Below, one piece after another: positions 1 to 64,000 of a stretch of DNA of 64,000 nucleotides. The stretch is taken from assembly GCA_002503545.1 (NCBI GenBank), contig DARY01000027.1, positions 4,165 through 68,164 of the forward strand, in the 5' to 3' direction. The DNA comes from Candidatus Methanomethylophilus sp. UBA78 (GTDB lineage: Archaea; Thermoplasmatota; Thermoplasmata; Methanomassiliicoccales; Methanomethylophilaceae). How positions within the stretch are numbered: the first letter of the stretch is position 1; each line of letters begins with the position of its first letter. The notes beneath the pieces were generated by a model that worked only from the letters and a program-made list of their open reading frames with translations, was not told the DNA's origin and did not search any database. Position numbers and translations under genes: made by a program.

Positions 1-249
1 GATGGTCTCGTAGACGGAGCCCATCTTGGAGATGATGATGTCCATCGACTTCCAAATGGCCTTCAGCTGGTCCAGCTGTCCGCTGGTGGACACCTCGAAG
101 GTCACACTGACCAGGATCCTCTGGTTGACCATCTGTTCGCGGTCGTGGACCACGCCCACTATGTTCCCGTCCACCATCGATATGGGCTCGAGGGAGCCGA
201 CCAGTTGGCCCGGTAGGTCTCTGACGTAGAGCTCTGCGTTTACCATCAT
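1..249 (-). CDS. ACT-domain amino-acid-binding protein (homoserine dehydrogenase regulator-like), truncated by window edge
   Basis: Manual translation from ATG 249/246: MVNAELYVRDLPGQLVGSLEPISMVDGNIVGVVHDRE..., with the ACT-type D-x-P-G-x-L and GNI motifs; not in ORF track. Confidence 0.7.
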   Translation of the reverse strand, partial: MMVNAELYVRDLPGQLVGSLEPISMVDGNIVGVVHDREQMVNQRILVSVTFEVSTSGQLDQLKAIWKSMDIIISKMGSVYETI

Positions 250-403
250 TTCGAATCACCGGACAAAGTCCTAAGGTTATGTGACCATCTGATGCGTATC
301 ATTATATAAAAAATAGGACAGGCGCACGCATGCGCGGACCGTCTGGAACGCCCCGAACATATTCGGTGTCTTGATTATATCGCCGCAAGGGCATCATCGG
401 GGC

Positions 404-838
404 ATGTACGAGAGGGTCCTTATCACTACCGACGGCAGCGAGAGCAATAAGGATGCGGTGAACAGCGGGTTGGAACTGGCCAGCAGGTTCGGTTCTAAGG
501 TCACGGCGCTCTGCGTCTTCGACGTGGGGAGCTACGGGAACATAGCGCAGACCTACGGTCTAGGGGACGAGCGCGAGTACATGATCAAAGCCTGCGAGAG
601 CGCCCTCGAGTACGTCGTCAGCAGGGGCAGGGAGCTCGGCGTGGAGGTCACGCCGAAGATCGTCGCCGGCCATCCGGCGGAGGCCATAGTGGACGAGACC
701 GCCAGCCACGACCTGGTGGTGTGCGGGACCCTCGGCAAGACCGGCATGAAGAGGGTGCTGCTCGGAAGCGTGGCGGAGAAGGTCGTCAGGATGTCCAAGT
801 GCCCCGTGCTGGTGTGCAGGAACCCGGTGGAGGAGTGA
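404..838 (+). CDS. universal stress protein (UspA family)
   Basis: MYERVLITTDGS N-terminus; GTLGKTGMKRVLLGSVAEKVVRMSKCPVLV C-terminal USP signature. Confidence 0.92.
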   Translation: MYERVLITTDGSESNKDAVNSGLELASRFGSKVTALCVFDVGSYGNIAQTYGLGDEREYMIKACESALEYVVSRGRELGVEVTPKIVAGHPAEAIVDETASHDLVVCGTLGKTGMKRVLLGSVAEKVVRMSKCPVLVCRNPVEE

Positions 839-842
839 GACC

Positions 843-1388
843 CTGGAAGCCGAAGGCACCTTCGAATGTCCCGGCTGCGGCGGGCGCATGGCCCGGCATG
901 CTAACTTCTGTCTCTCGTGCGGCGCATTCCGCGAGGGGTTCCCGCATACGCAGTACTCCGAGGGGGAGGAGAGGCCTGCTTCTGAAAGACTGCTCGAGGA
1001 CTGCGGTCTCCGGCAGGTGCGCGAGCTGGTGGCGAGGCGCGTCAGCTCCGTCACGACGCTGGCGATCCTCGCCTGGGTCTTCATAGCGGTCGCGGAGGTG
1101 TCGTCGTACGTCATCATCCCCCGTCTCACGGAGGGACTGTTCCCGGAGAGCGTCCCGCTGGAGTGCTGGGTCATGCTGTCCAGCGGCCTGTGCGCCCTCA
1201 TGAGCGCCCTGCTCTGCCGCCGGAGGGGGTACTGGGACCTGGCGGCGGTCTCGTGCGCCGTGGCCGCATGCATGCCTCTGGCACTTGTGCTGGCGGGCGA
1301 CGTCTACGGTCTGGTGTACGTGGCGGCCGGCCTGCTCGTCACGCTGAGGGTCTTCAAGACGAGGTGGGCTTTCTCCCGTCCGTCCTGA
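843..1388 (+). CDS. zinc-ribbon + 3-4 TM membrane protein (probable CTG start at 843; first ATG at 888)
   Basis: In-frame ECPGCGGRMARHANFCLSCG spans the first ATG; hydrophobic C-terminal half. Confidence 0.6.
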   Translation: MEAEGTFECPGCGGRMARHANFCLSCGAFREGFPHTQYSEGEERPASERLLEDCGLRQVRELVARRVSSVTTLAILAWVFIAVAEVSSYVIIPRLTEGLFPESVPLECWVMLSSGLCALMSALLCRRRGYWDLAAVSCAVAACMPLALVLAGDVYGLVYVAAGLLVTLRVFKTRWAFSRPS

Positions 1389-1447
1389 CGTCCGCCTTCC
1401 GGACGGAACGGCCCGGTATGCATTTCGACCATACGAAAACACAATCG

Positions 1448-1476
1448 GTGTTACGATGATGGGCAAATTTTATTAC
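1448..1476. promoter_or_regulatory. candidate operator GTGTTAC-N15-TTATTAC overlapping the cfb operon TATA region
   Basis: Near-identical motif with the same spacing at 61607-61635, upstream of hemA. Confidence 0.5.
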
Positions 1477-1498
1477 CAAACCTGTCTTTGTCGTCCCC

Positions 1499-2305
1499 AT
1501 GCGCAGGATCGCGATATACGGCAAGGGCGGTATCGGGAAGTCGACCACGTCGTCCAACATAACCGATGCCCTGGCCGAGAGCGGGAAGAAGGTAATGCAG
1601 ATCGGGTGCGACCCCAAGGCCGACTCCACGCGCCTGCTGACCGGTACCGACAGACCCATCACGGTCCTCGAGCTGATGAGGGACGGCAGGGAGCTGGAAC
1701 TGGGGGATTTCGTCCGCGAGGGCAGGCACGGTTGCCTCTGCGTCGAGTGCGGGGGCCCCCGTCCGGGCATGGGCTGTGCGGGGCGCGGGATCATGGCCGC
1801 GTTCGCCGAGATGGAGCGCCTCGACGCCGTCGCCGAATATGACCCAGACGTGATAATCTACGACGTCCTCGGGGACGTCGTCTGCGGCGGTTTCGCCATG
1901 CCCATCAGGAACGGGTACGCCCGCGACGTGTTCGTCGTCACCTCGGGGGAGATGATGTCCCTCTATGCGGCCGGGAACATCGCGGAGGCGGTGGCCGGGT
2001 TCAGGGAGGACGGCTACGCCCGTTTCGGAGGGCTGATCCAGAACTCCAGGAACGTGAAGGACGAGGACGCCCTCGTCGATTCGCTGGCCGCGGAGATAGG
2101 CAGCAGAACGGTCTTCAGGCTCCGGAGGAGTCCCGAGGTCCAGCTCTGCGAGGGCAGGGGGACCACGGTCGTATCCGGTTCCCCGGATTCGGAGATGGCC
2201 GATGAATACAGGAAGCTGGCACATGTCCTCATGGAGCTCTCGGAGGATGTATCCGGGGGCATGAGGTTGGGCGGTCCTGCGACAGGTTGTGATTGCAATG
2301 ACTAA
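1499..2305 (+). CDS. cfbC: Ni-sirohydrochlorin a,c-diamide reductive cyclase, NifH-like reductase subunit
   Basis: [26 protein letters not shown] and [14 protein letters not shown] motifs; first gene of the cfb cluster. Confidence 0.85.
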
Positions 2306-3080
2306 AGGGATAATGATTGTAGGCTACGGCACCAGGAAAGGGAATTTGGAGGAGATCCTCTTCAGGCAGGCCGCCCGCATGAGGGCGAGGGGCATAGACA
2401 ACGTTTACGTCGCATACTTCCGCGTCAGCACCCCCTCCATCCCCGCGGCCCTGGAGCAGATGGCCGCCGACGGCATCGACGACATCCTCGTCATGCCCTA
2501 CTACATAGCCGAGGGCAAGCTCACCCACGACCTGATCCCGGGGAAGCTGGGTATCTCCAGGAACGTAGGTACCGTCGAGGTCGGCGGCAGGAACGTGAAG
2601 GTGCGCATGGCCCCCGCCTTCGGCGGCAGCCCCGTCCTCGCGGACATCGTCTGCGACAGGGTGGCGGACGCCGGCGGGAGCAAGGACGACGGCGTCATGA
2701 TCATCGGCCACGGGTCGAGGGACGACATGTCGGGCAACAAGGAGGTCATGGAGGCCAACGCCTCGCGCCTGAAGGCGAGGGGGTACGCCCACGTCGCCTA
2801 CACCTTCAACGAGTTCTGCGAACCCACCATCGCCGAGGCCGTGGCGGGCCTCGCCGGGGAGGGAGTCGGGAAGATCGTGGCGGTCCCCCTTTTCGTGGCG
2901 ATGGGGCTGCACCTCGGGGAGGAGGTCCCCGAGCAGATCGGCATCCCCGCCTACTCGCAGGGAGGGACCATCACGGCCGGCGGCAGGAAGATCGAGGTGA
3001 AGTACACCAAACCCGTCGAGGACGACCCGCGCCTGCTCGAAATCATGGTCGCGGGAGCCAAAAACTTCTACGTGATGTAA
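2298..3080 (+). CDS. cfbA: two-domain CbiX/CfbA-type sirohydrochlorin chelatase (copy 1)
   Basis: Duplicated CbiX fold; GHGS and [10 protein letters not shown] in the C-terminal domain; lies within the cfb operon. Confidence 0.75.
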
Positions 3081-3096
3081 TCCCATAGGAGAGGAC

Positions 3097-3882
3097 ATGA
3101 CCAAGGGAGTACTGCTGATCGGGTACGGCACGCGCACGGGCAACCTGGAGAAGATCCTGGGCAGGCAGCTGGAGAGACTGAACGCCAGGGGCCGGGAGAG
3201 GGTCTACCTGGGGTACTACAGGGTGAGCGAACCCTCCATAGGGGAGGCCCTCCGCAGGATGGCCTCCGACGGGATAGACGACGTCCTGGCGATCCCGTAC
3301 TACATAGCCGAGGGCAGGCTCACCTACGAGCTCATACCCCGGAGCATGGGCGTGTCCATCGGCGGTAACGGCGAGACGGTCGTCGGCGGCAGGAGGATGA
3401 GGATCTCCATGTCCCCCGCCTTCGGCATGACCCGTACGCTCTTCAACATACTGTGCGACAGGATAGCCGAGTCCGGCTGCGGGAAGGATGCCGGGATGCT
3501 CATCGTGGGCCACGGCTCCCGGGACGTGGGCAGCAGCAACAAGGCGATAATCGAGATGAACGCGGAGCGCCTCCGCAAGGCGGGGTACTCCCACGTGGCC
3601 TACGCCTTCAACGAGTTCGACGACCCCCCGATAAAGGAGGCCCTCTCGGGACTCGCGGCCGAGGGTGTGGGCGAGGTCGTCGTCCTGCCGCTGTTCATAG
3701 CGACGGGGGTGCATCTCTGCGAGGATGTCGCGGAGAAGATAGGCATCCCGAAGTACTCCTCCGGCGGCGACGTGGAGGTGGACGGGAGGAGGATCTCCGT
3801 GAAGTACATGAGGCCCGTGGAGGACGACCCGCGCCTGCTCGAGCTCATCGATTCGGAGATCTCCGATTTCTACGGTGACTGA
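3097..3882 (+). CDS. two-domain CbiX/CfbA-type sirohydrochlorin chelatase (copy 2)
   Basis: Clear tandem paralog of 2298-3080 ([27 protein letters not shown] shared). Confidence 0.75.
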   Translation: MTKGVLLIGYGTRTGNLEKILGRQLERLNARGRERVYLGYYRVSEPSIGEALRRMASDGIDDVLAIPYYIAEGRLTYELIPRSMGVSIGGNGETVVGGRRMRISMSPAFGMTRTLFNILCDRIAESGCGKDAGMLIVGHGSRDVGSSNKAIIEMNAERLRKAGYSHVAYAFNEFDDPPIKEALSGLAAEGVGEVVVLPLFIATGVHLCEDVAEKIGIPKYSSGGDVEVDGRRISVKYMRPVEDDPRLLELIDSEISDFYGD

Positions 3883-3883
3883 G

Positions 3884-5095
3884 ATGAAGGTTCTCATATT
3901 GGATATGGTGCACGGCGGCAAGGTCCTGGCGAAATCCTACCTCGACAGGGGGTGCGAGGTGACCGCCGTGGATGTCTACAAGATAACCCCGAACGACATA
4001 CTGAAGGACATACGCCACATGGGTGCCCGGGTGGCGGACGAGGTCCCCGCGGAGCACTTCGACCTGGTCGCGATGCCCTGCCACTGCCCCGATTCGTTCA
4101 TCGGCGCCGCGACCTACGGCAGGAGGATATTCTTCTCCGAGGCCGTGCGCGACATGATCTCCGACAGGAGGTTCAGGATCGAGATCACCGGGGTCAAGGG
4201 GAAGACCAGCACCTGCTACGTGCTGGCACATATACTCTCCCTCACCGGGAGGAAGGTGTACCTGCACACCTCGAGGGGCATGGGGCCCTACGCCATGGGG
4301 AAGCATTTCATCACCGAGCTGAAGTCCATCGCACCCCCCATGCTGCTGACCCTCCCCAAGGGGGAGTACGACGTCATGGTGTGCGAGGTCTCCCTGGGAG
4401 GTTCCGGGAAGGCCGACATAGCCGGCATAACGAACCTCCTGGAGAACTACGGGATAGCCCGGAACACCAGGACTGCGGAGTCCGGCAAGAAGGACGTGCT
4501 CTGCGACGGGATCAACGTGGTCCCGGAGGCGGAGAAGGGTATCTGGGACAAATACGGCAAGCCCCTCAGGACCTACGGGAGGAGGGTGGCCGTCGCCGGT
4601 AAGCCGGAGTTCGGCAGGCCCCTCGCGGTGTCCGTCGCCTACCGCGGCGAACATGCGGTCGAACTGAGGCCGGACTATCTGGCACTGCAGTACCTGGACG
4701 CCATGGACATGGCGCTGGAGATCTGCGACGCCATGGACGTCCCGGCCGAGACGGTCCTGGAGGGGCTGCGCACCTTCCCCGGGGTACCCGGTAGGGGCGA
4801 GGTCTCGGTGGAGGGCGGCGTGAGGTACCTGCGCGACAGGAACCCCGGGGTCTCCCACATGTCGGTCGAGAGGACCTTCTCCTGCCTGAAGGAGATGGGG
4901 GCCCTGGACGATGCGGTCCTGATAATCGATCCCGTCAGCAGGAAGGTCTGCGACAAGATGGACAAGGACCTCATAGCGGACGTCGCCGCGAAGTACGGCG
5001 TCCCCATGATCGTCACGGACGGCAAGGGTTCCGCGGAGGATGTGCCAGAGGGTATGAAGACGGTGATTAGGATGTTCAAGGAGGGCTACCAGTGA
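3884..5095 (+). CDS. cfbE: coenzyme F430 synthase (Mur-ligase-like)
   Basis: LDMVHGG N-terminus, ITGVKGKTST P-loop, EVSLGGSG, NYGIA; cfb context. Confidence 0.9.
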   Translation: MKVLILDMVHGGKVLAKSYLDRGCEVTAVDVYKITPNDILKDIRHMGARVADEVPAEHFDLVAMPCHCPDSFIGAATYGRRIFFSEAVRDMISDRRFRIEITGVKGKTSTCYVLAHILSLTGRKVYLHTSRGMGPYAMGKHFITELKSIAPPMLLTLPKGEYDVMVCEVSLGGSGKADIAGITNLLENYGIARNTRTAESGKKDVLCDGINVVPEAEKGIWDKYGKPLRTYGRRVAVAGKPEFGRPLAVSVAYRGEHAVELRPDYLALQYLDAMDMALEICDAMDVPAETVLEGLRTFPGVPGRGEVSVEGGVRYLRDRNPGVSHMSVERTFSCLKEMGALDDAVLIIDPVSRKVCDKMDKDLIADVAAKYGVPMIVTDGKGSAEDVPEGMKTVIRMFKEGYQ

Positions 5096-6174
5096 ACACG
5101 GCGGTCATCCATCCCCGCCCCAATCCGATAGTGGCGGCGATGTACACGGTCCGCGACATGGACGTGGACGTCATCGTCCTCCACGGGCCGGCCGGCTGCA
5201 GTTTCATGGCCTCGAGGCCCCTGGAGAACGCCGGCGTGAGGGTGGTGACCTCCGCCCTGAAGGACAACGACCTCATCTTCGGGGGCGCCGAGTCGCTGGT
5301 CAGGACCCTCAGGGAGGTCAAGAACAAGTTCAATCCAAAGACCGTCGCTGTCGTCGGCACATGTGCCAGCACCATAATAGGCGACGACATGGCGGCCGCC
5401 ATCAAAAGGGCGGACATCGGCTGCAACGTCTTCCCGGTTGACTGCCACGGCTGCATGGCGGCCAACACCGACGGGGCCATCATGGCCCTGAGGGCCGGCG
5501 CCAAGGCCGGCATCATATCGGCGGAGGAGCGCGATCGCCAGACGGCGCTCCTCAAGGCCGCCACCGACCTGGAGAGGCAGAGGGGCATGGCCGCCAGGAC
5601 GTACCTCTCCCCGGCCGTGAGCCCTACCAAGCTGCACGTCTGCCGGCGCATCGCCGACGTGCTGAGGTCCGGAGGGAAGGTCGCGGTCGTGATGATCGCG
5701 AAGAAGGAGTTGGCATACCGCTTCGCCGACATGTTCGTCGCCGTCGACGAGGCCCGCAGGAAGCTGGGCGGGAAGATTTTCTTCGCGGCCAACATGGACG
5801 GTTCCGTCGGTCTTCCGAGGATCAGGAGGTACTGCTCCAACATAGCGGCGGAGCTCGATGCGGACGGAGTCGCCATCGACGAGATCGTCGGCGGACTCGA
5901 CGAGTACGCCGTGGTCGGGGAGCGGATGAAGGAGAAGGTCGATGCCTTCGGACCCGACCTCACCATACTGCTGGGTATATGCCATGCTTACCCGGACCCG
6001 AAGAAGGACGACGTGCTCATCACGGACCAGCCGAGGGAGCTGGCCAACTACCTGAACCAGAACTTCCTCTCCGCGGTGGGGGAAGTCGCCTCGCACAGCA
6101 TGGTGATGGGGGCTACCGGCATCGTCCACCTCGAGACGGCCGACACGCTCAGAGAGATCGTCAGGGAGATGTGA
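5092..6174 (+). CDS. cfbD: Ni-sirohydrochlorin a,c-diamide reductive cyclase catalytic subunit (NifD-like)
   Basis: HPRPNPIVAAMYT, HGPAGCSF, GTCASTIIGDD, GGLDEY. Confidence 0.92.
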   Translation: MNTAVIHPRPNPIVAAMYTVRDMDVDVIVLHGPAGCSFMASRPLENAGVRVVTSALKDNDLIFGGAESLVRTLREVKNKFNPKTVAVVGTCASTIIGDDMAAAIKRADIGCNVFPVDCHGCMAANTDGAIMALRAGAKAGIISAEERDRQTALLKAATDLERQRGMAARTYLSPAVSPTKLHVCRRIADVLRSGGKVAVVMIAKKELAYRFADMFVAVDEARRKLGGKIFFAANMDGSVGLPRIRRYCSNIAAELDADGVAIDEIVGGLDEYAVVGERMKEKVDAFGPDLTILLGICHAYPDPKKDDVLITDQPRELANYLNQNFLSAVGEVASHSMVMGATGIVHLETADTLREIVREM

Positions 6175-6175
6175 G

Positions 6176-7510
6176 ATGAAGGGCTTCGTGGTGGCCGGGA
6201 CGGGCAGCGGCGTGGGGAAGACCTCGGTCACCACGGGTCTCCTCTCCCTGCTTTCTAAGAGGTATAGGGTGCAGGCGTTCAAGGCCGGCCCCGATTTCAT
6301 AGACCCCATGTACCACACCGCCGCGACCGGGAGGCCCTCCCGGAACCTGGACTCCTTCATGATGACCGACGACACGATAAGGAACGTCGTCGGATACGCC
6401 TCCCGCGGCGCGGACCTGTGCGTGGTGGAGGGGGTCAGGGGCCTTTACGAGGGGTTCACCGGGGACGGGGAAGTCGGTTCCACCGCCCACATCGCCAAGA
6501 TCCTGGGGTTCCCCGTGGTTCTGGTCGTGGACGCCGGGTCGCTCACGAGGAGCGCGGCCGCCATCGTCAACGGTTTCCGCTCCTTCGACCCCGAGGTCAG
6601 GATCGCCGGCGTCATACTCAACAAGGTCTCCGGCAGGCAGCACGCCGACAAGCTCGACGTCGCCATGGGGACCTACTGCAGGGGGGTGGAGGTCCTGGGG
6701 AAGATACCGAAGGACCGGAACAACACGCTGGGACAGAGGCATCTGGGTCTCAACACCCTGCACTCCTTCGAGCAGGGGGAGATCGAGCCGCTGGAGAGGC
6801 TGGCGGACCCCGTGGACCTGGATGCCCTGATGGGGGTCGCGGAGGAGTGCACGGCCGACCTGCCGTCCTCGCCGCCCTACGTCCAGAGGAAGGCCGGGAT
6901 GACGGCCGCCGTCCCGATGGACGACGCGTATTCGTTCTACTACCGCGAGAACATCGAGTGCCTGGAGGCGTCGGGGATCGAGGTGAGGACCTTCAGGCCG
7001 GCCGACGGGGAGGGCATGCCGGACGCCGACATGGCCTACCTGGGAGGCGGGTATCCCGAGCTCTATGCGGACAGGATATCCTCCAACAGGGACTTCCTCG
7101 ACGGTCTCCGCAACATGTGCCAGGAGGGGAAACCGATCCTGGGGGAGTGCGGCGGTCTGATGACCATGTGCTCCGTCATGACCGACAAATCGGGTGCGGA
7201 GTACCGCATGTCGGGGATCTTCGACGCCAAGGCGGATTTCGTCGACAGGAGGCATGGGCCCACCTACGTCCTGGCGGAGGCCAATCCGAAGAACCCGCTG
7301 TTCTCGGGGCCGATGAGGGGCCACGAGTACCATTACTCCGAGGTGCTGGCACGTGCCGATGCGGAGTTCTGCTTCGACGTGAGGAGGGGCCTGGGGATAA
7401 GGGACGGCAGGGACGGCCTGTTCAGCGGGAATGCCGTCGGCACGTACATGCACCAGCATGCCCTGTCCTGTCAGGACTGGGCCCGCGGTTTCGTCGAGTC
7501 CGTCCGCTGA
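6176..7510 (+). CDS. cfbB: Ni-sirohydrochlorin a,c-diamide synthase (CbiA/CobB family)
   Basis: GSGVGKT, KAGPDFIDP, EGVRGLYEG, ECGG, GHEYHYS; cfb context. Confidence 0.88.
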   Translation: MKGFVVAGTGSGVGKTSVTTGLLSLLSKRYRVQAFKAGPDFIDPMYHTAATGRPSRNLDSFMMTDDTIRNVVGYASRGADLCVVEGVRGLYEGFTGDGEVGSTAHIAKILGFPVVLVVDAGSLTRSAAAIVNGFRSFDPEVRIAGVILNKVSGRQHADKLDVAMGTYCRGVEVLGKIPKDRNNTLGQRHLGLNTLHSFEQGEIEPLERLADPVDLDALMGVAEECTADLPSSPPYVQRKAGMTAAVPMDDAYSFYYRENIECLEASGIEVRTFRPADGEGMPDADMAYLGGGYPELYADRISSNRDFLDGLRNMCQEGKPILGECGGLMTMCSVMTDKSGAEYRMSGIFDAKADFVDRRHGPTYVLAEANPKNPLFSGPMRGHEYHYSEVLARADAEFCFDVRRGLGIRDGRDGLFSGNAVGTYMHQHALSCQDWARGFVESVR

Positions 7511-8142
7511 GCGTACTTCCCCTCGATGGTGCGGGCCTTATCCAGGGCGCCCTTGCGGTCGCCCTCCTTCAGCTTCCGCCATACGGCGTGGTCGTCGAGG
7601 ACCTCCGCCAGGAACGCGGCCCGGTCGGTCTGCAGGGAGATCCTGTCCTTCAGGTCCTTCCTGAGGTCCGTCAGCAGGGAGAGCATCATGTCGTACTCCC
7701 TCCCCAGGAACCCGTCGATCATCTTGGCCACGTACGGGGGGAAGGCGGGCACGGAGCCCTCGGACGATACGGCCACGGTGTAGCCTTCCTTCCTCACCGA
7801 CGAGGGCAGCAGCACGTCCCCTCCCCCGTGGGCGGAGTTCACGAGGATGCCCCTGGACTCGGCCGAGTCCCTTATGGCCGCGTTGAGCTCGGCGCTGTCG
7901 GTCGCCGCGACGGCCATGAACGCCTCCTCGAGATAGGCGGGGACGTCGGAGGGCTTGAAGCGCTCGCTGATTATCTCGTCGCAGACCTCGTCCATTCCCT
8001 GCACGGTCCTCTCCGCGACCACGGTGATGCGGAAGCCCTCGAACTGCTTGCATTTGCGGTAGGCCACCATGCCTCCTCCGAACACCACTATCTTTCTCTT
8101 CTTCGTAGGTTCCAGGAAAACGGGCACCATCCTCGGGGACAT
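7471..8142 (-). CDS. sirC: precorrin-2 dehydrogenase (SirC / CysG N-terminal type)
   Basis: VVFGGGMVAYRK Rossmann motif, AATD..LN, LVN, VAVSSEG..P. Confidence 0.85.
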   Translation of the reverse strand: MSPRMVPVFLEPTKKRKIVVFGGGMVAYRKCKQFEGFRITVVAERTVQGMDEVCDEIISERFKPSDVPAYLEEAFMAVAATDSAELNAAIRDSAESRGILVNSAHGGGDVLLPSSVRKEGYTVAVSSEGSVPAFPPYVAKMIDGFLGREYDMMLSLLTDLRKDLKDRISLQTDRAAFLAEVLDDHAVWRKLKEGDRKGALDKARTIEGKYAQRTDSTKPRAQS

Positions 8143-8447
8143 GAACGGTGATTGCGTTCGTCGATGATAAATCTTTGACGGAAGGCTCCTTTGAGTAACA
8201 CGAATATATATCTTCTTATGCGTAAGTTTAAGTACCGCCGCGGATATCCGTCATGCGGGACGAAAGGCCGGCAGGCACCGCGCGGAGGTCTTTCCCTTCC
8301 CGGGGTTTCGCCTTACTTCCTTCCCCGGGAGGGCCCGGCCGCGGTGCGGGATCCGCTTCCTTCCATGGGCGTGCGGACAGGCGCCGTCCAGCGTTTCCGG
8401 GACATGTTTGGGGTAGGCTTTTTTATTGCATACCGGAATGCTTCATC

Positions 8448-9092
8448 ATGGATCCCGGGTCTGAGAAGGCGGCCATGGAGTTCATAGAGAGCTTCTACAA
8501 GGGGGAGAGCACCGGCCACGATTACTGGCACAGCATCCGCGTCTACAACACCGCGATGACGATATGCGACACGGAGCCGGAGGCCGACCGCGCCATCGTC
8601 GGGATGGCCGCGCTCCTGCACGACCTCGACGACAGGAAACTGGGCGGGGACGAGGACGGCATCCCCGTCGCCAGGGGGTTCTTGCAGACCCACGGGGCGA
8701 CGCAGACCGAGATGAAGGCGATCGACAGGATAATCCACCAGATCTCCTTCAAAGGGGACGATTCGGTGGTACCCGGCTGTCTGGAGGGGAGGATCGTCCA
8801 GGACGCGGACCGTCTGGACGCGATAGGGGCCATCGGCATAGCGAGGGCGTTCGCCTACGGGGGAGCGCACAAGAGGCCGGTGTGGGACCCCAACAGTGTT
8901 CCCAAGGAGAGGATGTCGGCCGAGGAGTACTACCTGAACAGGTCCGACAGCATATCCCACTTCTACGAGAAGCTGCTCAAACTCTATGGCATGATGAACA
9001 CGGCCGAGGGGAAGAGGCTGGCACAGAGGAGGCACGAGTACATTGTGGCCTACCTCGACGAGTTCATGGCCGAATGGAAGGGGCTCAGGTAA
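8448..9092 (+). CDS. HD-domain phosphohydrolase (YedJ-like)
   Basis: GHDYWHSIRV, LLHDLDDRK, VQDADRLDAIGAIGIARAF, HFYEKLLKL. Confidence 0.9.
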   Translation: MDPGSEKAAMEFIESFYKGESTGHDYWHSIRVYNTAMTICDTEPEADRAIVGMAALLHDLDDRKLGGDEDGIPVARGFLQTHGATQTEMKAIDRIIHQISFKGDDSVVPGCLEGRIVQDADRLDAIGAIGIARAFAYGGAHKRPVWDPNSVPKERMSAEEYYLNRSDSISHFYEKLLKLYGMMNTAEGKRLAQRRHEYIVAYLDEFMAEWKGLR

Positions 9093-9174
9093 GGGTCTTC
9101 TGGCCCCGCCGCACCGGGCCAGACAAGGCTCTGTCCGAAACGCTTATATGTAAAATCATAATTGGGTTGGATAA

Positions 9175-9247
9175 GCTCCTGTAGTGTAGCGGCCAATCAT
9201 GAAGCCCTCTCGAGGCTTCGACACGGGTCCAAATCCCGTCGGGAGCA
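9175..9247 (+). tRNA. tRNA-Glu (CTC)
   Basis: Cloverleaf: acceptor GCTCCTG/CGGGAGC, anticodon arm AAGCC-CT CTC GA-GGCTT, T arm ACGGG-TCCAAAT-CCCGT. Confidence 0.92.
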
Positions 9248-9863
9248 CTTATCATTCTCTCATATCCAGATTATTCATTGGGTACAACTGCCTTCATCTC
9301 TAACAACCATGGTCTCACCTCGAGGTCAGGGGCCGCCACCGCCTCGCCGACCATGTTCGCCGCACGTTCAAGGTCGTCGAAGATGTCATCCGCGTTCGGA
9401 GGTGTTCGGTCCGAGGCCGTGTTTTCAGATCCGAGGATCGAATGGGAACGGATGCCGAATCTTCTGTATCGATGGTTTTAAGTCCGATTGCAGATGCAGT
9501 GTTGCGGGTCGCTCCTTCAGCGATTCAGTGGGGGGATTGTGGTCCCTCGACCACTCACCCCTGCACCTTTTCGCGATCCCCCGTCAGTCCGGGAATATCG
9601 TCAGTCCGCATCCTATGGCAATCGTCGAACATTACTTACGACGATTAGAACCAATCAGTCACGTGGAAAGGAAGCGGTCCGTCTCCTGGGAAGGGAACGT
9701 TCCGCCCGAAGGCGGCGGCCTTCCGTCTTTACATTCCGGGAAGATATCTGGCTATTTTGCGGATTAACGGTAAACAATCATTAATTTCCCTTGTATGCAT
9801 TCTATAAAATCTCAACCGTAAGGGTCATCAATTAAATACGAAGTATAATTTGAGCGCTCCGTT

Positions 9864-10712
9864 ATGACCATGAGGAGCCGTTCTAAGAAGTCCAATGAAC
9901 ACTCTTCCTACAGGTCCGGGTCCCGGAGAAAGGGCAGGTCCCTCGAACAGCGCATAGAGGACATGCCCGTCAAGAAGGCCTCCACACTGTCGAACGTCCT
10001 CTTCGCCGCCGACATCTTCTTCGTGATCCTCATCGTCCTCTTCTTCACGGGGAACCTCGGGGAGTACAGGGCGACGCTCTTCCTGCTGCCGATACTCGCC
10101 TACGTCGTATTGGAGAGCCCTGGCTTCAGGCTGCGCACCCTCAAGAAGACCACCTGGGTGCTGCTGGCGGACGTCGTATCCGTCGCCGCCATAGTGATCT
10201 TGTGCATCGAGATAGACAGGATCCTGATGGACGCCGGTGCGGCGGAGATCCTCCTCTCCGTGCTGTACCTTGCGGTCATGGTCGTCATGTCGGAGTTCCT
10301 GTGCAGGAACAAATGGGCCTACTACCTGATGATGCCCGTGACCTTCGTCGCGTTCATCGCCATCGCCCTCCGCCACATGCCCGGATACGAGATCCTGGCC
10401 TCCACGATCGGTGCGGTAGCGGCCATATCGGTCACCCTCTCCTACAGGAACCACCGCTACTACTTCGGCTTCGGCAGGGACGACCGCATCCTGGCCCTGG
10501 TCTCCGAGAGCAAATGGGGCGAGGAGGAGGCCATGAGGCAGACGTTCTCCGAAGAGGAGATGCGTCAGATGGTCTTCGTCAGGGAGAGGAAGCCGTGGAG
10601 GGAGAGGATCCCCAAGAAGGGGGAGACCCCGGAGAAGGAGAACGCCCCGAGGAAAGAGACGGTCCCGGACAAGGATCCCGAGGACGGCCGTGCCGGCGGG
10701 GACAGGGACTGA
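9864..10712 (+). CDS. hypothetical multi-pass membrane protein
   Basis: 282-aa ORF with about 6 hydrophobic segments and charged termini; host-like codon usage. Confidence 0.7.
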   Translation: MTMRSRSKKSNEHSSYRSGSRRKGRSLEQRIEDMPVKKASTLSNVLFAADIFFVILIVLFFTGNLGEYRATLFLLPILAYVVLESPGFRLRTLKKTTWVLLADVVSVAAIVILCIEIDRILMDAGAAEILLSVLYLAVMVVMSEFLCRNKWAYYLMMPVTFVAFIAIALRHMPGYEILASTIGAVAAISVTLSYRNHRYYFGFGRDDRILALVSESKWGEEEAMRQTFSEEEMRQMVFVRERKPWRERIPKKGETPEKENAPRKETVPDKDPEDGRAGGDRD

Positions 10713-10713
10713 A

Positions 10714-11523
10714 TCAGATCTCCCCGGCCGCCCTCATCCTCTGAACGCGGTCCAGGGCCTCCCTCGCCCCGGGATAGCCCTGGGCGGCCGAGCGGCGCAG
10801 CAGTTCTATGGCCATGGTGGTGTTCGGTTCCGCGGTCTGCTTCCTCACGTGCATCATGGCCAGACGGTACTGTGCCCGGGCGTCCCCCTTGCTGGCGGCC
10901 GCGCGGAACCACCTCTCGGCCTTGCGCAGGTCCTTCCCGACGCCCTTGCCGTCGTGGTACATGGCCCCCACCGTCGTCTGCGCCTCGGGGAGCTTCCTCT
11001 TGGCCGCCTCGTAGTACCAGCGGAAGGCCTTGTAGTAGTCGGGGAGGGTGCCCTCCCCGCGCTCGTACATGCGTCCGAGCTCGTATTTGGCCTCGGCCGA
11101 GGCGTGCCCCGCCACCTCGAGGAGCATGTTGAAGGCCCTGTCCTCGTCGCGGGCGACGCCCTGTCCCCGGCGGTACATCATGGCGACGGCCGCCTTCGCC
11201 TCGTGGCTGCCCTGCTCCGCCGACCTGGAGAGCCAGAGGAAGGCCTTCTCGTCGGACCTCCCGACGCCGAAGCCCTCGAGGTACCTCCTGCCGAGCTCGT
11301 ACTGCGCCTCCCCGAGGCCGCCCTCGGCGGCGATCTCGATCCATTCGGTGCACTGCTGGGGGGAGAGCAGGTTGTACTCCCCGCCGATTCCGGCGACGGC
11401 GTAGGCCGCCTCGGGACCGCCCGTCCGGTGGATCTCGCCGAGGCATGCCTCGGCGGTCTCCACGTCCCCCGCCTCTATGGCCGCGAACGCCCTCTCGATA
11501 AGTTCCTCGTCCATTTCGTTCAC
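10714..11523 (-). CDS. Sel1-like (SLR/TPR) repeat protein
   Basis: Repeated AQYELGRRYLEGFGV / AKYELGRMYERGEG / AQTTVGAMYHDGKGV units. Confidence 0.9.
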   Translation of the reverse strand: MNEMDEELIERAFAAIEAGDVETAEACLGEIHRTGGPEAAYAVAGIGGEYNLLSPQQCTEWIEIAAEGGLGEAQYELGRRYLEGFGVGRSDEKAFLWLSRSAEQGSHEAKAAVAMMYRRGQGVARDEDRAFNMLLEVAGHASAEAKYELGRMYERGEGTLPDYYKAFRWYYEAAKRKLPEAQTTVGAMYHDGKGVGKDLRKAERWFRAAASKGDARAQYRLAMMHVRKQTAEPNTTMAIELLRRSAAQGYPGAREALDRVQRMRAAGEI

Positions 11524-11581
11524 CGAGGCGTCACGGTACCGGTAACGCCGTATGCGACGATAAAGCAGACGGTGCCCCGTC

Positions 11582-12289
11582 TCACTCCTTCCCCGCCTCT
11601 TTCTCCTCTATGAGCTTTATGTGGTCCTTCGCCCTCACGAATCCGAGTTCGAAGGCCCTCTGGAAGTACTCCTTGGCCTTGCCGAGGTCCCTCTCCGTCC
11701 CGTCCCCGTAGAGGTACAGGACAGCGGTGTCGTAGACCGCCTTGGCGTAGCCGCCCTCGGCGGCGGTCCGGCAGAGGAGGAACGCCTTGGCCGGGTCCTT
11801 CTCCACGCCCCTGCCCTCGTGGTACAGGTGGCCCAGGCTGTAGGCGGCTTCCGGCATGCCCATCGATGCGGCCTTGAGGTACAGGAGGGAGGCGTATCCG
11901 AAGTTCACCTCGCACCCGAGTCCGCTCTCGTAGAAGGTCCCGAGGTTGTAGATGGCGCTGCGGTTGTTCTGCGCCGCCGCCTTCTCGGTCCACTCGAAGG
12001 CCCTGGCGGGGGAGCGCTGCGTGTTCCTGCCGGTGGCGTACATGAGTCCCAACTCGTTCTGCGCGTCGGCGTTCCCGCCGACGGCGCCCTTGCGGAACCA
12101 CATGAGAGCCTTCTTCAGATCCTGTGCGGCGCCGATACCGTAGTAGAGCATGTTACCCACGCGGAACTGCGCCTCCGCGTTGCCGTTCTCGGCGCTTTTC
12201 AGGAAATGCCCGAAAGCGCCCTCGAAATCCTTCTCCTCGAACGCCTTCCTCCCTGCTTCGAATTCGGCGTCCGTCCTGTCTTCTGGCAT
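11582..12289 (-). CDS. Sel1-like repeat protein
   Basis: AQFRVGNMLYYGIG, AQNELGLMYATG, AAYSLGHLYHEGRGV repeats. Confidence 0.9.
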   Translation of the reverse strand: MPEDRTDAEFEAGRKAFEEKDFEGAFGHFLKSAENGNAEAQFRVGNMLYYGIGAAQDLKKALMWFRKGAVGGNADAQNELGLMYATGRNTQRSPARAFEWTEKAAAQNNRSAIYNLGTFYESGLGCEVNFGYASLLYLKAASMGMPEAAYSLGHLYHEGRGVEKDPAKAFLLCRTAAEGGYAKAVYDTAVLYLYGDGTERDLGKAKEYFQRAFELGFVRAKDHIKLIEEKEAGKE

Positions 12290-12331
12290 GGGTGGTACGT
12301 ATGGGGACGGTCGTATTTTACAGATGGTACC

Positions 12332-12715
12332 TCAGGTCCTCGCCGGCCGCCTCCTGGCGGCCTCGCTGATGCACTCCCAGGCCCTCTCGGAGGAGCGTTC
12401 GACGCCGATCCCCTCTTGGTACATCCTGCCGAGGATCAGGAGGGACTCCGGGTCTCCCAGTCCGGCCGCCCGGCGGTAGATGCGGGCGGCCCTCTCGGCG
12501 TCGGAGGGGGCGAAGTCGCCTTCGAAGAACATGCGGCCCAGTTCGCGGAGGGTCTCCACGTCGTCGCTGAGCTCGGCGCCGTAGTACAGGGCCAGGGCCA
12601 TGCGCTCGCTCCTCTCGACGCCCTGCCCCACGTAGTAGAGGCGTCCCAGGCGGAGGCAGGAGGGGCCGTCCCCTTTGACGGCCCCGGATGTCAGGGTCTC
12701 TATAACGTTGACCAT
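12332..12715 (-). CDS. short Sel1-like repeat protein
   Basis: LGRLYYVGQGVERS, LGRMFFEG, LGRMYQEGIGVERS. Confidence 0.8.
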   Translation of the reverse strand: MVNVIETLTSGAVKGDGPSCLRLGRLYYVGQGVERSERMALALYYGAELSDDVETLRELGRMFFEGDFAPSDAERAARIYRRAAGLGDPESLLILGRMYQEGIGVERSSERAWECISEAARRRPART

Positions 12716-13042
12716 GTTAGATTGTATGGTGTATTAAATATATATCCGATAGGATGTTATTAACACATATTGGAAAGGATATGTCAGATGTTCTGGGGCA
12801 TCGCCATCGCTCGCAAACAACTGGATGAAGTATGTCTGGCTCATGCATCGTTTCACGGGATCCGGATCGCCCGGATCATCCTTCGTGACAGCGGTATCCG
12901 CTTTCCGGCCGCGAGTACAGAGAGATCTTTTCTAAGGTGACAGACCCAGACTCCGCATCGGACGGACAATGCTCTGCAGAACGGTCCTGCAGCGGTCCGT
13001 ATCCCCGCAGTCTGGATCATTGAATCCGGGTCGGCTGGCGCC

Positions 13043-13714
13043 TCACCGTCCGCCGATCTCCGCCATCGCCTCGGCGGCCTCCGGGACCCCGGCCTTGGCC
13101 GCCTTCCCGAGCCATTTCCTCGCCTCGCGGTCGTCCTTCTGCACCCCGAGCCTGTCTATGTACATGGTCCCCAGGAGGTATTGGGAAAAGGGGTCGCCCC
13201 TGTCCGCCGCCTTCCTGAGGACGGCGGCCGCCCGGACGTACCTCTCGGATTCGTAGTAGAAGAGACCCAGACGGGAGAGGACGGCCGCATCGTCCGACCT
13301 CTCGGATGCGGAGAGGAGCTCCTCGGCTTTACCGTCGTCCTTCTCCGTCCCCCTGCCTTCGGCGGTGAACATGGCGGCGTAGAGGGCGCCCATGGCGGAA
13401 CCGTGCTCCGCGGCCCGGGTGAAGAGGTCGAAGGCGGTCTCGTCGTCCTTCTCGACGCCGAGTCCCTCCGAGTAGTTGTAGCCGAGGTTGAACTCGGCGT
13501 CGCCGAAGCCCTGGGAGGCGGCGGCCGAGAACCAGTTGTTCGCCTCCTCGAGGTCCTTCTCCACGCCCTCGCCGGAGGCGTAGACGGTGCCGACGAAGGA
13601 CTGGACCTCGGGGTCGCCCTCCTCGGCGTATTGCAGGAGGACGGGGATGCTGTGCTCGTAGTCCCCCTTCTCGAACAGTTCGAAGGCTTGCTCCAGTTCA
13701 GGGTCGGCTGTCAT
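13043..13714 (-). CDS. Sel1-like repeat protein
   Basis: VGTVYASGEGVEKD, AEFNLGYNYSEGLGVEKD, SQYLLGTMY repeats. Confidence 0.9.
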   Translation of the reverse strand: MTADPELEQAFELFEKGDYEHSIPVLLQYAEEGDPEVQSFVGTVYASGEGVEKDLEEANNWFSAAASQGFGDAEFNLGYNYSEGLGVEKDDETAFDLFTRAAEHGSAMGALYAAMFTAEGRGTEKDDGKAEELLSASERSDDAAVLSRLGLFYYESERYVRAAAVLRKAADRGDPFSQYLLGTMYIDRLGVQKDDREARKWLGKAAKAGVPEAAEAMAEIGGR

Positions 13715-13783
13715 GGGGGAGGGAAGGGAGTTGAGGTATTAATGCTGTCGAATTCTTGTTTGAACAGTTTAAAATATAATTAA

Positions 13784-13815
13784 TGGTTGAAGGTATTTGA
13801 TATACCATTCAACCA
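13784..13815. terminator. hairpin just downstream of the island operon
   Basis: TGGTTGAA-GGTAT-(TTGAT)-ATACC-A-TTCAACCA inverted repeat, 16 nt past the last island stop codon. Confidence 0.55.
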
Positions 13816-13831
13816 CTTAAGAGAGTTTAAT

Positions 13832-14401
13832 TTAGTTTTTCAAGTCAATTTTTAAATCATTGAGTTCTTTGAACTCATTTAGGGTTTCTCTCATGAACGA
13901 GATCATTTCCTGAGGTGAGGATATATTCATGACTTTTTCGTGGATTAACTCTAATCCTCCGAGAACATATTCGTCGATGATTTCGCTATTATCCCCGTAT
14001 TTTGATTTAGCTATCAAATTTTCGTTTGATACGTCATTTGTTGGATAATCAAATCTGAGGGCATTATCTATTTTCTCAGAAAATGGAGTATCTGTTGGAT
14101 TTCCATATAGTAAAATTATTTTTCTAAGTCTGTCATAACCATATATTCCGCCTTTATCTGCATAAGCCCATCTGAATCCAGAGGGGTCTGAGTTGTTTGG
14201 ATTGTCTATAGTTGGATCGTAAGTATGCTTTCTGCCTTTCATGAGGCCATAGAGTGCGCAGAACGCATAACCCTCATAAATTTCATTGAATATTTTTTGG
14301 TAAGATGCAGCACCTCCCGTAAGGTCTTTCATACAATCTGCATACTTTCCTCTAAAATTCCATACCTGTGTCGTCTCATTTTTGTTTTTAGAGAAAGCCA
14401 T
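13832..14401 (-). CDS. hypothetical protein, DndE-like accessory of the DndD-like ATPase module
   Basis: Overlaps the ATPase stop by 1 nt; FRGKYA...IF..IYEGYAFCALYGLMKGRK...DEYVLGGLELI pattern resembles, from memory, small partners of DndD-like ATPases. Confidence 0.55.
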   Translation of the reverse strand: MAFSKNKNETTQVWNFRGKYADCMKDLTGGAASYQKIFNEIYEGYAFCALYGLMKGRKHTYDPTIDNPNNSDPSGFRWAYADKGGIYGYDRLRKIILLYGNPTDTPFSEKIDNALRFDYPTNDVSNENLIAKSKYGDNSEIIDEYVLGGLELIHEKVMNISSPQEMISFMRETLNEFKELNDLKIDLKN

Positions 14402-16344
14402 TAATCCGCCTCCACTATACGGGACTGTGTTTCAGATATTTTCTCAATACGGTATTTTTTTCCTACATTTTTTTCAAGAGTTTGAGATGCTACAGACCAA
14501 TCCTTGTCCATTAATGCCATAATCGCTTGTTCTGAAAGTTTTGGCAGTTCTTTGCATATGTTTTTGATGTGTCCTTCGTCTGTATTGGAGAATACTGCAT
14601 CCATGACCAATGGGTATGCTTCTGATCTTAGATCCAGAACGGTGCGTTCTTTGGCAACTTTCAAAAGAGAAGCGATGAATGCAAAATTTTGAACAGTATC
14701 CAATCCTTTTGAATTATCGAGACGATCTCCGCCAACATTCAAAGTAACTTTGTAGTCTGGAGTAAGTTCGATCGTACGTTTTCCATGATACATATTATTG
14801 AATACATTGGTCAATGTCTCTTTTACATCGTCAAATATTTCTTTCGAGTTAGATTCATAGCTTTCCTTAGCTTTTGCACAAAGTGCATTAACATATCTTA
14901 ATTTTTCAAGAATTTCTTTATTGAATCTATCTTCTTTACCGGCAGCACTGAGTTGACGATTGAGATCTTCGATTTTCTTTTGAATTGTTTGTATAGTCGC
15001 TTCATATCTGATTCTGTCTCTATTGAATCCATCTCTTTGGCTTCTAAGGCGCTCATACTCTTCTTTTACAGTATCTGCGTCTCTATTGTCTCCAATTCTG
15101 TCTGTGATGATGGATTGTTCGTACTCCATAACATCGAGAGTGGCTAATTGTTTTGAATATGCAGTATCTAGTCTTTCGAATAGATCTCTTTTCGAATGTT
15201 CTTTTTGTAAGGCAGAAAGGTCATTATTTAGATGGCGGATTTGTGTCCCTATAGATTCTGGGGGTAGATAAGACAATAATTCTATGAGTTCATCTCTGCA
15301 GTTTTTATTTGATGATAAGTCTGTTCCACATATGCATTTTCTACGAGACAGCAGGTAATTTACCGCAACCGCAGTCATGTCGGGAATCCCTTTGTCTTCG
15401 TAATTTAGAGAAACCATATTTTTTAAGATACTTTTAGAAACATAATTTACTATCAGCTCTGCTGTTGCTGGAACAAATGCAGAAACAAGATCTATTTCTG
15501 TGTTGGCAGAATCCTTCTGTATTTCTTTGATTTTTGTATCAAGAACTCTCAATCTGGAAGCGTCTTCTGCATATCCTTGGATTCTACCGAGTTCCTGTGC
15601 TTTACTACTTACAAGGTTTTCAAGAGTATTGTAACGTTTTTCTGCGTCTTTGTAAGATTCTTGAGCTCTTTCAAGTTCATTTTTCTGATTATTTATTTTT
15701 AAATTTATTTCTCCAATGCCCGAATCTTCTTTCATTAGTCCGCGGAGAGTTTTTTCAACATTATTCCGTCCATTTTCTAAATGGTTGATCATATGTTCCA
15801 GCGGAACTAATCCCATTATTGTGTTGATTGAATTTTTGACATTTTCGGGTTTGCGTGATTCGGCTATTTTCTCTCCGTCGAAGAAAAAATATTCTGAAAG
15901 AGACTCTGGGAGAATTTCTTTGAGTTTTATATCTCCTCCCTTGACAGCTATTTTTTCACCGTTTGAGTCGTAGAAGTAAGTCATCGAAGACCGATTAGCG
16001 AGATATGCATCTCCTGATTCTTTAGAGATATATTCATACTTTCTATAGGTCTCATAAGTTATTCCTTGGTGTATAAATGTTAGAGATACTTTGACATCCT
16101 TAGTATCTCCTTTGCGCATTTGTTTACGTACGTCGCTATTTATGACATTTTTTTGATCTGATTTTTTACCAGTAAAGTTGCAATCGTCATACAACACCCA
16201 ACGGAATGCCTGGACAAGCGTGGTTTTTCCACTGGTGTTTTTGCCAAGGAACAGGGTTACATTTTTTTCAGTGTCGGTGGAAAATTCTATTTTTTCATCT
16301 ACGTACTGTCTAAAGTTATACAGATGGAGGGTTTTTAGTAGCAT
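14401..16344 (-). CDS. SMC/Rad50-like ABC ATPase, DndD-like, with CxC hinge motif
   Basis: LYNFRQY, Walker A GKNTSGKTT, YFFFDGEKI, long coiled coil with KCICG, signature NSKGL, Walker B PLVMDAVFSNTD. Confidence 0.88.
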   Translation of the reverse strand: MLLKTLHLYNFRQYVDEKIEFSTDTEKNVTLFLGKNTSGKTTLVQAFRWVLYDDCNFTGKKSDQKNVINSDVRKQMRKGDTKDVKVSLTFIHQGITYETYRKYEYISKESGDAYLANRSSMTYFYDSNGEKIAVKGGDIKLKEILPESLSEYFFFDGEKIAESRKPENVKNSINTIMGLVPLEHMINHLENGRNNVEKTLRGLMKEDSGIGEINLKINNQKNELERAQESYKDAEKRYNTLENLVSSKAQELGRIQGYAEDASRLRVLDTKIKEIQKDSANTEIDLVSAFVPATAELIVNYVSKSILKNMVSLNYEDKGIPDMTAVAVNYLLSRRKCICGTDLSSNKNCRDELIELLSYLPPESIGTQIRHLNNDLSALQKEHSKRDLFERLDTAYSKQLATLDVMEYEQSIITDRIGDNRDADTVKEEYERLRSQRDGFNRDRIRYEATIQTIQKKIEDLNRQLSAAGKEDRFNKEILEKLRYVNALCAKAKESYESNSKEIFDDVKETLTNVFNNMYHGKRTIELTPDYKVTLNVGGDRLDNSKGLDTVQNFAFIASLLKVAKERTVLDLRSEAYPLVMDAVFSNTDEGHIKNICKELPKLSEQAIMALMDKDWSVASQTLEKNVGKKYRIEKISETQSRIVEAD

Positions 16345-16481
16345 TCTTTATACACCTCATCTATTATTTTCATAATGTTTTCGACGGCAGCGCGATCCCC
16401 ATCTATCATGCCATCCCCTCTTTCATAATCCATTATTTTTTTCCACATTTTCTCTATTTTATTTTGATTTAAATCATTCAT
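16335..16481 (-). CDS. 48-aa small protein coupled to the helicase and ATPase genes
   Basis: Manual translation MNDLNQNKIEKMWKKIMDYERGDGMIDGDRAAVENIMKIIDEVYKECY*; overlaps the helicase end and the ATPase start, filling the gap exactly. Confidence 0.75.
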   Translation of the reverse strand: MNDLNQNKIEKMWKKIMDYERGDGMIDGDRAAVENIMKIIDEVYKECY

Positions 16482-18645
16482 TTTGATCTTCCCCGTATGT
16501 GTTTAAAAGATCTTCGATAGTTATTTTGTATGCTTTGGAGATTCTTTTGAATACATTCTCAGTTTCTTCAGGATTCAGTGAAATTCTAGAGAATTCTTTC
16601 ATTCTGAGAATTTCTTTGGATAACGCTTTCATTTCCAGTCCAGAATGTTCACCTAAGGATCTGTCGCTATCAAGACTTTTAGGAATCACTATTAAATCGT
16701 AAATGTCTGCGTAGTCCTTTCCCGGAGATAAGCGGAGGACCCTTCCTCTTCTTTGAATATATTCACGAGGATTGTTATTACTGCTCATTATGACTGCGGT
16801 TCTTATTGAAGGGATGTCAATCCCCTCATCCAGACAAGAGATTGCAACAATTCCATCTATTTCGCCGTTATCAAATTCTTTTATGATTCTTTTACGCTCT
16901 TGGGCATTTTCTTCGTAAGTTATGCGAGATATTTTGAAACCCAGTCCATTTAATCCCAAGATGCGAGATGCTTTGTCGATGACCTTTAAGAAATTTGAAT
17001 GACTATTTTTGTCAAAATCTCCTTCTTCATCTGTCTTGGTTTTCCCACAGTATACTAAGAAGTGGTTTTTATTTTCAAAACCCATCATTAGTTTTTCTAG
17101 AGCCGAGAATTTTGATAGCATCTTGGCGTTTAATGAGTAACTATATTCGATATACTCGTTTTTTGCAGATGTTTTTTCGCGTTCGCTCGCATACGGATTC
17201 GATAAAATCTGATCGAGTTTTTCATTGGATTCTACAATCTGAGAGTACTCTTCTTCTGAGTAATTGCATTCTATTGGATGATAGAGATAATTTGCCAGAT
17301 ATGTTCCTATGGCAGACTCTATCGGTAAATTTATGCATTCTTCTCCGAAGTATTTTTTTAGTTTTTCAGTCCCCAACGCGTCATTATGTCTGTCAATAGT
17401 TGCAGAAAGAGCCAGACGATATTTTGCATTCGGTGGCAATTTGGTTAAGCGATTAATGGAACCCATGTTGTGGGCTTCATCGACTACTATCGCCAGGTTT
17501 TTGATTTTAGAAATCCACTTTTGGATTTCGGTTGATGAAAATGAAGATATTGTCGTAATCAAACAAGAATTGCGAGGAGATCTTTCGTAAAGTGACATGT
17601 GTCTTCTAAATTTATCTTTCCACATTCCAGATGATGAGTCTGAATGGCCGATTATTGGTATGACTCCGAATGATTTTACTTCCTCGCCCCATTGATCTAC
17701 TAAATGTTTTTGTGGAGCCACAATTATAGTGAATATATTTTCATCCGGATGATCATTGTACAGTTCTTCCAATGCACACAATGCGGTTTTTGTCTTACCT
17801 GTGCCTGTGGCCATATTGAATATTCCACGACCATCATGTTCAAGCCAGTTTTTTATCGCATCTTTCTGGTATGGGCGCTTTATCAGTTCTTTTGGCGACT
17901 TAAAGTATCTTGATTTTGGTATGCAGTCGTATTTTTCGAGAAGTTTTTTGTCAAGATCTAGATTTATTTCGCCTACTCTATATCCACCTATAAGATCTTG
18001 GACGACCTGTGGCATTTCTAAAACCATCACAGATTCATCAGAGTTGTTCCAAAGATCTTCGAATTTTTTGGATAACGTCGCAATGCGTTCCTCATTATTT
18101 GCACTTGCCGAAGACACTTCTATAAATTCCCAATTTCCACCCATTCCATTTTTGGATTCATTCATCGATCCGCTGAACGCAGCCTTATTTCCAAACGAGT
18201 CTGTCATGATTCCAAATTTTGGGTGAAATACAGCGTCGGGGTAATCGTCAAGGTTGCGCATCACTGCGATTTTAATTTTTAAAATGCCTGCAGCGATCAA
18301 TTCGGACAGAAGAGATATGCGATCAAGAGATGTAGCGTCGTCTGGATTTTCGAAGCTGTTAACCATAGATGTGCCAACAGTTTGTATTAGATCATACCCC
18401 TTTTTTATTGCAGATATGTCTTCTTGATTCAGACGAGGTGACGTTATGATTCTTATTTTTCCGCCTCTTGATGCAAGATCACATACTCCAATTGAAATTT
18501 CAACAAGAGATGATGACGTAAAATAGCCTGATGCTCTATCATAGCGATCACTGTTTTTCAGCGCAGGTATGAAAAATTGCCGAATGATATCATCTTTTGG
18601 TGGAAAATAGAAATTTTTGAATTCTACGTCCTTTAGGTTATTCAT
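16474..18645 (-). CDS. PLD-family nuclease fused to SF2 (DEAH) helicase
   Basis: YDRASGYFTSSSL, FHPKFGIMTD...FSGSMNES (HKD/GSxN), MATGTGKT, VVDEAH, LSAT, LDEGIDIP, QRRGRVLR. Confidence 0.9.
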   Translation of the reverse strand: MNNLKDVEFKNFYFPPKDDIIRQFFIPALKNSDRYDRASGYFTSSSLVEISIGVCDLASRGGKIRIITSPRLNQEDISAIKKGYDLIQTVGTSMVNSFENPDDATSLDRISLLSELIAAGILKIKIAVMRNLDDYPDAVFHPKFGIMTDSFGNKAAFSGSMNESKNGMGGNWEFIEVSSASANNEERIATLSKKFEDLWNNSDESVMVLEMPQVVQDLIGGYRVGEINLDLDKKLLEKYDCIPKSRYFKSPKELIKRPYQKDAIKNWLEHDGRGIFNMATGTGKTKTALCALEELYNDHPDENIFTIIVAPQKHLVDQWGEEVKSFGVIPIIGHSDSSSGMWKDKFRRHMSLYERSPRNSCLITTISSFSSTEIQKWISKIKNLAIVVDEAHNMGSINRLTKLPPNAKYRLALSATIDRHNDALGTEKLKKYFGEECINLPIESAIGTYLANYLYHPIECNYSEEEYSQIVESNEKLDQILSNPYASEREKTSAKNEYIEYSYSLNAKMLSKFSALEKLMMGFENKNHFLVYCGKTKTDEEGDFDKNSHSNFLKVIDKASRILGLNGLGFKISRITYEENAQERKRIIKEFDNGEIDGIVAISCLDEGIDIPSIRTAVIMSSNNNPREYIQRRGRVLRLSPGKDYADIYDLIVIPKSLDSDRSLGEHSGLEMKALSKEILRMKEFSRISLNPEETENVFKRISKAYKITIEDLLNTYGEDQNE

Positions 18646-18802
18646 CAGGCATCCTGTCCAGATCTTAAGATCTATGGCACAGTATATGGATGTGGCGGAT
18701 TGATAACTTAAAAAGGTTATCTTTCATTCATCGATTTTTAATTTTATGTACCAAATGATACAATTGGTTTCAAATTAAATTCAAAACCGCCGGAAGTATG
18801 TT

Positions 18803-20827
18803 TTAATTCTCCCTCTTGTAATGGATCATTTCTAATCTTGTAGAAACATCTTTTTCACTAGTTTCTGAAACGAATTCGATTAATTTCTTTATGTTTGTAG
18901 TGCGTCTTATGGCGGTAGAATGTCTGATTCCAGATTTTGATATTATGTCACTCAGATAAACATGACCTTCTTTGGTATGGATGATTAATTGCTGGATTAT
19001 AGGTATTCTGAGTATCAACTTTCTATAGATGTCTGCGCGGTCCTTTATATTCATTTTTGAGATATATTCTCCAAGTGGACTAAGCAGTACATATTTTCTG
19101 TGATCTTTGGGGTCATTAGAGGTTTTTATTATAGCTAAATCCAGCATCGATGCTGTTTTGGCATGGTTCTCTCCGAATTTTGTATTTGATACTTTGTTAT
19201 TTTTGCCTCTGTATAGTTTTGAACCAAGGGTTTCGTAGCTTAATTCTGCATCGCATTCTTTTAAAACATCTATGAGCAGATCAGTACAATAACTCAAATC
19301 GCCGCCAAATTGTGGAATGAATGCGGAATCAATCGAAACATATGGGAATGTATCTATGAGTTTAATTATGTCTGAAATAGAGTGTGATTTAAGAGCCCTA
19401 ATTAAGCGTTCACAGGCTTTTTCAGAATTCGTTCTGCAACCGCATGTTGGATTTTTTCTCACCAGACAATAAAGATCCAAGGTTTTTTCATAATAATACT
19501 TTAGCCATTCGTCTGTTTTGGACGCTACTACGGAGTCCCATGTAATTGAATTGATTATGCAGATTTCACAGGGTTCAGTTTTTATGCGCCCGTAGTTAAA
19601 CGAAAGATCATATTCATTCTCATTTTCATATTTTAAGTAAAAATATTTTTTTGCAATTTCAGGATATTTTGATTCGAAATCTGTCATCGCTTTAAATGCA
19701 GAGCAGTATTCTTCCCCCTTCGTATAGTCCTGATTGGCTTTGCAAAATTCTCCGAATGATTTTTTTTTAAAGAATTGCGGTTGGTTGCACCAGCGGGCCA
19801 GCTGTACGTATACGTCTCTAAATTTACTGGTGTTGTAGTCTTCATAGCGCATAATGTATGGCAGACATCCGTGTTCCATCAGGATTTTGATGCGTTCAAA
19901 TGTGTTGATTACATCGATTAACTCTGGGTCGTAATTCGACAATGTTATGTTGCTATTATGTGGATCATAGGCGCATAAGACATAGAGTTTGGTCGTCTTT
20001 TTACAATATTTACGCCATATCCTAAGTTTCTTTATAATTATGTCTTTATCTTCAATGTGGTCAAATGCGAATATATAATCGCCGTAATACATAGACTGCG
20101 AAAGAATCTTTGCACGTTTTTCCGTAATTAGGCGGATATCTAGCCCTTGTCTGAATTGAAAAGGTTTTCCTGTGAAATTTAATTGGTTCAGTATGTTTTC
20201 CCAATCTTTTCCGCAAGCAAGGATGTTATCATCCCAAAGGTATATTCCGGGTCTTGTTTCATCTAAAAACTCGTTCACATCTGCGTGTTTTTTGCAACGA
20301 GAGTATTTTTTGTTAACACAGAACGAACATTTCCTAAAACAACCTCTTGTCGTAAATCCTATTGAGAAATACTTATAGTCGTTGAAAGATGATTCTTTGT
20401 AGCCCTCCTCCACCATTTTAGCGATATATTCATCATAGAGGGTGTAATCTGGCATTATATGTTCTATGCACGGATCTAGATTTCTCCCTCCATCATTGAA
20501 GAATCCTGTTCCGCCGATTGACAAAACAGGTTTCTTTTTTGGTTCCGTATCCTCTAGTGTTTCAATAATAGACGTGTTTAGTAGTTTTGGGTTGTTGACT
20601 ACTTCTGGAAACTTTTCTGTGATTTGATGAGGTAATTTTGTAAAATTAAAGACTTTTGAAATTATGATAGCATCATATTCTTCTAGATTATTCAGTAAAT
20701 CGCCAAAGATTAATTGAGTGACGTGGCCTTTATCTTTGCAATATTTGCTGATTTTCATTTGAGCCAAGTTGGGATGTCTTGTACCATTATCTATTAGATC
20801 TGCATCGATCATCCCAACTTTTAACAT
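18803..20827 (-). CDS. radical SAM protein with C-terminal putative DNA-binding domain
   Basis: TTRGCFRKCSFC (CxxxCxxC), WDDNIL, QGLDIRL, PYIMRY, LARWCN; additional C-terminal ~170 aa (IPQF...KFGENHAKTA...LRIPIIQ...STAIRRTTNIKKL). Confidence 0.85.
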   Translation of the reverse strand: MLKVGMIDADLIDNGTRHPNLAQMKISKYCKDKGHVTQLIFGDLLNNLEEYDAIIISKVFNFTKLPHQITEKFPEVVNNPKLLNTSIIETLEDTEPKKKPVLSIGGTGFFNDGGRNLDPCIEHIMPDYTLYDEYIAKMVEEGYKESSFNDYKYFSIGFTTRGCFRKCSFCVNKKYSRCKKHADVNEFLDETRPGIYLWDDNILACGKDWENILNQLNFTGKPFQFRQGLDIRLITEKRAKILSQSMYYGDYIFAFDHIEDKDIIIKKLRIWRKYCKKTTKLYVLCAYDPHNSNITLSNYDPELIDVINTFERIKILMEHGCLPYIMRYEDYNTSKFRDVYVQLARWCNQPQFFKKKSFGEFCKANQDYTKGEEYCSAFKAMTDFESKYPEIAKKYFYLKYENENEYDLSFNYGRIKTEPCEICIINSITWDSVVASKTDEWLKYYYEKTLDLYCLVRKNPTCGCRTNSEKACERLIRALKSHSISDIIKLIDTFPYVSIDSAFIPQFGGDLSYCTDLLIDVLKECDAELSYETLGSKLYRGKNNKVSNTKFGENHAKTASMLDLAIIKTSNDPKDHRKYVLLSPLGEYISKMNIKDRADIYRKLILRIPIIQQLIIHTKEGHVYLSDIISKSGIRHSTAIRRTTNIKKLIEFVSETSEKDVSTRLEMIHYKREN

Positions 20828-20977
20828 GATTCGTGAGTAATGTTGCGATCATTTATTTACGTTACGATCTATTGAGAAATTTGTTATTGACATGATTGGA
20901 ATGGGATTTACAATAAGGTAAAGTTTTGAATTGAGCGAGTATAATGAATTTTTCATACCTGTAATTTATCTACAATC

Positions 20978-21154
20978 ATGGGAAACAGAATGGTCATTGG
21001 TTGCCCCTGCTGCGGCGATGCCGAGTCCCCCATCCTGAAGACCTGCTGGGACGAGGACGGCGGCCACATAGAGGTCTACCGGTGCGTCTGCGGTTGCAGG
21101 TTCGCCGTCACCGTCGAGGTGCTCGACCGTCCGTCCGCCGACGGTCAGGTTTAA
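20978..21154 (+). CDS. 58-aa Cys-rich zinc-ribbon protein
   Basis: Manual translation MGNRMVIGCPCCGDAESPILKTCWDEDGGHIEVYRCVCGCRFAVTVEVLDRPSADGQV*; host-like codons; below the ORF-track cutoff. Confidence 0.65.
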   Translation: MGNRMVIGCPCCGDAESPILKTCWDEDGGHIEVYRCVCGCRFAVTVEVLDRPSADGQV

Positions 21155-21179
21155 GACATCCTCCGTCCTCGAGTGTCCG

Positions 21180-21671
21180 ATGTCAGTCGAGATCAGACCG
21201 TTCCGTGCCTCCGATGCGGAGGCCGCCGCAGCCATCTGGAACATTATAGTGGAGGAGGGCAGGGCCTTCCCGCAGGAGGAGGTCCTATCCGTCCCCGAGG
21301 CGGAGAGGTTCTTCGCATCCCAGTCTTACACCGGCATCGCCTTCGACACCGCCACCGGCGAGGCGCTGGGTCTCTACATCCTCCATCCGAACAACGTCGG
21401 CCGCTGCGGGCACATCGCCAACTGCAGCTACGTCGTCCGCCCCGACGTCCGCGGCAGGCGCATAGGGGAGAGGCTCGTCCTCGATTCCGAGGACCGGGCG
21501 AGGGAGCTCGGGTTCCGCATAATCCAGTTCAACGCCGTCGTGGCCTCCAACACCGCCGCCCTGGGTCTGTACGAGAGGCTCGGCTTCTCCCGTCTCGGCA
21601 CGATCCCAGGGGGATTCCGCACCAAAGACGGCCGTTACGAGGATATAATCCCGCACTACCTGGTTTTGTGA
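21180..21671 (+). CDS. GNAT family N-acetyltransferase
   Basis: HPNNVGRCGHIAN, VRGRRIG, QFNAVVASNTAALGLYERLGF. Confidence 0.9.
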   Translation: MSVEIRPFRASDAEAAAAIWNIIVEEGRAFPQEEVLSVPEAERFFASQSYTGIAFDTATGEALGLYILHPNNVGRCGHIANCSYVVRPDVRGRRIGERLVLDSEDRARELGFRIIQFNAVVASNTAALGLYERLGFSRLGTIPGGFRTKDGRYEDIIPHYLVL

Positions 21672-21730
21672 ACGCTCTCCGCCCCGTCTCCGACCCCACA
21701 GTTTAAGCAGTCCTCCGTATAATCCCCCGT

Positions 21731-22993
21731 ATGGAGAAAGGTACCGCGGGAGGCGTGCGCATCGTCGAGAGGGAGGGCGTCTACGGCGTCCTCGCGGGGG
21801 ACGGGAGGTTCTCGCCCGTCTACCGCGTGCCGGAGGAGGCGGACCCCCCGCGCATCCCGCGCTGGGTCTCCGACCTCGGCGGTACGGAGTGGGACTCCTG
21901 CGTCGCCTTCGTCAGGCATGCGGAGCGCCCCGCCCACTTCCTGAGCGACAGGGAGGGGATCGGCTCCACCGACCTCACCCCGCGGGGGAGGGAGGACTCC
22001 CGCCTCCTCGGCTCGCTCCTGAAGGGTTACGATCTGGCACTCGCCTCCAGCCCCGTCTCCCGCTGCGTGTCGACCTGTGCCGGGGTCGCGGAGGGGTACG
22101 GCAGGGATATACCGGTGGATATGAGGCAGGAGATAGGCGGTTTCGGGACCGCCATGTACCTGGACGGCTACGCCGGGTTCTTCTACCGCGAGCCGGGGAC
22201 CACCGCCGTCCTGGGGAACCTCGGCGGACGCCCCATACCGGGCTGGCACCCCCTCGCGGAGTGCGTACGGAGGATGATGGACATCATCGTCCCTTACCTG
22301 TCGAGGGAGGGCACCCTTACCCTGTGCGTCAGCCACGACCTCTTCGTCGCCCATCTGGCGGGCGGGACCACCGGCCGCTTCCCCCTCGACAGGTGGATCG
22401 GCTACCTGGACGGCGTCCTCGTCTGCCGGCGCGGGGAGGAGGTGCGCATCGTATGGGACGGGACCGGCACCCCGTACACGGGCCCTTTCGGGACGGCCGA
22501 CATCTCCCCCTCGAACGCCCCGCGCGATCTGGCACTCCCCGCCTCCGGGGACATCCCCGAGGTGAGGGACTTCCCGCGGGACGGCATCGCGTGGGCCGGT
22601 GCCCCGAGCGACGGCAAGCGCCTCCTCATCGACTCGCGCGGCTACTTCCGCCACGTCTGCGACGACGGCTATCTGGTCTGCGGGCAGACTTATGACTGGG
22701 CAGGGGATTTCATCGACGGCGTCGCCCCCGTGGCCCTCGAGGGGGTAGGGGCGACATTCATCACCGATTTCGGGGACCTTCTGCACAACAGGTGGTTCCG
22801 CGAGGTCAGGAACTACCGCGGCGGGGCCGCCGCCGTCAGGGACCGCGGGGGATGGTTCCACGTGGACCGCGGCGGGGAGCCCCTCTACCCCGAGCGTTAC
22901 GACTCCGTGACCGATCTGGAGGACGGTGTCTGCCTCTGCACCAGGGACGGCGTGACGGTGGAGAGGGGACCCGCCTCTGGCAAACCTTTTTAA
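21731..22993 (+). CDS. histidine-phosphatase-superfamily domain fused to WG-repeat-like C-terminus
   Basis: FVRHAER, SSPVSRCVST, VSHD; C-terminal YDWAGDFIDGVAPV / WFHVDRGGEPLYPERYD repeats. Confidence 0.7.
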   Translation: MEKGTAGGVRIVEREGVYGVLAGDGRFSPVYRVPEEADPPRIPRWVSDLGGTEWDSCVAFVRHAERPAHFLSDREGIGSTDLTPRGREDSRLLGSLLKGYDLALASSPVSRCVSTCAGVAEGYGRDIPVDMRQEIGGFGTAMYLDGYAGFFYREPGTTAVLGNLGGRPIPGWHPLAECVRRMMDIIVPYLSREGTLTLCVSHDLFVAHLAGGTTGRFPLDRWIGYLDGVLVCRRGEEVRIVWDGTGTPYTGPFGTADISPSNAPRDLALPASGDIPEVRDFPRDGIAWAGAPSDGKRLLIDSRGYFRHVCDDGYLVCGQTYDWAGDFIDGVAPVALEGVGATFITDFGDLLHNRWFREVRNYRGGAAAVRDRGGWFHVDRGGEPLYPERYDSVTDLEDGVCLCTRDGVTVERGPASGKPF

Positions 22994-23019
22994 TCAAGTA
23001 CCAGATACGACGGGTTACG

Positions 23020-23106
23020 GCCGAGATAGCCCAGCCCGGTAAGACGCAAGCCTGGAAAGCTTGTGGGAGCAATCCCTCGGGAGTTCAAATCTCCCTCTCG
23101 GCGCCA
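23020..23106 (+). tRNA. tRNA-Ser (GGA), CCA encoded
   Basis: GCCGAGA...TCTCGGC-G-CCA; anticodon arm CAAGC-CT GGA AA-GCTTG; long variable arm; GGGAG-TTCAAAT-CTCCC. Confidence 0.95.
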
Positions 23107-23433
23107 TTATTGCCTTATTACATTAAAATCGAACTCGCAGAGCCGTAAACCATGTCGGTTCTTATCAAGGCTCGCATGGCGTCCGTTGCCATATGTGCAT
23201 TCTATGCATCGCCAGCCACCGTCTGTCCGGTGCCGCCGCATGTGCGGAGAACCCTCTGTCCGCTCCGACCTCCCTCCGGTACTGGGCCATCTTCTGTCCA
23301 GGTTGTTGAGTGTCGATTCCGGCCGGCTCTCTTAACGTAGACGAAAAACCGTGTCCAAAGCAGAAAGTAACCATATGCTACGGTTCACCGCCAAATACTT
23401 ATTGTCTCGGGGCGTCATAAATTCCGAAAGGAC

Positions 23434-23748
23434 ATGTTCGACTACGGGAAAGCAGAGGAAGCAGTCAGGAAGATCATAGCATCTGTGAATCCCAAAATGA
23501 TAATCGTTTTCGGCTCGGTTGCGCGCCGTGAGGCGCGCGACGACAGCGACCTCGATCTCCTGGTGGTTTTCGAGGGAGATGTCGATGAAAAGCAGATGTA
23601 TTATTCAATATCCGGTCTTTTCATCGGTTTGCACCTGCCGTTTGACCTGATCATCATGTCCGAGGACAAATTCAACCGCTACAAAGATGATGGGTTCTCG
23701 TTCACGCACGAAGTGGTTTCCACAGGGGAGATCGTTTATGCCCAATGA
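23434..23748 (+). CDS. minimal nucleotidyltransferase (MNT/MntA-type antitoxin)
   Basis: IIVFGSVAR.EARDDSDLDLLVV motif. Confidence 0.88.
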   Translation: MFDYGKAEEAVRKIIASVNPKMIIVFGSVARREARDDSDLDLLVVFEGDVDEKQMYYSISGLFIGLHLPFDLIIMSEDKFNRYKDDGFSFTHEVVSTGEIVYAQ

Positions 23749-23896
23749 TGATTCGAACGAATCCATCATCGCGGCTGAACAAGACCTCAGCGCTCTGGAA
23801 GATCTTAGACGATTCGGGTTCGGTTTATCGCCGCAATCGTGTACATTCGGATCATCAGAGGTAATCATCGACCATGGAGACGTATTGCTTGCTTGA
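23738..23896 (+). pseudogene. probable truncated HEPN toxin remnant
   Basis: Start overlaps the MNT stop; AAEQDLSALEDL resembles a HEPN first helix, after which similarity is lost; only 52 aa. Confidence 0.4.
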
Positions 23897-24010
23897 TGGG
23901 CTGTGCTGTTGTTCCGAATGTCTGGTATGACATAATTTCCAATGTTTCCGATTGCCATTTCTTATTCCTCGCAATGGTGTATTGAAGAAGTTTAGACAAC
24001 TTGGCAAAAG

Positions 24011-25231
24011 GTGAAAGAGGACGTTACCGCCGGTGCGGTCCACATCACCGGACCCAAGGGGTGCGGGAAGAGTACGACGGGCGCACGCCAATGCGCCACC
24101 GAGTACCGTCTGCAGGACCCCGAGGGCGCGTCCCTGAGGATGCTGGCGGCGACCAAGCCCTCCGAACTGTTCAAAGCCGAGAAACCGATACTGCTGGACG
24201 AGTGGGGGGAGGTCCCGTCCCTCTGGGACGCCGTCAGGAACGAGGTCGACAGGAGCGACACGATGGGCGGTTTCATCCTCACGGGTTCCTCGGTACCCAG
24301 GGAGGAAGGGTACCGCCATTCCGGTGTGGACAGGATGGCGCCCATGAGGATGCGTACGATGTCGCTTTTCGAGTCGGGGGATTCGGACGGCTCCGTCTCC
24401 CTGGGATCCCTGTTCGACGGGGATCTCGAGGTCTCCGGCAGATCGTCCCACACTTTAGGCGACATAGCGTTCCTGATCGTCAGGGGCGGATGGCCCAGGA
24501 GTGTCCGTGTCGACAGGGAGTATGCGCAGGACGTGGTGATGAACTACTACAACGCCACCATCGGGATAGACGCGTTCAGGGTCGACGGCAGGAAGAAGAA
24601 CGTGGAGGCGGTGGACAGGCTCATGCGTTCGTATGCCAGGAACATCTCCACCACGGCATCGATGAAATCGATCATCGACGACGTGATATCCCGCGACAGG
24701 CTGGTCACCCAATCAACCGTGGAGGAATATGTTGATTCGCTGACCAGGCTGTTCATAATCGAGGATGTGCCCGCATGGTCCCATAACGTCAGGTCCAAAT
24801 CGGCGATCAGGACGACGCCCAAAAGGCATCTCGCGGACCCGTCGCTCGCGGCCGCATCCCTGAACATGGACGGGGAGAAGCTGATCTCCGACATGAAGAC
24901 GTTCGGGTTCTTCTTCGAATCCCTCTGCGTGAGGGACCTGAGGGTGTATGCGGACCCTCTGAAAGGCAAGGTGAGGCATTACCGCGACGGCAACGGTCTC
25001 GAGGTGGATGCCATCGTCGAACTGCGTGACGGCAGATGGGGGGCGATAGAGGTCAAGATGGGCGCGGGCGACATCCCCGAGGCCGAGGAGAACCTCGTGA
25101 AACTGAGGGACCTGGTGGTGGACGGAGGAGGCCGGGAGCCGGCCTTCATGATGGTCCTGATATCGGCCGGATACGTCTCGGTGACGGAGAAAGGCGTACT
25201 CGCGGTCCCGATAGGGTGCCTGGGGCCGTGA
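24011..25231 (+). CDS. AAA+ ATPase with DUF4143/PD-(D/E)xK-like C-terminus
   Basis: GPKGCGKSTT, LLDEW, FILTGS, TPKRHLADPSLA, EVDAIVE...AIEVK; N-terminus looks slightly short. Confidence 0.85.
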   Translation: MKEDVTAGAVHITGPKGCGKSTTGARQCATEYRLQDPEGASLRMLAATKPSELFKAEKPILLDEWGEVPSLWDAVRNEVDRSDTMGGFILTGSSVPREEGYRHSGVDRMAPMRMRTMSLFESGDSDGSVSLGSLFDGDLEVSGRSSHTLGDIAFLIVRGGWPRSVRVDREYAQDVVMNYYNATIGIDAFRVDGRKKNVEAVDRLMRSYARNISTTASMKSIIDDVISRDRLVTQSTVEEYVDSLTRLFIIEDVPAWSHNVRSKSAIRTTPKRHLADPSLAAASLNMDGEKLISDMKTFGFFFESLCVRDLRVYADPLKGKVRHYRDGNGLEVDAIVELRDGRWGAIEVKMGAGDIPEAEENLVKLRDLVVDGGGREPAFMMVLISAGYVSVTEKGVLAVPIGCLGP

Positions 25232-25245
25232 CGGCCCCCAGGTGT

Positions 25246-26286
25246 TCAGGACGGGCCCCTCTTCTCGAACACGAGCATCTCGGATTCCCGGTCGAAGCCC
25301 TCTCTCGACACCAGTGCGATGCCGGCTTTGGCAAGCTCCTCTATGTAGACGTCGCCCTCGTTGGAAGCGGCGGCGGAGTGCCTCTTATCCCCCTTCCTGA
25401 AGCCGTCCCATGCCCTCAGATTCCATTCGAGGTTCCGTAAGGCTCCCGTCGTGGCGGCGGCCGTATGGCGCCTGACCGCCAGCCTGCCTCCGGGGCTGAG
25501 TGCCGCGGCGATGTTAGGTACGAGTTTGGGGTCTGAGCAGGCTGGGTTGAAGGATATGAACATGAGGTCGTTGCCCCCGGGAATCGGGTCCTCGTACAGA
25601 TCCCCAGGTACGAGTTCCAGCGGGACACCGTAGTCGCGGCAGTACTTCTCCGCCGTCTTCAGTATTCTTGGGCGGTCGAACACCCTCCCCTTGAGCTCCG
25701 GATGTCTGGCACATAGCCCTATCATATACAGTCCGTGTCCTCCGCCGACGTCGGTCATGGTGCCGGAAAGATGTCCCAGATGCTCTTCCAGGTACGTTAT
25801 CACCTTGCCAGTGGAGCCTCCCCTGGCGCCAGTAGCTATCATCGTTATCCACTTCTCGCCGAAGAACTCCTTCTGGCTCACAATTTCTGGACCATCCTGC
25901 ACGCGCTGTACCAGCGTCTCCCACCCCCTCATTCTCTCGGCGGATGCGGCTATGCTCTCCTTCTGGCAGAAGGGGGACGATTCCGTGAAGAACAGCTCCG
26001 CCGCAGGTGCGTTCGAGTATAGGTCCCCCTCCTTTATGAGGAGTCCCATCTCGGTCAGGCAGTCGCAGAGCAGTCCCGTCATCGCGGGATCGGCTCCAAT
26101 CCTCTTCGCCAATGTTTCCTTGTCGGATGGATGTGCCAGATTATCGAATATCCCCATATTCGCCGATGTCTCCAGCACTCTGAAGGCGCGGTAGCCGTCG
26201 ATGTACTCCTCTATCTTGTTCCTGTACTCTCCCCATTCCGGGTTCGGTACTCTGGCTAGGTCTTTAGGATCATATTTAGTGTTCAT
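25246..26286 (-). CDS. class I SAM-dependent (O-)methyltransferase with N-terminal dimerisation domain
   Basis: MGIFDNL...LAKRIGAD...L..MGLL...YSN; DVGGGHG; VFDRP; PGDLY; coupled to the ABC ATPase gene. Confidence 0.85.
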   Translation of the reverse strand: MNTKYDPKDLARVPNPEWGEYRNKIEEYIDGYRAFRVLETSANMGIFDNLAHPSDKETLAKRIGADPAMTGLLCDCLTEMGLLIKEGDLYSNAPAAELFFTESSPFCQKESIAASAERMRGWETLVQRVQDGPEIVSQKEFFGEKWITMIATGARGGSTGKVITYLEEHLGHLSGTMTDVGGGHGLYMIGLCARHPELKGRVFDRPRILKTAEKYCRDYGVPLELVPGDLYEDPIPGGNDLMFISFNPACSDPKLVPNIAAALSPGGRLAVRRHTAAATTGALRNLEWNLRAWDGFRKGDKRHSAAASNEGDVYIEELAKAGIALVSREGFDRESEMLVFEKRGPS

Positions 26287-27139
26287 GTTCTCCAGTCCTA
26301 TTGGGTCTCCCGGTGAAGATGTGGTCCGCGGCGCTGTGTGGATGGATGTGGTCGCAGATGTGCTCCCTCGCCGCTCTTCCATGCACGGTTCTGCAGGGTA
26401 CTATGACGGGGACGGAGCCGTGGTCAATGACGTCCACATCCATCCCGTACACCCTCTTGACCAATTCCGGGGTGATTATCTCCCTTCCTCCGCAGGCCTC
26501 CATGCGCCCGTCCTTGACGAATACGAGTACGTCCGAGTAGTACGAGGAGAGGTTGATGTCGTGCATGGTCATGACCGCGCAGACGCCGAGGTGCGAGACC
26601 ATCTCCGACACCATTTCCATGGTGCGATGCTGGTTGGTTATGTCGAGGTTGTTGGTCGGTTCGTCCAGCATCATCACCTTGGATTCCTGGGCGATCGCCC
26701 TCGCGATCTGCACCTTCTGGAACTCCCCTCCGCTGATGCGGTCGACGTACTCCAGTGCCAGGTCCCCGAGCCCCATCCTGCCCACCGCCCTGCTGGTGAT
26801 CTCCAGGTCCTTCGCGGTGACGCTGAGGTTCACGTAGGGTTTCCTCCCCAGGAGGACGGAGTCGTAGACGGTCATGTGCACCCTCGGTACCGTCTGCGGG
26901 ACGAAGGCGAGGTTCCTCGCCAATTCGTTCTTCGTCATTTGCGAAACCTCCTTCCCGTCGATGGTGATGCTGCCGCCGTCCGGCTTAAGGATGCCGCACA
27001 TGCATCTCATCATCGTCGTCTTGCCGACCCCGTTCGGTCCGAGGATGGAGACCGTCTGCCCCTTCCCCGCAGAGAAGGAGATCCCGTCCAGCACCTTTCT
27101 GTCACCGAACGAGAAGGAGAGGCCATCGACCTTCAGCAT
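26276..27139 (-). CDS. FepC/BtuD-type ABC transporter ATPase with His-rich tail
   Basis: GPNGVGKTT, ISGGEFQK, LDEPTNNLD, TMHDIN. Confidence 0.92.
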   Translation of the reverse strand: MLKVDGLSFSFGDRKVLDGISFSAGKGQTVSILGPNGVGKTTMMRCMCGILKPDGGSITIDGKEVSQMTKNELARNLAFVPQTVPRVHMTVYDSVLLGRKPYVNLSVTAKDLEITSRAVGRMGLGDLALEYVDRISGGEFQKVQIARAIAQESKVMMLDEPTNNLDITNQHRTMEMVSEMVSHLGVCAVMTMHDINLSSYYSDVLVFVKDGRMEACGGREIITPELVKRVYGMDVDVIDHGSVPVIVPCRTVHGRAAREHICDHIHPHSAADHIFTGRPNRTGEHEH

Positions 27140-28212
27140 ATCCTCGACCTCCTTCCTATGAGGATGGCTATGAACACCGGCCCTCCGATGACGGAGGTTA
27201 TTATCCCCACCGGGACCGACGTGCCGATGGCCGCCGGGAGTACGTGTGCGGCGAAGATGTTCGATACCAGCATGACCGTCGCACCGACCAGTGCCGAGCC
27301 GACGAGCCGGTACCTGTAGTCGCTGCCGATCAGCCTCTTCACGATGTGGGGTGCGATGAGTCCCACGAAGCCTATGACGCCCATGAACGTCACCACGATG
27401 GCGGTGACGAAGGACGATACGATGAGACCGGTTATCCTGGTATTCCTTATGTTCACCCCCAGGCCTCCCGCCATGTCGTCCCCCGCCTCCATAGCATTGT
27501 AGTCCCACCTCTTGTAGAAGAAGTAGACGAATGCCATCAGCAGGGCGAAGAAGATGATGGGCATGTTGGTCCAGGAGGCCTTCGAGAGGCTCCCGAACTG
27601 CCAGAAGACGATGGTCGAGAGCGTTGCCTCGGATGCGAAGTACTGCAGGAATCCGTGGGCTGAGCTGAATATCGCACCGATGGCGACTCCGGCCAGGATG
27701 ACGGTCTCCGGGGAGGAGTCCGTTAACTTTATCAGCAGCAGGATGACGCCCACAGAGACCATGGCGAAGACGAAGGCGGCCACGGTGACGGTGTAGGGGT
27801 TGTTGACGGTCTGTGCGGACATGACCCCTCCGCCCAGGATCATTATGCCGAACCCCGCCCCGAAGGCGGCGGCATTGGAGATGCCGAGCGTGGAGGGGGA
27901 GGCCATGGGGTTCCGGAGGATCCCCTGCATGACCGATCCGGTGAGACCGAGGGCGGACCCGCAGAGGATCGCCGCGATTATGGCTGGCAGCCTCCAGTCG
28001 TATACCGTCCAGGTCATGACCGGGTCATCCTTGTGGATCAGGGTGTGTATGATGTCTCCGTACGACATGTCGGCCGCCCCAAGCCTTATGGTGACCAGCG
28101 ACAGCACGAGAACCAGAGCTGCCATCGCGATGATGAAGTTCACCTTCAGGACCGTCTTTTTCAGATATCCGGTCGTTATGTCCGAATAGTCGTCGACGGT
28201 GATGTCGTCCAT
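27133..28212 (-). CDS. FecCD/BtuC family ABC permease
   Basis: RLP, QGILRNPMASPSTLGIS, GVIGFVGLIAPH, PVGIITS. Confidence 0.92.
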   Translation of the reverse strand: MDDITVDDYSDITTGYLKKTVLKVNFIIAMAALVLVLSLVTIRLGAADMSYGDIIHTLIHKDDPVMTWTVYDWRLPAIIAAILCGSALGLTGSVMQGILRNPMASPSTLGISNAAAFGAGFGIMILGGGVMSAQTVNNPYTVTVAAFVFAMVSVGVILLLIKLTDSSPETVILAGVAIGAIFSSAHGFLQYFASEATLSTIVFWQFGSLSKASWTNMPIIFFALLMAFVYFFYKRWDYNAMEAGDDMAGGLGVNIRNTRITGLIVSSFVTAIVVTFMGVIGFVGLIAPHIVKRLIGSDYRYRLVGSALVGATVMLVSNIFAAHVLPAAIGTSVPVGIITSVIGGPVFIAILIGRRSRIC

Positions 28213-28240
28213 CGTCCTCGGGGCACAGGCGTCGGTCAAA

Positions 28241-29494
28241 TCAGGCCGCTCCCGTCAGCACGTAGTTCTCCCCGGTTTTCTCGACCGCGACCTCCTTGAA
28301 AACCTCGGTGTCGCATCCGGCCGAGATGCCCAGGTCGTGGTAGTAGACCATCATGTTGTCCAGGGTGTCCTCCCCCGCCGCACCGTAGAGCGACACGAAC
28401 ACTGCCGAAGCCCTCTCCAGCAGGATCTCGTAGTCCGGGGTGCCGTAATTAAGGTAGGCCATGAAGTACGCTCCCGCCAGAACGCAGTCCCAGTTGGCGC
28501 CGTGGCTGATGGCGGGCAGTGTCATGAAGGTCTTCACGTCGTTGCCGGGGTTGTCGTCATGGTTCTTCTGGTATATGTTCAGAAGCACCCCTTGGCTGTT
28601 CGGGGACAGTATCTGAGCCTTGTCGAACCCTTTGCCGACACCGAAGGTTCCGGGGTCCACGACCATGCAGTCGAATGTCAGACCATTGACGTACTCGGGA
28701 CTGTTGTCGATCCTGTTTTCACTTGTCTGGGTCATTGCGTTTTTCCCACCGACGAGAGACAGGGTCGGATATGGGTTGTAAGTGGATGTAAGCGGATTGG
28801 CGCCCTGGTTGATCGGACCGCCGATGTAAATGGTGTACTCCGGTTCGCCCGTGCAGTACCCCCTTATCGCATCGATGTTGTCCTGGAATATACTCTTGAC
28901 ATCCTCCGCACGGGCCTTGTTCTTCAGGAGCTTCCCGTACAGGTCCGCCTGGTCGATGAACCTCTTGCAGAGTTTGTAATCGGAGTCCCAGAATCCTCTG
29001 CCCTCCATGTCGCTCATGGTATCGACGACGGCCAGCGGGAACAGATTTCCCAGCGAATCGCATTTGTCCTTGTTGGTTTTGTACGTCATGTCGTTGACGA
29101 GGATCAGACTCGGCCTGAGTTGGACTATCTTCTCCGAATCGTCGAGGTTGTCGTTGGAATGCGTCGCGACATTCTTCAGTATGTCTGCATAGGCATAGGA
29201 ATATGCCAGCGCACCAGTTTTGATGCTTTTCTGTATGCCGAGGTCGATCATGACGACCTTCTGCATCTCCTCGGGGAAGTATGCGAGCCACCGCAGGGCG
29301 CTCAGCCTCCCTACGGTGACTATGCCGTTGTCCAGGTTCTCGGGGATGAGCACCTCCCTGCCTGCGTAGTCGGTTACCGTCTCGTCGGAGACGTCGCTGT
29401 TGTCGGAACCGTTGTCGGACAGGATGTATGTCGAGACGCCGGCCGCCACCACTATCGCGACTACGAGTATGACGGCGATATGTTTGTTGACCAT
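28241..29494 (-). CDS. ABC substrate-binding protein (class III, iron-chelate/cobalamin type), membrane anchored
   Basis: N-terminal TM anchor, TVTDYAGREVLIP, EKIVQLRPSLIL; first gene of the ABC operon. Confidence 0.85.
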   Translation of the reverse strand: MVNKHIAVILVVAIVVAAGVSTYILSDNGSDNSDVSDETVTDYAGREVLIPENLDNGIVTVGRLSALRWLAYFPEEMQKVVMIDLGIQKSIKTGALAYSYAYADILKNVATHSNDNLDDSEKIVQLRPSLILVNDMTYKTNKDKCDSLGNLFPLAVVDTMSDMEGRGFWDSDYKLCKRFIDQADLYGKLLKNKARAEDVKSIFQDNIDAIRGYCTGEPEYTIYIGGPINQGANPLTSTYNPYPTLSLVGGKNAMTQTSENRIDNSPEYVNGLTFDCMVVDPGTFGVGKGFDKAQILSPNSQGVLLNIYQKNHDDNPGNDVKTFMTLPAISHGANWDCVLAGAYFMAYLNYGTPDYEILLERASAVFVSLYGAAGEDTLDNMMVYYHDLGISAGCDTEVFKEVAVEKTGENYVLTGAA

Positions 29495-29503
29495 CTTAAT
29501 CAC

Positions 29504-29531
29504 GTAATATTATTTCTAAAATAAGTATTAC
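29504..29531. promoter_or_regulatory. NikR-geometry palindrome GTAATA-N16-TATTAC
   Basis: Perfect 6-16-6 inverted repeat between the likely TATA (~29542-29549) and the SBP start codon. Confidence 0.6.
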
Positions 29532-29583
29532 CTAATGTTACTTATAATAATTGTTGAAATTATTTTTGTTACTAAATAAAAAA

Positions 29584-29596
29584 TTAGTATGTCTAA
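29584..29596. promoter_or_regulatory. DtxR-family-like box TTAG-N5-CTAA
   Basis: ttagtatgtctaa palindrome upstream of the metal ABC operon; short, so could be chance. Confidence 0.4.
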
Positions 29597-29602
29597 ACTG
29601 TT

Positions 29603-31222
29603 TCAGTCGCATCGTTCGCCGTCCTTCGCCCCGTCCCCCTCGGCCATCCCGCGGAGGACTCTCCAGAGCCTCTCCTCCGGGAAGTCCCTGAAGCGGCAGG
29701 CGCCGTCCATCAGGCGCCTGAGCGCCGGCGACCCCGCCCTTCTCCCGACGACCCTCGCGTTGATCCCCTCGATGAGCGGCAAGATGCCGGCCAGGACCCG
29801 GTCGTCCCCGTCCCCCGGAAGACGGTTCTTCGTCCCCCCGTAGAACAGGAGGACCCTGCCGTCCTCCAGCCGGAAGGACATGAGCGAGTCGTAGCCCCTC
29901 CCCTCCACGGTGACGTTCCCGAGGGCGGCGTACCTGACCGGGAGGTCCGCCCCCGTGTCCGCCGTCCCCCGGAGGATGTCCGAGAGGGCGAGGCGGAAGA
30001 GTTCCGTCAGGAGCGGGCACCGCACGTGCTTGGAGTCGGAGACGAAGGTGTCGCACTCCGCGCTCCAATCCTCCCCCTCGAGGAGGAACCTCCTCCTCGC
30101 CGAGGGGGACAGGGTTATGAGTGCCAGTATGGGGAGGACGACCTCCTCGTCCAGAAACTGGGGGTACCCGTCGGCGAACCATCTGCCGATGTACCAGGAC
30201 TCCTCCTCGCACTCGGCGGGCCTCACGGCCTCCCCGCGGGCGGAGAGCTGTCCGTAATGGGCGGCGACGCAGTTCCTGCCGAGGGAGGCCAGGGCCTCCC
30301 TCTCGGCCTCGGTCAGGTACAGCCCCCTGCCCCAGGACTCCCGGCGGAGTACGCTGTCCGGGTCGAGGGAGAAGCGGGTCTCCATCGGGACGGAGGACAG
30401 GCCGCCCTCGCCGGCGGCGTCCTCGAACCTCTGCATGTCCCCCAGGAAGGAGTCCACCCCGTCGATCACATGTTCCAGATACCCGAGGTTGGCGTCCCTG
30501 CAGCCGGTGCCGTCCGGCACCTCCCCTCCCTCCACGACCCCCTCCCGGACCTCGGGGTAGAGGGCGAGGAGGACCTCCCCGTCGTCCATCTGGGAGAGGG
30601 TGTCGGAGAGGCGCATGAGCCGGTCCTGGAAGTCCATGAACGGCTCCTGGTCCTCGTAGACGCGGAGGTACCTCCCCACCAGGGCGGAGTTGATCGGGTA
30701 GACGGTGCCGGTGCCGGGGCTGCCGAGGGAGACGGTGACGGTCACGCCGTTCCCCCTCAGCACGTCGAGGACCAGTTGGCGGTCGAGGACCGCATGCGCG
30801 TACGCGGAGGCGCAGAGGACTCCGCCGCCGTCCGACCCGGACCTCACGAGTGCCAGAACCCCCTCCTCGGACTCGTTGGGGTAGTAGAGGGTGCGGTTGC
30901 GGGCGTTCCCGGGGCCGCCGCGGACGAGCACCCCCTCTCCGCAGAGGGAGCGCAGGATGCGCCTCACCGCCTGGTAGTTCTGCATCCTGGACGGGAGCGC
31001 CCTCAAGGCGCCGGAGGTGTCGTTCAGGCAGTAGCCGCGGGGGTAGTCCCTCCCGTACGCGCCCTCGGGGAAGAACGACTCCGCGGCGTCCTCCCCCACG
31101 AGGCCCGACAGGGCCATGTAGCGCTTAGATTCGCTCTTGAAATCGGTGACCGGGCGCGAATACACGGTGTCCAGGAAATGACGCATCAGAAGACCCAGCA
31201 TGTTTCCGCGGCCGCTGTCCAT
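29603..31222 (-). CDS. hypothetical protein, possible N-terminal winged-helix
   Basis: 539-aa ORF with host-like codons; NYQAVRRILRSLCGEGVLVR...LYYPN resembles a wHTH recognition helix and wing. Confidence 0.6.
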   Translation of the reverse strand: MDSGRGNMLGLLMRHFLDTVYSRPVTDFKSESKRYMALSGLVGEDAAESFFPEGAYGRDYPRGYCLNDTSGALRALPSRMQNYQAVRRILRSLCGEGVLVRGGPGNARNRTLYYPNESEEGVLALVRSGSDGGGVLCASAYAHAVLDRQLVLDVLRGNGVTVTVSLGSPGTGTVYPINSALVGRYLRVYEDQEPFMDFQDRLMRLSDTLSQMDDGEVLLALYPEVREGVVEGGEVPDGTGCRDANLGYLEHVIDGVDSFLGDMQRFEDAAGEGGLSSVPMETRFSLDPDSVLRRESWGRGLYLTEAEREALASLGRNCVAAHYGQLSARGEAVRPAECEEESWYIGRWFADGYPQFLDEEVVLPILALITLSPSARRRFLLEGEDWSAECDTFVSDSKHVRCPLLTELFRLALSDILRGTADTGADLPVRYAALGNVTVEGRGYDSLMSFRLEDGRVLLFYGGTKNRLPGDGDDRVLAGILPLIEGINARVVGRRAGSPALRRLMDGACRFRDFPEERLWRVLRGMAEGDGAKDGERCD

Positions 31223-31324
31223 GGGATATGCAACGGTTTTTCAGTTTATAATATGTATCTTGGACAGTGATAAACTGAATCTCCGGGACCACGTATTAAA
31301 TCCCCATACACCGTTCTTTTCCGT

Positions 31325-31672
31325 ATGAAGTTCAACTACAAGCCGAACGGCGGAGGGCCGGCGAAGAAGAACCCGCCCAGGCAGTGGGAGGTATGGCTCG
31401 CGGACGTGTCGTTCGACGCGGGCGCCGGCAGGCGCTGCCCCGTCCTGGTGGGCAAGAGGAGCGGCATGAGCTTCGCGGTCTACGAGATCGTCCCCTCCTC
31501 CGTCCGCGGGGGGCAGGACGTGGTGATAACCGACATAATGAGGGCGGGTATGGACAAGCCCTCCGCCATAAAGGCGAAGTCCCCGATAAGCATAGAGATC
31601 GGCGCCTTCGTCCAGAGGTTGGGGGACCTGGACCAGAGCGACATCGCAAAGTGCATATCGGCGATGAGATGA
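31325..31672 (+). CDS. PemK/MazF-like fold protein, degenerate
   Basis: PRQWEVWLADVSFD...RRCPVLV...GMDKPSAIK...RLGDLDQSDI follows the MazF layout. Confidence 0.6.
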   Translation: MKFNYKPNGGGPAKKNPPRQWEVWLADVSFDAGAGRRCPVLVGKRSGMSFAVYEIVPSSVRGGQDVVITDIMRAGMDKPSAIKAKSPISIEIGAFVQRLGDLDQSDIAKCISAMR

Positions 31673-31681
31673 CCTGGCACG

Positions 31682-32272
31682 TCATCCCTTGAGGGCTCTG
31701 AGCTCCTCCTCGGCATCCTTCTCCCCGTGGCGGGCCGCCCTCCTGAGGTACTTGAGGGCGAGTTTCTCGGAGGCTTCGACCCCTTCCCCGGTTATGTAGA
31801 GCCTCCCGAGCGCCAGTTCGGCCTTGGGGTACATCTGCTCGGCCGCCTTCATGAGCCATTCCGCGGCCCTGTCATCGTCCCTCTCCGTCCCAAGACCCTC
31901 CGAGTATATGCGGTAGAGGCTGTACTGGCTCTTGTAGTACCCCTGCTCGGCCGCCTTCAGGAACCAGGAGAGGGCCATCTCGTAGGACCTCTGCACCCCG
32001 TCCCCCATGGCGTAGGCCGTGGCGAGGTTGTGCTGGGCCCTGACCTCTCCCTCCTCGGCCGCCTTGGTCCACCACTTGACGGCCTCCTGTTTGATCTGCG
32101 GGACCCCCTGCCCCTGGGCGTACATGATGCCGAGGTCGGACATGGCCCCTACATGACCCAGAGCGGCGGCGTCGGAATAGAATTCGGCGGCTTTCCCGTA
32201 GTCCCCGCTCTTGTATGCCTTGCATGCGTCTTTGAAGATCTGCTCGCTGGGGTCTTTCTTGGAGCCGAACAT
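31682..32272 (-). CDS. Sel1-like repeat protein
   Basis: AMSDLGIMYAQGQGV, AQHNLATAYAMGDGV, SQYSLYRIYSEGLG repeats. Confidence 0.9.
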   Translation of the reverse strand: MFGSKKDPSEQIFKDACKAYKSGDYGKAAEFYSDAAALGHVGAMSDLGIMYAQGQGVPQIKQEAVKWWTKAAEEGEVRAQHNLATAYAMGDGVQRSYEMALSWFLKAAEQGYYKSQYSLYRIYSEGLGTERDDDRAAEWLMKAAEQMYPKAELALGRLYITGEGVEASEKLALKYLRRAARHGEKDAEEELRALKG

Positions 32273-32458
32273 GGGCCTCCGAACGGCATCGTCGTATTTC
32301 AAGAGGTGCATCGGTGCGGCTGCATCCGTCCCGCGGGATGCGGGGCGTCCTCCGGCGGGGTGCCTTCGGCCATGCGGGCCCGCATAATATGACCCAGATC
32401 GTTGTTCCGGTACGGAACCGGGCACATCCCCGCGGTACAGATATGATGTGCCAGACGC

Positions 32459-33226
32459 TCAGAGTATCCAGCGTATGTCCGATCTGAGGTCCCTGAGGTG
32501 GGGTCTCGCCGCCCGGGCGTGCTCCACCACCCCGTTGTCGGCGTAGGTTATCAGGATCTCCTCCCCGTCGCCCGCCTTGACGATCTCCTCCCCGAGGGGA
32601 CTGTAGAGGGCTGAGCCGCCGAAGAAGACCATCCCGTCCCTGAAGGGCCCCATGCTGTTGCAGTAGACGGTGTAGACGGTGTTCTCCAGCGACCTCGCCG
32701 GCAGGATCCTCTCCATAGCCGTCCTCGAGCGCTCGGCGGACGCCGAGATGACGATGACCATGTCTGCCCCCCTCGTGGCGTAGAAGCGGTGGACCTCGGG
32801 GAACATGACGTCGTAGCAGATCTCGAGGCCGATCCTCATGCCCTTCCATTCGACCATGACGGGGCTGTGCCCCTTCTCGAACGCGTTCTCGTCGTAGGGC
32901 GGGAAGTTGGCCGTGTACAGCTTGTCGTAGCGGTAAGTATCCAGGGGCGTCACGAAGAGCATGGAGTTGGTTATGCCGTTGTACCACTGCATCGGCGCAC
33001 CGACCGCGACGGCCACGTCCAGGTTGTTGCAGATTATGCGCAGCCTGCTCTCGGTCACGACCGCGTCCTCCGGGTTGAAGTCGGAGTTCCCGTATCCCGT
33101 CAGGTAAAGCTCGGGGAAGACGTATAGGTCCGCCTTGTTCTGCATGATGGCGCCCTCTATGCGTTTGAGATTCTCCTTCGGATCCGAGGTGCCGGCAATC
33201 TGGCATATTGCGATCCTGATGCCCAT
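32459..33226 (-). CDS. carbon-nitrogen hydrolase (nitrilase superfamily)
   Basis: VFPELYLTGY, YDKLY, EICYDVMFPE (Glu-Lys-Cys triad), ARSLEN. Confidence 0.92.
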   Translation of the reverse strand: MGIRIAICQIAGTSDPKENLKRIEGAIMQNKADLYVFPELYLTGYGNSDFNPEDAVVTESRLRIICNNLDVAVAVGAPMQWYNGITNSMLFVTPLDTYRYDKLYTANFPPYDENAFEKGHSPVMVEWKGMRIGLEICYDVMFPEVHRFYATRGADMVIVISASAERSRTAMERILPARSLENTVYTVYCNSMGPFRDGMVFFGGSALYSPLGEEIVKAGDGEEILITYADNGVVEHARAARPHLRDLRSDIRWIL

Positions 33227-33339
33227 GGCGATATCAGCACTTATGCGGTATTAAAACAATGCGCAGTTTTAATCATTCAAGCGCCCCGGGGCGGGCGCCA
33301 TCGGAACACTATATTAAGAAAAAAGACATTTCCCACGCT

Positions 33340-34119
33340 ATGGCCTTCAAGGAGCTTCACAGGATAACGCGCGCTGACGCAGACTCCCTCATCGGATTCA
33401 TCAGGGGAGTCTTCGAAGAGACCGGTGCCAAAGGCGCGGTCGTCGGTATCAGCGGCGGCGTGGACTCCGCGGTGGTGGCCAAGCTCTGCGCCGATGCCAT
33501 CGGCGGCGAGAACGTCCTGTGCGTCTTCATGCCCACGGCGGTGACTTCCGGCGAGGACTTCATCCAGACCAAGGCCATGTGCAAGAGCTGGAACATACGG
33601 TACAACACCATCAGCATCCAGCCGGCGGTGGACGCCTTCTCGGGCATGCTGCTCACCGGCAAGGAGGCCCCCCTCGAGAAGGGGAACATCATGGCGAGGT
33701 GCAGGATGATCGTCCTCTACGACAAGGCCAAGAAGGAGGACTACCTGGTCGTCGGCACCACCAACCGCTCCGAGCTCCTGATGGGATACATGACCAAGTA
33801 CGGCGACGGTGCCGAGGACGTCATGCCCATGTACAACCTTTACAAGACCCAGGTGTGGGAGATGGCCGAGGTCCTCGGCGTGCCGGAGGAGATCATCCGG
33901 AAGGTCCCGACCGCCGGCCTGTGGGAGGGTCAGACGGACGAGTCCGAGATGGGGATAACCTATGCGGACCTCGACAGGGCCCTGAACGTTCTGGAGCAGG
34001 GCGGGACCGACGCCGAGATGGCGGAGGCGGCCGGCATCGAGGTGTCCAAGGCGAAGGAGCTGAGGCAGCAGGTGCACAGGATGAGGCACAAGAACTCGCT
34101 CCCCCTGGTCCCCGAGTGA
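33340..34119 (+). CDS. nadE: NAD+ synthetase (single-domain type)
   Basis: GISGGVDSAV, GNIMARCRM, GTTNRSE..MGYMTKYGD, PTAGLWEGQTDE. Confidence 0.93.
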   Translation: MAFKELHRITRADADSLIGFIRGVFEETGAKGAVVGISGGVDSAVVAKLCADAIGGENVLCVFMPTAVTSGEDFIQTKAMCKSWNIRYNTISIQPAVDAFSGMLLTGKEAPLEKGNIMARCRMIVLYDKAKKEDYLVVGTTNRSELLMGYMTKYGDGAEDVMPMYNLYKTQVWEMAEVLGVPEEIIRKVPTAGLWEGQTDESEMGITYADLDRALNVLEQGGTDAEMAEAAGIEVSKAKELRQQVHRMRHKNSLPLVPE

Positions 34120-34178
34120 TTTCCGTCCGTTCCGGGATACATTTATGTCGGGCGACGCCCGTGACGGTACCGATCGAG

Positions 34179-34511
34179 ATGCCGTCGACAGTGAAAGTCA
34201 ACATGCGCGTATGCGACAAGACCTGCAGGATCACCGCCACCCACCGCGAGGGAGGGGACGACATAACCATGGTCTCCGACTGCAAGCAGCTCCGGGACAT
34301 GGCGGCCGCCCTCGAGGGAGGGGTCTCCTCCGATGACATCTTGGACGTCTACAACAGCAGGGTGATGAAGCCCGAGGTCCGCGGCACCGTCTGTCTCGAA
34401 TGCCTCGCCGTGCCCGCCATCTTCAACGCGTGCTGGCTGGAGGAGGGCATGATATCCAAGTCCCTGGCCAGGAAGAACGGGTCCAACTCCGTCGATTTCG
34501 ACGAGGTCTGA
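34179..34511 (+). CDS. small Cys-containing hypothetical protein (DUF6951-like)
   Basis: MPSTVKVNMRVC...SDC...VCLECLAVPAIFNACWLEEGM; 110 aa; host-like codons. Confidence 0.65.
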   Translation: MPSTVKVNMRVCDKTCRITATHREGGDDITMVSDCKQLRDMAAALEGGVSSDDILDVYNSRVMKPEVRGTVCLECLAVPAIFNACWLEEGMISKSLARKNGSNSVDFDEV

Positions 34512-34605
34512 GGGCCTTCCGCCGCGTCGGGGGACACGGTCCGCCGTCAAACGCTTTATAGTTGGCTATTATATCCAATAGTCATAGGATAGTCGGGGTT
34601 TTGCA

Positions 34606-35757
34606 ATGGGCGCCATAGAAGGGGAACAGGCTTTCGTGTACGTCGGCGGGAGGAAACTCAGGAGGGGTTTCACCACCGGGTCGTGCGCCGCCCTGGCGTC
34701 GAAGGCCGCCGTCCAGATGCTGCTCTCGGGTTCGCCCGTGGATTCCGTGGACATCGTCACCCCGAAGGGCATCCCCCTGCACGTCCCCGTCGAGGACGCG
34801 GCTATCTCCCCGGACCGCGCATCCTGCGCGGTCCGCAAGGACGGAGGGGATGACGCCGACGACACCAACGGCGCCCTGATCTACGCGACGGTATCCAGGA
34901 AGGGGACCGCCGGCGTGGAGGTGGAGGGAGGCCCGGGCGTGGGGAGGGTCACGCGCAGGGGGCTGGACCAGCCGGTCGGCGCCGCCGCTATCAACCGCAT
35001 CCCGCGCGCCATGATAATGGAGGCCGTCGGGGACGTCTGCGGGGCCTTCGGATACACGGGCGGCATCTCCGTGGAGATCGGCGTGCCGGAGGGAGTGAGG
35101 ATCGCCGAGCGGACGTTCAACTCCCGCCTCGGCATCGTCGGCGGGATATCGATCCTGGGGACGAGCGGCATCGTCGAGCCCATGAGCGAGACGGCCCTCC
35201 TGGATTCCATCAGGGCCGAGACGAAGGTGTTCCTGGCCTCCGGGAGGAGGTACATCCTGACGGTCCCCGGGAACTACGGGAAGGACTTCCTCGCATCCTA
35301 CCCCGGGTTGGAGGGCCGGCAGCCCATCGAATGCAGCAACTTCGTGGGCGACTTCCTGGACATGGCCGCGGAACTGGGGGCGGAGGGGGTCCTCCTGGTG
35401 GGGAACCTCGGCAAGCTCGTCAAGCTGGCCGGTGGGATAATGAACACGCACTCCCGTAACGCGGACGCGAGGATGGAGATCCTGGCATCCAACGCCCTGC
35501 TGGCCGGGGCGGATGCGGAGACCGCGTCGAGCATACTGGGCTGCGTCTCCACCGACGACGCACTCGAGGTCCTCTCCGGGAAGGGGCTGGTCGGACCGAC
35601 GATGGACGTCCTCATCCCCAAGATCGAGTTCCACATGAACCATCGCGTCAAGGGAGCCATCCGGGTCGCGGCGATAACCTTCTCCTCCGAGTTCGGGATC
35701 CTGGGGGAGACCCCCTCGGCCGGGGAGCTCCTCAAGAAGATCGAGGCGGGAGAATGA
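34606..35757 (+). CDS. cbiD: cobalt-precorrin-5B C1-methyltransferase
   Basis: LRRGFTTGSCAA, KDGGDDAD.T.G, GVGRVT..GL, TFNSRLGIVGGISILGTSGIVEPMS. Confidence 0.95.
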   Translation: MGAIEGEQAFVYVGGRKLRRGFTTGSCAALASKAAVQMLLSGSPVDSVDIVTPKGIPLHVPVEDAAISPDRASCAVRKDGGDDADDTNGALIYATVSRKGTAGVEVEGGPGVGRVTRRGLDQPVGAAAINRIPRAMIMEAVGDVCGAFGYTGGISVEIGVPEGVRIAERTFNSRLGIVGGISILGTSGIVEPMSETALLDSIRAETKVFLASGRRYILTVPGNYGKDFLASYPGLEGRQPIECSNFVGDFLDMAAELGAEGVLLVGNLGKLVKLAGGIMNTHSRNADARMEILASNALLAGADAETASSILGCVSTDDALEVLSGKGLVGPTMDVLIPKIEFHMNHRVKGAIRVAAITFSSEFGILGETPSAGELLKKIEAGE

Positions 35758-36788
35758 GGGTCCGCATAATCGCGTTCTCGACCAAGGGCTGCCGCAAGGC
35801 GTCGGAGATAGCCGGGTTCTTCGCCGAGGGGGAGGCGGAGCTCTTCGCGAAGACGACCGCGGATTCCCTCGGCCTGCGGAAGGTGGATGTCCCCATGAGG
35901 GAATGGACGGGTAAGGCCTTCTCCGAATGCGACGCCATAGTCTTCGTCGGCGCTGCGGGAATCGCCGTCAGGGAGATCGCCCCGTTCGTCAGGGACAAGA
36001 CGGTGGACCCGGCCGTGGTCTCGGTCGACGAGCTGGGCAGGTTCTGCATACCGCTCCTGTCGGGCCACATCGGAGGGGCCAACGGGCTGGCGGTCGGCAT
36101 AGCCGGGCACATAGGCGCGATTCCGGTGGTCACCACCGCCACCGACATAAACGGCAAGATCGCCATCGATGCGTGGGCCGTGGGCAACGACCTCTCCATA
36201 ACGGACATGGGTGCGGCCAAGGAGGTGGCGGCCAGGATACTGGCCGGCGACCCGGTCGGGTTCGTCAGCGACGTCCCGGTCGTCGGTGCGGTCCCTCCCG
36301 AGCTCTCGGCCGGGGAGGCGCCCACCGGCGTATACGTCGGAACGGAGGACAGGAGGCCGTTCGGGACGACCCTCCGGCTGGTCCCCCGGGACTGCGTCCT
36401 CGGGATAGGGTGCCGCAGGGGGACCCCGGAGGAGACGATCCGGGATATGGTCTCCAGAGCCCTGGCCGCGGCCGGTCTGACCCCGGAGAGGGTGCGCGCC
36501 GTCGGCAGCATCGACCTGAAGAAGGACGAGGAGGGACTGCTCTCCTTCGCCTCCCGCCGCTCCCTCCCCGTAACCTTCTACACGGCGGCCGAGCTGAACG
36601 CCGTGCCGGGGGAGTTCTCCAGGTCGGGTTTCGTGCAGTCCGTCACCGACGTTGACTGCGTATGCGAGAGGGCCGCCGTCAGGGCATCCCGCGGCGGCAG
36701 GATAGTTCTCGGGAAGTTCGCGGGGGACGGTGTCACCGTGGCCGTCGCCCGCGAGGACTTCTCGGTTGATTTCACGAGGTATGTATGA
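35754..36788 (+). CDS. cbiG: cobalt-precorrin-5A hydrolase
   Basis: GAAGIAVR.IAP, DPAVV, PLLSGHIGGAN, VVTTATD, GIGCRRG. Confidence 0.93.
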   Translation: MRVRIIAFSTKGCRKASEIAGFFAEGEAELFAKTTADSLGLRKVDVPMREWTGKAFSECDAIVFVGAAGIAVREIAPFVRDKTVDPAVVSVDELGRFCIPLLSGHIGGANGLAVGIAGHIGAIPVVTTATDINGKIAIDAWAVGNDLSITDMGAAKEVAARILAGDPVGFVSDVPVVGAVPPELSAGEAPTGVYVGTEDRRPFGTTLRLVPRDCVLGIGCRRGTPEETIRDMVSRALAAAGLTPERVRAVGSIDLKKDEEGLLSFASRRSLPVTFYTAAELNAVPGEFSRSGFVQSVTDVDCVCERAAVRASRGGRIVLGKFAGDGVTVAVAREDFSVDFTRYV

Positions 36789-38764
36789 TGACCCAGAGCG
36801 TTCTGGTTTTCGCAGGGACGACCGAGGGCGGGGAGATCGCGGACCTCCTCGCCGGAGCCGGCGTCATGGTGCATGTGTGCGTCGCAACCGAATACGGCAG
36901 GACCTCGGTCAGGGAGCATGGGAACGTGGAGGTCTCCTCCCGCCCGCTCTCCCCCGAGGAGATGAGGGACCTCATGAGGAGGTATCCCGTCGTGGTGGAT
37001 GCGACGCACCCGTACGCGACCAGGATATCGGCGCATGTGAAGGAGGCCTGCGCCGACACCGGTGCGGAGTACATCCGCCTCGTCCGCCCCGCCTCAGAGG
37101 GTTACGGGGGCATGAAGGTGGTGGACACCATCGACGAGGCGGTGGAGTACCTTAAAGGCACCGAGGGCCCCATACTGACGACCACCGGCAGCAAGGAGCT
37201 GGCCAAGTACACGGGGATCCCCGGGTTCAGGGACAGGGTGTTCGCCAGGGTGCTGTCCCTCCCGGGGGTCGTGGAGGTCTGCGCCGCGCTGGGGTTCGAG
37301 GGGAAGAACCTCTTCGCCATGCAGGGCCCGTTCTGCGAGGAGATGGACTACGGCATGCTGGTGCAGACGGGTGCCAGGTACCTGGTGACCAAGGACTCCG
37401 GCGCCCCCGGCGGTTTCGACGAGAAGGTCAGGGCCGCCCGCAGGGCCGGTGCCGAGGTCATCATAGTGGGCAGGCCCGAGGAACAGCCCGGGACCGACTT
37501 CGAAGGGACCTTGGGTATCCTGTCGTCCAGGCTGGGCATCGCCCTGAGACGTCCCAGGAGGCTGCTTTCCATAGTCGGGACCGGGGTCGGTCCCGGGACC
37601 GGCCTGACCGCCGCCGGTTCCGCCGCCGTCAGGTCCTCCGACCTGGTGGTCGGTGCGGAGAGGATGCTCCGCATACCCGAGGCCGAGGGCAAGGCGTCGC
37701 TCCGCGAATACGCCCCCGACAGGATATTCGACTATCTGGCACATCATCCGGAGTACCGGCGCGCCGCCCTCCTGGTCTCGGGGGACATCGGGTTCTACAG
37801 CGCCACCAGGTCCGTCCTGTCCGCCCTGGACCCGTCGGAGTACGATGTGGAGACCCACTGCGGGATCTCCTCGGTCCAGTACCTCTGCGCCAGGGCGGGG
37901 ATCCCCTGGCAGGACGTCAGGTTAATCAGCGCCCACGGCAAGGGGGCGAACTTCGTCGGAGAGGTCAGGAGGAACGGGACGGTCTTCTCCCTGCTCAACG
38001 GCAGGGACGGCGTCATGGAGATGTGCCAGCAGCTCGTGGATTACAACATGGGTGTGAACGTCGCCGTCGGATGCGACCTCGGGTACCCCGAGGAGAAGTA
38101 CTTCTACGGGACCCCCGCGGAGATCATGGTATCCGACATCGGCGGCCTATGCGCCGCCCTCGTCTTCAACCCCCGCCCCGACGGCCGCTGTCCGATAGGC
38201 ATCCCCGATTCCGAGTTCATAAGGGGCGACGCCCCCATGACCAAGTCGGAGGTCAGGGCGCTGTCCGTGGCCAAGATGAAGCTCTCGGAGGACAGCGTGG
38301 TCTACGACGTGGGGGCGGGCACCGGTTCGGTCTCCGTCGAGGCGGCCCTGGTCGCCGTGTCCGGCACCGTCTACGCCATAGAGAAGGAGGAGGTCGCGGC
38401 CGCCCTCATAGACCAGAACAGGAGGAAGTTCGGGACGCCCAACGTGGAGATCGTCACCGGCAGGGCCCCCGAGGCCCTGGCCGGGCTCCCCTCCCCCGAC
38501 TGCGTGTTCGTGGGCGGTTCGTCGGGCAACCTGAAGGAGATCGTCTCGGCGGTCCTGGAGAAGAACCCGCGCTGCAGGTTCGTCGTCAACTCGGTCACCC
38601 TGGAGACGGTATCCGAGGTGCTGGGTCTTTCCTCCTGCTGCCGCGTGGAGCAGGAGGAGATAGTCTGCGTCAACGCGGCGAACTCCCGCCGTCTGGGACG
38701 TTACAACCTCATGACCGCGCAGAACCCCGTCTACATAGCCGTCTTTAGGGGGGTCGCGGAATGA
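36785..38764 (+). CDS. fused precorrin-6A reductase / C5- and C15-methyltransferase (CbiJ-CbiE-CbiT)
   Basis: FAGTTEG, DATHPYA, MQGPF, TKDSG (CbiJ); SGDIGFYS, GISS, SAHG (CbiE); PMTKSEVR, DVGAGTGSV (CbiT). Confidence 0.92.
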   Translation: MMTQSVLVFAGTTEGGEIADLLAGAGVMVHVCVATEYGRTSVREHGNVEVSSRPLSPEEMRDLMRRYPVVVDATHPYATRISAHVKEACADTGAEYIRLVRPASEGYGGMKVVDTIDEAVEYLKGTEGPILTTTGSKELAKYTGIPGFRDRVFARVLSLPGVVEVCAALGFEGKNLFAMQGPFCEEMDYGMLVQTGARYLVTKDSGAPGGFDEKVRAARRAGAEVIIVGRPEEQPGTDFEGTLGILSSRLGIALRRPRRLLSIVGTGVGPGTGLTAAGSAAVRSSDLVVGAERMLRIPEAEGKASLREYAPDRIFDYLAHHPEYRRAALLVSGDIGFYSATRSVLSALDPSEYDVETHCGISSVQYLCARAGIPWQDVRLISAHGKGANFVGEVRRNGTVFSLLNGRDGVMEMCQQLVDYNMGVNVAVGCDLGYPEEKYFYGTPAEIMVSDIGGLCAALVFNPRPDGRCPIGIPDSEFIRGDAPMTKSEVRALSVAKMKLSEDSVVYDVGAGTGSVSVEAALVAVSGTVYAIEKEEVAAALIDQNRRKFGTPNVEIVTGRAPEALAGLPSPDCVFVGGSSGNLKEIVSAVLEKNPRCRFVVNSVTLETVSEVLGLSSCCRVEQEEIVCVNAANSRRLGRYNLMTAQNPVYIAVFRGVAE

Positions 38765-40107
38765 GCCTCGCCCGCTTCATGATCGCCGCCCCGGCCAGCG
38801 GCAGCGGCAAGACGACCGTCACCTGCGGCATCCTCCAGGCCCTCGTGAACAGGGGGATGAAGGTATCCTCGTTCAAATGCGGGCCCGACTACATCGACCC
38901 GATGTTCCACTCGAGGGTGATCGGGACCAAGTCCAGGAACCTCGATTCGTTCTTCTGCGACGACGACACCCTCAGATACCTGTTCTGCCGCACGGCGGAG
39001 GATTCCGACATCTCGGTCATCGAGGGGGTGATGGGATTCTACGACGGCATCCGCGCCGCAGGCACCGAGGGGTCCTCCTACGATGTGTCCCAGAAGCTCG
39101 AGGCGCCCGTCGTCCTCCTCGTCAACTGCAGAGGTGCCAGCATGTCGGTCGTGCCCGTCATCAAGGGCTTCAGGGAGTTCAGGGAGAACCGCATCGCCTG
39201 CGTAATCCTCAACAACATGAGCGCCCATGTGTACCCGGAGGTCAAGGCGGCCGTGGAGAGGGAGACGGGGCTCACGGTCGCCGGCTACGTGCCGAAGCTC
39301 AAGGACATGGTCCTGGAGAGCAGGCATCTGGGTCTCGTCCTCCCCGACGAGGTGGCCTCCCTCAGGGAGAGCCTCGACCGCCTGGCCGGGATGCTCGAGG
39401 AGACCGTCGACATCGACGCCCTCGTCGAGCTGGCCCGCGGAGCCTCCGAGATATCCGGCAGGGCGCCCGCGCACGGCGTGCTTCCCGGCAAGGTGAAGGT
39501 CGGTCTGGCCTATGACGACGCATTCTGCTTCACCTATGAGGACAACATCGCCCTCCTCGAGGAGTGCGGGGCGGAGATCGTCCGCTTCTCTCCTATGAGG
39601 GATGGCAGGATGCCCGACGGGATCAGCGGCATAATCCTGTCCGGAGGATACCCGGAGCTCCACGGGGAGGTCCTCAGCGGCAACGCCTCCATGCTGGAGG
39701 ATATCCGGGGGAAGGTCGCGGCCGGCATGCCCTGCCTCGCGGAGTGCGGCGGCTTCATGTACCTCCACGAGAGGATGGAGGACGCCGACGGGAGGATGTG
39801 GCCCATGGCCGGGGTAATAAAAGGGGAGGTCCGCAACACCGGCAAACTCAGCCGCTTCGGGTACGTCTCCCTCTCCTCTGGCGACCCGGGGTCGATAATC
39901 GCCGGTGGCTGCAAGGGGCATGAATTCCATTACTGGGACAGTACCGACTGCGGGACCTCGTGGGAGGCCGTCAAGACCTCCGGCAAGAAGTATCAGTGCG
40001 GACATGAGGAGGGCGGCCTTTCGGCCGGGTTCCCCCATCTGTACTACTACTCCAACCCCGACGTCGCCTACCGGTTCCTGCTGAAGTGCCAGCAGTACGG
40101 GGTCCGA
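38761..40107 (+). CDS. cbiA: cobyrinate a,c-diamide synthase; no stop at the expected end (frame stays open to 41406)
   Basis: SGSGKTT, KCGPDYIDPMFH, EGVMG, SRHLGL, AECGG, GHEFHY, FPHLYY; homology ends near 40100 where the codon is CGA, not a stop. Confidence 0.85.
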
Positions 40108-40896
40108 TCAGATCTCGACGCCGCCCATGAGGGCGCCGGAGATCATCCCGACCGCGATCACGACGACGATGCCCAGGAGGAAGATCCCCATCTGGCGGAG
40201 GTCCTTCCTCCGGTGGTGGAACGCCTCGGGCAGCATATCGCACATGGTGACGAACGCGAACACCCCGACGGAGAAGCACAGTGCCAGTCCGGCCATCCCC
40301 AGCCCGCCGGTGTCGAGGGCGTAGTACGAGACGACGGCCGCCAGGGGCGAGATGAGGCTGAAGACGGTCAGGTACAGCCAGGTCCTTTCCCTGCGGTGCG
40401 ACATGAGCATGGTCGAGGCCAGCGAGAACGCCACCACCACCTTGTGCAGGCAGAGGGCGATGAGCACCATCGCCCCCACATCCTCACCGGCGATGAAGGC
40501 CGCCGCCAGGGCGAGGCCGTCGAAGAAGGAGTGGATGGAGAGTCCGAGGAACGCCGAGAGGGATGTCACGTCGTGCTCGCAAGCCTCGCATCCGTCGTAC
40601 TCGTCCTTGTCCAGGTACTTCTTGACCAGGAAGTCCATCAGGAACAGCAGCAGGAATCCGAGGAGCATCATGTACGCCGCGTTCTCCGTCGAGACGCCGT
40701 TGTCAAGGGCCCTCTCGAGCGACTCCGGCAGGAGCATGATGAAGAGGACGCCGAGCATGATCCCGGTGCTGAAGGTGATGAGCATGTGCAGTTTTATCTT
40801 CCTGCTCTTCCTGAACATGAAAGGCAGGCGCGCCGCCGCTATAGTGACGACGAATATGGCTACCGCGAAGAGGATGAGCGTGACGTCTTCTCCCAT
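40108..40896 (-). CDS. ZIP family metal transporter
   Basis: GIMLGV....LLPE, IHSFFDGLA, LHK, MLPEAFH; about 8 TM segments; loop CEACEH. Confidence 0.92.
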   Translation of the reverse strand: MGEDVTLILFAVAIFVVTIAAARLPFMFRKSRKIKLHMLITFSTGIMLGVLFIMLLPESLERALDNGVSTENAAYMMLLGFLLLFLMDFLVKKYLDKDEYDGCEACEHDVTSLSAFLGLSIHSFFDGLALAAAFIAGEDVGAMVLIALCLHKVVVAFSLASTMLMSHRRERTWLYLTVFSLISPLAAVVSYYALDTGGLGMAGLALCFSVGVFAFVTMCDMLPEAFHHRRKDLRQMGIFLLGIVVVIAVGMISGALMGGVEI

Positions 40897-40917
40897 GCAT
40901 CTCGTGTGGCCGTCTTA

Positions 40918-40946
40918 TTATTAATGTCTATTGAACAGGTTAATAA
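40918..40946. promoter_or_regulatory. palindromic operator 1, TTATTAA-N15-TTAATAA
   Basis: Perfect 7-15-7 inverted repeat over the ZIP promoter; repeated at 40972-41000. Confidence 0.75.
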
Positions 40947-40971
40947 TTCCACATCGCCGGGAGGCCGTTTT

Positions 40972-41000
40972 TTATTAACCCTCTGTGCTGGTTTTAATAA
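40972..41000. promoter_or_regulatory. palindromic operator 2, TTATTAA-N15-TTAATAA
   Basis: Same half-sites and spacing with a different spacer; over the promoter of the NikR-like gene. Confidence 0.75.
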
Positions 41001-41022
41001 CTGCGAAGTTTTTTCCGTCCTC

Positions 41023-41406
41023 ATGACGATTGTAAGCATCTCCCTCACCGACGAGAACCTCTCCGATTTGGACAGGATCCAGGAGACTTTCGGTCTCGGC
41101 GGCCGTTCGGAGGCGGTGCGCAATGCCATCTCCTCGGCCCTTTCGGAGATACAGGACATGGAGAACCTGGAGGGCCTGGTCGAGGGCGTCCTCATCGCGA
41201 TAAAGAGGGACCATGCGGACCCGTGGATGGGCGTGATCCAGGCCAAGCACACCGGCGCCATCAAGACGCAGCTCCATTCCCATCTCAAGAACCACAAGTG
41301 CCTCGAGGTCATGGTCATCTCCTGCGAGGCGGCGGAGCTGCAGAGCATGATCCGTGAGATAAAGGCCACCGGCAAGGCGGATTACATCCGTTTCGTCAGT
41401 GGATGA
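41023..41406 (+). CDS. NikR-family (RHH + ACT-like metal-binding) transcriptional regulator
   Basis: MTIVSISL...RSEAVRNAI (RHH); QLHSHLKNHKCLEV. Confidence 0.88.
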   Translation: MTIVSISLTDENLSDLDRIQETFGLGGRSEAVRNAISSALSEIQDMENLEGLVEGVLIAIKRDHADPWMGVIQAKHTGAIKTQLHSHLKNHKCLEVMVISCEAAELQSMIREIKATGKADYIRFVSG

Positions 41407-41498
41407 GGTCCTCCGCGAGTCTTCCTGGACCTGTGTTAACAGGCATTAAATGCGTCTTCGCGCATGATTATATATCTTAAACGCATACAGGAAGCCGG

Positions 41499-42995
41499 AT
41501 GGGATGGGAGATGTGGAAATCACACTCGGACAGTGGTAACGCTCGTTTTCAGAGCGTTCTGGCAAGGGTAAAGGTGCTTCTCGGGTTCGGAAACGGCGCA
41601 GCCGCCGGCACACCCCGGGGGATAGAGGCCCCCAAGGCGCGCGGACTCGACTGCAACCAGTTCAGCAGGGTCGATGTCGGTTCCGGCATATTCGTATCAA
41701 GGGTCTCCGACAGCAGATACTTCGACGAGGTGCCCGAGTACACCCCGTTCATCAAGCCGGTCTGCAGCGAATCCGCAGAGGATGCCGAGGTCGTGGAGAG
41801 GCCCGCGAGGGGCGGTGCCGCCTACAGTGATCCGACGGAGCTCTTCTCCAACGCCAGGAAGAGGCCTGTTTACGAGGCCATCGATTTCAACGAGATAGTC
41901 GTCAAGAAGCCCGCTCCCCTCGGGAGCGCATACGGCGGTTTCCCCGCAGAGGAGGACACCACCGGTCTAGTGGAGAGGGAGGACACCACCGGTCTAGTGG
42001 AGAGGGAGAACACCGTCCCCGAGACCGCACCTGCGGCCGAGGGGTTCTCCGTACCCGCTCCGGAGGAGGTCGAGTACATCGCCTCCGCACAGGGAGTGTA
42101 CGACGAGGCCATCGCCGTCGCGGAACCTGTGCCCGGGGTGCAGATGATGGAGCCCTTCGCTGCAGACGTCTCCCCGTTCACCGAGGCGCAGGTGCTCGAG
42201 CCCTTCACGTCCGATGCCGTCCCGATGCAGGAATCATATGGGGAGGCGGCCGAGGTCTGCGACATCCTCGCCGAGCTCGCCATAGCGGAGTACTCCGCCC
42301 TCGCCCTGTACGAGGAGGTCAAGAGGGTCCAGGCGGAGGTCGAGGACCGCTCCGAGGCGCAGGACATCGCGGACACGGACGAGATCATGGCGGAGCTCGC
42401 CATAGCGGAGTACTCCGCAGTCGCCCTCCACGAGGCCGTCGAGAAGGCGAAGGAGGCCGCCGCACCCGCCGAGCCCCTCATGCTCGAGACCGACCGCACC
42501 CACATACTGGCACTTCCGCAGGGAGAGCCCGTCGTCCTGCTCGGAGTTCCCAGCGTCTCCGTGGCGGACACGGTGGTCGTGCAGACCGAGCCCGTCCGCA
42601 TGTCCCTGCCCAGGTTCCACTCTGCGGAGGACCTCGAGAGGGAGGCCGCCGAACTGGAGGACGCCAACTACGGCCCGGAGTCCTACTCCGTCCCGCAGAT
42701 GGCCGAGACCTCGGAGGCCGCCGAGACCGTCGGCGCAGTCTCCGTCGCCGAGTACGCCGAGCCCAACCTGGTGAGGGAGGTCATCGAGATCGTCGACCCG
42801 AGCAGGGACGTCCTCTACGCCTACCGCCCGACCCTCGCCAACGACGAGGACCTGTTCCTCGCATCCTCGAGGGATGACGATGCGGACCTCCCCGAGGACG
42901 GCCTCGAGTCGTACGACAGGAAGTTCAAGATCAGAGTCAGAGACCTCGACGCCTATGCGTACCGCTTCTCCGGGAACCTCAGGCAGCTCTGGTGA
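41499..42995 (+). CDS. acidic low-complexity hypothetical protein with internal repeats
   Basis: 498 aa, E/A/P-rich; EDTTGLVER x2 and AELAIAEYSA x2. Confidence 0.75.
   Translation: MGWEMWKSHSDSGNARFQSVLARVKVLLGFGNGAAAGTPRGIEAPKARGLDCNQFSRVDVGSGIFVSRVSDSRYFDEVPEYTPFIKPVCSESAEDAEVVERPARGGAAYSDPTELFSNARKRPVYEAIDFNEIVVKKPAPLGSAYGGFPAEEDTTGLVEREDTTGLVERENTVPETAPAAEGFSVPAPEEVEYIASAQGVYDEAIAVAEPVPGVQMMEPFAADVSPFTEAQVLEPFTSDAVPMQESYGEAAEVCDILAELAIAEYSALALYEEVKRVQAEVEDRSEAQDIADTDEIMAELAIAEYSAVALHEAVEKAKEAAAPAEPLMLETDRTHILALPQGEPVVLLGVPSVSVADTVVVQTEPVRMSLPRFHSAEDLEREAAELEDANYGPESYSVPQMAETSEAAETVGAVSVAEYAEPNLVREVIEIVDPSRDVLYAYRPTLANDEDLFLASSRDDDADLPEDGLESYDRKFKIRVRDLDAYAYRFSGNLRQLW
41952..42005 (+). 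repeat. perfect in-frame 27-bp tandem duplication
   Basis: GAGGACACCACCGGTCTAGTGGAGAGG x2. Confidence 0.95.
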
Positions 42996-43095
42996 GCCGG
43001 CAAACCACACCCCTCCTCCCCCCGGAGGCGGGCCATCCCCTTTTTAACATCTTTTTCCGTTCCATTTATAAGCGAAGATAATATCACGCAATTCT

Positions 43096-44400
43096 ATGGA
43101 GATAGTCTCGATCCTCCTCATGCTCCTCGTGCTCTTCGTACTGGCACGTGTAGGTAACAGGATCTTCGAGCATTTCGGCATCCCCGGACTGATCGGAGAG
43201 ATCCTCGTAGGCATTCTGATAGCCAACGTCGCCATCGGCGGCAGCACCCTCCTGGATTTCCTCGATATAGAGATCCCGGCGCCGGGGAGTGGCCACGCGG
43301 GCACGAACTACTCGATCCTCTACGCGGCCGCGGAGATCGGAGTCATCTTCCTCTTGTTCTCTGTGGGTCTCGAGACCAAGGTCAAGGAGCTCCTGGGGGT
43401 CGGCAGGAGCGCCATGCTGGTGGCGGTCCTCGGAGTGGTCATCCCGTTCTTCCTGGGGTTCGCGTACATCGAGTTCACGGACTCCAACTTCCATCACGCG
43501 ATGTTCCTGGCGGCCGCCATGGTGGCCACCAGCGTGGGCATCACCGCCCGCGTCATCAAGGACATGCACCTGATGGACAAGCTCGAATCCAGGATCATCA
43601 TCGGGGCCGCCGTCATCGACGACATCCTGGGTATGATCGTCCTCGCCATCGTCAAGGGGGTGGCGGGTTCCGACTCCGGCATATCGGTCATAGGGGTGAT
43701 CGAGGTCATTGCGGTGGCCTTCGTCTTCGTGATCGCCGCCATCCTCTTCGCGAAGAGTGCGGTGCCCAGGATCTACCTGTGGAACGAGAGGAGGGTCAAG
43801 AAGGCCCGTGAGGAGGGCAGGACCCCCGCATCCTTCAACATGCTGGCACTCGCCATCGCGATATGCCTCTTCATGTCCTGGCTCGCCGAGAGCATAGGCC
43901 TGGCCGCCATCATCGGCGCCTTCCTGGCCGGCATGATGTTCGCCGAGCACGCCTGGGAGTGGAAGCTTGACCAGAAGTTCGAGACCGTGACCGCGGTGTT
44001 CATCTCGTTCTTCTTCGTACACGTCGGCATGCAGGTCGACCTCGGCGACCTCGGCAGCACCTCCGTCATAATATCGGCGGTGGTCGTCATCCTGCTCGCG
44101 GTCGTCGGCAAGTACATCGGCTGCGGGATCGGGGCCAAGATGGGCGACAGGAGCACCTCCAGGGAATCCTGCAACATAATCGGCATCGGAATGGTGCCCA
44201 GGGGCGAGGTCGGCATCATCGTCGCCTCCATCGGCCTCAACACCATAGTGGAGGGGGCGCCCGCCCTATCGTCGTCGCTCTACGCCGTCATAGTCCTGAT
44301 GGCCGTCGCCACCACGGTAATCGCGCCGCCCATACTCTCCAAGCTGTACAGGAGGAAGTACCCGGCCGAGTACACCATCACGGCGGACGACAGGATCTGA
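43096..44400 (+). CDS. cation:proton antiporter (CPA2/NapA-like)
   Basis: GEILVGILI, LLFSVGLE, ATSVGIT, AAVIDD, GAFLAG, GMVPRGEV. Confidence 0.93.
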   Translation: MEIVSILLMLLVLFVLARVGNRIFEHFGIPGLIGEILVGILIANVAIGGSTLLDFLDIEIPAPGSGHAGTNYSILYAAAEIGVIFLLFSVGLETKVKELLGVGRSAMLVAVLGVVIPFFLGFAYIEFTDSNFHHAMFLAAAMVATSVGITARVIKDMHLMDKLESRIIIGAAVIDDILGMIVLAIVKGVAGSDSGISVIGVIEVIAVAFVFVIAAILFAKSAVPRIYLWNERRVKKAREEGRTPASFNMLALAIAICLFMSWLAESIGLAAIIGAFLAGMMFAEHAWEWKLDQKFETVTAVFISFFFVHVGMQVDLGDLGSTSVIISAVVVILLAVVGKYIGCGIGAKMGDRSTSRESCNIIGIGMVPRGEVGIIVASIGLNTIVEGAPALSSSLYAVIVLMAVATTVIAPPILSKLYRRKYPAEYTITADDRI

Positions 44401-44690
44401 TCCGCGGCCGGGCCGGCAAAAAACCTTTTACTTTTCTATTTCGAAATCCACCCGCATCAGAAGTCGGTCTGTGATACCAAGTTTACTAAAACAAAAATAT
44501 CTCAGACCGGGAGCGGAATCCGAACGTGTTCCAGCCGGTTCTATGCAGAATCCGATGAGTTTTCGGAAAGATAAGAGCTTCAGCAGACTGACTTCAATGG
44601 AAGAAACAGCGGCCATGGTCCGAGGGGTGCCGGAAGGATCGATGGCTACGCCTGAGGGAGATCATCCGAAGAATGCCGCACCGCGTCCGT

Positions 44691-44858
44691 TCACATGGGG
44701 AGGAACACGGGCAGGACGATGACGAGGACGGTGAAGGCGATGGCCAGGGCCACTACGAACCTGGGGCCGATCTTGATGCCCTTGTCGTCTTCGGAGTCGA
44801 AGTACCTCATCAGTCCCGCGGACGAGGAGAAGGATTCGCCTTTGTTCTCTTTGGCCAT
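44691..44858 (-). CDS. secG: preprotein translocase subunit Sec61beta
   Basis: Manual translation MAKENKGESFSSSAGLMRYFDSEDDKGIKIGPRFVV + single TM; 55 aa; absent from ORF track. Confidence 0.9.
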   Translation of the reverse strand: MAKENKGESFSSSAGLMRYFDSEDDKGIKIGPRFVVALAIAFTVLVIVLPVFLPM

Positions 44859-44960
44859 TGGCATTCGTATATTGGGACAATATTTAATCCCATTGGTGGA
44901 AGGGTCTATTTAAAAGGCAATCTTTTTATTATTCCCCCATGATGTGCGCGTCCGATTAGC

Positions 44961-46508
44961 ATGCACTGGGCAGACGTTATCGCCAAGGACATTGCCGAGA
45001 AGGCAGAGCATCCGCTCATCGCCACCGGCATCAGCCCCACCGGGATCATTCATGTAGGGAGCCTCAGGGAGGCCATCACAGGGGAATCTATACGCAGCGC
45101 GGTGGAGGGACTGGGCAAAGACGTTCGTCTCATCTACCTCATCGACTCCTTCGACCCCCTGAGGAAGAGGTACGACTTCCTCCCCGCCGAGTTCGAGAAG
45201 TACGTGGGCATGCCCATCAGCAGGATACCCTGCCCCTGCGGCAAGCACAGGAACTATGCGCACCACTTCGTGCAGCCCTTCCTCGACGCCGTCGATTCCC
45301 TCGGCGTCCACTGCGAGATAATATGGACAAGCGATCTCTACAAGGAGGGCAGGTTCGCCCAGGCCATCGACCTCACCTTCAAGAAGAGGAAGGAGATCAT
45401 CGACATCCTCCATGAGGTGTCCGGGAAGGAGGCCGACCCCAATTACGCCCCGTACAACCCCCTCTGCGAGAAGTGCGGACGCTACACCAAGCCCATCTTC
45501 GAATCCTACCAGTTCCCGTTCGTCGATTACGACTGCCCCTGCGGGCACCACGGCCGTGCGGACGTCAGGAAGGATGACGGCAAACTGACCTGGAGGCTCG
45601 AGTGGCCCGCCAAGTGGCTCATATTCGGCACCTCCGCCGAGCCCTTCGGCAAGGACCATGCGGCCGCCGGAGGCTCCTACGACACCGGCAAGAGGTTCGC
45701 CAGGGAGGTCTTCGGCATAGAGCCCCCTTTCCCCATCCCCTATGAGTTCGTTCAGCTCAAGGGAGTGGGACAGATGCACAAGTCGCTGGGATGCAGTGTC
45801 ACCGGGCTCGATGCCATCAGGATGACGCCCCCGGAGGTCCTCAACTACCTGTTCCTCAGGGTCCAGCCCTCCAGGGCCATCGACTACGACTCCGGCATCG
45901 GCAACCTCGACATGGCCGACGAGTACGACAGGATGGAGAAGGCCTTCTTCTCCAAGGAGTTCACCGAGGCGGAGGAGAACTCCGTCCGCGCCTACGAGAT
46001 CGCCCAGCACAACCACGTCCCGAAGCGGATGCCCGTGCAGGTCTCCTGCAGGCACCTCTGCAACGTCGTGCAGATCGCCGACAACTTCGAGGAGCAGATG
46101 GAGGTCCTCTCCCGCACCGTCGACATCTCGGTCGCCAACGAGGAGGACATGAAGAGGATCAGGAAGCGCTGCGAGTGCATGCAGTACTGGCTCAAGGCGT
46201 TCGCCCCCGACCAGGTCAAGTTCTCCATCAGCCAGACCGTACCCGCGTGCATCGAACTCAAGATGAACGACAAGGCGTTCCTGCAGGCCCTCGTCACCAG
46301 GATGAACGACTGCAACTGGGATCCCGAGACCATCAGCAACATCATATCGGACTGCGGCAAGGACTCCCCCATCGGACTGAAGAACGCCTACAAGGTGATC
46401 TACGGCCTGATCATCGGCAAACCGGCCGGTCCGAGGCTCGGCACGTTCCTGGCCTCCATAGACAAGCAGTTCGTGATAAACAGGTTCAACCAGGCCGCCT
46501 ACAACTGA
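44961..46508 (+). CDS. lysS: class I lysyl-tRNA synthetase
   Basis: MHWAD, GISPTG.IHVGS, GKL.WR.EWP, EPFGKDH, GPRLG. Confidence 0.95.
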   Translation: MHWADVIAKDIAEKAEHPLIATGISPTGIIHVGSLREAITGESIRSAVEGLGKDVRLIYLIDSFDPLRKRYDFLPAEFEKYVGMPISRIPCPCGKHRNYAHHFVQPFLDAVDSLGVHCEIIWTSDLYKEGRFAQAIDLTFKKRKEIIDILHEVSGKEADPNYAPYNPLCEKCGRYTKPIFESYQFPFVDYDCPCGHHGRADVRKDDGKLTWRLEWPAKWLIFGTSAEPFGKDHAAAGGSYDTGKRFAREVFGIEPPFPIPYEFVQLKGVGQMHKSLGCSVTGLDAIRMTPPEVLNYLFLRVQPSRAIDYDSGIGNLDMADEYDRMEKAFFSKEFTEAEENSVRAYEIAQHNHVPKRMPVQVSCRHLCNVVQIADNFEEQMEVLSRTVDISVANEEDMKRIRKRCECMQYWLKAFAPDQVKFSISQTVPACIELKMNDKAFLQALVTRMNDCNWDPETISNIISDCGKDSPIGLKNAYKVIYGLIIGKPAGPRLGTFLASIDKQFVINRFNQAAYN

Positions 46509-46535
46509 GCGGCCGGGGGCTCCGGCCCCTTCCCC

Positions 46536-46560
46536 GCCCGGTGCGGAGAACGCACCGGGC
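46536..46560. terminator. GC hairpin between convergent lysS and top6A
   Basis: GCCCGGTGCG-GAGAA-CGCACCGGGC perfect 10-bp stem. Confidence 0.65.
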
Positions 46561-46596
46561 GGTTTTCCCCGTAACAGGTTTGAAGTGCCAGACTCT

Positions 46597-47685
46597 TCAG
46601 AGAAGACCCAGCTGGGACAGTTTGTCGGGCAGGTACTTGTCCGTCACGTAGTCCAGGCCGTATTTGGCCAGCGCCTGCTGCTCGGCCTTCCTGTTCATCT
46701 CGAGCATGGCGCGTATCTCGGTGTCCCAGAACTCGCTGTTGAACCTCGGGTCGCTCAGCTCCGCATGCAGGGCCCCTATGTCCTTGTCGTTCAGCTTGTC
46801 GGTCGGGAGGTCGTAGTTCAGGATGTCCGATGCGGTTATCCCGACGAAGTTGGCGGTGGGGGTCGCCAGATACTCCGAGATGTGCGCCGTCTTGATGGCC
46901 CCGTAGGCGACGGACGCGAAGATCCTGAAGGACCACGGGTCGCCGTCGGTGAAGACCACGACCGGGAGCCCGTTCTCCTCGTTGAGCCTCTTGATGAGCC
47001 TCCTGGTGGACCGGGCGGGCTGTCCCGACAGATGTACCAGGCAGCATCCCGCCTTCTCCGGGAACCCGTTCTCGATGAGCCTGGCGTACATACCGCCGGT
47101 CTCGAGCGCCATGATGAACCTCACATCGTGGCTCTTGATCTCGAAGGTATCCTTCTCCACGCTGTACGGGACGGCGAAACCCTGCTCGGAGACGTCGTCC
47201 ATGCAGTTGATGTCCTTCATGCCCTTCCTGGTCATGGTCCTGAAGGTGACGTTGCCGTAGACGTGCGCCCCGCTCTCCTCGGGCCTGAGCTTGAAGTCCT
47301 CCCTCATGCAGTGGGACATGGTCTCGAGGTCCTCCGCCAGCAGGTTGCCCTCGTCCTGGCTGTGGAACTTGGCCGCGTTCCAGCCCTCGGAGATGTAGTA
47401 CATCTCCCTCAGCGTGGAGGACTTGTTCTCGCGTATCATCTCGTTTATGAACTCGGTGGTGTACGCGGTCCTCAGCATGGTGGTCGCACCCTGCGTCGTC
47501 TTGGCGGTGCGGGTCGTCTTCAGGTTCCCGTATTTCCACACCTGGGTCATGGGGTCGAACTCGATGTTCCTCTTGGAACGCAGGGGCAGGGTCATCTGCG
47601 GGATGTCCCCTCTGTCGAGGGCGTCGTACACGCCCTCGGCCATCTCGGTCAGACGGTCGAAGGCCGTCTTCTGTCTGTCATTCAT
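46597..47685 (-). CDS. top6A: DNA topoisomerase VI subunit A
   Basis: [39 protein letters not shown]. Confidence 0.96.
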
Positions 47686-49735
47686 CGTCCATCGCCTCCT
47701 TGCTGAACTCCTCCTCTTCGAGCTCTTCCTTCTCTTCCTCCTCGGCGGAGTCGTCCTCGGGGACCGGGTCATCCGTCTCGGTTATCTCCATCCCCTTTAT
47801 GCCCCAGTCCCCGGGCAGCGCCTCCGCACCCATGACGATGACCGGGTTTATGCCGGACACGTACACGTCGTCCGGGTCGAAGGTGTCCGCCATCTCGCCC
47901 TCGAGGACGAAGGAGACCTGCACGGATTTCGACGGCTCGAGGTCCCTTATCACCCACTGGGTCTTCCCTTCGTCGTTGACGGAGTCGAACATGGGCGCCC
48001 CGGTCACCGCCTCCGAGATGCAGTCCTTCGGCAGCGCCATGTGCAGCATGAGGGTGTGGGGGCGCACGGTGTAGTTGTATACCGTGTACGATATCGCATA
48101 GCTTTTCTTACCCTCGGTCCTGCTCTTGGCCGGCTCGATCCACACGACGTTCATGATCTTCGTGATGGTCCTGCTGAGGTCGGGGACCGGTCTGCCGAGC
48201 TGGGCGGAGACCTTGTTGGCAAGGTCGGGCAGGATCTTCTGGACGATGTCGAACTTCTCGTGGGTCTTCGACTTGCGCTCCATCTTGTTGAGGTGGGACT
48301 TGAGGTTCCTGGCCACCAGCCTCAGGGCGGCGAGGATCTCGTCCTCGATCTCCGGGAGCGAGGCGATGGCCTCCTTGCCCTCGGAGGTGAACGGGACCTT
48401 GGTGGAGGCCACATGCACCAGCACTATGGCGGGGCCGTAGGGTATGCCCTTGCCGCCCCTCTGCTCGAGGCCGTACCTCCTCCAGTCGAATTCGGAGACG
48501 GCCTTGGTTATTATGTCGGCTCCCTGCTGGTACAGCAGCGGCACGCGGTTGGCGAACCTCATGATGGTCACCTGGCCGTCCGAGGGGATCTCCCCTCCGT
48601 ACACTATGCCGGCCTCCACGGTGAACGGGTTGCCGTTGACCGTGTGCGCCGGCCTGGTCACCGGGGTGGCGTAGTATTCGGGGCGCATCCCCTCCAGGAT
48701 GTGCATCAGCCCCTTCTTGATCAGCGTGTCCCCTATGGGGGAGAGGCAGTCGGACGGAGGGGCCATTATCTTCGTGTCGGCGATGGCGGAGATGAGCTTC
48801 ATGCTGCCCTCCCTGCCCAGGTCCTGGGGCCTGGAACCGGGGTCCACCCCGGCCTTCTCGCAGACCTCGGCCGCGAGCCTGTCGGTCATCCTGCAGAAGT
48901 CGTTCTTCAGGAAGTCCCTGACCGTCCTCTGCTCGGACCGGGCCGAGTAGCTCATCATGTCGCCGATCTCCATCCCGGCGGGGTGCGGTTTGATCTCCTT
49001 CGCCTTCGGGGGCATGACCTCCGTGGCCCTCTCAAAGGTCCAGATCTTGCCGTCTGGGTCATGGAACTCTATGCGTGCGTGGGGGTTGACGATGGCGGTC
49101 TCCTTCAGATACTCGAAGATGGACTGCTTGCCGGTGACGTAGCGTCCCTTGGTGGTGTACTCTATGAGGGTCCCGTGCGCCTTGTCCACCCACGGGAAGG
49201 CCCTGTCGTTGGTGACGATCGGGCGGTTGGTCTTGGTGTCGATGGAGATGTCCATCTCCCAGGCGACCTCGTCCTCCCCCTCTATCCTCGAGGCGATGTG
49301 CGCGGGCTTGCCGGTCGACACGTTGGCGTACATGACGGTCGCGGATATGCCGATGCCCTGCTGCCCCCTGGACTGGCGCATGGCGTGGAACCTGGACCCG
49401 TAGAGGAGGCGGCCGAACACGTTGGGCATCGCACGGTGGACGATGCCGGGTCCGTTGTCCTCGATGGAGACCTCGTACTCCTCCTCCCCCACCTTCCTGA
49501 CCTTGACCACGATGTCGGGCAGGATCTCCGATTCCTCGCAGGCGTCCAGGGAGTTGTCGACGGCCTCCTTGACCCCCATGAGGAGCGATTTGGCCCGGGA
49601 GTCGAATCCCAGGATCTGCTTGTTCTTCTCGAAAAACTCCGTGACCGAGATCTCGTGCTGTTTGTCGGCGAGCTCCTCGGCCCTGGCTCTGCCGCTCCTC
49701 GCCGGCCTGGCCGCCGGCTCTGAGTCTTTTCCCAT
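47678..49735 (-). CDS. top6B: DNA topoisomerase VI subunit B
   Basis: [42 protein letters not shown]. Confidence 0.96.
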
Positions 49736-49779
49736 CGGGGCGGAGATGGGTTAAAGGGTTTTATTGTTATGGTTCGGGG

Positions 49780-50325
49780 TCATCCTGCGGTGTAGGTCCT
49801 TCCCTTCCCCCGACGCTGTGCCAGATACAGGAATCCGAAGAGCATCAGGAGGACTCCGACCAGGTACAGGAAGAAGTCCCACAGGTCCTCCTCCATGGAC
49901 ATCATCGCGATCGCGACGAGGACCAGGGCGACTCCCGCGAGCCTGTTCGCGTCTCTGTTGCCCAAGTCCACCCTCACGATCCCCAGGGGCATTTCGAAGA
50001 TTATCTTCAGTCCCAACTCGGCCACCACTATGACGGTCAGCCAGTAGAGGATGTACGAGGGCGCCATGGACAGTGCCATCACGAACCCGACGAGGGCGAG
50101 CATGCATCCTCCGAAAAGAGAGCTCTTGAAGCCGTCGTCCATCGCTTTTTTCAAAACCAGGAGCATGCCGCATACGACGGTCAGGACTCCCACCACCTTC
50201 AGGAATTCGTCGTCGGAGGCCAGTTCCATCGCCTTAACGACTATGGCGGCTACGCCGATGACGATCATGGCAATCGCAAGCAACGCTCCGAGCGAGCTGT
50301 TCCCGTGCTGTTCGATTTCGATCAT
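49780..50325 (-). CDS. hypothetical membrane protein
   Basis: 181 aa, about 6 short TM helices. Confidence 0.7.
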   Translation of the reverse strand: MIEIEQHGNSSLGALLAIAMIVIGVAAIVVKAMELASDDEFLKVVGVLTVVCGMLLVLKKAMDDGFKSSLFGGCMLALVGFVMALSMAPSYILYWLTVIVVAELGLKIIFEMPLGIVRVDLGNRDANRLAGVALVLVAIAMMSMEEDLWDFFLYLVGVLLMLFGFLYLAQRRGKGRTYTAG

Positions 50326-50336
50326 GGGCTCACACT

Positions 50337-50873
50337 TTACCGTAGTTTACCCATCATGTCCAAGGCTTTAATGATATGCAGGCACCCGAGCACTATCACG
50401 ATGATGCCGATGGACAGCATCATTATGTCGGCCAGGTCCGCTATGTTCGCCGCCATCACTATGCCAGCGGCTATGAGTATGATACCGCCGATGTGGTTCT
50501 TCCTTACATTCCTCGTGTCCAGTCTGACCCCGAGGAACCTCTTGGTGCCGAGGATCATGAGGATGCCCATGAGCACTATCCCGGCACCGAGTATCAGGGA
50601 GCCTCCGACGGTGACCGCCAGAGCTATCATGACGGCCCCGGCGACTATGGCCACCGCGCCCGCATGGGTTATCTCGGAGTAGGACAGGAAATCGACGACT
50701 CCGAAGACTATCAGGAGAATGCCCCCTATCGTTATCACGATGTTCACGGATTCGGTTTTGCTCGCAGCCATTATGATCCCGAACATCGTCAGCAGCACCC
50801 CCACCAGCAGCATGTTGTACCATGAGCGTCCGACGAAGCGCTTCAGGTCGAGGCTGTCCCTTCTGTCCATCAC
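50337..50873 (-). CDS. hypothetical membrane protein (HdeD/DUF308-like helical hairpins)
   Basis: 178 aa, repeated G-rich TM hairpins. Confidence 0.7.
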   Translation of the reverse strand: MMDRRDSLDLKRFVGRSWYNMLLVGVLLTMFGIIMAASKTESVNIVITIGGILLIVFGVVDFLSYSEITHAGAVAIVAGAVMIALAVTVGGSLILGAGIVLMGILMILGTKRFLGVRLDTRNVRKNHIGGIILIAAGIVMAANIADLADIMMLSIGIIVIVLGCLHIIKALDMMGKLR

Positions 50874-51243
50874 GCGTTCCCGAATGGCGAATCACTATAA
50901 AAGTTGTAACGGAGGGGCTTTCGCACTCTTCCGCGGCCGCGGCGGTGTCCGGGTGTTTCCATACAGCACCGCCCCGCGGTCCCGCCCGGACGGCAGCGAT
51001 CCTCGGGTTTTCCGGGAGAGTCCCGGCGGAATATGTGCCAGCATCATGTGTGCGCCCGGGCGGACACGGAAAACATCACCGGGAATAATCCGCGGCCGCC
51101 ATGTCCGCGGCCGACTGTCTGGATATGTGTTCCACGCCCCGATTCCCGGATTCCGTGGTGTCGGATTTTCACCGTGTGGATATATTTACGCTTCGGGAAG
51201 TGTATGTATTTTTATACTTTTTTGTAAAAAAAGACGGTTTAGC

Positions 51244-51267
51244 TTAACTTTTAGTACATAAAGTTAA
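51244..51267. promoter_or_regulatory. palindrome TTAACTTT-N8-AAAGTTAA in AT-rich promoter
   Basis: Perfect 8-8-8 inverted repeat about 50 nt upstream of 51315. Confidence 0.45.
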
Positions 51268-51314
51268 AGCTTGGATGGAATAGTATTCATATTTGAAAAT
51301 GCAATTCTTACTTC

Positions 51315-51923
51315 ATGTCATTCCTTGACAATACTAAAACTGCAGGGACGGCACTTTGGATCGTCGGTATCCTGATGATCCTCTCTGCCCTCGTCACCAT
51401 CGTCTTCGCTGTAACCGATGACGTCATGAACGACAACATGGTAGGATGGATAATCCTCGGAATCGGGGCCCTCATCTGCGCTCTCGTGTACTTCGGATTC
51501 GGAAAGAGCGTCCGCAGCGGAGAAGTCTCCGACAAGTTCGACATCGTAACCAAGTTCGTATACGTTGTCGGATACACCACCATCATCACCGGAATCTTCC
51601 GCGCCATCTCCGGAGTGTTCTTCGACGACATCGGAGGATACCTCGTCTCCGGAATCATCGGCGTCATCCTCGGTCTCATCATCCTCTTCGTCCAGAAGAA
51701 GATCACCGACGGAAGCGTCGGCACCTTCGACAAGATCATGTGGATCATCCTCCTCGTGATCTTCGTCATCCTCCTCATCAACTCCTTCCTCGGACTCCTT
51801 GGAAACGGTGAGGGACTCCAGCTCATCATCAGCATCGTCATTGCCATCTGCAACGTCGTGATCTACCTCTTCATGGTAGCTTTCATGCTCGACAACAGTG
51901 TCAAGGCGAAGTTCGGAATGTGA
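51315..51923 (+). CDS. hypothetical 6-TM membrane protein, strongly biased codon usage
   Basis: 202 aa, internally duplicated 3-TM unit (DKFDIV / GTFDKI); near-exclusive ATC/CTC/GGA codons. Confidence 0.8.
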   Translation: MSFLDNTKTAGTALWIVGILMILSALVTIVFAVTDDVMNDNMVGWIILGIGALICALVYFGFGKSVRSGEVSDKFDIVTKFVYVVGYTTIITGIFRAISGVFFDDIGGYLVSGIIGVILGLIILFVQKKITDGSVGTFDKIMWIILLVIFVILLINSFLGLLGNGEGLQLIISIVIAICNVVIYLFMVAFMLDNSVKAKFGM

Positions 51924-51953
51924 GTAGGGTAAACATTTGAACAAGGCCCCAAA

Positions 51954-51971
51954 GGCCCCCTTCGGGGGGCC
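51954..51971 (+). terminator. hairpin GGCCCCC-TTCG-GGGGGCC
   Basis: 7-bp stem with UUCG loop, 30 nt after the stop. Confidence 0.6.
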
Positions 51972-52387
51972 CGGGACCTACAATTGCAACTTCTTCTGTT
52001 TCCGGTTTTATAGTGTCGGGTCCTCCGGTTCTGGACCCGTACCGTGCCATCCCTATCCGTATCCGACGTTGTCGGAAGGTTCGTTCTTTACGGCTGGGTA
52101 TGTATCGTGCGTCTGCGGGGAAGGTTCTCCGCCGCGAATGGGAGCCGTACGGTTCCCCGGGGTTGCGGATATCCGGACGATACCGTCCGTCCGATCCGTG
52201 AGGGACATCCTGCCGCAGGCAGGTGTGCACGGGGCAAGGCCGCACGGACCGACCGTCAACGGAGCCGCAGGCGTCTATATGTTCCGCAGGTATGGGTGCG
52301 CCGGATCGGAGGTCCTTTCGGCCGCCATGTCCGGCGGAAGAACCGATCCCCGGGATGAAAAGTAAGAGGGGGATATCCCCCTGGGTT

Positions 52388-53542
52388 TCAGAACTTCTTC
52401 CCGCACTTGGGGCAGAACTCGGCGTTCTTGGGGACGGTCGCCTTGCAGTTGGGGCAGGAGAAGGACTCCTCGCTCACATCCACCTTCCCGTCCGCATGGG
52501 AGACGATGTTCTCCTCGCCGTCGAACTTCGCACCGCACTTGGGGCAGACCTGGGCGTCGCCGGGGACCTCCGCACCGCATTCGGAGCACTGGAAGAAGTC
52601 GTCCTTCCTGCGCCTCATGTCCTCGGGGCGGTCGATGTAGGTGCCACACTTCCTGCACTTTATCTCGCCGGGAAGGACCAGAGCGCCGCATTTCTCGCAT
52701 CTTCCGTATCCCTGGGGGTACAGACGGCCGTCGCTCTCCATCTTGTCCCTCTTGCCCTTTATGGTCCTCCTCATCACGGTGGAGAAGATCAGGATGACGA
52801 AGAATATGAACAGGACGTAGAGTATGACGGTCGCCGCTCCGGCGAAGCACTGGGAGCCGTATTCCGCCCCGGTGAACCCGGTCAGGGTGGCGACGGAGGC
52901 CGATTTGACATCCAGCGTGACATTCCCGCTGCCGTCGTCCTTGCCTGCCGCCAGCACTATGTTCTGCAGTTCCGACATGTCGAAATCGGCATCGGTAAGG
53001 GTGTACTGCAGATGGCTGCCGGATACGTGGGCCCCGTCCAGGAGCACGGTGTTCAGGGACTCAATCTGCGGCGAGCTGTTGAACGGTACGAGGGTCACCT
53101 TGCCGTAGCACAGGTAGGGCGCGTCCCCGTCGTATCCGGTCAGGTCGAAGTCCGCATCGACGGTGATGGTGTCCGCGGCATCGTCGTAGTCGTACGTCAC
53201 GTTGCTGAAGGCACCGCGGTCGGAGACCGATTCTTTGCTGTTGCCCTCCACGAAGGCGGGACCGACGACCGCGCCTCCGACGATTATCGCCAAGACGGCG
53301 AAGACGGCGAAGAACCCGATTTTCCCCCTGGGTTTGACACCGAAGAGGTGCGGAATCATGTAGACGACCACCGCCGCTATGAGCCAGCCTATGGCCGATC
53401 CGCCGAAACCGGCCACGCAGAGGACGGCAATGCCGATCACGGCGGCGGCGCACATCGCGATGATCTGCAACACTGTGATGGAGCGGAAGACCTTCCTGGA
53501 GAAGATGGAGCCTTCTGCACTGTTGGAATCCATGAGGCGCAA
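52388..53542 (-). CDS. membrane protein with C-terminal multiple zinc ribbons
   Basis: 3 TM + outside domain + TM, then six CxxC motifs (CEKC, CRKC, CSEC, CPKC, CPNC, CPKC). Confidence 0.8.
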   Translation of the reverse strand: MRLMDSNSAEGSIFSRKVFRSITVLQIIAMCAAAVIGIAVLCVAGFGGSAIGWLIAAVVVYMIPHLFGVKPRGKIGFFAVFAVLAIIVGGAVVGPAFVEGNSKESVSDRGAFSNVTYDYDDAADTITVDADFDLTGYDGDAPYLCYGKVTLVPFNSSPQIESLNTVLLDGAHVSGSHLQYTLTDADFDMSELQNIVLAAGKDDGSGNVTLDVKSASVATLTGFTGAEYGSQCFAGAATVILYVLFIFFVILIFSTVMRRTIKGKRDKMESDGRLYPQGYGRCEKCGALVLPGEIKCRKCGTYIDRPEDMRRRKDDFFQCSECGAEVPGDAQVCPKCGAKFDGEENIVSHADGKVDVSEESFSCPNCKATVPKNAEFCPKCGKKF

Positions 53543-53624
53543 TCTTGTTTGCTCTTAAATAAATAATGGCCCCCGCGGCCGTCTGTTCCAAGTATTTCGG
53601 CGGGTGTCGCGCATCTCCGCAGGA

Positions 53625-54449
53625 TCATCTCGTCTGGCACATCGGGCACCAGCAGGTGCTCCGTCCCCCGACGGTGTTCCTGACGATCGCCGTCCCGCAT
53701 CTGGGACATGCTTCGCCGCTCCGTCCGTACACCTTCAGGGGGCTCATGTCGTAGTACTTCCTGCTCTTTCCGGCCAGATAGTCCCCGCTGCTGACGGCGT
53801 TGCTCTCCACGGCGAAGGCTATCTTCTCCGGTATGGCATGTACCAGACGTTCCAGCTGCTCCCCGGTAAGCTCCCTGCACGGGGTCAGCGGGCAGATTCC
53901 CGCCTCGAAGAGGATCTCGTCGGACCATATGTTGCCGATGCCGGCCACGACGGACTGGTCCAGGAGGGCCTCCTTCACGGTCGTCCCCCTGCGCCCGATC
54001 CTGGCCTCCAGATAGCCGGAATCCAGTGCCGGGTCGTCCGGTTCGATGCCCAGGCCCTCTATCCCGGAGGTGTCTGTCTCACCGCTGCGGAAGTGCCAGA
54101 TGCGTCCGAAGCGTCTCGGGTCGACGTATCTCAGCTCCGTCCCGTCGTCGAGGAAGAATACCTCGTGGGTGTGCCTCTCCTCCTCGGTCCCCCGCGGGCA
54201 TACGTACAGCTGGCCGGTCATGCCGAAGCGGATGACCGTGCGTCCGCCCAGGTCGTCCGTCAGGACGAGGGCCTTCCCCCTCCTCCCCATGGATGCGAAC
54301 CTCCTCCCGGTCAGCATCCCCGACAGGCCGTCGGGCGTGGTGTTGGCGAGGACCTTGTTGTCGGCGGCCCTGACCGACACCACGGTCCTACCCAGCAGCT
54401 GCGGTCCCACGACCCTCCTGACCGTCTCGATCTCCGGCAATTCTGGCAT
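53625..54449 (-). CDS. mutM: formamidopyrimidine-DNA glycosylase (Fpg/Nei family)
   Basis: MPELPE, RRGK, DPRRFG, LLDQSVVAGIGNIW.DE.LF, C-terminal CPRC...CPMCQ. Confidence 0.93.
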   Translation of the reverse strand: MPELPEIETVRRVVGPQLLGRTVVSVRAADNKVLANTTPDGLSGMLTGRRFASMGRRGKALVLTDDLGGRTVIRFGMTGQLYVCPRGTEEERHTHEVFFLDDGTELRYVDPRRFGRIWHFRSGETDTSGIEGLGIEPDDPALDSGYLEARIGRRGTTVKEALLDQSVVAGIGNIWSDEILFEAGICPLTPCRELTGEQLERLVHAIPEKIAFAVESNAVSSGDYLAGKSRKYYDMSPLKVYGRSGEACPRCGTAIVRNTVGGRSTCWCPMCQTR

Positions 54450-54535
54450 ATGTCCCCTCGTATCCTCCGCCCGGATTAAAATAACAATGCCTTAATAGTG
54501 GGTGCATAATCAGTAGCCCCTAAGGAGGTTTACCG

Positions 54536-55648
54536 ATGGCTACGATAGAGGAGCAGATCGAGGAGTTGGAGAAGGAGATCACCAACACCAAGAAGAACAA
54601 GGCCACCGAGGCGCACATCGGCAAACTCAAGGCCAAGATCGCCAAGCTCACCATGGACAGGGAGAAGAGGCTCGAGACGATCAAGTCCGGGGGAGGGACC
54701 AAGGGATTCTACGTGAAGAAGGCCGGCAACGCGACCGTCGCCCTCGTCGGTTTCCCCTCCGTCGGTAAATCCACGCTCCTGAACCAGCTCACCGGGGCGC
54801 ATTCCGAGGTCGGGGCCTACCACTTCACCACCCTCGACGTCGTCCCCGGGGTGATGGAGTACAACCATGCGAAGATCCAGATCCTGGATATGCCGGGTCT
54901 CATCAAGGACGCCTCCAGAGGCAAGGGGAGAGGCAGGGAGGTCATCGCCGCCGCCAGGTCCGCCGATATAATCCTCTTCGTCGTGGACATCTTCAACCCC
55001 GACATCAGGATCCTCCACAAGGAGCTCTACAACTCCGCCATAAGGATCAACCAGCGCGCCCCCGACGTCAACATAACGACGGGGCAGCAGGGCGGCATAA
55101 TCGTCAAGCCCACCCTCAAGCTCACCAAGATCTCCGTCGACACGATCAAGGACATGGTCTCCGCCTACGGCCACATAAACGCGACCGTGGTCGTCCGCGA
55201 GGATATAGACGTCGAGCAGATGCTCGACGTGCTCGCCGGGAACCGCGTCTACATCAAGGCGGTCATGGCCATCAACAAGGTCGACCTCGCCAAACCCGGA
55301 CAGCTCGAGGCCGTGCAGGACATGCACAGGGAGTTCAGGAGCGTCGGGGTGTCCGCGGCCACCGGTTACAACATGGACGCCCTCAAGCAGGAGATCTACG
55401 ACCAGATAGACATGATCCGCATCTACCTCAAACCGCAGGGTCAGGAGGCGGACATGAAGGAACCCCTCATCGTCAAGAGGGGCAACTCCGTGGGCGACGT
55501 CTGCGAACTCATCCACAGGGATTTCAAGAACGCCTTCAGGTACGCGATGGTGTGGGGCACCAGCGCCAAGTTCCCCGGCCAGACCGTGGGTATGGACCAC
55601 ATCGTCGAGGACGAGGACATCCTCAGCATAATCGTGAAGAGGTCCTGA
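54536..55648 (+). CDS. DRG-family (OBG) GTPase with TGS domain
   Basis: KNKATEAHIGKLKAK, GFPSVGKST, YHFTT, DMPG, NKVD, WGTSAKFPGQ. Confidence 0.93.
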   Translation: MATIEEQIEELEKEITNTKKNKATEAHIGKLKAKIAKLTMDREKRLETIKSGGGTKGFYVKKAGNATVALVGFPSVGKSTLLNQLTGAHSEVGAYHFTTLDVVPGVMEYNHAKIQILDMPGLIKDASRGKGRGREVIAAARSADIILFVVDIFNPDIRILHKELYNSAIRINQRAPDVNITTGQQGGIIVKPTLKLTKISVDTIKDMVSAYGHINATVVVREDIDVEQMLDVLAGNRVYIKAVMAINKVDLAKPGQLEAVQDMHREFRSVGVSAATGYNMDALKQEIYDQIDMIRIYLKPQGQEADMKEPLIVKRGNSVGDVCELIHRDFKNAFRYAMVWGTSAKFPGQTVGMDHIVEDEDILSIIVKRS

Positions 55649-56428
55649 TCACCGCGCGAATCTCTTCCTGACGGTCTCCAGCATCCCTTCGAAGGTGGAG
55701 ACCTCCGCCACGGCGTCGCACGGTACGCCGGTCTTGCGCATGGCCTCCGCGGTCGGTATGCCGATGGCCACCTTGAAGGTCCCCCCGAGCACCTCGTCCG
55801 TCCTCCCCTTCCCGAAGCGGTCCACCATCTGGCCGTAGAAGACGGCGAAGGAGTTGGGACTGGTCATCAGGAGGGCGTCCAGGGTCCCCGACGCGGCCTT
55901 GTCTAGGAGCTCTATGGTGTTCTCGCATATGGGTGCCGGTATCATGTCGTAGACCGGTTCGTCCAGGACCTTGGCCCCTGCCTTCTCGAGGATCTCCACG
56001 ATCTTCCCGTCCCCTCCGGCCGACCTCAGCAGGACCACGGTCTTGTAGGCCACCTCGTCGGCTATCTCCTCGGCCACCCCGACCCCCGAGTAGATTTCGG
56101 GGATGAGGTCGGAGTCCCTGCCGACGAGTTTCTTCAGGGCCTTCTCAGTGCTGCTGCCGGTGCAGGCCACGTTGGTCCTCTCCAGAAGTGCCAGCAGTCT
56201 GTCCCTGCCGTATTCGTCCACGCATTCCTCCACCGCGGTGATCGATGCGAAGAGGGTGAAGTAGGCCCTCCCGGAGGAGAGGACCTCCTCTATCTCCTCG
56301 AAGACCTCCCTGTCCCCTCTGACCGGGTCGAAGGAGGGGGCGCCGAACGGTTCGAAACCCATCTCGGAGCAGACCCTTTCCCCCTCGGCGATCCTGTCCC
56401 GGGGCCTGGTGAACCCTACCGAGATCAT
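55649..56428 (-). CDS. hemD: uroporphyrinogen-III synthase
   Basis: FTRP, VYD, MTSPNS, VAIG.PTAEA; last gene of the hem operon. Confidence 0.85.
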   Translation of the reverse strand: MISVGFTRPRDRIAEGERVCSEMGFEPFGAPSFDPVRGDREVFEEIEEVLSSGRAYFTLFASITAVEECVDEYGRDRLLALLERTNVACTGSSTEKALKKLVGRDSDLIPEIYSGVGVAEEIADEVAYKTVVLLRSAGGDGKIVEILEKAGAKVLDEPVYDMIPAPICENTIELLDKAASGTLDALLMTSPNSFAVFYGQMVDRFGKGRTDEVLGGTFKVAIGIPTAEAMRKTGVPCDAVAEVSTFEGMLETVRKRFAR

Positions 56429-57177
56429 GCCAGGTCACCGAGGACCTCTCTGAGCTGCACGACCGTCCCGACGACCATGATGCCGGGCGTGGCGACGTTC
56501 TCCTCCTTTATGGTCCTCTCCAGGTTCCCGACGGTGGTCACGTAGACCTTCTGGTCGGGGGTGGATCCCTTCGAGAGGACGGCCGCCGGCATGTCGGGCG
56601 ACATGCCTCCCTCGATGAGTCCCGCCGAGATGTTGCCGGCGTTCTCTAGGCCCATGAGGATGACGAGCGTGCCGTGCCCCCCGACGAGCTTCCTCCAGTC
56701 GATGCGGTCCTGCTCCCGGTCCCCCTTCTCGTGCCCAGTCACGAAGGTGACCATCGACGTGTGGTCCCTGTGGGTCACCGGGACCCCGCAGAGCTCCGGG
56801 ACCGAGATGGCGGAGGTGACGCCGGGTATGACGTGGACCTCCACGCCCGCCCTGCGGAGCTTCTCGGCTTCCTCTGCCCCCCTTCCGAAGAGGAACGGGT
56901 CCCCTCCCTTGAGCCTCGCCACGACCTTCCCCTGTTTGGCGTACTCCACGAGCAGGTCGTTGGTCTGCCACTGCCTGAGGTGGTGGTCGGCCGCCCTCTT
57001 GCCGGCGTCGATGAGCTCCGCCCCCGCCCTGCACTCTTTGAGGAGGTCGGGGCTGGAGAGGGCGTCGTACATGACGACGTCCGCTTCGCGCAGGGCTTTG
57101 AGCCCTTTGACTGTGATCAGCCCGTTGTCGCCGGGCCCCGCACCTATGAGATACACTTTTCCGGTCATCTGGGTCAT
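56425..57177 (-). CDS. cobA: uroporphyrinogen-III C-methyltransferase
   Basis: YLIGAGPGD, RLKGGDPFLFGRGAEE, PGVTS, PVTHR, FVTGH. Confidence 0.93.
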   Translation of the reverse strand: MTQMTGKVYLIGAGPGDNGLITVKGLKALREADVVMYDALSSPDLLKECRAGAELIDAGKRAADHHLRQWQTNDLLVEYAKQGKVVARLKGGDPFLFGRGAEEAEKLRRAGVEVHVIPGVTSAISVPELCGVPVTHRDHTSMVTFVTGHEKGDREQDRIDWRKLVGGHGTLVILMGLENAGNISAGLIEGGMSPDMPAAVLSKGSTPDQKVYVTTVGNLERTIKEENVATPGIMVVGTVVQLREVLGDLA

Positions 57178-58034
57178 GCCTTCCTCAAAAGTCTGTCCGC
57201 GATCTCCTTGGCCTTCGCGTCGGCCTCCTCGACGGGGAACTCGGTCGCGATCCTCACCGCGGGCATGTCGGTGAAGGAGACCGCCACGAGCTTTATCATG
57301 CCGTCCACCAGCTCCGCGTTCACCCCTATGGGGGACGAGCAACCGGCGTTCATGTGCCTCAGTATGTCCCTCTCCAGTTTGACCTCGGTGCGGGTCTTGG
57401 CGTCGTCGACCTTCTTCAGGAGCTCTATGGTCCTGGTGTCGTCCGCCCTGCACTCGATGCCGATGGCGCCCTGTCCGGCGGCCGGGACGAAGACGTTCTT
57501 GTCGATCGGATGGACGTCCCTGTCTATACCCAGGCGGTCCAATCCGGCCTTGGCCATGATGATGGCGTGGTACTCGCCCTCGGCGAGCTTGCTGAGGCGG
57601 GTGTTCATGTTGCCGCGCAGGGTCTTCACCCTCAGGGATGGTTTGCTGGCTCTCAGCAGCATCTCCCTCCTGACGCTGGAGGTGCCGATTATGGCGCCGC
57701 ACTGCAGCTGTTCCAGGGAGGCCGGGATGATGGCGTCCCTCACGTCGGCCCTGGGGAGCACGGCCGCCACGACGAAACGGGGGTCCAGCTGGGCGGGTAT
57801 GTCCTTCAGGGAGTTGACGGAGCAGTCTATCTCGCCCCTGAGGAGCGCCTCCTCCAGCTCCTTCACGAAGACCCCGGCCCCGCCCATGTTGGCCAGGTGG
57901 GTCTGGAGGTCCTTGTCACCGGTGGAGGCTATGCCCCTGATCTCGCAGACCTCCCCCGTCTTCTTCTCGAGGAGCGCTTTGAACTCCTCGGCCTGTACCA
58001 TAGCCAGCTGGCTCTCTCTGCTTCCGGCGATCAT
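57174..58034 (-). CDS. hemC: hydroxymethylbilane synthase
   Basis: GSRESQLA, GVFVKELE, SLKDIP, GTSSVRR, RGNMNTRL, PAAGQGA, GCSSPIG. Confidence 0.95.
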   Translation of the reverse strand: MIAGSRESQLAMVQAEEFKALLEKKTGEVCEIRGIASTGDKDLQTHLANMGGAGVFVKELEEALLRGEIDCSVNSLKDIPAQLDPRFVVAAVLPRADVRDAIIPASLEQLQCGAIIGTSSVRREMLLRASKPSLRVKTLRGNMNTRLSKLAEGEYHAIIMAKAGLDRLGIDRDVHPIDKNVFVPAAGQGAIGIECRADDTRTIELLKKVDDAKTRTEVKLERDILRHMNAGCSSPIGVNAELVDGMIKLVAVSFTDMPAVRIATEFPVEEADAKAKEIADRLLRKA

Positions 58035-59305
58035 TTCCTCACCTGTCTCAGGAACCCTTCGAAGGTCTCCGCGATCTTGTCGCAGGCCTCCTCGTCGTGC
58101 GCCGCCGACATGAATTCCACCTCCATGGGTCCCGGAGGGAGGTAGACGCCGCGGTGCAGCATGTAGTCGAACATCTCGGCGAACATGTCCCTGTCCGCCT
58201 TCTGGGCCTCCAGCCCGTCGGTTACCTCGTCGACGCCGAAGAACACGGAGAACATGGACGCTACGGACTGTATGCATCCGCGGACCCCGCTGTCCGCGAG
58301 GGCGTCCCTCATGCGGGATACCAGGTCCTGGGTCTTCTTCTCGAGGCTCTCGTACCTGCCCTTCTCGGCCATGAGGTTTATGGTCTCGAGGCCGGCCGTG
58401 GCGGATATCGGGTTGCCCGCGAAGGTGCCGGCCGCGTAGACCGGTCCGTTGGGGGCGACCATCTCCATGATGTCCCTCCTCCCCATGAACGCCCCCGCCG
58501 GGTAGCCTCCGCCGATGATCTTGCCCATGGTAGTCAGGTCGGGGGTGACGCCGTAGCGTCCCTGCGCGCTCTTCGCGGAGAGCCTGAACCCGGTGATGAC
58601 CTCGTCGAAGATCAGCAGCACGCCGTGCTCCCTGGTTATCTTCCTCATCTCCTCCAGGTAGCCCTTTTTAGGGGTGACCACGCCGACGTTGCCCATGACG
58701 GGCTCCATGATGATCCCCGCGATGTCCTCGTTCCCGTCGAGGAGCGACTCGAACATCCCCGCGTCGTTGTACTCGACGACGTAGGTGTTCCTCGCATCGT
58801 CCGGGGGGACGCCGAGGGAGCTAGGGGTACAGCCGACCGAGCCCGACCCGGCGGCCACGAGGACGGTGTTGTGGGCGCCGTGGAAGCCGCCGTTCAGTTT
58901 GACGATGCCGTTCTTCCCGGTGTATCCCCTGGCGAGCCTTATCGCATGCATGGTCGCCTCGGTGCCGGAGACGGTCATCCTGCACATCTCCGCCGAGGGG
59001 ACCGTCGAGACGATCTTCTCGATGAGCATGGTCTCCGGGTGGGACGGGGCGCCGAAGACGGAGCCGTTCCTGGTCTGGTCCCTGACCGCCTTGTTCACGC
59101 GGGGACAGGCGTGCCCCGCTATGAGCGGACCGTAGGCCATGCAGAGGTCGACGTACTCGTTGCCGTCGATGTCGGTTATCCTGCACCCCTCCCCGCTGTC
59201 GATCACGATGGGGAACGGCTTGAAGGCCCTGACGGGGGAGGACACCCCTCCGGGGGTGATCTCCCTGAGACGTCCGGCCTCCGATTCGGAGTTGGAGAGC
59301 CTCAG
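58031..59305 (-). CDS. hemL: glutamate-1-semialdehyde 2,1-aminomutase (probable CTG start)
   Basis: ITPGGVSSPVRAF, SGTEATM, FDEVITGFR, GKIIGGG.P; the frame is closed upstream by TGA at 59318-59320. Confidence 0.92.
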   Translation of the reverse strand: MRLSNSESEAGRLREITPGGVSSPVRAFKPFPIVIDSGEGCRITDIDGNEYVDLCMAYGPLIAGHACPRVNKAVRDQTRNGSVFGAPSHPETMLIEKIVSTVPSAEMCRMTVSGTEATMHAIRLARGYTGKNGIVKLNGGFHGAHNTVLVAAGSGSVGCTPSSLGVPPDDARNTYVVEYNDAGMFESLLDGNEDIAGIIMEPVMGNVGVVTPKKGYLEEMRKITREHGVLLIFDEVITGFRLSAKSAQGRYGVTPDLTTMGKIIGGGYPAGAFMGRRDIMEMVAPNGPVYAAGTFAGNPISATAGLETINLMAEKGRYESLEKKTQDLVSRMRDALADSGVRGCIQSVASMFSVFFGVDEVTDGLEAQKADRDMFAEMFDYMLHRGVYLPPGPMEVEFMSAAHDEEACDKIAETFEGFLRQVRK

Positions 59306-59306
59306 C

Positions 59307-60314
59307 TCACTCCCCCCTCAGCATTCTGGCCGCATCCTTCGCGAAGTAGGTTATGATCATGTCCGCCCCGGCCCTCTTTATGCCGACGAGGGACTCCATC
59401 ATTATCCTCCCCTCGTCGATCCATCCGTTCGCCGCGGCCGCCTTGATCATGGCGTACTCGCCGGAGACCTGGTAGGCGCACAGGGGCACGGGGAAGGCGT
59501 CGGCCGTCTCCCTGATGATGTCGAGGTAGGGGCCCGCCGGTTTGACCATGACGATGTCCGCGCCCTCGTCGAGGTCCGTGGCGGTCTCCCTCAGGGCCTC
59601 GCGCCTGTTGGCCGGGTCCATCTGGTAGGTGGCCCGGTCCTTCCTCGCCCCGCATCCGCAGGCGGGGGCGGAGCAGGCGATGTCCCTGAACGGCCCGTAG
59701 TAGGCGCTCTGGTACTTGGCGGAGTAGGCCATGATGGGAACGTCATCGAAGCCCTCGGCGTCGAGGGCGGTCCTTATCGCGTCGATCTGCCCGTCCATCA
59801 TCCCGCTGGGCGCGACGATGTCGGCCCCCGCCCTGGCCTGGGAGACCGCGATCCTGCCGTAGAGCTCGATGGTCGCGTCGTTATCCACGTCGCCGTCCTC
59901 CCTCAGCACCCCGCAGTGCCCGTGGTCGGTGTACTCGCACATGCACAGGTCGGTTATGACGAGGAGCTCCCTGCCGTCCAGGGCCCCCTTGAGCCCCCTC
60001 GTCGCCTGCTGGACGACGCCGTCGTCGGAGTAGGCGTCGGAGCCGACCGCGTCCTTTTTCTTCGGGACCCCGAAGACGATGACGGAGGAGACCCCGCTCC
60101 CCAGGATGTCGTCCACTATGGAGCCGTAGCCGGAGAGCGGATAGGTGGGGACGCCGGGCATGGAGCCGGTGTACTTCACCTCGTCGATGTTGGCATCGAA
60201 GAACACGGGGAGTATGAGGTCCGAGGGGTCCAGATGGGTCTCGCGTACCAGCGACCTCATGCCAGGTGTCTGTCTAAGTCTTCTCCCTCTGTTTATAGGA
60301 AACATATCATTCAC
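59307..60314 (-). CDS. hemB: porphobilinogen synthase
   Basis: RGRRLR, DLCMCEYTDHGHCG, APSGMMDG, YGPFRD, MVKPA, AYQVSGEY. Confidence 0.96.
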   Translation of the reverse strand: MNDMFPINRGRRLRQTPGMRSLVRETHLDPSDLILPVFFDANIDEVKYTGSMPGVPTYPLSGYGSIVDDILGSGVSSVIVFGVPKKKDAVGSDAYSDDGVVQQATRGLKGALDGRELLVITDLCMCEYTDHGHCGVLREDGDVDNDATIELYGRIAVSQARAGADIVAPSGMMDGQIDAIRTALDAEGFDDVPIMAYSAKYQSAYYGPFRDIACSAPACGCGARKDRATYQMDPANRREALRETATDLDEGADIVMVKPAGPYLDIIRETADAFPVPLCAYQVSGEYAMIKAAAANGWIDEGRIMMESLVGIKRAGADMIITYFAKDAARMLRGE

Positions 60315-61576
60315 TCCTTCTCGTTACATTGCTCTCCGTTCAGTCCGAACAGCCTCGTCGCCGCCTCCACGATGTCGGAATCACCGTCGAGGGCGGCCCT
60401 GCGGAGGTTCTTTATGAACTCCGCGCTTATCATCTTGACTATCGCATGCGACATGTCGTCTATGACCTTCGAGGGGTCGTCCCCGTTGCCCAGATGGGAC
60501 TTGGCCAGGGCCGCCTCGTCGTTCCTTATCCTCTCGCACATGATGCTGAACTCGCGGATGGTGACGTTGGCCTCCCGGACCTTGCGCTCGTCCTCGATCT
60601 TCTGCATCTCCTGCTTTATGATGGCCTCGGCCGCGCTGATCTCCTTCTTCCTCTTGGCCACGTTCTCCGCGGCTATCGCATCGAGGGAGGCCATGGTGTG
60701 GAGCCTCACGTTGGGGACCTCGGTGACGTCCTTCGAGATGTTGGTGGGGACGGACACGTCGATCATCAGGAGGGGCCTGTCCGGCCTGCCGGCCATGGCC
60801 CTCGCCACATTCTCCTTCGAGACGACGTCGTGCTTGGCGGAGGTGGCCACGAGTACGAGGTCGCTCCTGGCCATCATGCCCTCCAGACGGTCGAGGGTGA
60901 CGGCGGTCCCGCCCAGCTCCCTGGCCAGCTCCTGGGCCCTCTCGAAGGTCCTGTTGGACACGAATACGGTCTCGGGGCCCTTGCCGACGAGGTTCTTGGC
61001 GATCACCCCCGCCATGTCGCCCGCACCGATGATGGCTATGTTCTTGCCGTCCAGGGACCCGATCTCCTTCTCGGCGAGCTCGATGGCGGCGTACCCGACG
61101 GAGACGGCGCCCTTGTTTAGGTCGGTCTCCGTCCTGACCCTCTTCCCGACCACGATGGCGTTGTTAAAGAGGGCGTAGAGGGATTTGCCGACATGCCCCT
61201 CCTCGCGCGCCTTCATGAAGGCGTCGCGGGTCTGATGCTGTATCTGGTCCTCGCCCACGATGAGGGAGTCGATGCCGCAGACCACGGTGAAGAGGTGCTT
61301 GATGCATTCGTCGTCCTGCAGGATGTACCAGAACTCCCTGTCCGAGTAGCGGATGGTCTTCTTCACGGTGCTCTCCATGAGCAGGCGCACGCTGTGGTTG
61401 TCGTCGGTGGCCACGTAGGCCTCCAGACGGTTGCAGGTGCGTATGATGACGTACTCGTTGACGTGTTTGGATCCGGCCAGCGCCTTCCCTACGGATTCCT
61501 CGATGCCGGGGATTATGTCATTGAGGCATTCCATGCCTCCGGCCGACGAATGGGTTATGTGCAAACTTACCAACAT
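60311..61576 (-). CDS. hemA: glutamyl-tRNA reductase (start may be 61603)
   Basis: TCNRLE, GIDSLIVGEDQI, VRTET, IGAGDM, NRTFERA. Confidence 0.95.
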   Translation of the reverse strand: MLVSLHITHSSAGGMECLNDIIPGIEESVGKALAGSKHVNEYVIIRTCNRLEAYVATDDNHSVRLLMESTVKKTIRYSDREFWYILQDDECIKHLFTVVCGIDSLIVGEDQIQHQTRDAFMKAREEGHVGKSLYALFNNAIVVGKRVRTETDLNKGAVSVGYAAIELAEKEIGSLDGKNIAIIGAGDMAGVIAKNLVGKGPETVFVSNRTFERAQELARELGGTAVTLDRLEGMMARSDLVLVATSAKHDVVSKENVARAMAGRPDRPLLMIDVSVPTNISKDVTEVPNVRLHTMASLDAIAAENVAKRKKEISAAEAIIKQEMQKIEDERKVREANVTIREFSIMCERIRNDEAALAKSHLGNGDDPSKVIDDMSHAIVKMISAEFIKNLRRAALDGDSDIVEAATRLFGLNGEQCNEKE

Positions 61577-61606
61577 GAGGGGCCCCACATACCGGACAAT
61601 CATCCA

Positions 61607-61635
61607 GTGTTACGATTATGTTCTTACAGTATTAT
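61607..61635. promoter_or_regulatory. candidate operator GTGTTAC-N15-GTATTAT upstream of the hem operon
   Basis: Matches the motif at 1448-1476 (GTGTTACGAT.ATG-N9-TATTA). Confidence 0.5.
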
Positions 61636-61874
61636 GCCGGCCTATATATCCTGTTCGTCTGCCGGGGGCCCCCGGTCCGGGGGGCATCCGGACCCCCCGC
61701 CGCGCCGGGCAGATGGAATCATCATCCAATTTCCAATGTGCCAGATTTACAGAACCCTCGTTCCCGGAGCGTTCTCTCCGTACGGCATTGCGTATTGCCG
61801 GGGGTCGGACCGCGTGTCTCGGCGGTCCCCGGGGGATGCAATCAATTTAATACTTCGCGACCGTCAGTGGTTCC

Positions 61875-63116
61875 ATGATACAGTGTCCCCGCGGAACGAG
61901 GGATTTTCTGCCCGACGAGCTTGAGAAGAGAAGGTCATACGAGGGTATCCTCAGAGGGGTGGCCCACAGGTTCGGATTCAGGGAGATCGAGACCCCCATC
62001 TTCGAGGACGCGGAGCTCTTCATCCTGAGGTCCGGCCCCGGGGTCCTGAAGGAGCTCTACAACTTCAAGGACAAGGGGGACAGGGACATCGCCCTGCGCC
62101 CGGAGATGACGGCCCCCGTGATAAGGGCGTTCGTCAACGGCATGGGCAGCTACCCCAAGCCGATCAAGGTATTCTACTTCGGCCAGTGCTTCAGGTACGA
62201 GAGGCCCCAGGCGGGCAGGTACAGGGAGTTCTTCCAGTTCGGGGCGGAGATAATCGGCTCGGCCACCCCCGAGACGGATGCGGAGGCCATAGCCATGGCG
62301 GCGTCCATGATCAAGTCGCTGGGTCTTAAGGAGTACAAGATCCGCATAGGCCACATAGGCGTCCTCAGGCAGAGGATCGCCGACATCGGCGTGCCCGCGG
62401 AGAGGACCGCCGAGGTCCTGCAGAAGCTCGACAAGAAGCTGTACGACGAGGCCAGACCCATCCTGAGGGACATCGGGGTCGCCGACGCCGACGCGGAGGC
62501 GCTCTTCGACCTCACCGAGACCGTCGGCGGGACCGAGGTCCTCGACAAGGTCCCCGGGGAAGCTGGCACATATCTCAGGGAGCTCGTCGGCATACTCGGT
62601 TCGATGGGCGTGGAGGACCTCGAAATCGACCTCGGCGTCGTCAGAGGTCTCGATTACTACACCGGCATGGTCTTCGAGGCCGAGGCGCCCGTCCTCGGCG
62701 CCGAGAAGCAGATCTGCGGCGGCGGCTCCTACACCCTCTCCGAGCTCTTCGGCGGAGAGAAGGTCTTCTCCACCGGCTTCGCCATCGGTTTCGACAGGAT
62801 CCTCCTCGCCATGGAGAAGGAGGGCATCGAGTACGAGCAGGAGGGCATCGACGCCTACGTCATCCCCGTCTCCGACGACGTGAGGCGCGACGCCGCCGTC
62901 ATCGTTTCCCGTCTCCGCGGGAGCGGCAGGAGCGCCGACATCGACATCATGGGCAGGAAGATGGCCAAGGCCCTGAAGTACGCGGACTCCATACGTGCCA
63001 GATACGCCGTCATCGTCGGAAGGAAGGAACTCGACGGCGGCTGCGTCACCCTCAGGGACATGAAGACCGGGGAGCAGAGGGAGGTCCCGGCCGACGACAT
63101 CTTCCGCGGTGTCTGA
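61875..63116 (+). CDS. hisS: histidyl-tRNA synthetase
   Basis: PRGTRDF, LRPEMT, FRYERPQAGRYREF.Q, VRGLDYYTG, GFAIGFDR. Confidence 0.96.
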   Translation: MIQCPRGTRDFLPDELEKRRSYEGILRGVAHRFGFREIETPIFEDAELFILRSGPGVLKELYNFKDKGDRDIALRPEMTAPVIRAFVNGMGSYPKPIKVFYFGQCFRYERPQAGRYREFFQFGAEIIGSATPETDAEAIAMAASMIKSLGLKEYKIRIGHIGVLRQRIADIGVPAERTAEVLQKLDKKLYDEARPILRDIGVADADAEALFDLTETVGGTEVLDKVPGEAGTYLRELVGILGSMGVEDLEIDLGVVRGLDYYTGMVFEAEAPVLGAEKQICGGGSYTLSELFGGEKVFSTGFAIGFDRILLAMEKEGIEYEQEGIDAYVIPVSDDVRRDAAVIVSRLRGSGRSADIDIMGRKMAKALKYADSIRARYAVIVGRKELDGGCVTLRDMKTGEQREVPADDIFRGV

Positions 63117-63242
63117 GCCGGCCGTCCCGTCCCCGGCAGTGGGTCCCGTACCTGCACACATCCCTCCCGTGCAATAGTAATATAAGCGAAGGGAGGATAG
63201 GCTCCCCCAACGCCTGTTGTATGGGCGGGAAGGGAAAACCCA

Positions 63243-64000
63243 ATGAAAGCATTATTCAGCGACGGAAGCGTAAGAGAGGAAGAGGACGCCCTCCATGTTC
63301 TGAGGCATACCACCTCCCACGTCCTTGCGCAGGCCGTGAAGAGACTGTACCCGGAGACGAAACTCGCCATCGGCCCCGCGATAGCCGACGGATTCTACTA
63401 CGATGTCGACAGGGAGGGCGGTTTCACCGACGCCGACCTGGAGAAGATCGAGGAGGAGATGAGGAAGATCGTGAAGGAGAACCTCAAGGTCGAGACCTTC
63501 ACCCTCCCCCGTGCCGAAGCCATCAAGCTGATGGAGGAGAAGAAGGAGGACTACAAGGTACAGCTGATAAAGGACCTCCCGGAGGACGCCGCCATCAGTT
63601 TCTACAAGCAGGGGGAGTTCACCGACCTCTGCGCCGGCCCGCACGTGCTCTACACCAAGCAGTGCAAGGCCTTCAAGCTCACCTCCCTGGCCGGAGCCTA
63701 CTGGAGGGGGGACGAGCACAACAAGATGCTCACCCGCATATACGGGACCGTCTTCGAGAACAAGGAGGACCTCGACAAGTACCTCGCCATGCTCGAGGAG
63801 GCCAAGAAGAGGGACCACAGGAGGCTCGGCAAGGAGCTGGGTATATTCATGTTCTCGGAGGAGGGCCCCGGATTCCCGTTCTTCCTGCCCAACGGGATGA
63901 CCCTCAAGAACACCCTCCTCAACTACTGGAGGGGGATCCACTTCCCCGAGGGGTACAAGGAGATATCCACCCCCCTGATACTCAACAAGCACCTGTGGGA
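63243..64000 (+). CDS. thrS: bacterial-type threonyl-tRNA synthetase, truncated by window edge
   Basis: Manual translation: LRHTTSHVLAQAV, IGPAIADGFYYD, DLCAGPH, AGAYWRGD, RIYGT, KRDHRRLG. Confidence 0.93.
   Translation, partial: MKALFSDGSVREEEDALHVLRHTTSHVLAQAVKRLYPETKLAIGPAIADGFYYDVDREGGFTDADLEKIEEEMRKIVKENLKVETFTLPRAEAIKLMEEKKEDYKVQLIKDLPEDAAISFYKQGEFTDLCAGPHVLYTKQCKAFKLTSLAGAYWRGDEHNKMLTRIYGTVFENKEDLDKYLAMLEEAKKRDHRRLGKELGIFMFSEEGPGFPFFLPNGMTLKNTLLNYWRGIHFPEGYKEISTPLILNKHLW

Follow-up and report, generated by a model that had tools for sequence, protein, structure and literature searches.

Organization of the locus

Annotation of the window, i.e., the whole stretch of 64,000 nucleotides analysed here, revealed five intact genes on the minus strand (Table 1), whose ORFs were present at the lengths claimed in an earlier reading of the letters without database searches (the sequence-only reading). 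As described there, the last four of them overlap, namely by 8, 10, and 1 nt, and a gap of 157 nt separates the radical SAM (rSAM) gene from the helicase gene. The AT-rich island was likewise confirmed, with a GC content of 0.36 in the island and 0.60 in the genome; values ranged between 0.34 and 0.37 across positions 14001–21000, and the flanks displayed about 0.6. Also in line with the earlier reading, searches with PADLOC, NCBIfam, Pfam, and PHROG profiles detected no methyltransferase, DndC, desulfurase, or transglycosylase among the five ORFs. Elsewhere, the window encodes an archaeal lysyl-tRNA ligase and topoisomerase VI B, which mark the host as an archaeon, and cobalamin biosynthesis genes.

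Table 1. Location of genes, protein features, and the variable slot in the window
Feature	Position	Strand	Remarks
Radical SAM (rSAM) gene	18803..20827	-	674 aa ORF
CxxxCxxC (C163, C167, C170), predicted [4Fe-4S] site	20318..20341	-	CFRKCSFC at residues 163–170
Four-cysteine domain (C420, C423, C454, C462)	19442..19570	-	predicted to bind a metal; lies between barrel and winged helix
Winged-helix region, about residues 490–670, MarR/PadR-like	18818..19360	-	structure alignment Z of about 8–9 (middling)
Helicase gene pbeA	16474..18645	-	723 aa ORF
Small gene in pbeB position	16335..16481	-	48 aa ORF
ATPase gene pbeC	14401..16344	-	647 aa ORF
pbeD gene	13832..14401	-	189 aa ORF
Variable low-GC slot	13723..20997		Sel1-repeat gene on one side, small gene and GNAT gene on the other

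Comparison with the complete genome G011, from the same genus, showed that both flanks are shared, and that DNA similarity ends at position 13722 and resumes at 20998. Between these flanks, G011 harbors a different low-GC cassette of 6.4 kb with four genes, one of them HerA-like. Thus, the same flanks enclose different cassettes, which indicates a swappable slot that probably serves defence cassettes. None of the repeat families shown formed an att-like pair at the ends of the island, and a promoter scan (23 sites vs. 25.5 expected) was uninformative, since the consensus is bacterial and the host is an archaeon. The stretch was recovered as a single contig with zero letter differences from sequencing run X1, though this agreement is not independent, because X1 may be its source. 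Among the listed runs matching the window DNA, there was one DNA run and no RNA run.

The PbeABCD core

Judged by sequence, fold, and gene position, four of the five genes are those of PbeABCD, an already named and experimentally tested antiviral module. The sequence-only reading had taken the whole set as a candidate for a defence system with a modification chemistry not known to be described; a characterised counterpart was found for the four-gene core and no description of the rSAM gene in the literature covered, so that the novelty of the locus rests on the latter.

PbeA combines a single-HKD PLD nuclease with an SF2 helicase in one protein and matched the PADLOC PbeA model with an E value of 2e-196, while the score against TIGR04095 (418 bits) stayed below the cut-off of 600. 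Pfam matches (PLDc_2, ResIII, Helicase_C) and the motifs HPKFGIMTD, GSMN, TGTGKT, DEAH, and QRRGR were detected as well. PbeC is a CxC-type ABC ATPase displaying the motifs GKNTSGKT, CICG (at 337), and MDAVF, and matched PADLOC PbeC (E 2e-89) better than DndD (E 1e-28). The 48-aa protein revealed no profile match in PADLOC, NCBIfam, Pfam, or PHROG; its gene was assigned to PbeB by position only, homologues occupying the same place in loci L196, L078, and L079. Similarly, the 189-aa protein had no direct PADLOC match, though two of its relatives weakly matched PADLOC PbeD (E 5e-4 and 1e-3), and its family matched other proteins in the PbeD position with a probability of 88%. The predicted model of this protein displays two beta-alpha-alpha repeats, and in a comparison with 48,161 chains, the first two ranks were taken by DndE structures with modest scores (7x4e, Z 5.8; 5wtu, Z 4.0). 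A profile comparison of PbeD with six DndE sequences resulted in no match. Based on the model, the 189-aa protein was assigned to PbeD, as a DndE-like double ribbon-helix-helix protein encoded after the ATPase.

According to the available passages of Xiong 2019 (PMC6459918), the DndCDEA-PbeABCD system of Haloterrigena jeotgali A29 requires the mark for defence, degradation of viral DNA was not seen, and growth was unimpaired when the marking genes were deleted. The same passages name only phosphorothioate and methylases as partners and list 165 of 553 PbeAC without a modification neighbour. In its eight supplementary files, the term "radical SAM" occurs in a single one, in genome annotation rows in the passages shown. 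The window shares with this system the pbeA-B-C-D arrangement, high scores for the PbeA and PbeC profiles, and the DndE-like fold of PbeD. In contrast, no dndCDEA is adjacent, none was found in the assembly, and an rSAM gene with a winged-helix (wHTH) region is located upstream instead. Rakesh 2024 (PMC10853773), as far as its text was accessible, equates PbeABCD with the CxC ABC-ATPase system. The partners given in its main text are Dnd (phosphorothioate) genes and cytosine methylases, and "radical SAM" appears there twice, both times with regard to DndC. It also states that some CxC ATPase systems may mediate entirely different modifications. As in these CxC ABC-ATPase/DndE systems, the window harbors an HKD-SF2 protein, a small protein, a CxC ATPase, and a DndE cognate.

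The idea that the complex scans for and cuts unmarked DNA thereby becomes doubtful, since the published PbeABCD neither visibly cut DNA nor harmed unmarked hosts, as far as the passages at hand go; the argument for cleavage drawn from the HKD domain in the accessible text of Rakesh 2024 still speaks for it. Self-toxicity upon loss of the writer, considered in the sequence-only reading, is likewise doubtful and finds no counterpart in the available passages of Xiong 2019.

The radical SAM protein

The protein encoded upstream of the core matched PHROG 9298 (E 9e-45, residues 4–363), and no PADLOC, NCBIfam, or Pfam model scored above its cut-off, Pfam PF04055 remaining below it with an E value of 0.022. 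Among 7,996 candidates scored, 3,877 were homologues. All 117 aligned homologues, and all 15 rows in a comparison across subfamilies, share the CxxxCxxC motif without exception, and together with its predicted location on a partial TIM barrel, this places the protein in the radical SAM superfamily. Likewise, the cysteines C420, C423, C454, and C462 were invariant in all 117 full-length homologues. According to the AlphaFold model (pLDDT 92), the protein would consist of a reduced B12-binding-like Rossmann domain, a radical SAM barrel, the four-cysteine domain, and the winged helix. The latter is a separate gene in many related loci and is missing in many homologues, including those from the window's own PbeA clade (L196, L078, L079).

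Residues 1–400 of the model aligned best with MgmA (9ccb; Z 17.3, rmsd 4.0, 295 residues), followed by AprD4 (6fd2, Z 16.4), MiaB (7mjv, Z 15.4), and RimO (Z 15.0), with further matches to OxsB, TsrM, CysS, and TokK. Thus, the N-terminal Rossmann domain and the barrel resemble cobalamin-type (class B) radical SAM enzymes and methylthiotransferases (Z 10–17 over 277–329 residues), but identity amounts to only 9–15%, the N-terminal domain is shortened, and the four-cysteine and winged-helix regions are additional. A sequence search of solved structures yielded no hit under E 0.1 for either the protein or its family profile, and a search of the Atlas with an rSAM homologue led only to unnamed or generic radical SAM clusters. 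Regarding cobalamin, the more distant subfamilies L222 and L239, which align to the window protein at 25% over 289 residues, pass the cut-off of PF02310 (B12-binding), and the window protein revealed no PF02310 match. Compared with the B12-scoring subfamilies, its own subfamily is about 20 residues shorter behind the GG motif, which makes cobalamin binding by the window protein doubtful.

Several known identities were rejected. In methylthiotransferases, a second cluster is held by three conserved cysteines near the N terminus. In the rSAM family, no conserved cysteine precedes C163 (C30 31%, C120 1%), and the score against TIGR00089 was 15.9 bits with a cut-off of 251, which speaks against a MiaB- or RimO-like methylthiotransferase. 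Neither a prokaryotic viperin, in view of the PADLOC viperin models that were not matched, nor a queuosine-type enzyme (QueE/Dpd), for which no match appeared in the PADLOC, NCBIfam, and Pfam libraries, could be recognized.

None of the eight structural relatives is known to act on DNA, and the substrates of the nearest folds are a protein, of which MgmA methylates a residue, a small sugar (AprD4), and tRNA (MiaB). These folds, in particular MgmA and RimO, would suit an enzyme that modifies a protein or a free nucleotide, thereby regulating or arming the complex or making a signal or antiviral nucleotide in the way suggested for viperins and Ophion; overall, we regard such a role as rather unlikely, the missing viperin match being one argument against it. 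According to the accessible part of its description (bioRxiv 10.1101/2025.09.30.679545), Ophion resembles the prokaryotic viperins and the locus studied here in placing a radical SAM enzyme in an antiviral system. Unlike the present locus, which lacks both, it has PHP and PRTase partners, and no Pbe genes or winged helix are described for it there. The phage proteins of PHROG 9298 belong to the same family over residues 4–363, and a protein of archaeal virus vir335 shares 47% identity with the window protein. The phage forms differ in that they comprise 300–430 aa without the C-terminal regions, and the family has no assigned function.

Genomic context of rSAM homologues

Loci carrying rSAM homologues comprised 21 genome loci and 80 metagenome loci (the best 80 of 372 confirmed), which resulted in 70 cellular clusters at 90% identity. 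PbeA was the partner in 34 of these, ParB/SNF2 in 12, GmrSD-like proteins in 3, and AIPR in 1; the remaining 20 had other partners or were too short, among them one in which the rSAM gene faces a PD-(D/E)xK nuclease gene. In 39 of the 41 loci with both genes, the rSAM gene or its split wHTH gene was located directly upstream of pbeA in the same orientation, and the gap was 30 nt or less in 30 loci. A methylase occurred within the available flank in 2 of the 34 rSAM-Pbe clusters. Named hosts of rSAM include Bacillota, Actinomycetota, and Chloroflexota, and the operon is carried by, e.g., Enorma massiliensis phI, Collinsella ihumii GD8, and Collinsella sp. BA40. Since close relatives adjoin unrelated restriction modules (ParB-SNF2, GmrSD-like, AIPR, PD-(D/E)xK), the enzyme can probably act independently of any particular protein partner, which also argues against a single protein substrate.

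In a bacterial class of 301 genomes, the family profile, four rows of which come from these genomes, detected rSAM in 12. Six of the nine non-seed genomes carried it beside Pbe, two beside ParB/SNF2 only, and one amid small unannotated genes. Within the host's order, the family was present in 23 of 251 genomes, mostly away from Pbe, in contexts including ParB/SNF2, a HerA-SMC cassette, HSP90 plus an effector, and clusters with a C5 methylase or PAPS reductase. Relatives of the cassette found in the G011 slot also adjoin an rSAM gene elsewhere, the G011 cassette itself being without a writer. A distant subfamily pairs with HSP90 and variable effectors (TIR, BglII-like, or DUF2321 genes), and this context would fit a protein or nucleotide as the substrate. 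A preprint, in the part available, reads an HSP90-rSAM-PAACC triad, the enzyme of which may belong to the rSAM family of the window, as toxin-antitoxin-like.

Viral copies were examined in the best 80 of 153 loci, corresponding to 48 clusters. Genes in the available flank encoded a methylase in 20, a PAPS reductase in 6, and a SAM synthetase in 3 clusters, and any of these in 22 of 48, all being raw counts with no background rate. Named phages agreed in that their rSAM genes lie in DNA-modification surroundings. The viral form is a bare enzyme, alone among DNA methylases, and together with the winged helix and the position of the cellular gene in a DNA-marking slot, this speaks against the protein or nucleotide as target.

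PbeA-anchored loci and phylogeny

For the reverse comparison, PbeA was searched without reference to rSAM in the 251 genomes of the host's order (10 matches) and in bacterial classes of 399 (12 matches) and 301 genomes (15 matches). From 34 regions, 27 with PbeA and PbeC and more than 5 kb were retained; L205 (not PbeA-anchored), L213, L217, L228, and L229 (no PbeC), and L226 and L227 (below 3 kb) were left out, as were genomes G000, G251, G252, G258, and G260, which had been chosen via rSAM. The neighbours comprised the rSAM family in 7 loci, Dnd in 6, Ssp in 5, a methylase in 6, and none of these in 3. Dnd, Ssp, or methylase genes thus occurred in 0 of the 7 rSAM loci and in 17 of the 20 others, with a Fisher p of 1.4e-4 that is overstated because kin are not independent. 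In this sample, some contigs are short, several of the methylases are accompanied by a nuclease of their own and may thus be unrelated to Pbe function, 4 of the 7 rSAM loci are distant subfamilies whose references were drawn from these loci, and 2 of the 7 had been met earlier via rSAM. Of the two patterns that the sequence-only reading had named as support, the recurrence of rSAM beside the core was therefore seen across phyla, and the mutual exclusion with methylases was seen, with these restrictions, in the PbeA-anchored sample.

This exclusion also bears on the possibility that rSAM acts on invading DNA, either by damaging it or by removing or tagging a viral modification, and so enables the neighbouring nuclease or helicase to act. 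GmrSD-type proteins can be modification-dependent nucleases. Partners of this type (Pfam GmrSD_N, GmrSD_C), the ability of radical SAM chemistry to break bonds, as in the dehydratase AprD4, and the DNA-binding-type tail would be compatible with such an effector. We nevertheless consider it very unlikely, as the absence of Dnd, Ssp, and methylase genes would be unexpected for an added effector, and the bare viral enzyme in DNA-modification clusters better fits self-protection. DUF262-DUF1524 is, moreover, also the architecture of SspE, the phosphorothioate-coupled restriction protein.

In a quick tree of PbeA with 41 rows, the clade of the window (four rows, all rSAM-linked) grouped with Ssp- and Dnd-linked PbeA with a support of 95, and the rSAM label required at least 3 changes. 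In a FastTree phylogeny of 63 chosen rSAM cores, the rows nearest to the window were GmrSD-linked, and the Pbe label required at least 9 changes. Taken together, the label changes in both trees indicate that writer and effector were often re-paired, which is known for modification and restriction modules.

Other potential writers in the host

A phosphorothioate system (Dnd/Ssp) was rejected for the island, in which no DndC/SspD, DndD-DndE, SspB-SspC, or desulfurase was present. The host assembly revealed no DndC above cut-off and no match to DndB, DndE, SspB, or SspC, so that a trans-acting sulfur system was rejected as well, as far as an assembly of 87% completeness allows; a writer elsewhere could be missed for this reason. 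DndC above cut-off was also absent from 10 of 10 rSAM-carrying genomes tested. On other contigs, the host has C5 methylases, PAPS-reductase-like genes, and desulfurases, two of each.

Such genes would be compatible with rSAM being an independent passenger of the defence island, beside a Pbe module that either stands alone or depends on a mark written from another place in the genome. The frequency of solitary PbeAC reported in the accessible passages of Xiong 2019, the gap between the rSAM gene and pbeA in the window, and the different nearest relatives of the two genes would fit this assumption, too. Nevertheless, it appears highly improbable: operonic coupling is tight and repeated across phyla, the PbeA tree shows repeated recruitment, and the exclusion pattern described above speaks against it. 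In addition, each host methylase belongs to a cassette of its own, and regions of host GC contain the PAPS-reductase-like genes.

A putative DNA-marking enzyme

Gene identities, fold, recurrent pairing, and a slot common to Dnd, Ssp, and methylase genes were established in this analysis. As rSAM recurs where sulfur-marking or methylating genes otherwise sit, our preferred interpretation, which we consider fairly likely based on sequence comparison and models, is that the locus is a PbeABCD system without its usual marking partner, in which the upstream rSAM enzyme replaces phosphorothioation and writes a self mark on host DNA. The family behaves like a methylase in that it fills the marking slot, swaps modules, has a domain of the DNA-binding type, and is retained in viruses as a lone gene.

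In mechanistic terms, the winged helix would bind DNA and supply site choice, and the [4Fe-4S]/SAM barrel would generate a 5'-deoxyadenosyl radical, by which a base or deoxyribose would be altered at an unactivated position. C-methylation of base or sugar is a first guess suggested by the cobalamin-type architecture, i.e., by the fold alone, and the mark could be something else. PbeCD would then scan DNA, and PbeABCD, licensed by the mark on host DNA, would prevent unmarked viral DNA from being replicated, possibly with cleavage by the PbeA nuclease. If the published system serves as a guide, the role of the mark would be to activate or direct PbeABCD and not to protect the chromosome against a permanently active nuclease. 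Loss of rSAM should accordingly end protection without killing the cell. In viruses, the bare enzyme may serve to imitate the mark.

Several observations run against a DNA-marking role. The nearest folds act on protein, sugar, and tRNA, the winged helix is often missing, one subfamily is linked to HSP90 and effectors, and a methylase is found in the flank of 2 of the 34 rSAM-Pbe clusters. Effectors without a writer also exist, such as 3 of the 27 Pbe loci, the 165 of 553 in the available passages of Xiong 2019, and the G011 cassette.

A broader claim, for which we see about equal grounds for and against, is that the rSAM family represents a further cellular class of DNA marking beside SAM methylases, phosphorothioation, and deazaguanine insertion, one that uses radical chemistry in anaerobes, serves at least 5 unrelated restriction modules, and has camouflage copies in viruses. 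No description of the rSAM-PbeABCD pairing was found in the full-text literature covered, which excludes Krishnan 2020, Iyer 2013, and the supplement of Rakesh 2024. The pairing offers a testable answer to a question raised in both Pbe papers, namely which partner is used by PbeABCD modules without a sulfur or methyl writer. If DNA is indeed the substrate, anaerobic bacteria, archaea, and their viruses would carry a DNA modification made by radical chemistry and unassigned by methylome surveys, which would extend microbial epigenetics by a chemical class, provide an enzyme for editing DNA at unactivated positions, and might account for some of the barriers to DNA transfer in anaerobes.

Gene clusters neighbouring rSAM and Pbe homologues

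A four-gene cassette, consisting of a 349-aa protein, a HerA-like ATPase, an SMC-like ATPase, and a 280-300-aa protein, was identified in genomes G011 and G008 and partly in G156, and a PADLOC scan of it returned no whole-system match. In the complete genome G011, from the host's genus, it occupies the slot of the island in the window, without rSAM. In G008 and, with the partial cassette, in G156 an rSAM gene faces it. Another module, which recurs, comprises a ParB-like gene, a gene for a 135-aa protein, an SNF2 helicase gene, and another ParB-like gene, often with an added wHTH gene. It adjoins rSAM in every locus examined, all of which were found via rSAM or PbeA, and PADLOC revealed only partial matches. 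In the HSP90 triads, the third gene encodes a BglII-like nuclease, DUF2321, or TIR.

In loci L206-L209 and L218, an Ssp-type cluster (desulfurase, SspB, SspC, PAPS reductase) directly adjoins PbeABCD, and their PbeA clade is the nearest to that of the window. Within the portions of two articles consulted, the Pbe partners named are Dnd and methylases, not Ssp (PMC6459918, PMC10853773).

rSAM homologues with an in-frame TAG or decay

The in-frame TAG lies at different sites in the G019 and G156 homologues and could represent nonsense mutations or amber read-through; pyrrolysine is used by some methanogens. In G019, the pbe genes are still intact. In L022, PbeD follows the rSAM pieces without intervening pbeA or pbeC.

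Further features of the window and host genome

The Sel1-repeat genes are repetitive at the codon level only. The stretch running from tRNA-Ser(GGA) to the AAA_14-DUF4143 gene could represent another small insertion in addition to the island, or what is left of a toxin-antitoxin system. Both C5 methylase cassettes of the host genome (G000) revealed a lower GC content and uncharacterised neighbour genes, and are likely separate restriction-modification loci of their own.

Coordinates of the features described (L, fetched locus; G, genome; C, contig)
Feature	Position	Remark
Four tandem Sel1-repeat genes	window 10714-13714	minus strand; downstream of island
tRNA-Ser(GGA), minimal nucleotidyltransferase gene, lower-GC stretch, AAA_14-DUF4143 gene	window 23020-25231	in this order
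Minimal nucleotidyltransferase gene	window 23434-23748	after tRNA-Ser(GGA)
881-aa protein	window 38761-41406	first half cobyrinic acid a,c-diamide synthase
HerA-like cassette	L254:3441-9145	G011
HerA-like cassette	L205:195-5882	G008
HerA-like cassette, in part	L234:136-2686	G156
rSAM homologue, one in-frame TAG	L196:8650-9921	G019, host's order
rSAM homologue, one in-frame TAG	L234:3390-5534	G156, host's order
Decayed copy, rSAM fragmented	L022:4914-6384	
Decayed copy, rSAM fragmented	L026:9995-12134	
ParB/SNF2 module	L011:6862-11461	11 further clusters; also L222, L230, L231, L235
HSP90-like ATPase, distant rSAM, variable third gene	L240:7211-11044	host's order
HSP90-like ATPase, distant rSAM, variable third gene	L241:5832-9547	host's order
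HSP90-like ATPase, distant rSAM, variable third gene	L243:5661-9482	host's order
C5 methylase cassette	G000 C27:24371-27014	
C5 methylase cassette	G000 C10:39975-45635

Follow-up and report, generated by a model that had tools for sequence, protein, structure and literature searches.

The cassette in a low-GC island

The window, by which we mean the whole stretch of 64,000 nucleotides analysed here, contains a low-GC island (positions 13780..20990; 36% GC vs. 60% for the genome) that occupies a variable slot flanked by a Sel1-repeat gene and a GNAT gene. In a congener (G011), the same slot holds a different cargo of 37% GC (NurA, HerA, an ATPase and a 299-aa gene), and the repeats found in the island resemble chance. 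The genome also encodes tRNA-Pyl and PylS, which, with the closest named relatives, suggest a Methanomassiliicoccales archaeon as host. The island carries an operon of five genes, the first of which (18803..20827, minus strand, ATG to TAA) codes for a radical SAM fusion protein of 674 aa (AlphaFold2 mean pLDDT 90.2, pTM 0.81). All 13 motifs listed for this open reading frame by a first-pass annotation, made from the letters alone, lie at their expected places; what that annotation missed is the position of the gene at the head of a PbeABCD-type cassette.

The second gene (16474..18645, minus strand) codes for PbeA (723 aa; PADLOC PbeA, E 2.3e-196), which joins an HKD/PLD nuclease and an SF2 helicase in one chain and shows PLDc_2, ResIII and Helicase_C domains and an HxK..D..GSxN motif. 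The interval that separates it from the radical SAM gene holds no promoter-like site scoring above shuffled sequences. A micro-ORF of 48 aa (16335..16481, minus strand), which has no Pfam match and is placed at the PbeB position by its location, overlaps both the stop of PbeA and the start of PbeC. The latter (14401..16344, minus strand) is a DndD-like ABC ATPase of the CxC clade (647 aa; PADLOC PbeC, E 2.1e-89) that bears a CxC hook and matches TIGR03185 under the cut-off of that model. Of the components of a Pbe effector, the HKD nuclease and SF2 helicase of PbeA, the CxC hook of PbeC and a small PbeB between the two are present. The last gene (189 aa; 13832..14401, minus strand) stands at the PbeD (DndE-cognate) position, where a DndE-like double ribbon-helix-helix protein would be expected, and is assigned by this position and by phmmer, which relates it to the gene following PbeC in five Ssp- or Dnd-linked loci (E 3.6e-9 to 6.9e-5); it has no match in the profile libraries and aligns weakly by hhalign (probability 2%) with the fourth genes of other loci linked to the radical SAM enzyme.

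Domain anatomy of the radical SAM fusion protein

The fusion protein has no Pfam, NCBIfam or PADLOC match above cut-off; Pfam Radical_SAM matches weakly, under its cut-off (E 0.022). The uncharacterized phage family phrog_9298 (“radical SAM domain protein”) matches aa 4-363 at E 8.6e-45, and this match, together with structural matches and annotated phage records, bears out the first-pass proposal of a radical SAM domain from a family common in phages. A search of the ESM Atlas through the homologue P0032 returned unnamed clusters only, and sequence comparison with solved structures yielded no significant match to either the radical SAM profile or the C-terminal module. Among 7996 candidates scored, 3877 homologues of 370-1180 aa were counted; for the 120 listed, coverage of the query is 91-100% and identity 42-58%. 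Since these 120 span nearly the whole length, the association of radical SAM domain, linker and module is a real family and no artefact.

The radical SAM core (aa 145-402; 19622..20395, minus strand) carries the CxxxCxxC motif of the superfamily (C163/C167/C170, encoded at 20318-20341), which is kept in 59/59 fused homologues and in all 30 stand-alone-domain rows, and which sits in a partial TIM barrel whose fold matches those of MiaB, RimO and MgmA. Two further cysteines of the core are not universal, C362 being kept in 24 and C375 in 14 of the 30 rows. The core is preceded by a shortened Rossmann domain (aa 1-130; 20438..20827, minus strand) that VIA-align and hhalign identify as a homologue of the N-terminal domain of class-B (cobalamin-binding) radical SAM enzymes, a point overlooked in the first-pass annotation. 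Indeed, the best VIA-align matches of the model of aa 1-390 are MgmA (Z 16.9), AprD4 (Z 16.2), MiaB (15.2) and RimO (14.9), and Foldseek agrees in returning structural neighbours of class-B or methylthiotransferase type. Against six B12-radical-SAM proteins, hhalign aligns the N-terminal domain together with the core (probability 96%, E 2e-9), so that by this alignment the Rossmann domain is homologous to the B12-binding domain that characterizes class B. The stretch before CxxxCxxC is nonetheless much shorter than in class-B enzymes, and the Pfam B12-binding model (PF02310) matches none of 30 family rows at E<1. A weak PF02310 match, under cut-off (E 3.6e-5), is found in a sister-clade protein that adjoins a fusion of the module to PLD (L317). 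Ser57 and Gly105-Gly106, which we take to be residues of the cobalamin tail pocket, are kept in 24/30 and 30/30 rows, respectively. AprD4 is described as having a similar N-terminal domain that binds no cobalamin (PMC12931638). Methylthiotransferase identity (MiaB/RimO/MtaB) was considered and rejected because the N-terminal cysteine triad is absent: upstream of C163 no cysteine is conserved (C30 in 28/59 fused and 3/30 stand-alone rows, C120 in 1/59), and TIGR00089 scores 15.9 bits, far below its cut-off of 251.

The core is followed by a linker (aa 415-464; 19436..19585, minus strand), whose cysteines had been read as a second cluster. Four of these, C420 and C423 (spaced by two residues), C454 and C462, are invariant in 59/59 fused homologues, whereas two other members of the cluster, C464 (6/59) and C472 (5/59), are not conserved. 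The linker was found in no free module and in one of 80 viral loci. An essential catalytic auxiliary cluster was rejected on the grounds that the split and phage forms lack the linker; for the same reason the cysteines are likely to form a structural, dispensable metal site, as predicted from their pattern of conservation. The earlier suggestion of an auxiliary Fe-S or Zn site is thus retained as a likely structural metal site and becomes improbable as a catalytic cluster.

The C-terminal module (aa 501-674; 18806..19327, minus strand; model pLDDT 94.8) consists of a winged helix and a second HTH, bears the motif K[YF]GENHxK and resembles the DNA-recognition domain of FokI. Its HTH character had been anticipated and holds up, residues 509-603 matching winged helices of the MarR type at Z about 9. 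Folded alone, the module aligns with FokI (2fok_A) over 156/174 residues at a middling score (Z 8.3, rmsd 3.9); among the structural matches listed, the FokI recognition domain alone covers the whole module, whereas the MarR matches, tied with it in Z, cover at low rmsd only about 70-80 residues of the first half. Foldseek gave no match to the module at E<=0.001, no profile match to SspB or BrxA was obtained, and MTaX1, a domain of methylase-linked CxC systems, is not among the families listed in the Pfam scans (a set that may not include that model). The module has 726 representatives; among the 150 listed, free-standing proteins about 225 aa long predominate. The expected attachment to methylases or McrB-like proteins was found in none of the 35 module-bearing proteins scanned out of these 150 (30 longer matches and five of the free type); recognizable fusions among the 35 involve PLD/HKD nucleases, a ParB-like domain and an S24 peptidase. 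The motif of the recognition helix is nearly invariant across systems, in contrast to the specificity domains of restriction-modification enzymes, which diverge fast. The module is evidently not needed everywhere, because it is missing from five Drm loci, from several Pbe loci, that of the nearest relative L069 among them, and from most phage copies. The proposal of a sequence-targeted, DNA-acting radical enzyme remains a predicted role, one that fits the gene context.

Partner swapping, absence of nearby PT writers and phage copies beside DNA methylases

The enzyme swaps partners extensively. Among the best 80 of 218 relatives in genomes, a set with several near-duplicates, a nuclease/helicase module accompanies the radical SAM gene in 66 loci: Pbe in 29, ParB-SNF2 in 15, PD-(D/E)XK/PLD in seven, DrmAB-like in five, DndFGH and GmrSD in four each, and HerA-type in two; the remaining 14 loci have no recognized module. 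Gene spacing is tight, the following gene starting at -17 to +34 bp in the eight ParB-SNF2 and Drm loci checked, and ParB-SNF2 operons are bracketed at both ends by the radical SAM gene and its module. A NurA-HerA module adjoins the radical SAM gene in G008, L005 and L053 and occurs without it in G011. Metagenomes scanned by the recognition module alone yielded 80 loci, of which 60 carry the same radical SAM gene; the other 20 comprise 16 in which the contig stops within the operon or directly ahead of it, one with a sister radical SAM gene, one lone truncated module and two that are short and uninformative. These 80 metagenome loci contain no phosphorothioate (PT) writer and, by HMMs, one C5 methylase. 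In the 80 genome loci, a phmmer search with seven known methylases matched L026 only, a search that types outside these seven may escape in non-Pbe loci.

The absence of PT writers was measured in the Pbe loci. Within 4 kb of the radical SAM-Pbe loci, none of the 28 has a PT writer (122 neighbouring proteins; 16 of the loci with at least 3 kb on both sides) and one, L026, has a DNA methylase, in the form of a MutH-C5 fusion; two methyltransferases of small-molecule type lie farther away. For comparison, PbeA was sought in 399 genomes of Clostridia and 251 genomes of the same order, blind to the radical SAM gene, and 20 loci were read; one without PbeC and two carrying the same radical SAM gene (one being the genome of L069) were excluded. 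Among the 17 control loci kept, all with PbeA and PbeC, 10 have a writer of DndC (six, assigned by PADLOC) or SspABCD type (four, two confirmed by PADLOC and two by HMM and gene sizes). N6/N4 methylases occur in five more (three as part of a neighbouring type II restriction-modification pair), and two have no assigned writer. In these comparisons many genomes are incomplete and both sets contain kin. Across 50 whole genomes with a radical SAM cassette, DndC occurs in one and strong BrxP/SspD-like matches in four; the four genomes in which DndFGH follows the radical SAM gene contain neither DndC nor a strong BrxP/SspD-like gene. In the genome of the window (87% complete), no DndC was found over cut-off, nor SspB, SspC, DndB, DndE or DndFGH; its two PAPS-reductase-like proteins, 27% identical to SspD, are of a kind that methanogen controls yield as well. 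In its presumed working the cassette resembles a restriction-modification or PT system, yet it falls outside the PT systems, since the search of this genome for their writer genes found none.

Phylogenies of the Pbe proteins, from which five near-identical rows linked to the radical SAM gene, long-branch or incomplete controls and split genes were first left out, place PbeA and PbeC of the window, together with those of L069, among PT-linked Pbe proteins (100/99), with the PbeA of the window sister to Ssp-linked PbeA (89/96); other Pbe proteins linked to the radical SAM gene group with methylase-linked ones. A single clade of radical SAM-linked Pbe is rejected by the AU test for both PbeA (p 1.2e-7) and PbeC (p 1.9e-4) in trees of 17 radical SAM-linked and 10 control rows. 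Since one-clade trees are rejected, the pairing would have arisen at least twice or been replaced repeatedly, as implied by trees that are unrooted and give no direction. The CxC motif is kept in three of 27 radical SAM-linked PbeC, that of the window included. The tree of the radical SAM domain itself (FastTree; 13 duplicate or partial loci left out, 25/80 viral rows included) requires 29 changes of partner against a minimum of eight, and groups the enzyme of the window with three other members, a clade in which three different partners occur.

Relatives are also encoded on 293 viral contigs, among which there is much redundancy, and in 17 annotated phage records; the copy of a Methanomassiliicoccales phage is 47% identical. 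The phage members of phrog_9298, which shares its family with the fusion protein, are stand-alone proteins of about 300-400 aa without linker and module, both of which the fusion protein has, and the module is absent from 78 of the best 80 of the 293 viral loci. In these 80 loci, the neighbours include C5 methylases (14), SAM synthetase (8), PAPS reductase (8) and terminase (18 loci). A cluster of ParB-N6/N4 methylase-like genes occurs in 29, an upper bound because some of its members are ParB only.

A candidate writer of a self mark on DNA

Characterized PbeABCD is reported to need a mark on host DNA and to spare marked virus (PMC6459918). The radical SAM fusion protein is probably the writer of such a self mark within a PbeABCD-type cassette, a reading that we hold with moderate confidence and that rests on gene context; every step beyond anatomy and context is one that we infer. 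The FokI-like module would position the enzyme on DNA, its presumed substrate, and the 5′-deoxyadenosyl radical would act on a C-H or P centre, activating it for the radical SAM core to install the mark. The mark, presumably a self tag, would license PbeABCD to tell host from viral DNA, and the radical enzyme would take the place of the usual sulfur-inserting or methylating enzymes of such modules. Phages would have copied the enzyme as a disguise, their stand-alone form plausibly serving as counter-defence. For such a writer, our choice of chemistry is radical methylation of the cobalamin type, at phosphorus or at an unactivated carbon, although it does not reach even odds. A route free of cobalamin, by radical rearrangement or by dehydration in the manner of AprD4-type enzymes, is about as likely, and sulfur insertion is a less plausible third. 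A bolder form of the proposal, which we regard as doubtful, would have one radical SAM enzyme write epigenetic marks of a new class in its hosts, possibly on the sugar-phosphate backbone (e.g., C- or P-methylation), interchangeable with PT for Pbe and DndFGH, serving at least seven restriction-type modules and providing phages with a universal disguise. Backbone modifications known so far are described as limited to PT (PMC12914056). A missing writer need not be replaced at all, since Pbe without PT is reported not to be toxic (PMC6459918) and DndFGH and CxC systems are said often to stand alone (PMC10853773). The writer reading is further weakened by the 14 loci that lack a recognized module, by the NurA-HerA module of G011 without the enzyme, by the loci and phages in which the recognition module is missing, and by the near-invariance of the recognition-helix motif; the shortness of the span before CxxxCxxC and the lack of PF02310 matches also count against it.

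The same gene context can be read from the invader side: the enzyme could damage or tag incoming DNA by radical chemistry, or make an antiviral nucleotide as viperins do, and perhaps Ophion, and so act as a second layer to the nuclease module. Radical SAM defence enzymes of such logic are described (bioRxiv 2025.09.30.679545), the enzyme accompanies many unrelated effectors, and the module, which occurs in fusions with PLD nucleases as well, may therefore read invader DNA. This is nevertheless unlikely, as the structural neighbours are of class-B or methylthiotransferase type and not viperin, the exclusion of PT writers (0/28 vs. 10/17) fits the slot of a writer, and a toxic antiviral enzyme does not explain why close phage relatives lie in their own clusters of methylase and SAM synthetase genes. 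Those very clusters, in which phage copies often directly adjoin C5 and N6/N4 methylase genes, could mean instead that an existing mark (e.g., 5mC, or N6mA/N4mC of host or phage methylases) is hypermodified or erased, in the manner of M6 gp53 or spore photoproduct lyase; the one characterized DNA-modifying radical SAM enzyme is indeed described as acting on a pre-modified base (PMC8989533). Many phage copies, however, have no adjacent methylase, and counting linked genes only, a methylase is rare in cells (1/28 Pbe loci, 1/80 metagenome loci), so that action on an existing mark is distinctly unlikely.

A protein-modifying or regulatory enzyme, with the winged-helix module as transcriptional regulator of the cassette, would suit the best structural match, MgmA, which methylates a protein, as well as the MarR-type regulators that top the matches to the first half of the module and the one copy of the module that is joined to an S24 peptidase. 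However, neither the seven module types nor the phages share a partner protein, and the low-rmsd MarR matches span about 70-80 residues against 156/174 for FokI; such a role is quite improbable. Finally, the gene could be a hitch-hiker without functional link to its neighbours, given that the slot is a cargo hot spot and that defence genes cluster. This is very improbable in view of the tight gene spacing, the bracketing of ParB-SNF2 operons by the enzyme and its module, and the presence of the enzyme in 60/80 loci retrieved with the module alone, a contig end truncating 16 of the remaining 20.

The candidate writer can be set beside several known systems. DndCDEA-PbeABCD (Xiong et al., 2019; PMC6459918), which corresponds to the CxC ABC-ATPase/DndE systems (Rakesh et al., 2024; PMC10853773), is described with the same order of PbeA HKD-SF2 protein, micro-ORF, CxC ABC ATPase and fourth small gene; unlike it, the present cassette has no DndA/C/D/E, Ssp genes or methylase, and a radical SAM fusion stands upstream instead. 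The SspABCD and BREX type 4 PT writers provide a precedent for pairing or fusing a writer-type enzyme with a FokI-like multi-HTH module, BrxA/SspB/DUF4007 modules being described as fused to PT-writing PAPS reductases (PMC12839542); here the enzyme is radical SAM and not a PP-loop PAPS reductase, and there is neither cysteine desulfurase nor SspC. Class-B radical SAM enzymes (MgmA/QCMT, TsrM, TokK, OxsB) and AprD4 show the same succession of a Rossmann domain and a partial TIM barrel as the fusion protein (Z 10-17), whereas the fusion protein has a shortened N-terminal domain, 9-14% identity to them and an attached module of DNA-recognition type. Phage M6 gp53, a glycinyl-thymine isomerase, is reported to modify DNA by radical SAM chemistry in an anti-restriction context (PMC8989533); by its description it is set apart as spore-photoproduct-lyase-like and part of a multi-enzyme 5-hmdU pathway, no genes of which were recognized here. 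Ophion is described as a different radical SAM defence (bioRxiv 2025.09.30.679545). A DNA-modifying radical SAM enzyme is known from phage M6 (PMC8989533). No description of this family in defence was found in the literature, and the supplements of PMC6459918 hold no relevant mention of “radical”; the supplement of PMC10853773, or the 2020 ABC-ATPase classification that it cites, could list the neighbourhood.

Cultured carriers of the gene are on record (L001, L007, L008 and L064). Absence of dnd genes is reported for 320 of 553 PbeAC modules (PMC6459918). If the proposal is true, it would provide a testable answer to how self DNA is marked for such “solitary” modules, and would represent the modification of host DNA by radical chemistry, for which the sole precedent found is a phage enzyme.

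Surroundings of the island

The low-GC island that carries the radical SAM fusion gene (rSAM) is flanked by a run of Sel1-repeat genes (10714-13714), the last of which (13043-13714) was confirmed by Pfam scan to encode Sel1 repeats (PF08238). Genes for tRNA-Glu (9175-9248) and tRNA-Ser (23020-23106) lie farther out. A perfect 15-nt inverted repeat has one arm within PbeA (18564-18578) and the other upstream of the rSAM gene (20947-20961); given the AT-rich DNA, it is probably due to chance.

rSAM among Methanomassiliicoccales

The close rSAM clade was found in 5 of the 251 genomes of the order, including that of the window, and another 15 (L236-L250) harbor only a distant copy (E 1e-34 to 1e-44), which may be proviral. 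Two related rSAM genes contain a single in-frame TAG, located opposite E311 in L069 (G518), the nearest relative among the rSAM-Pbe loci, and near residue 41 in L005 (G601). Because both genomes are PylS-positive, these codons are probably read through as pyrrolysine instead of breaking the genes.

Partners of Pbe, rSAM and the FokI-like module

In four Clostridia genomes (L181-L184), PbeABCD lies immediately behind SspA/B/C/D-type writers, a pairing for which no description was found in the available parts of the literature searched. At L021, at 14 further genome loci and at many of L254-L299, a six-gene operon encodes, in order, rSAM, a ParB-like protein, a protein of ~137 aa, an SNF2 helicase, a second ParB-like protein and the FokI-recognition-domain-like module as a free protein; PADLOC returned no whole-system match for it. 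Behind a PLD-module fusion at L317 (3693-6034) comes a gene for a divergent radical SAM protein of the sister clade, which has a fuller B12-binding-like domain.

The slot equivalent to the island in the congener G011, which lacks rSAM, is occupied by four genes encoding NurA, HerA, an ATPase and a ~290-aa protein (L091, 3441-9145). The same four-gene set is convergent with rSAM in three other genomes (L005, L053 and, in G008, L092), and it resembles an unnamed defence module.
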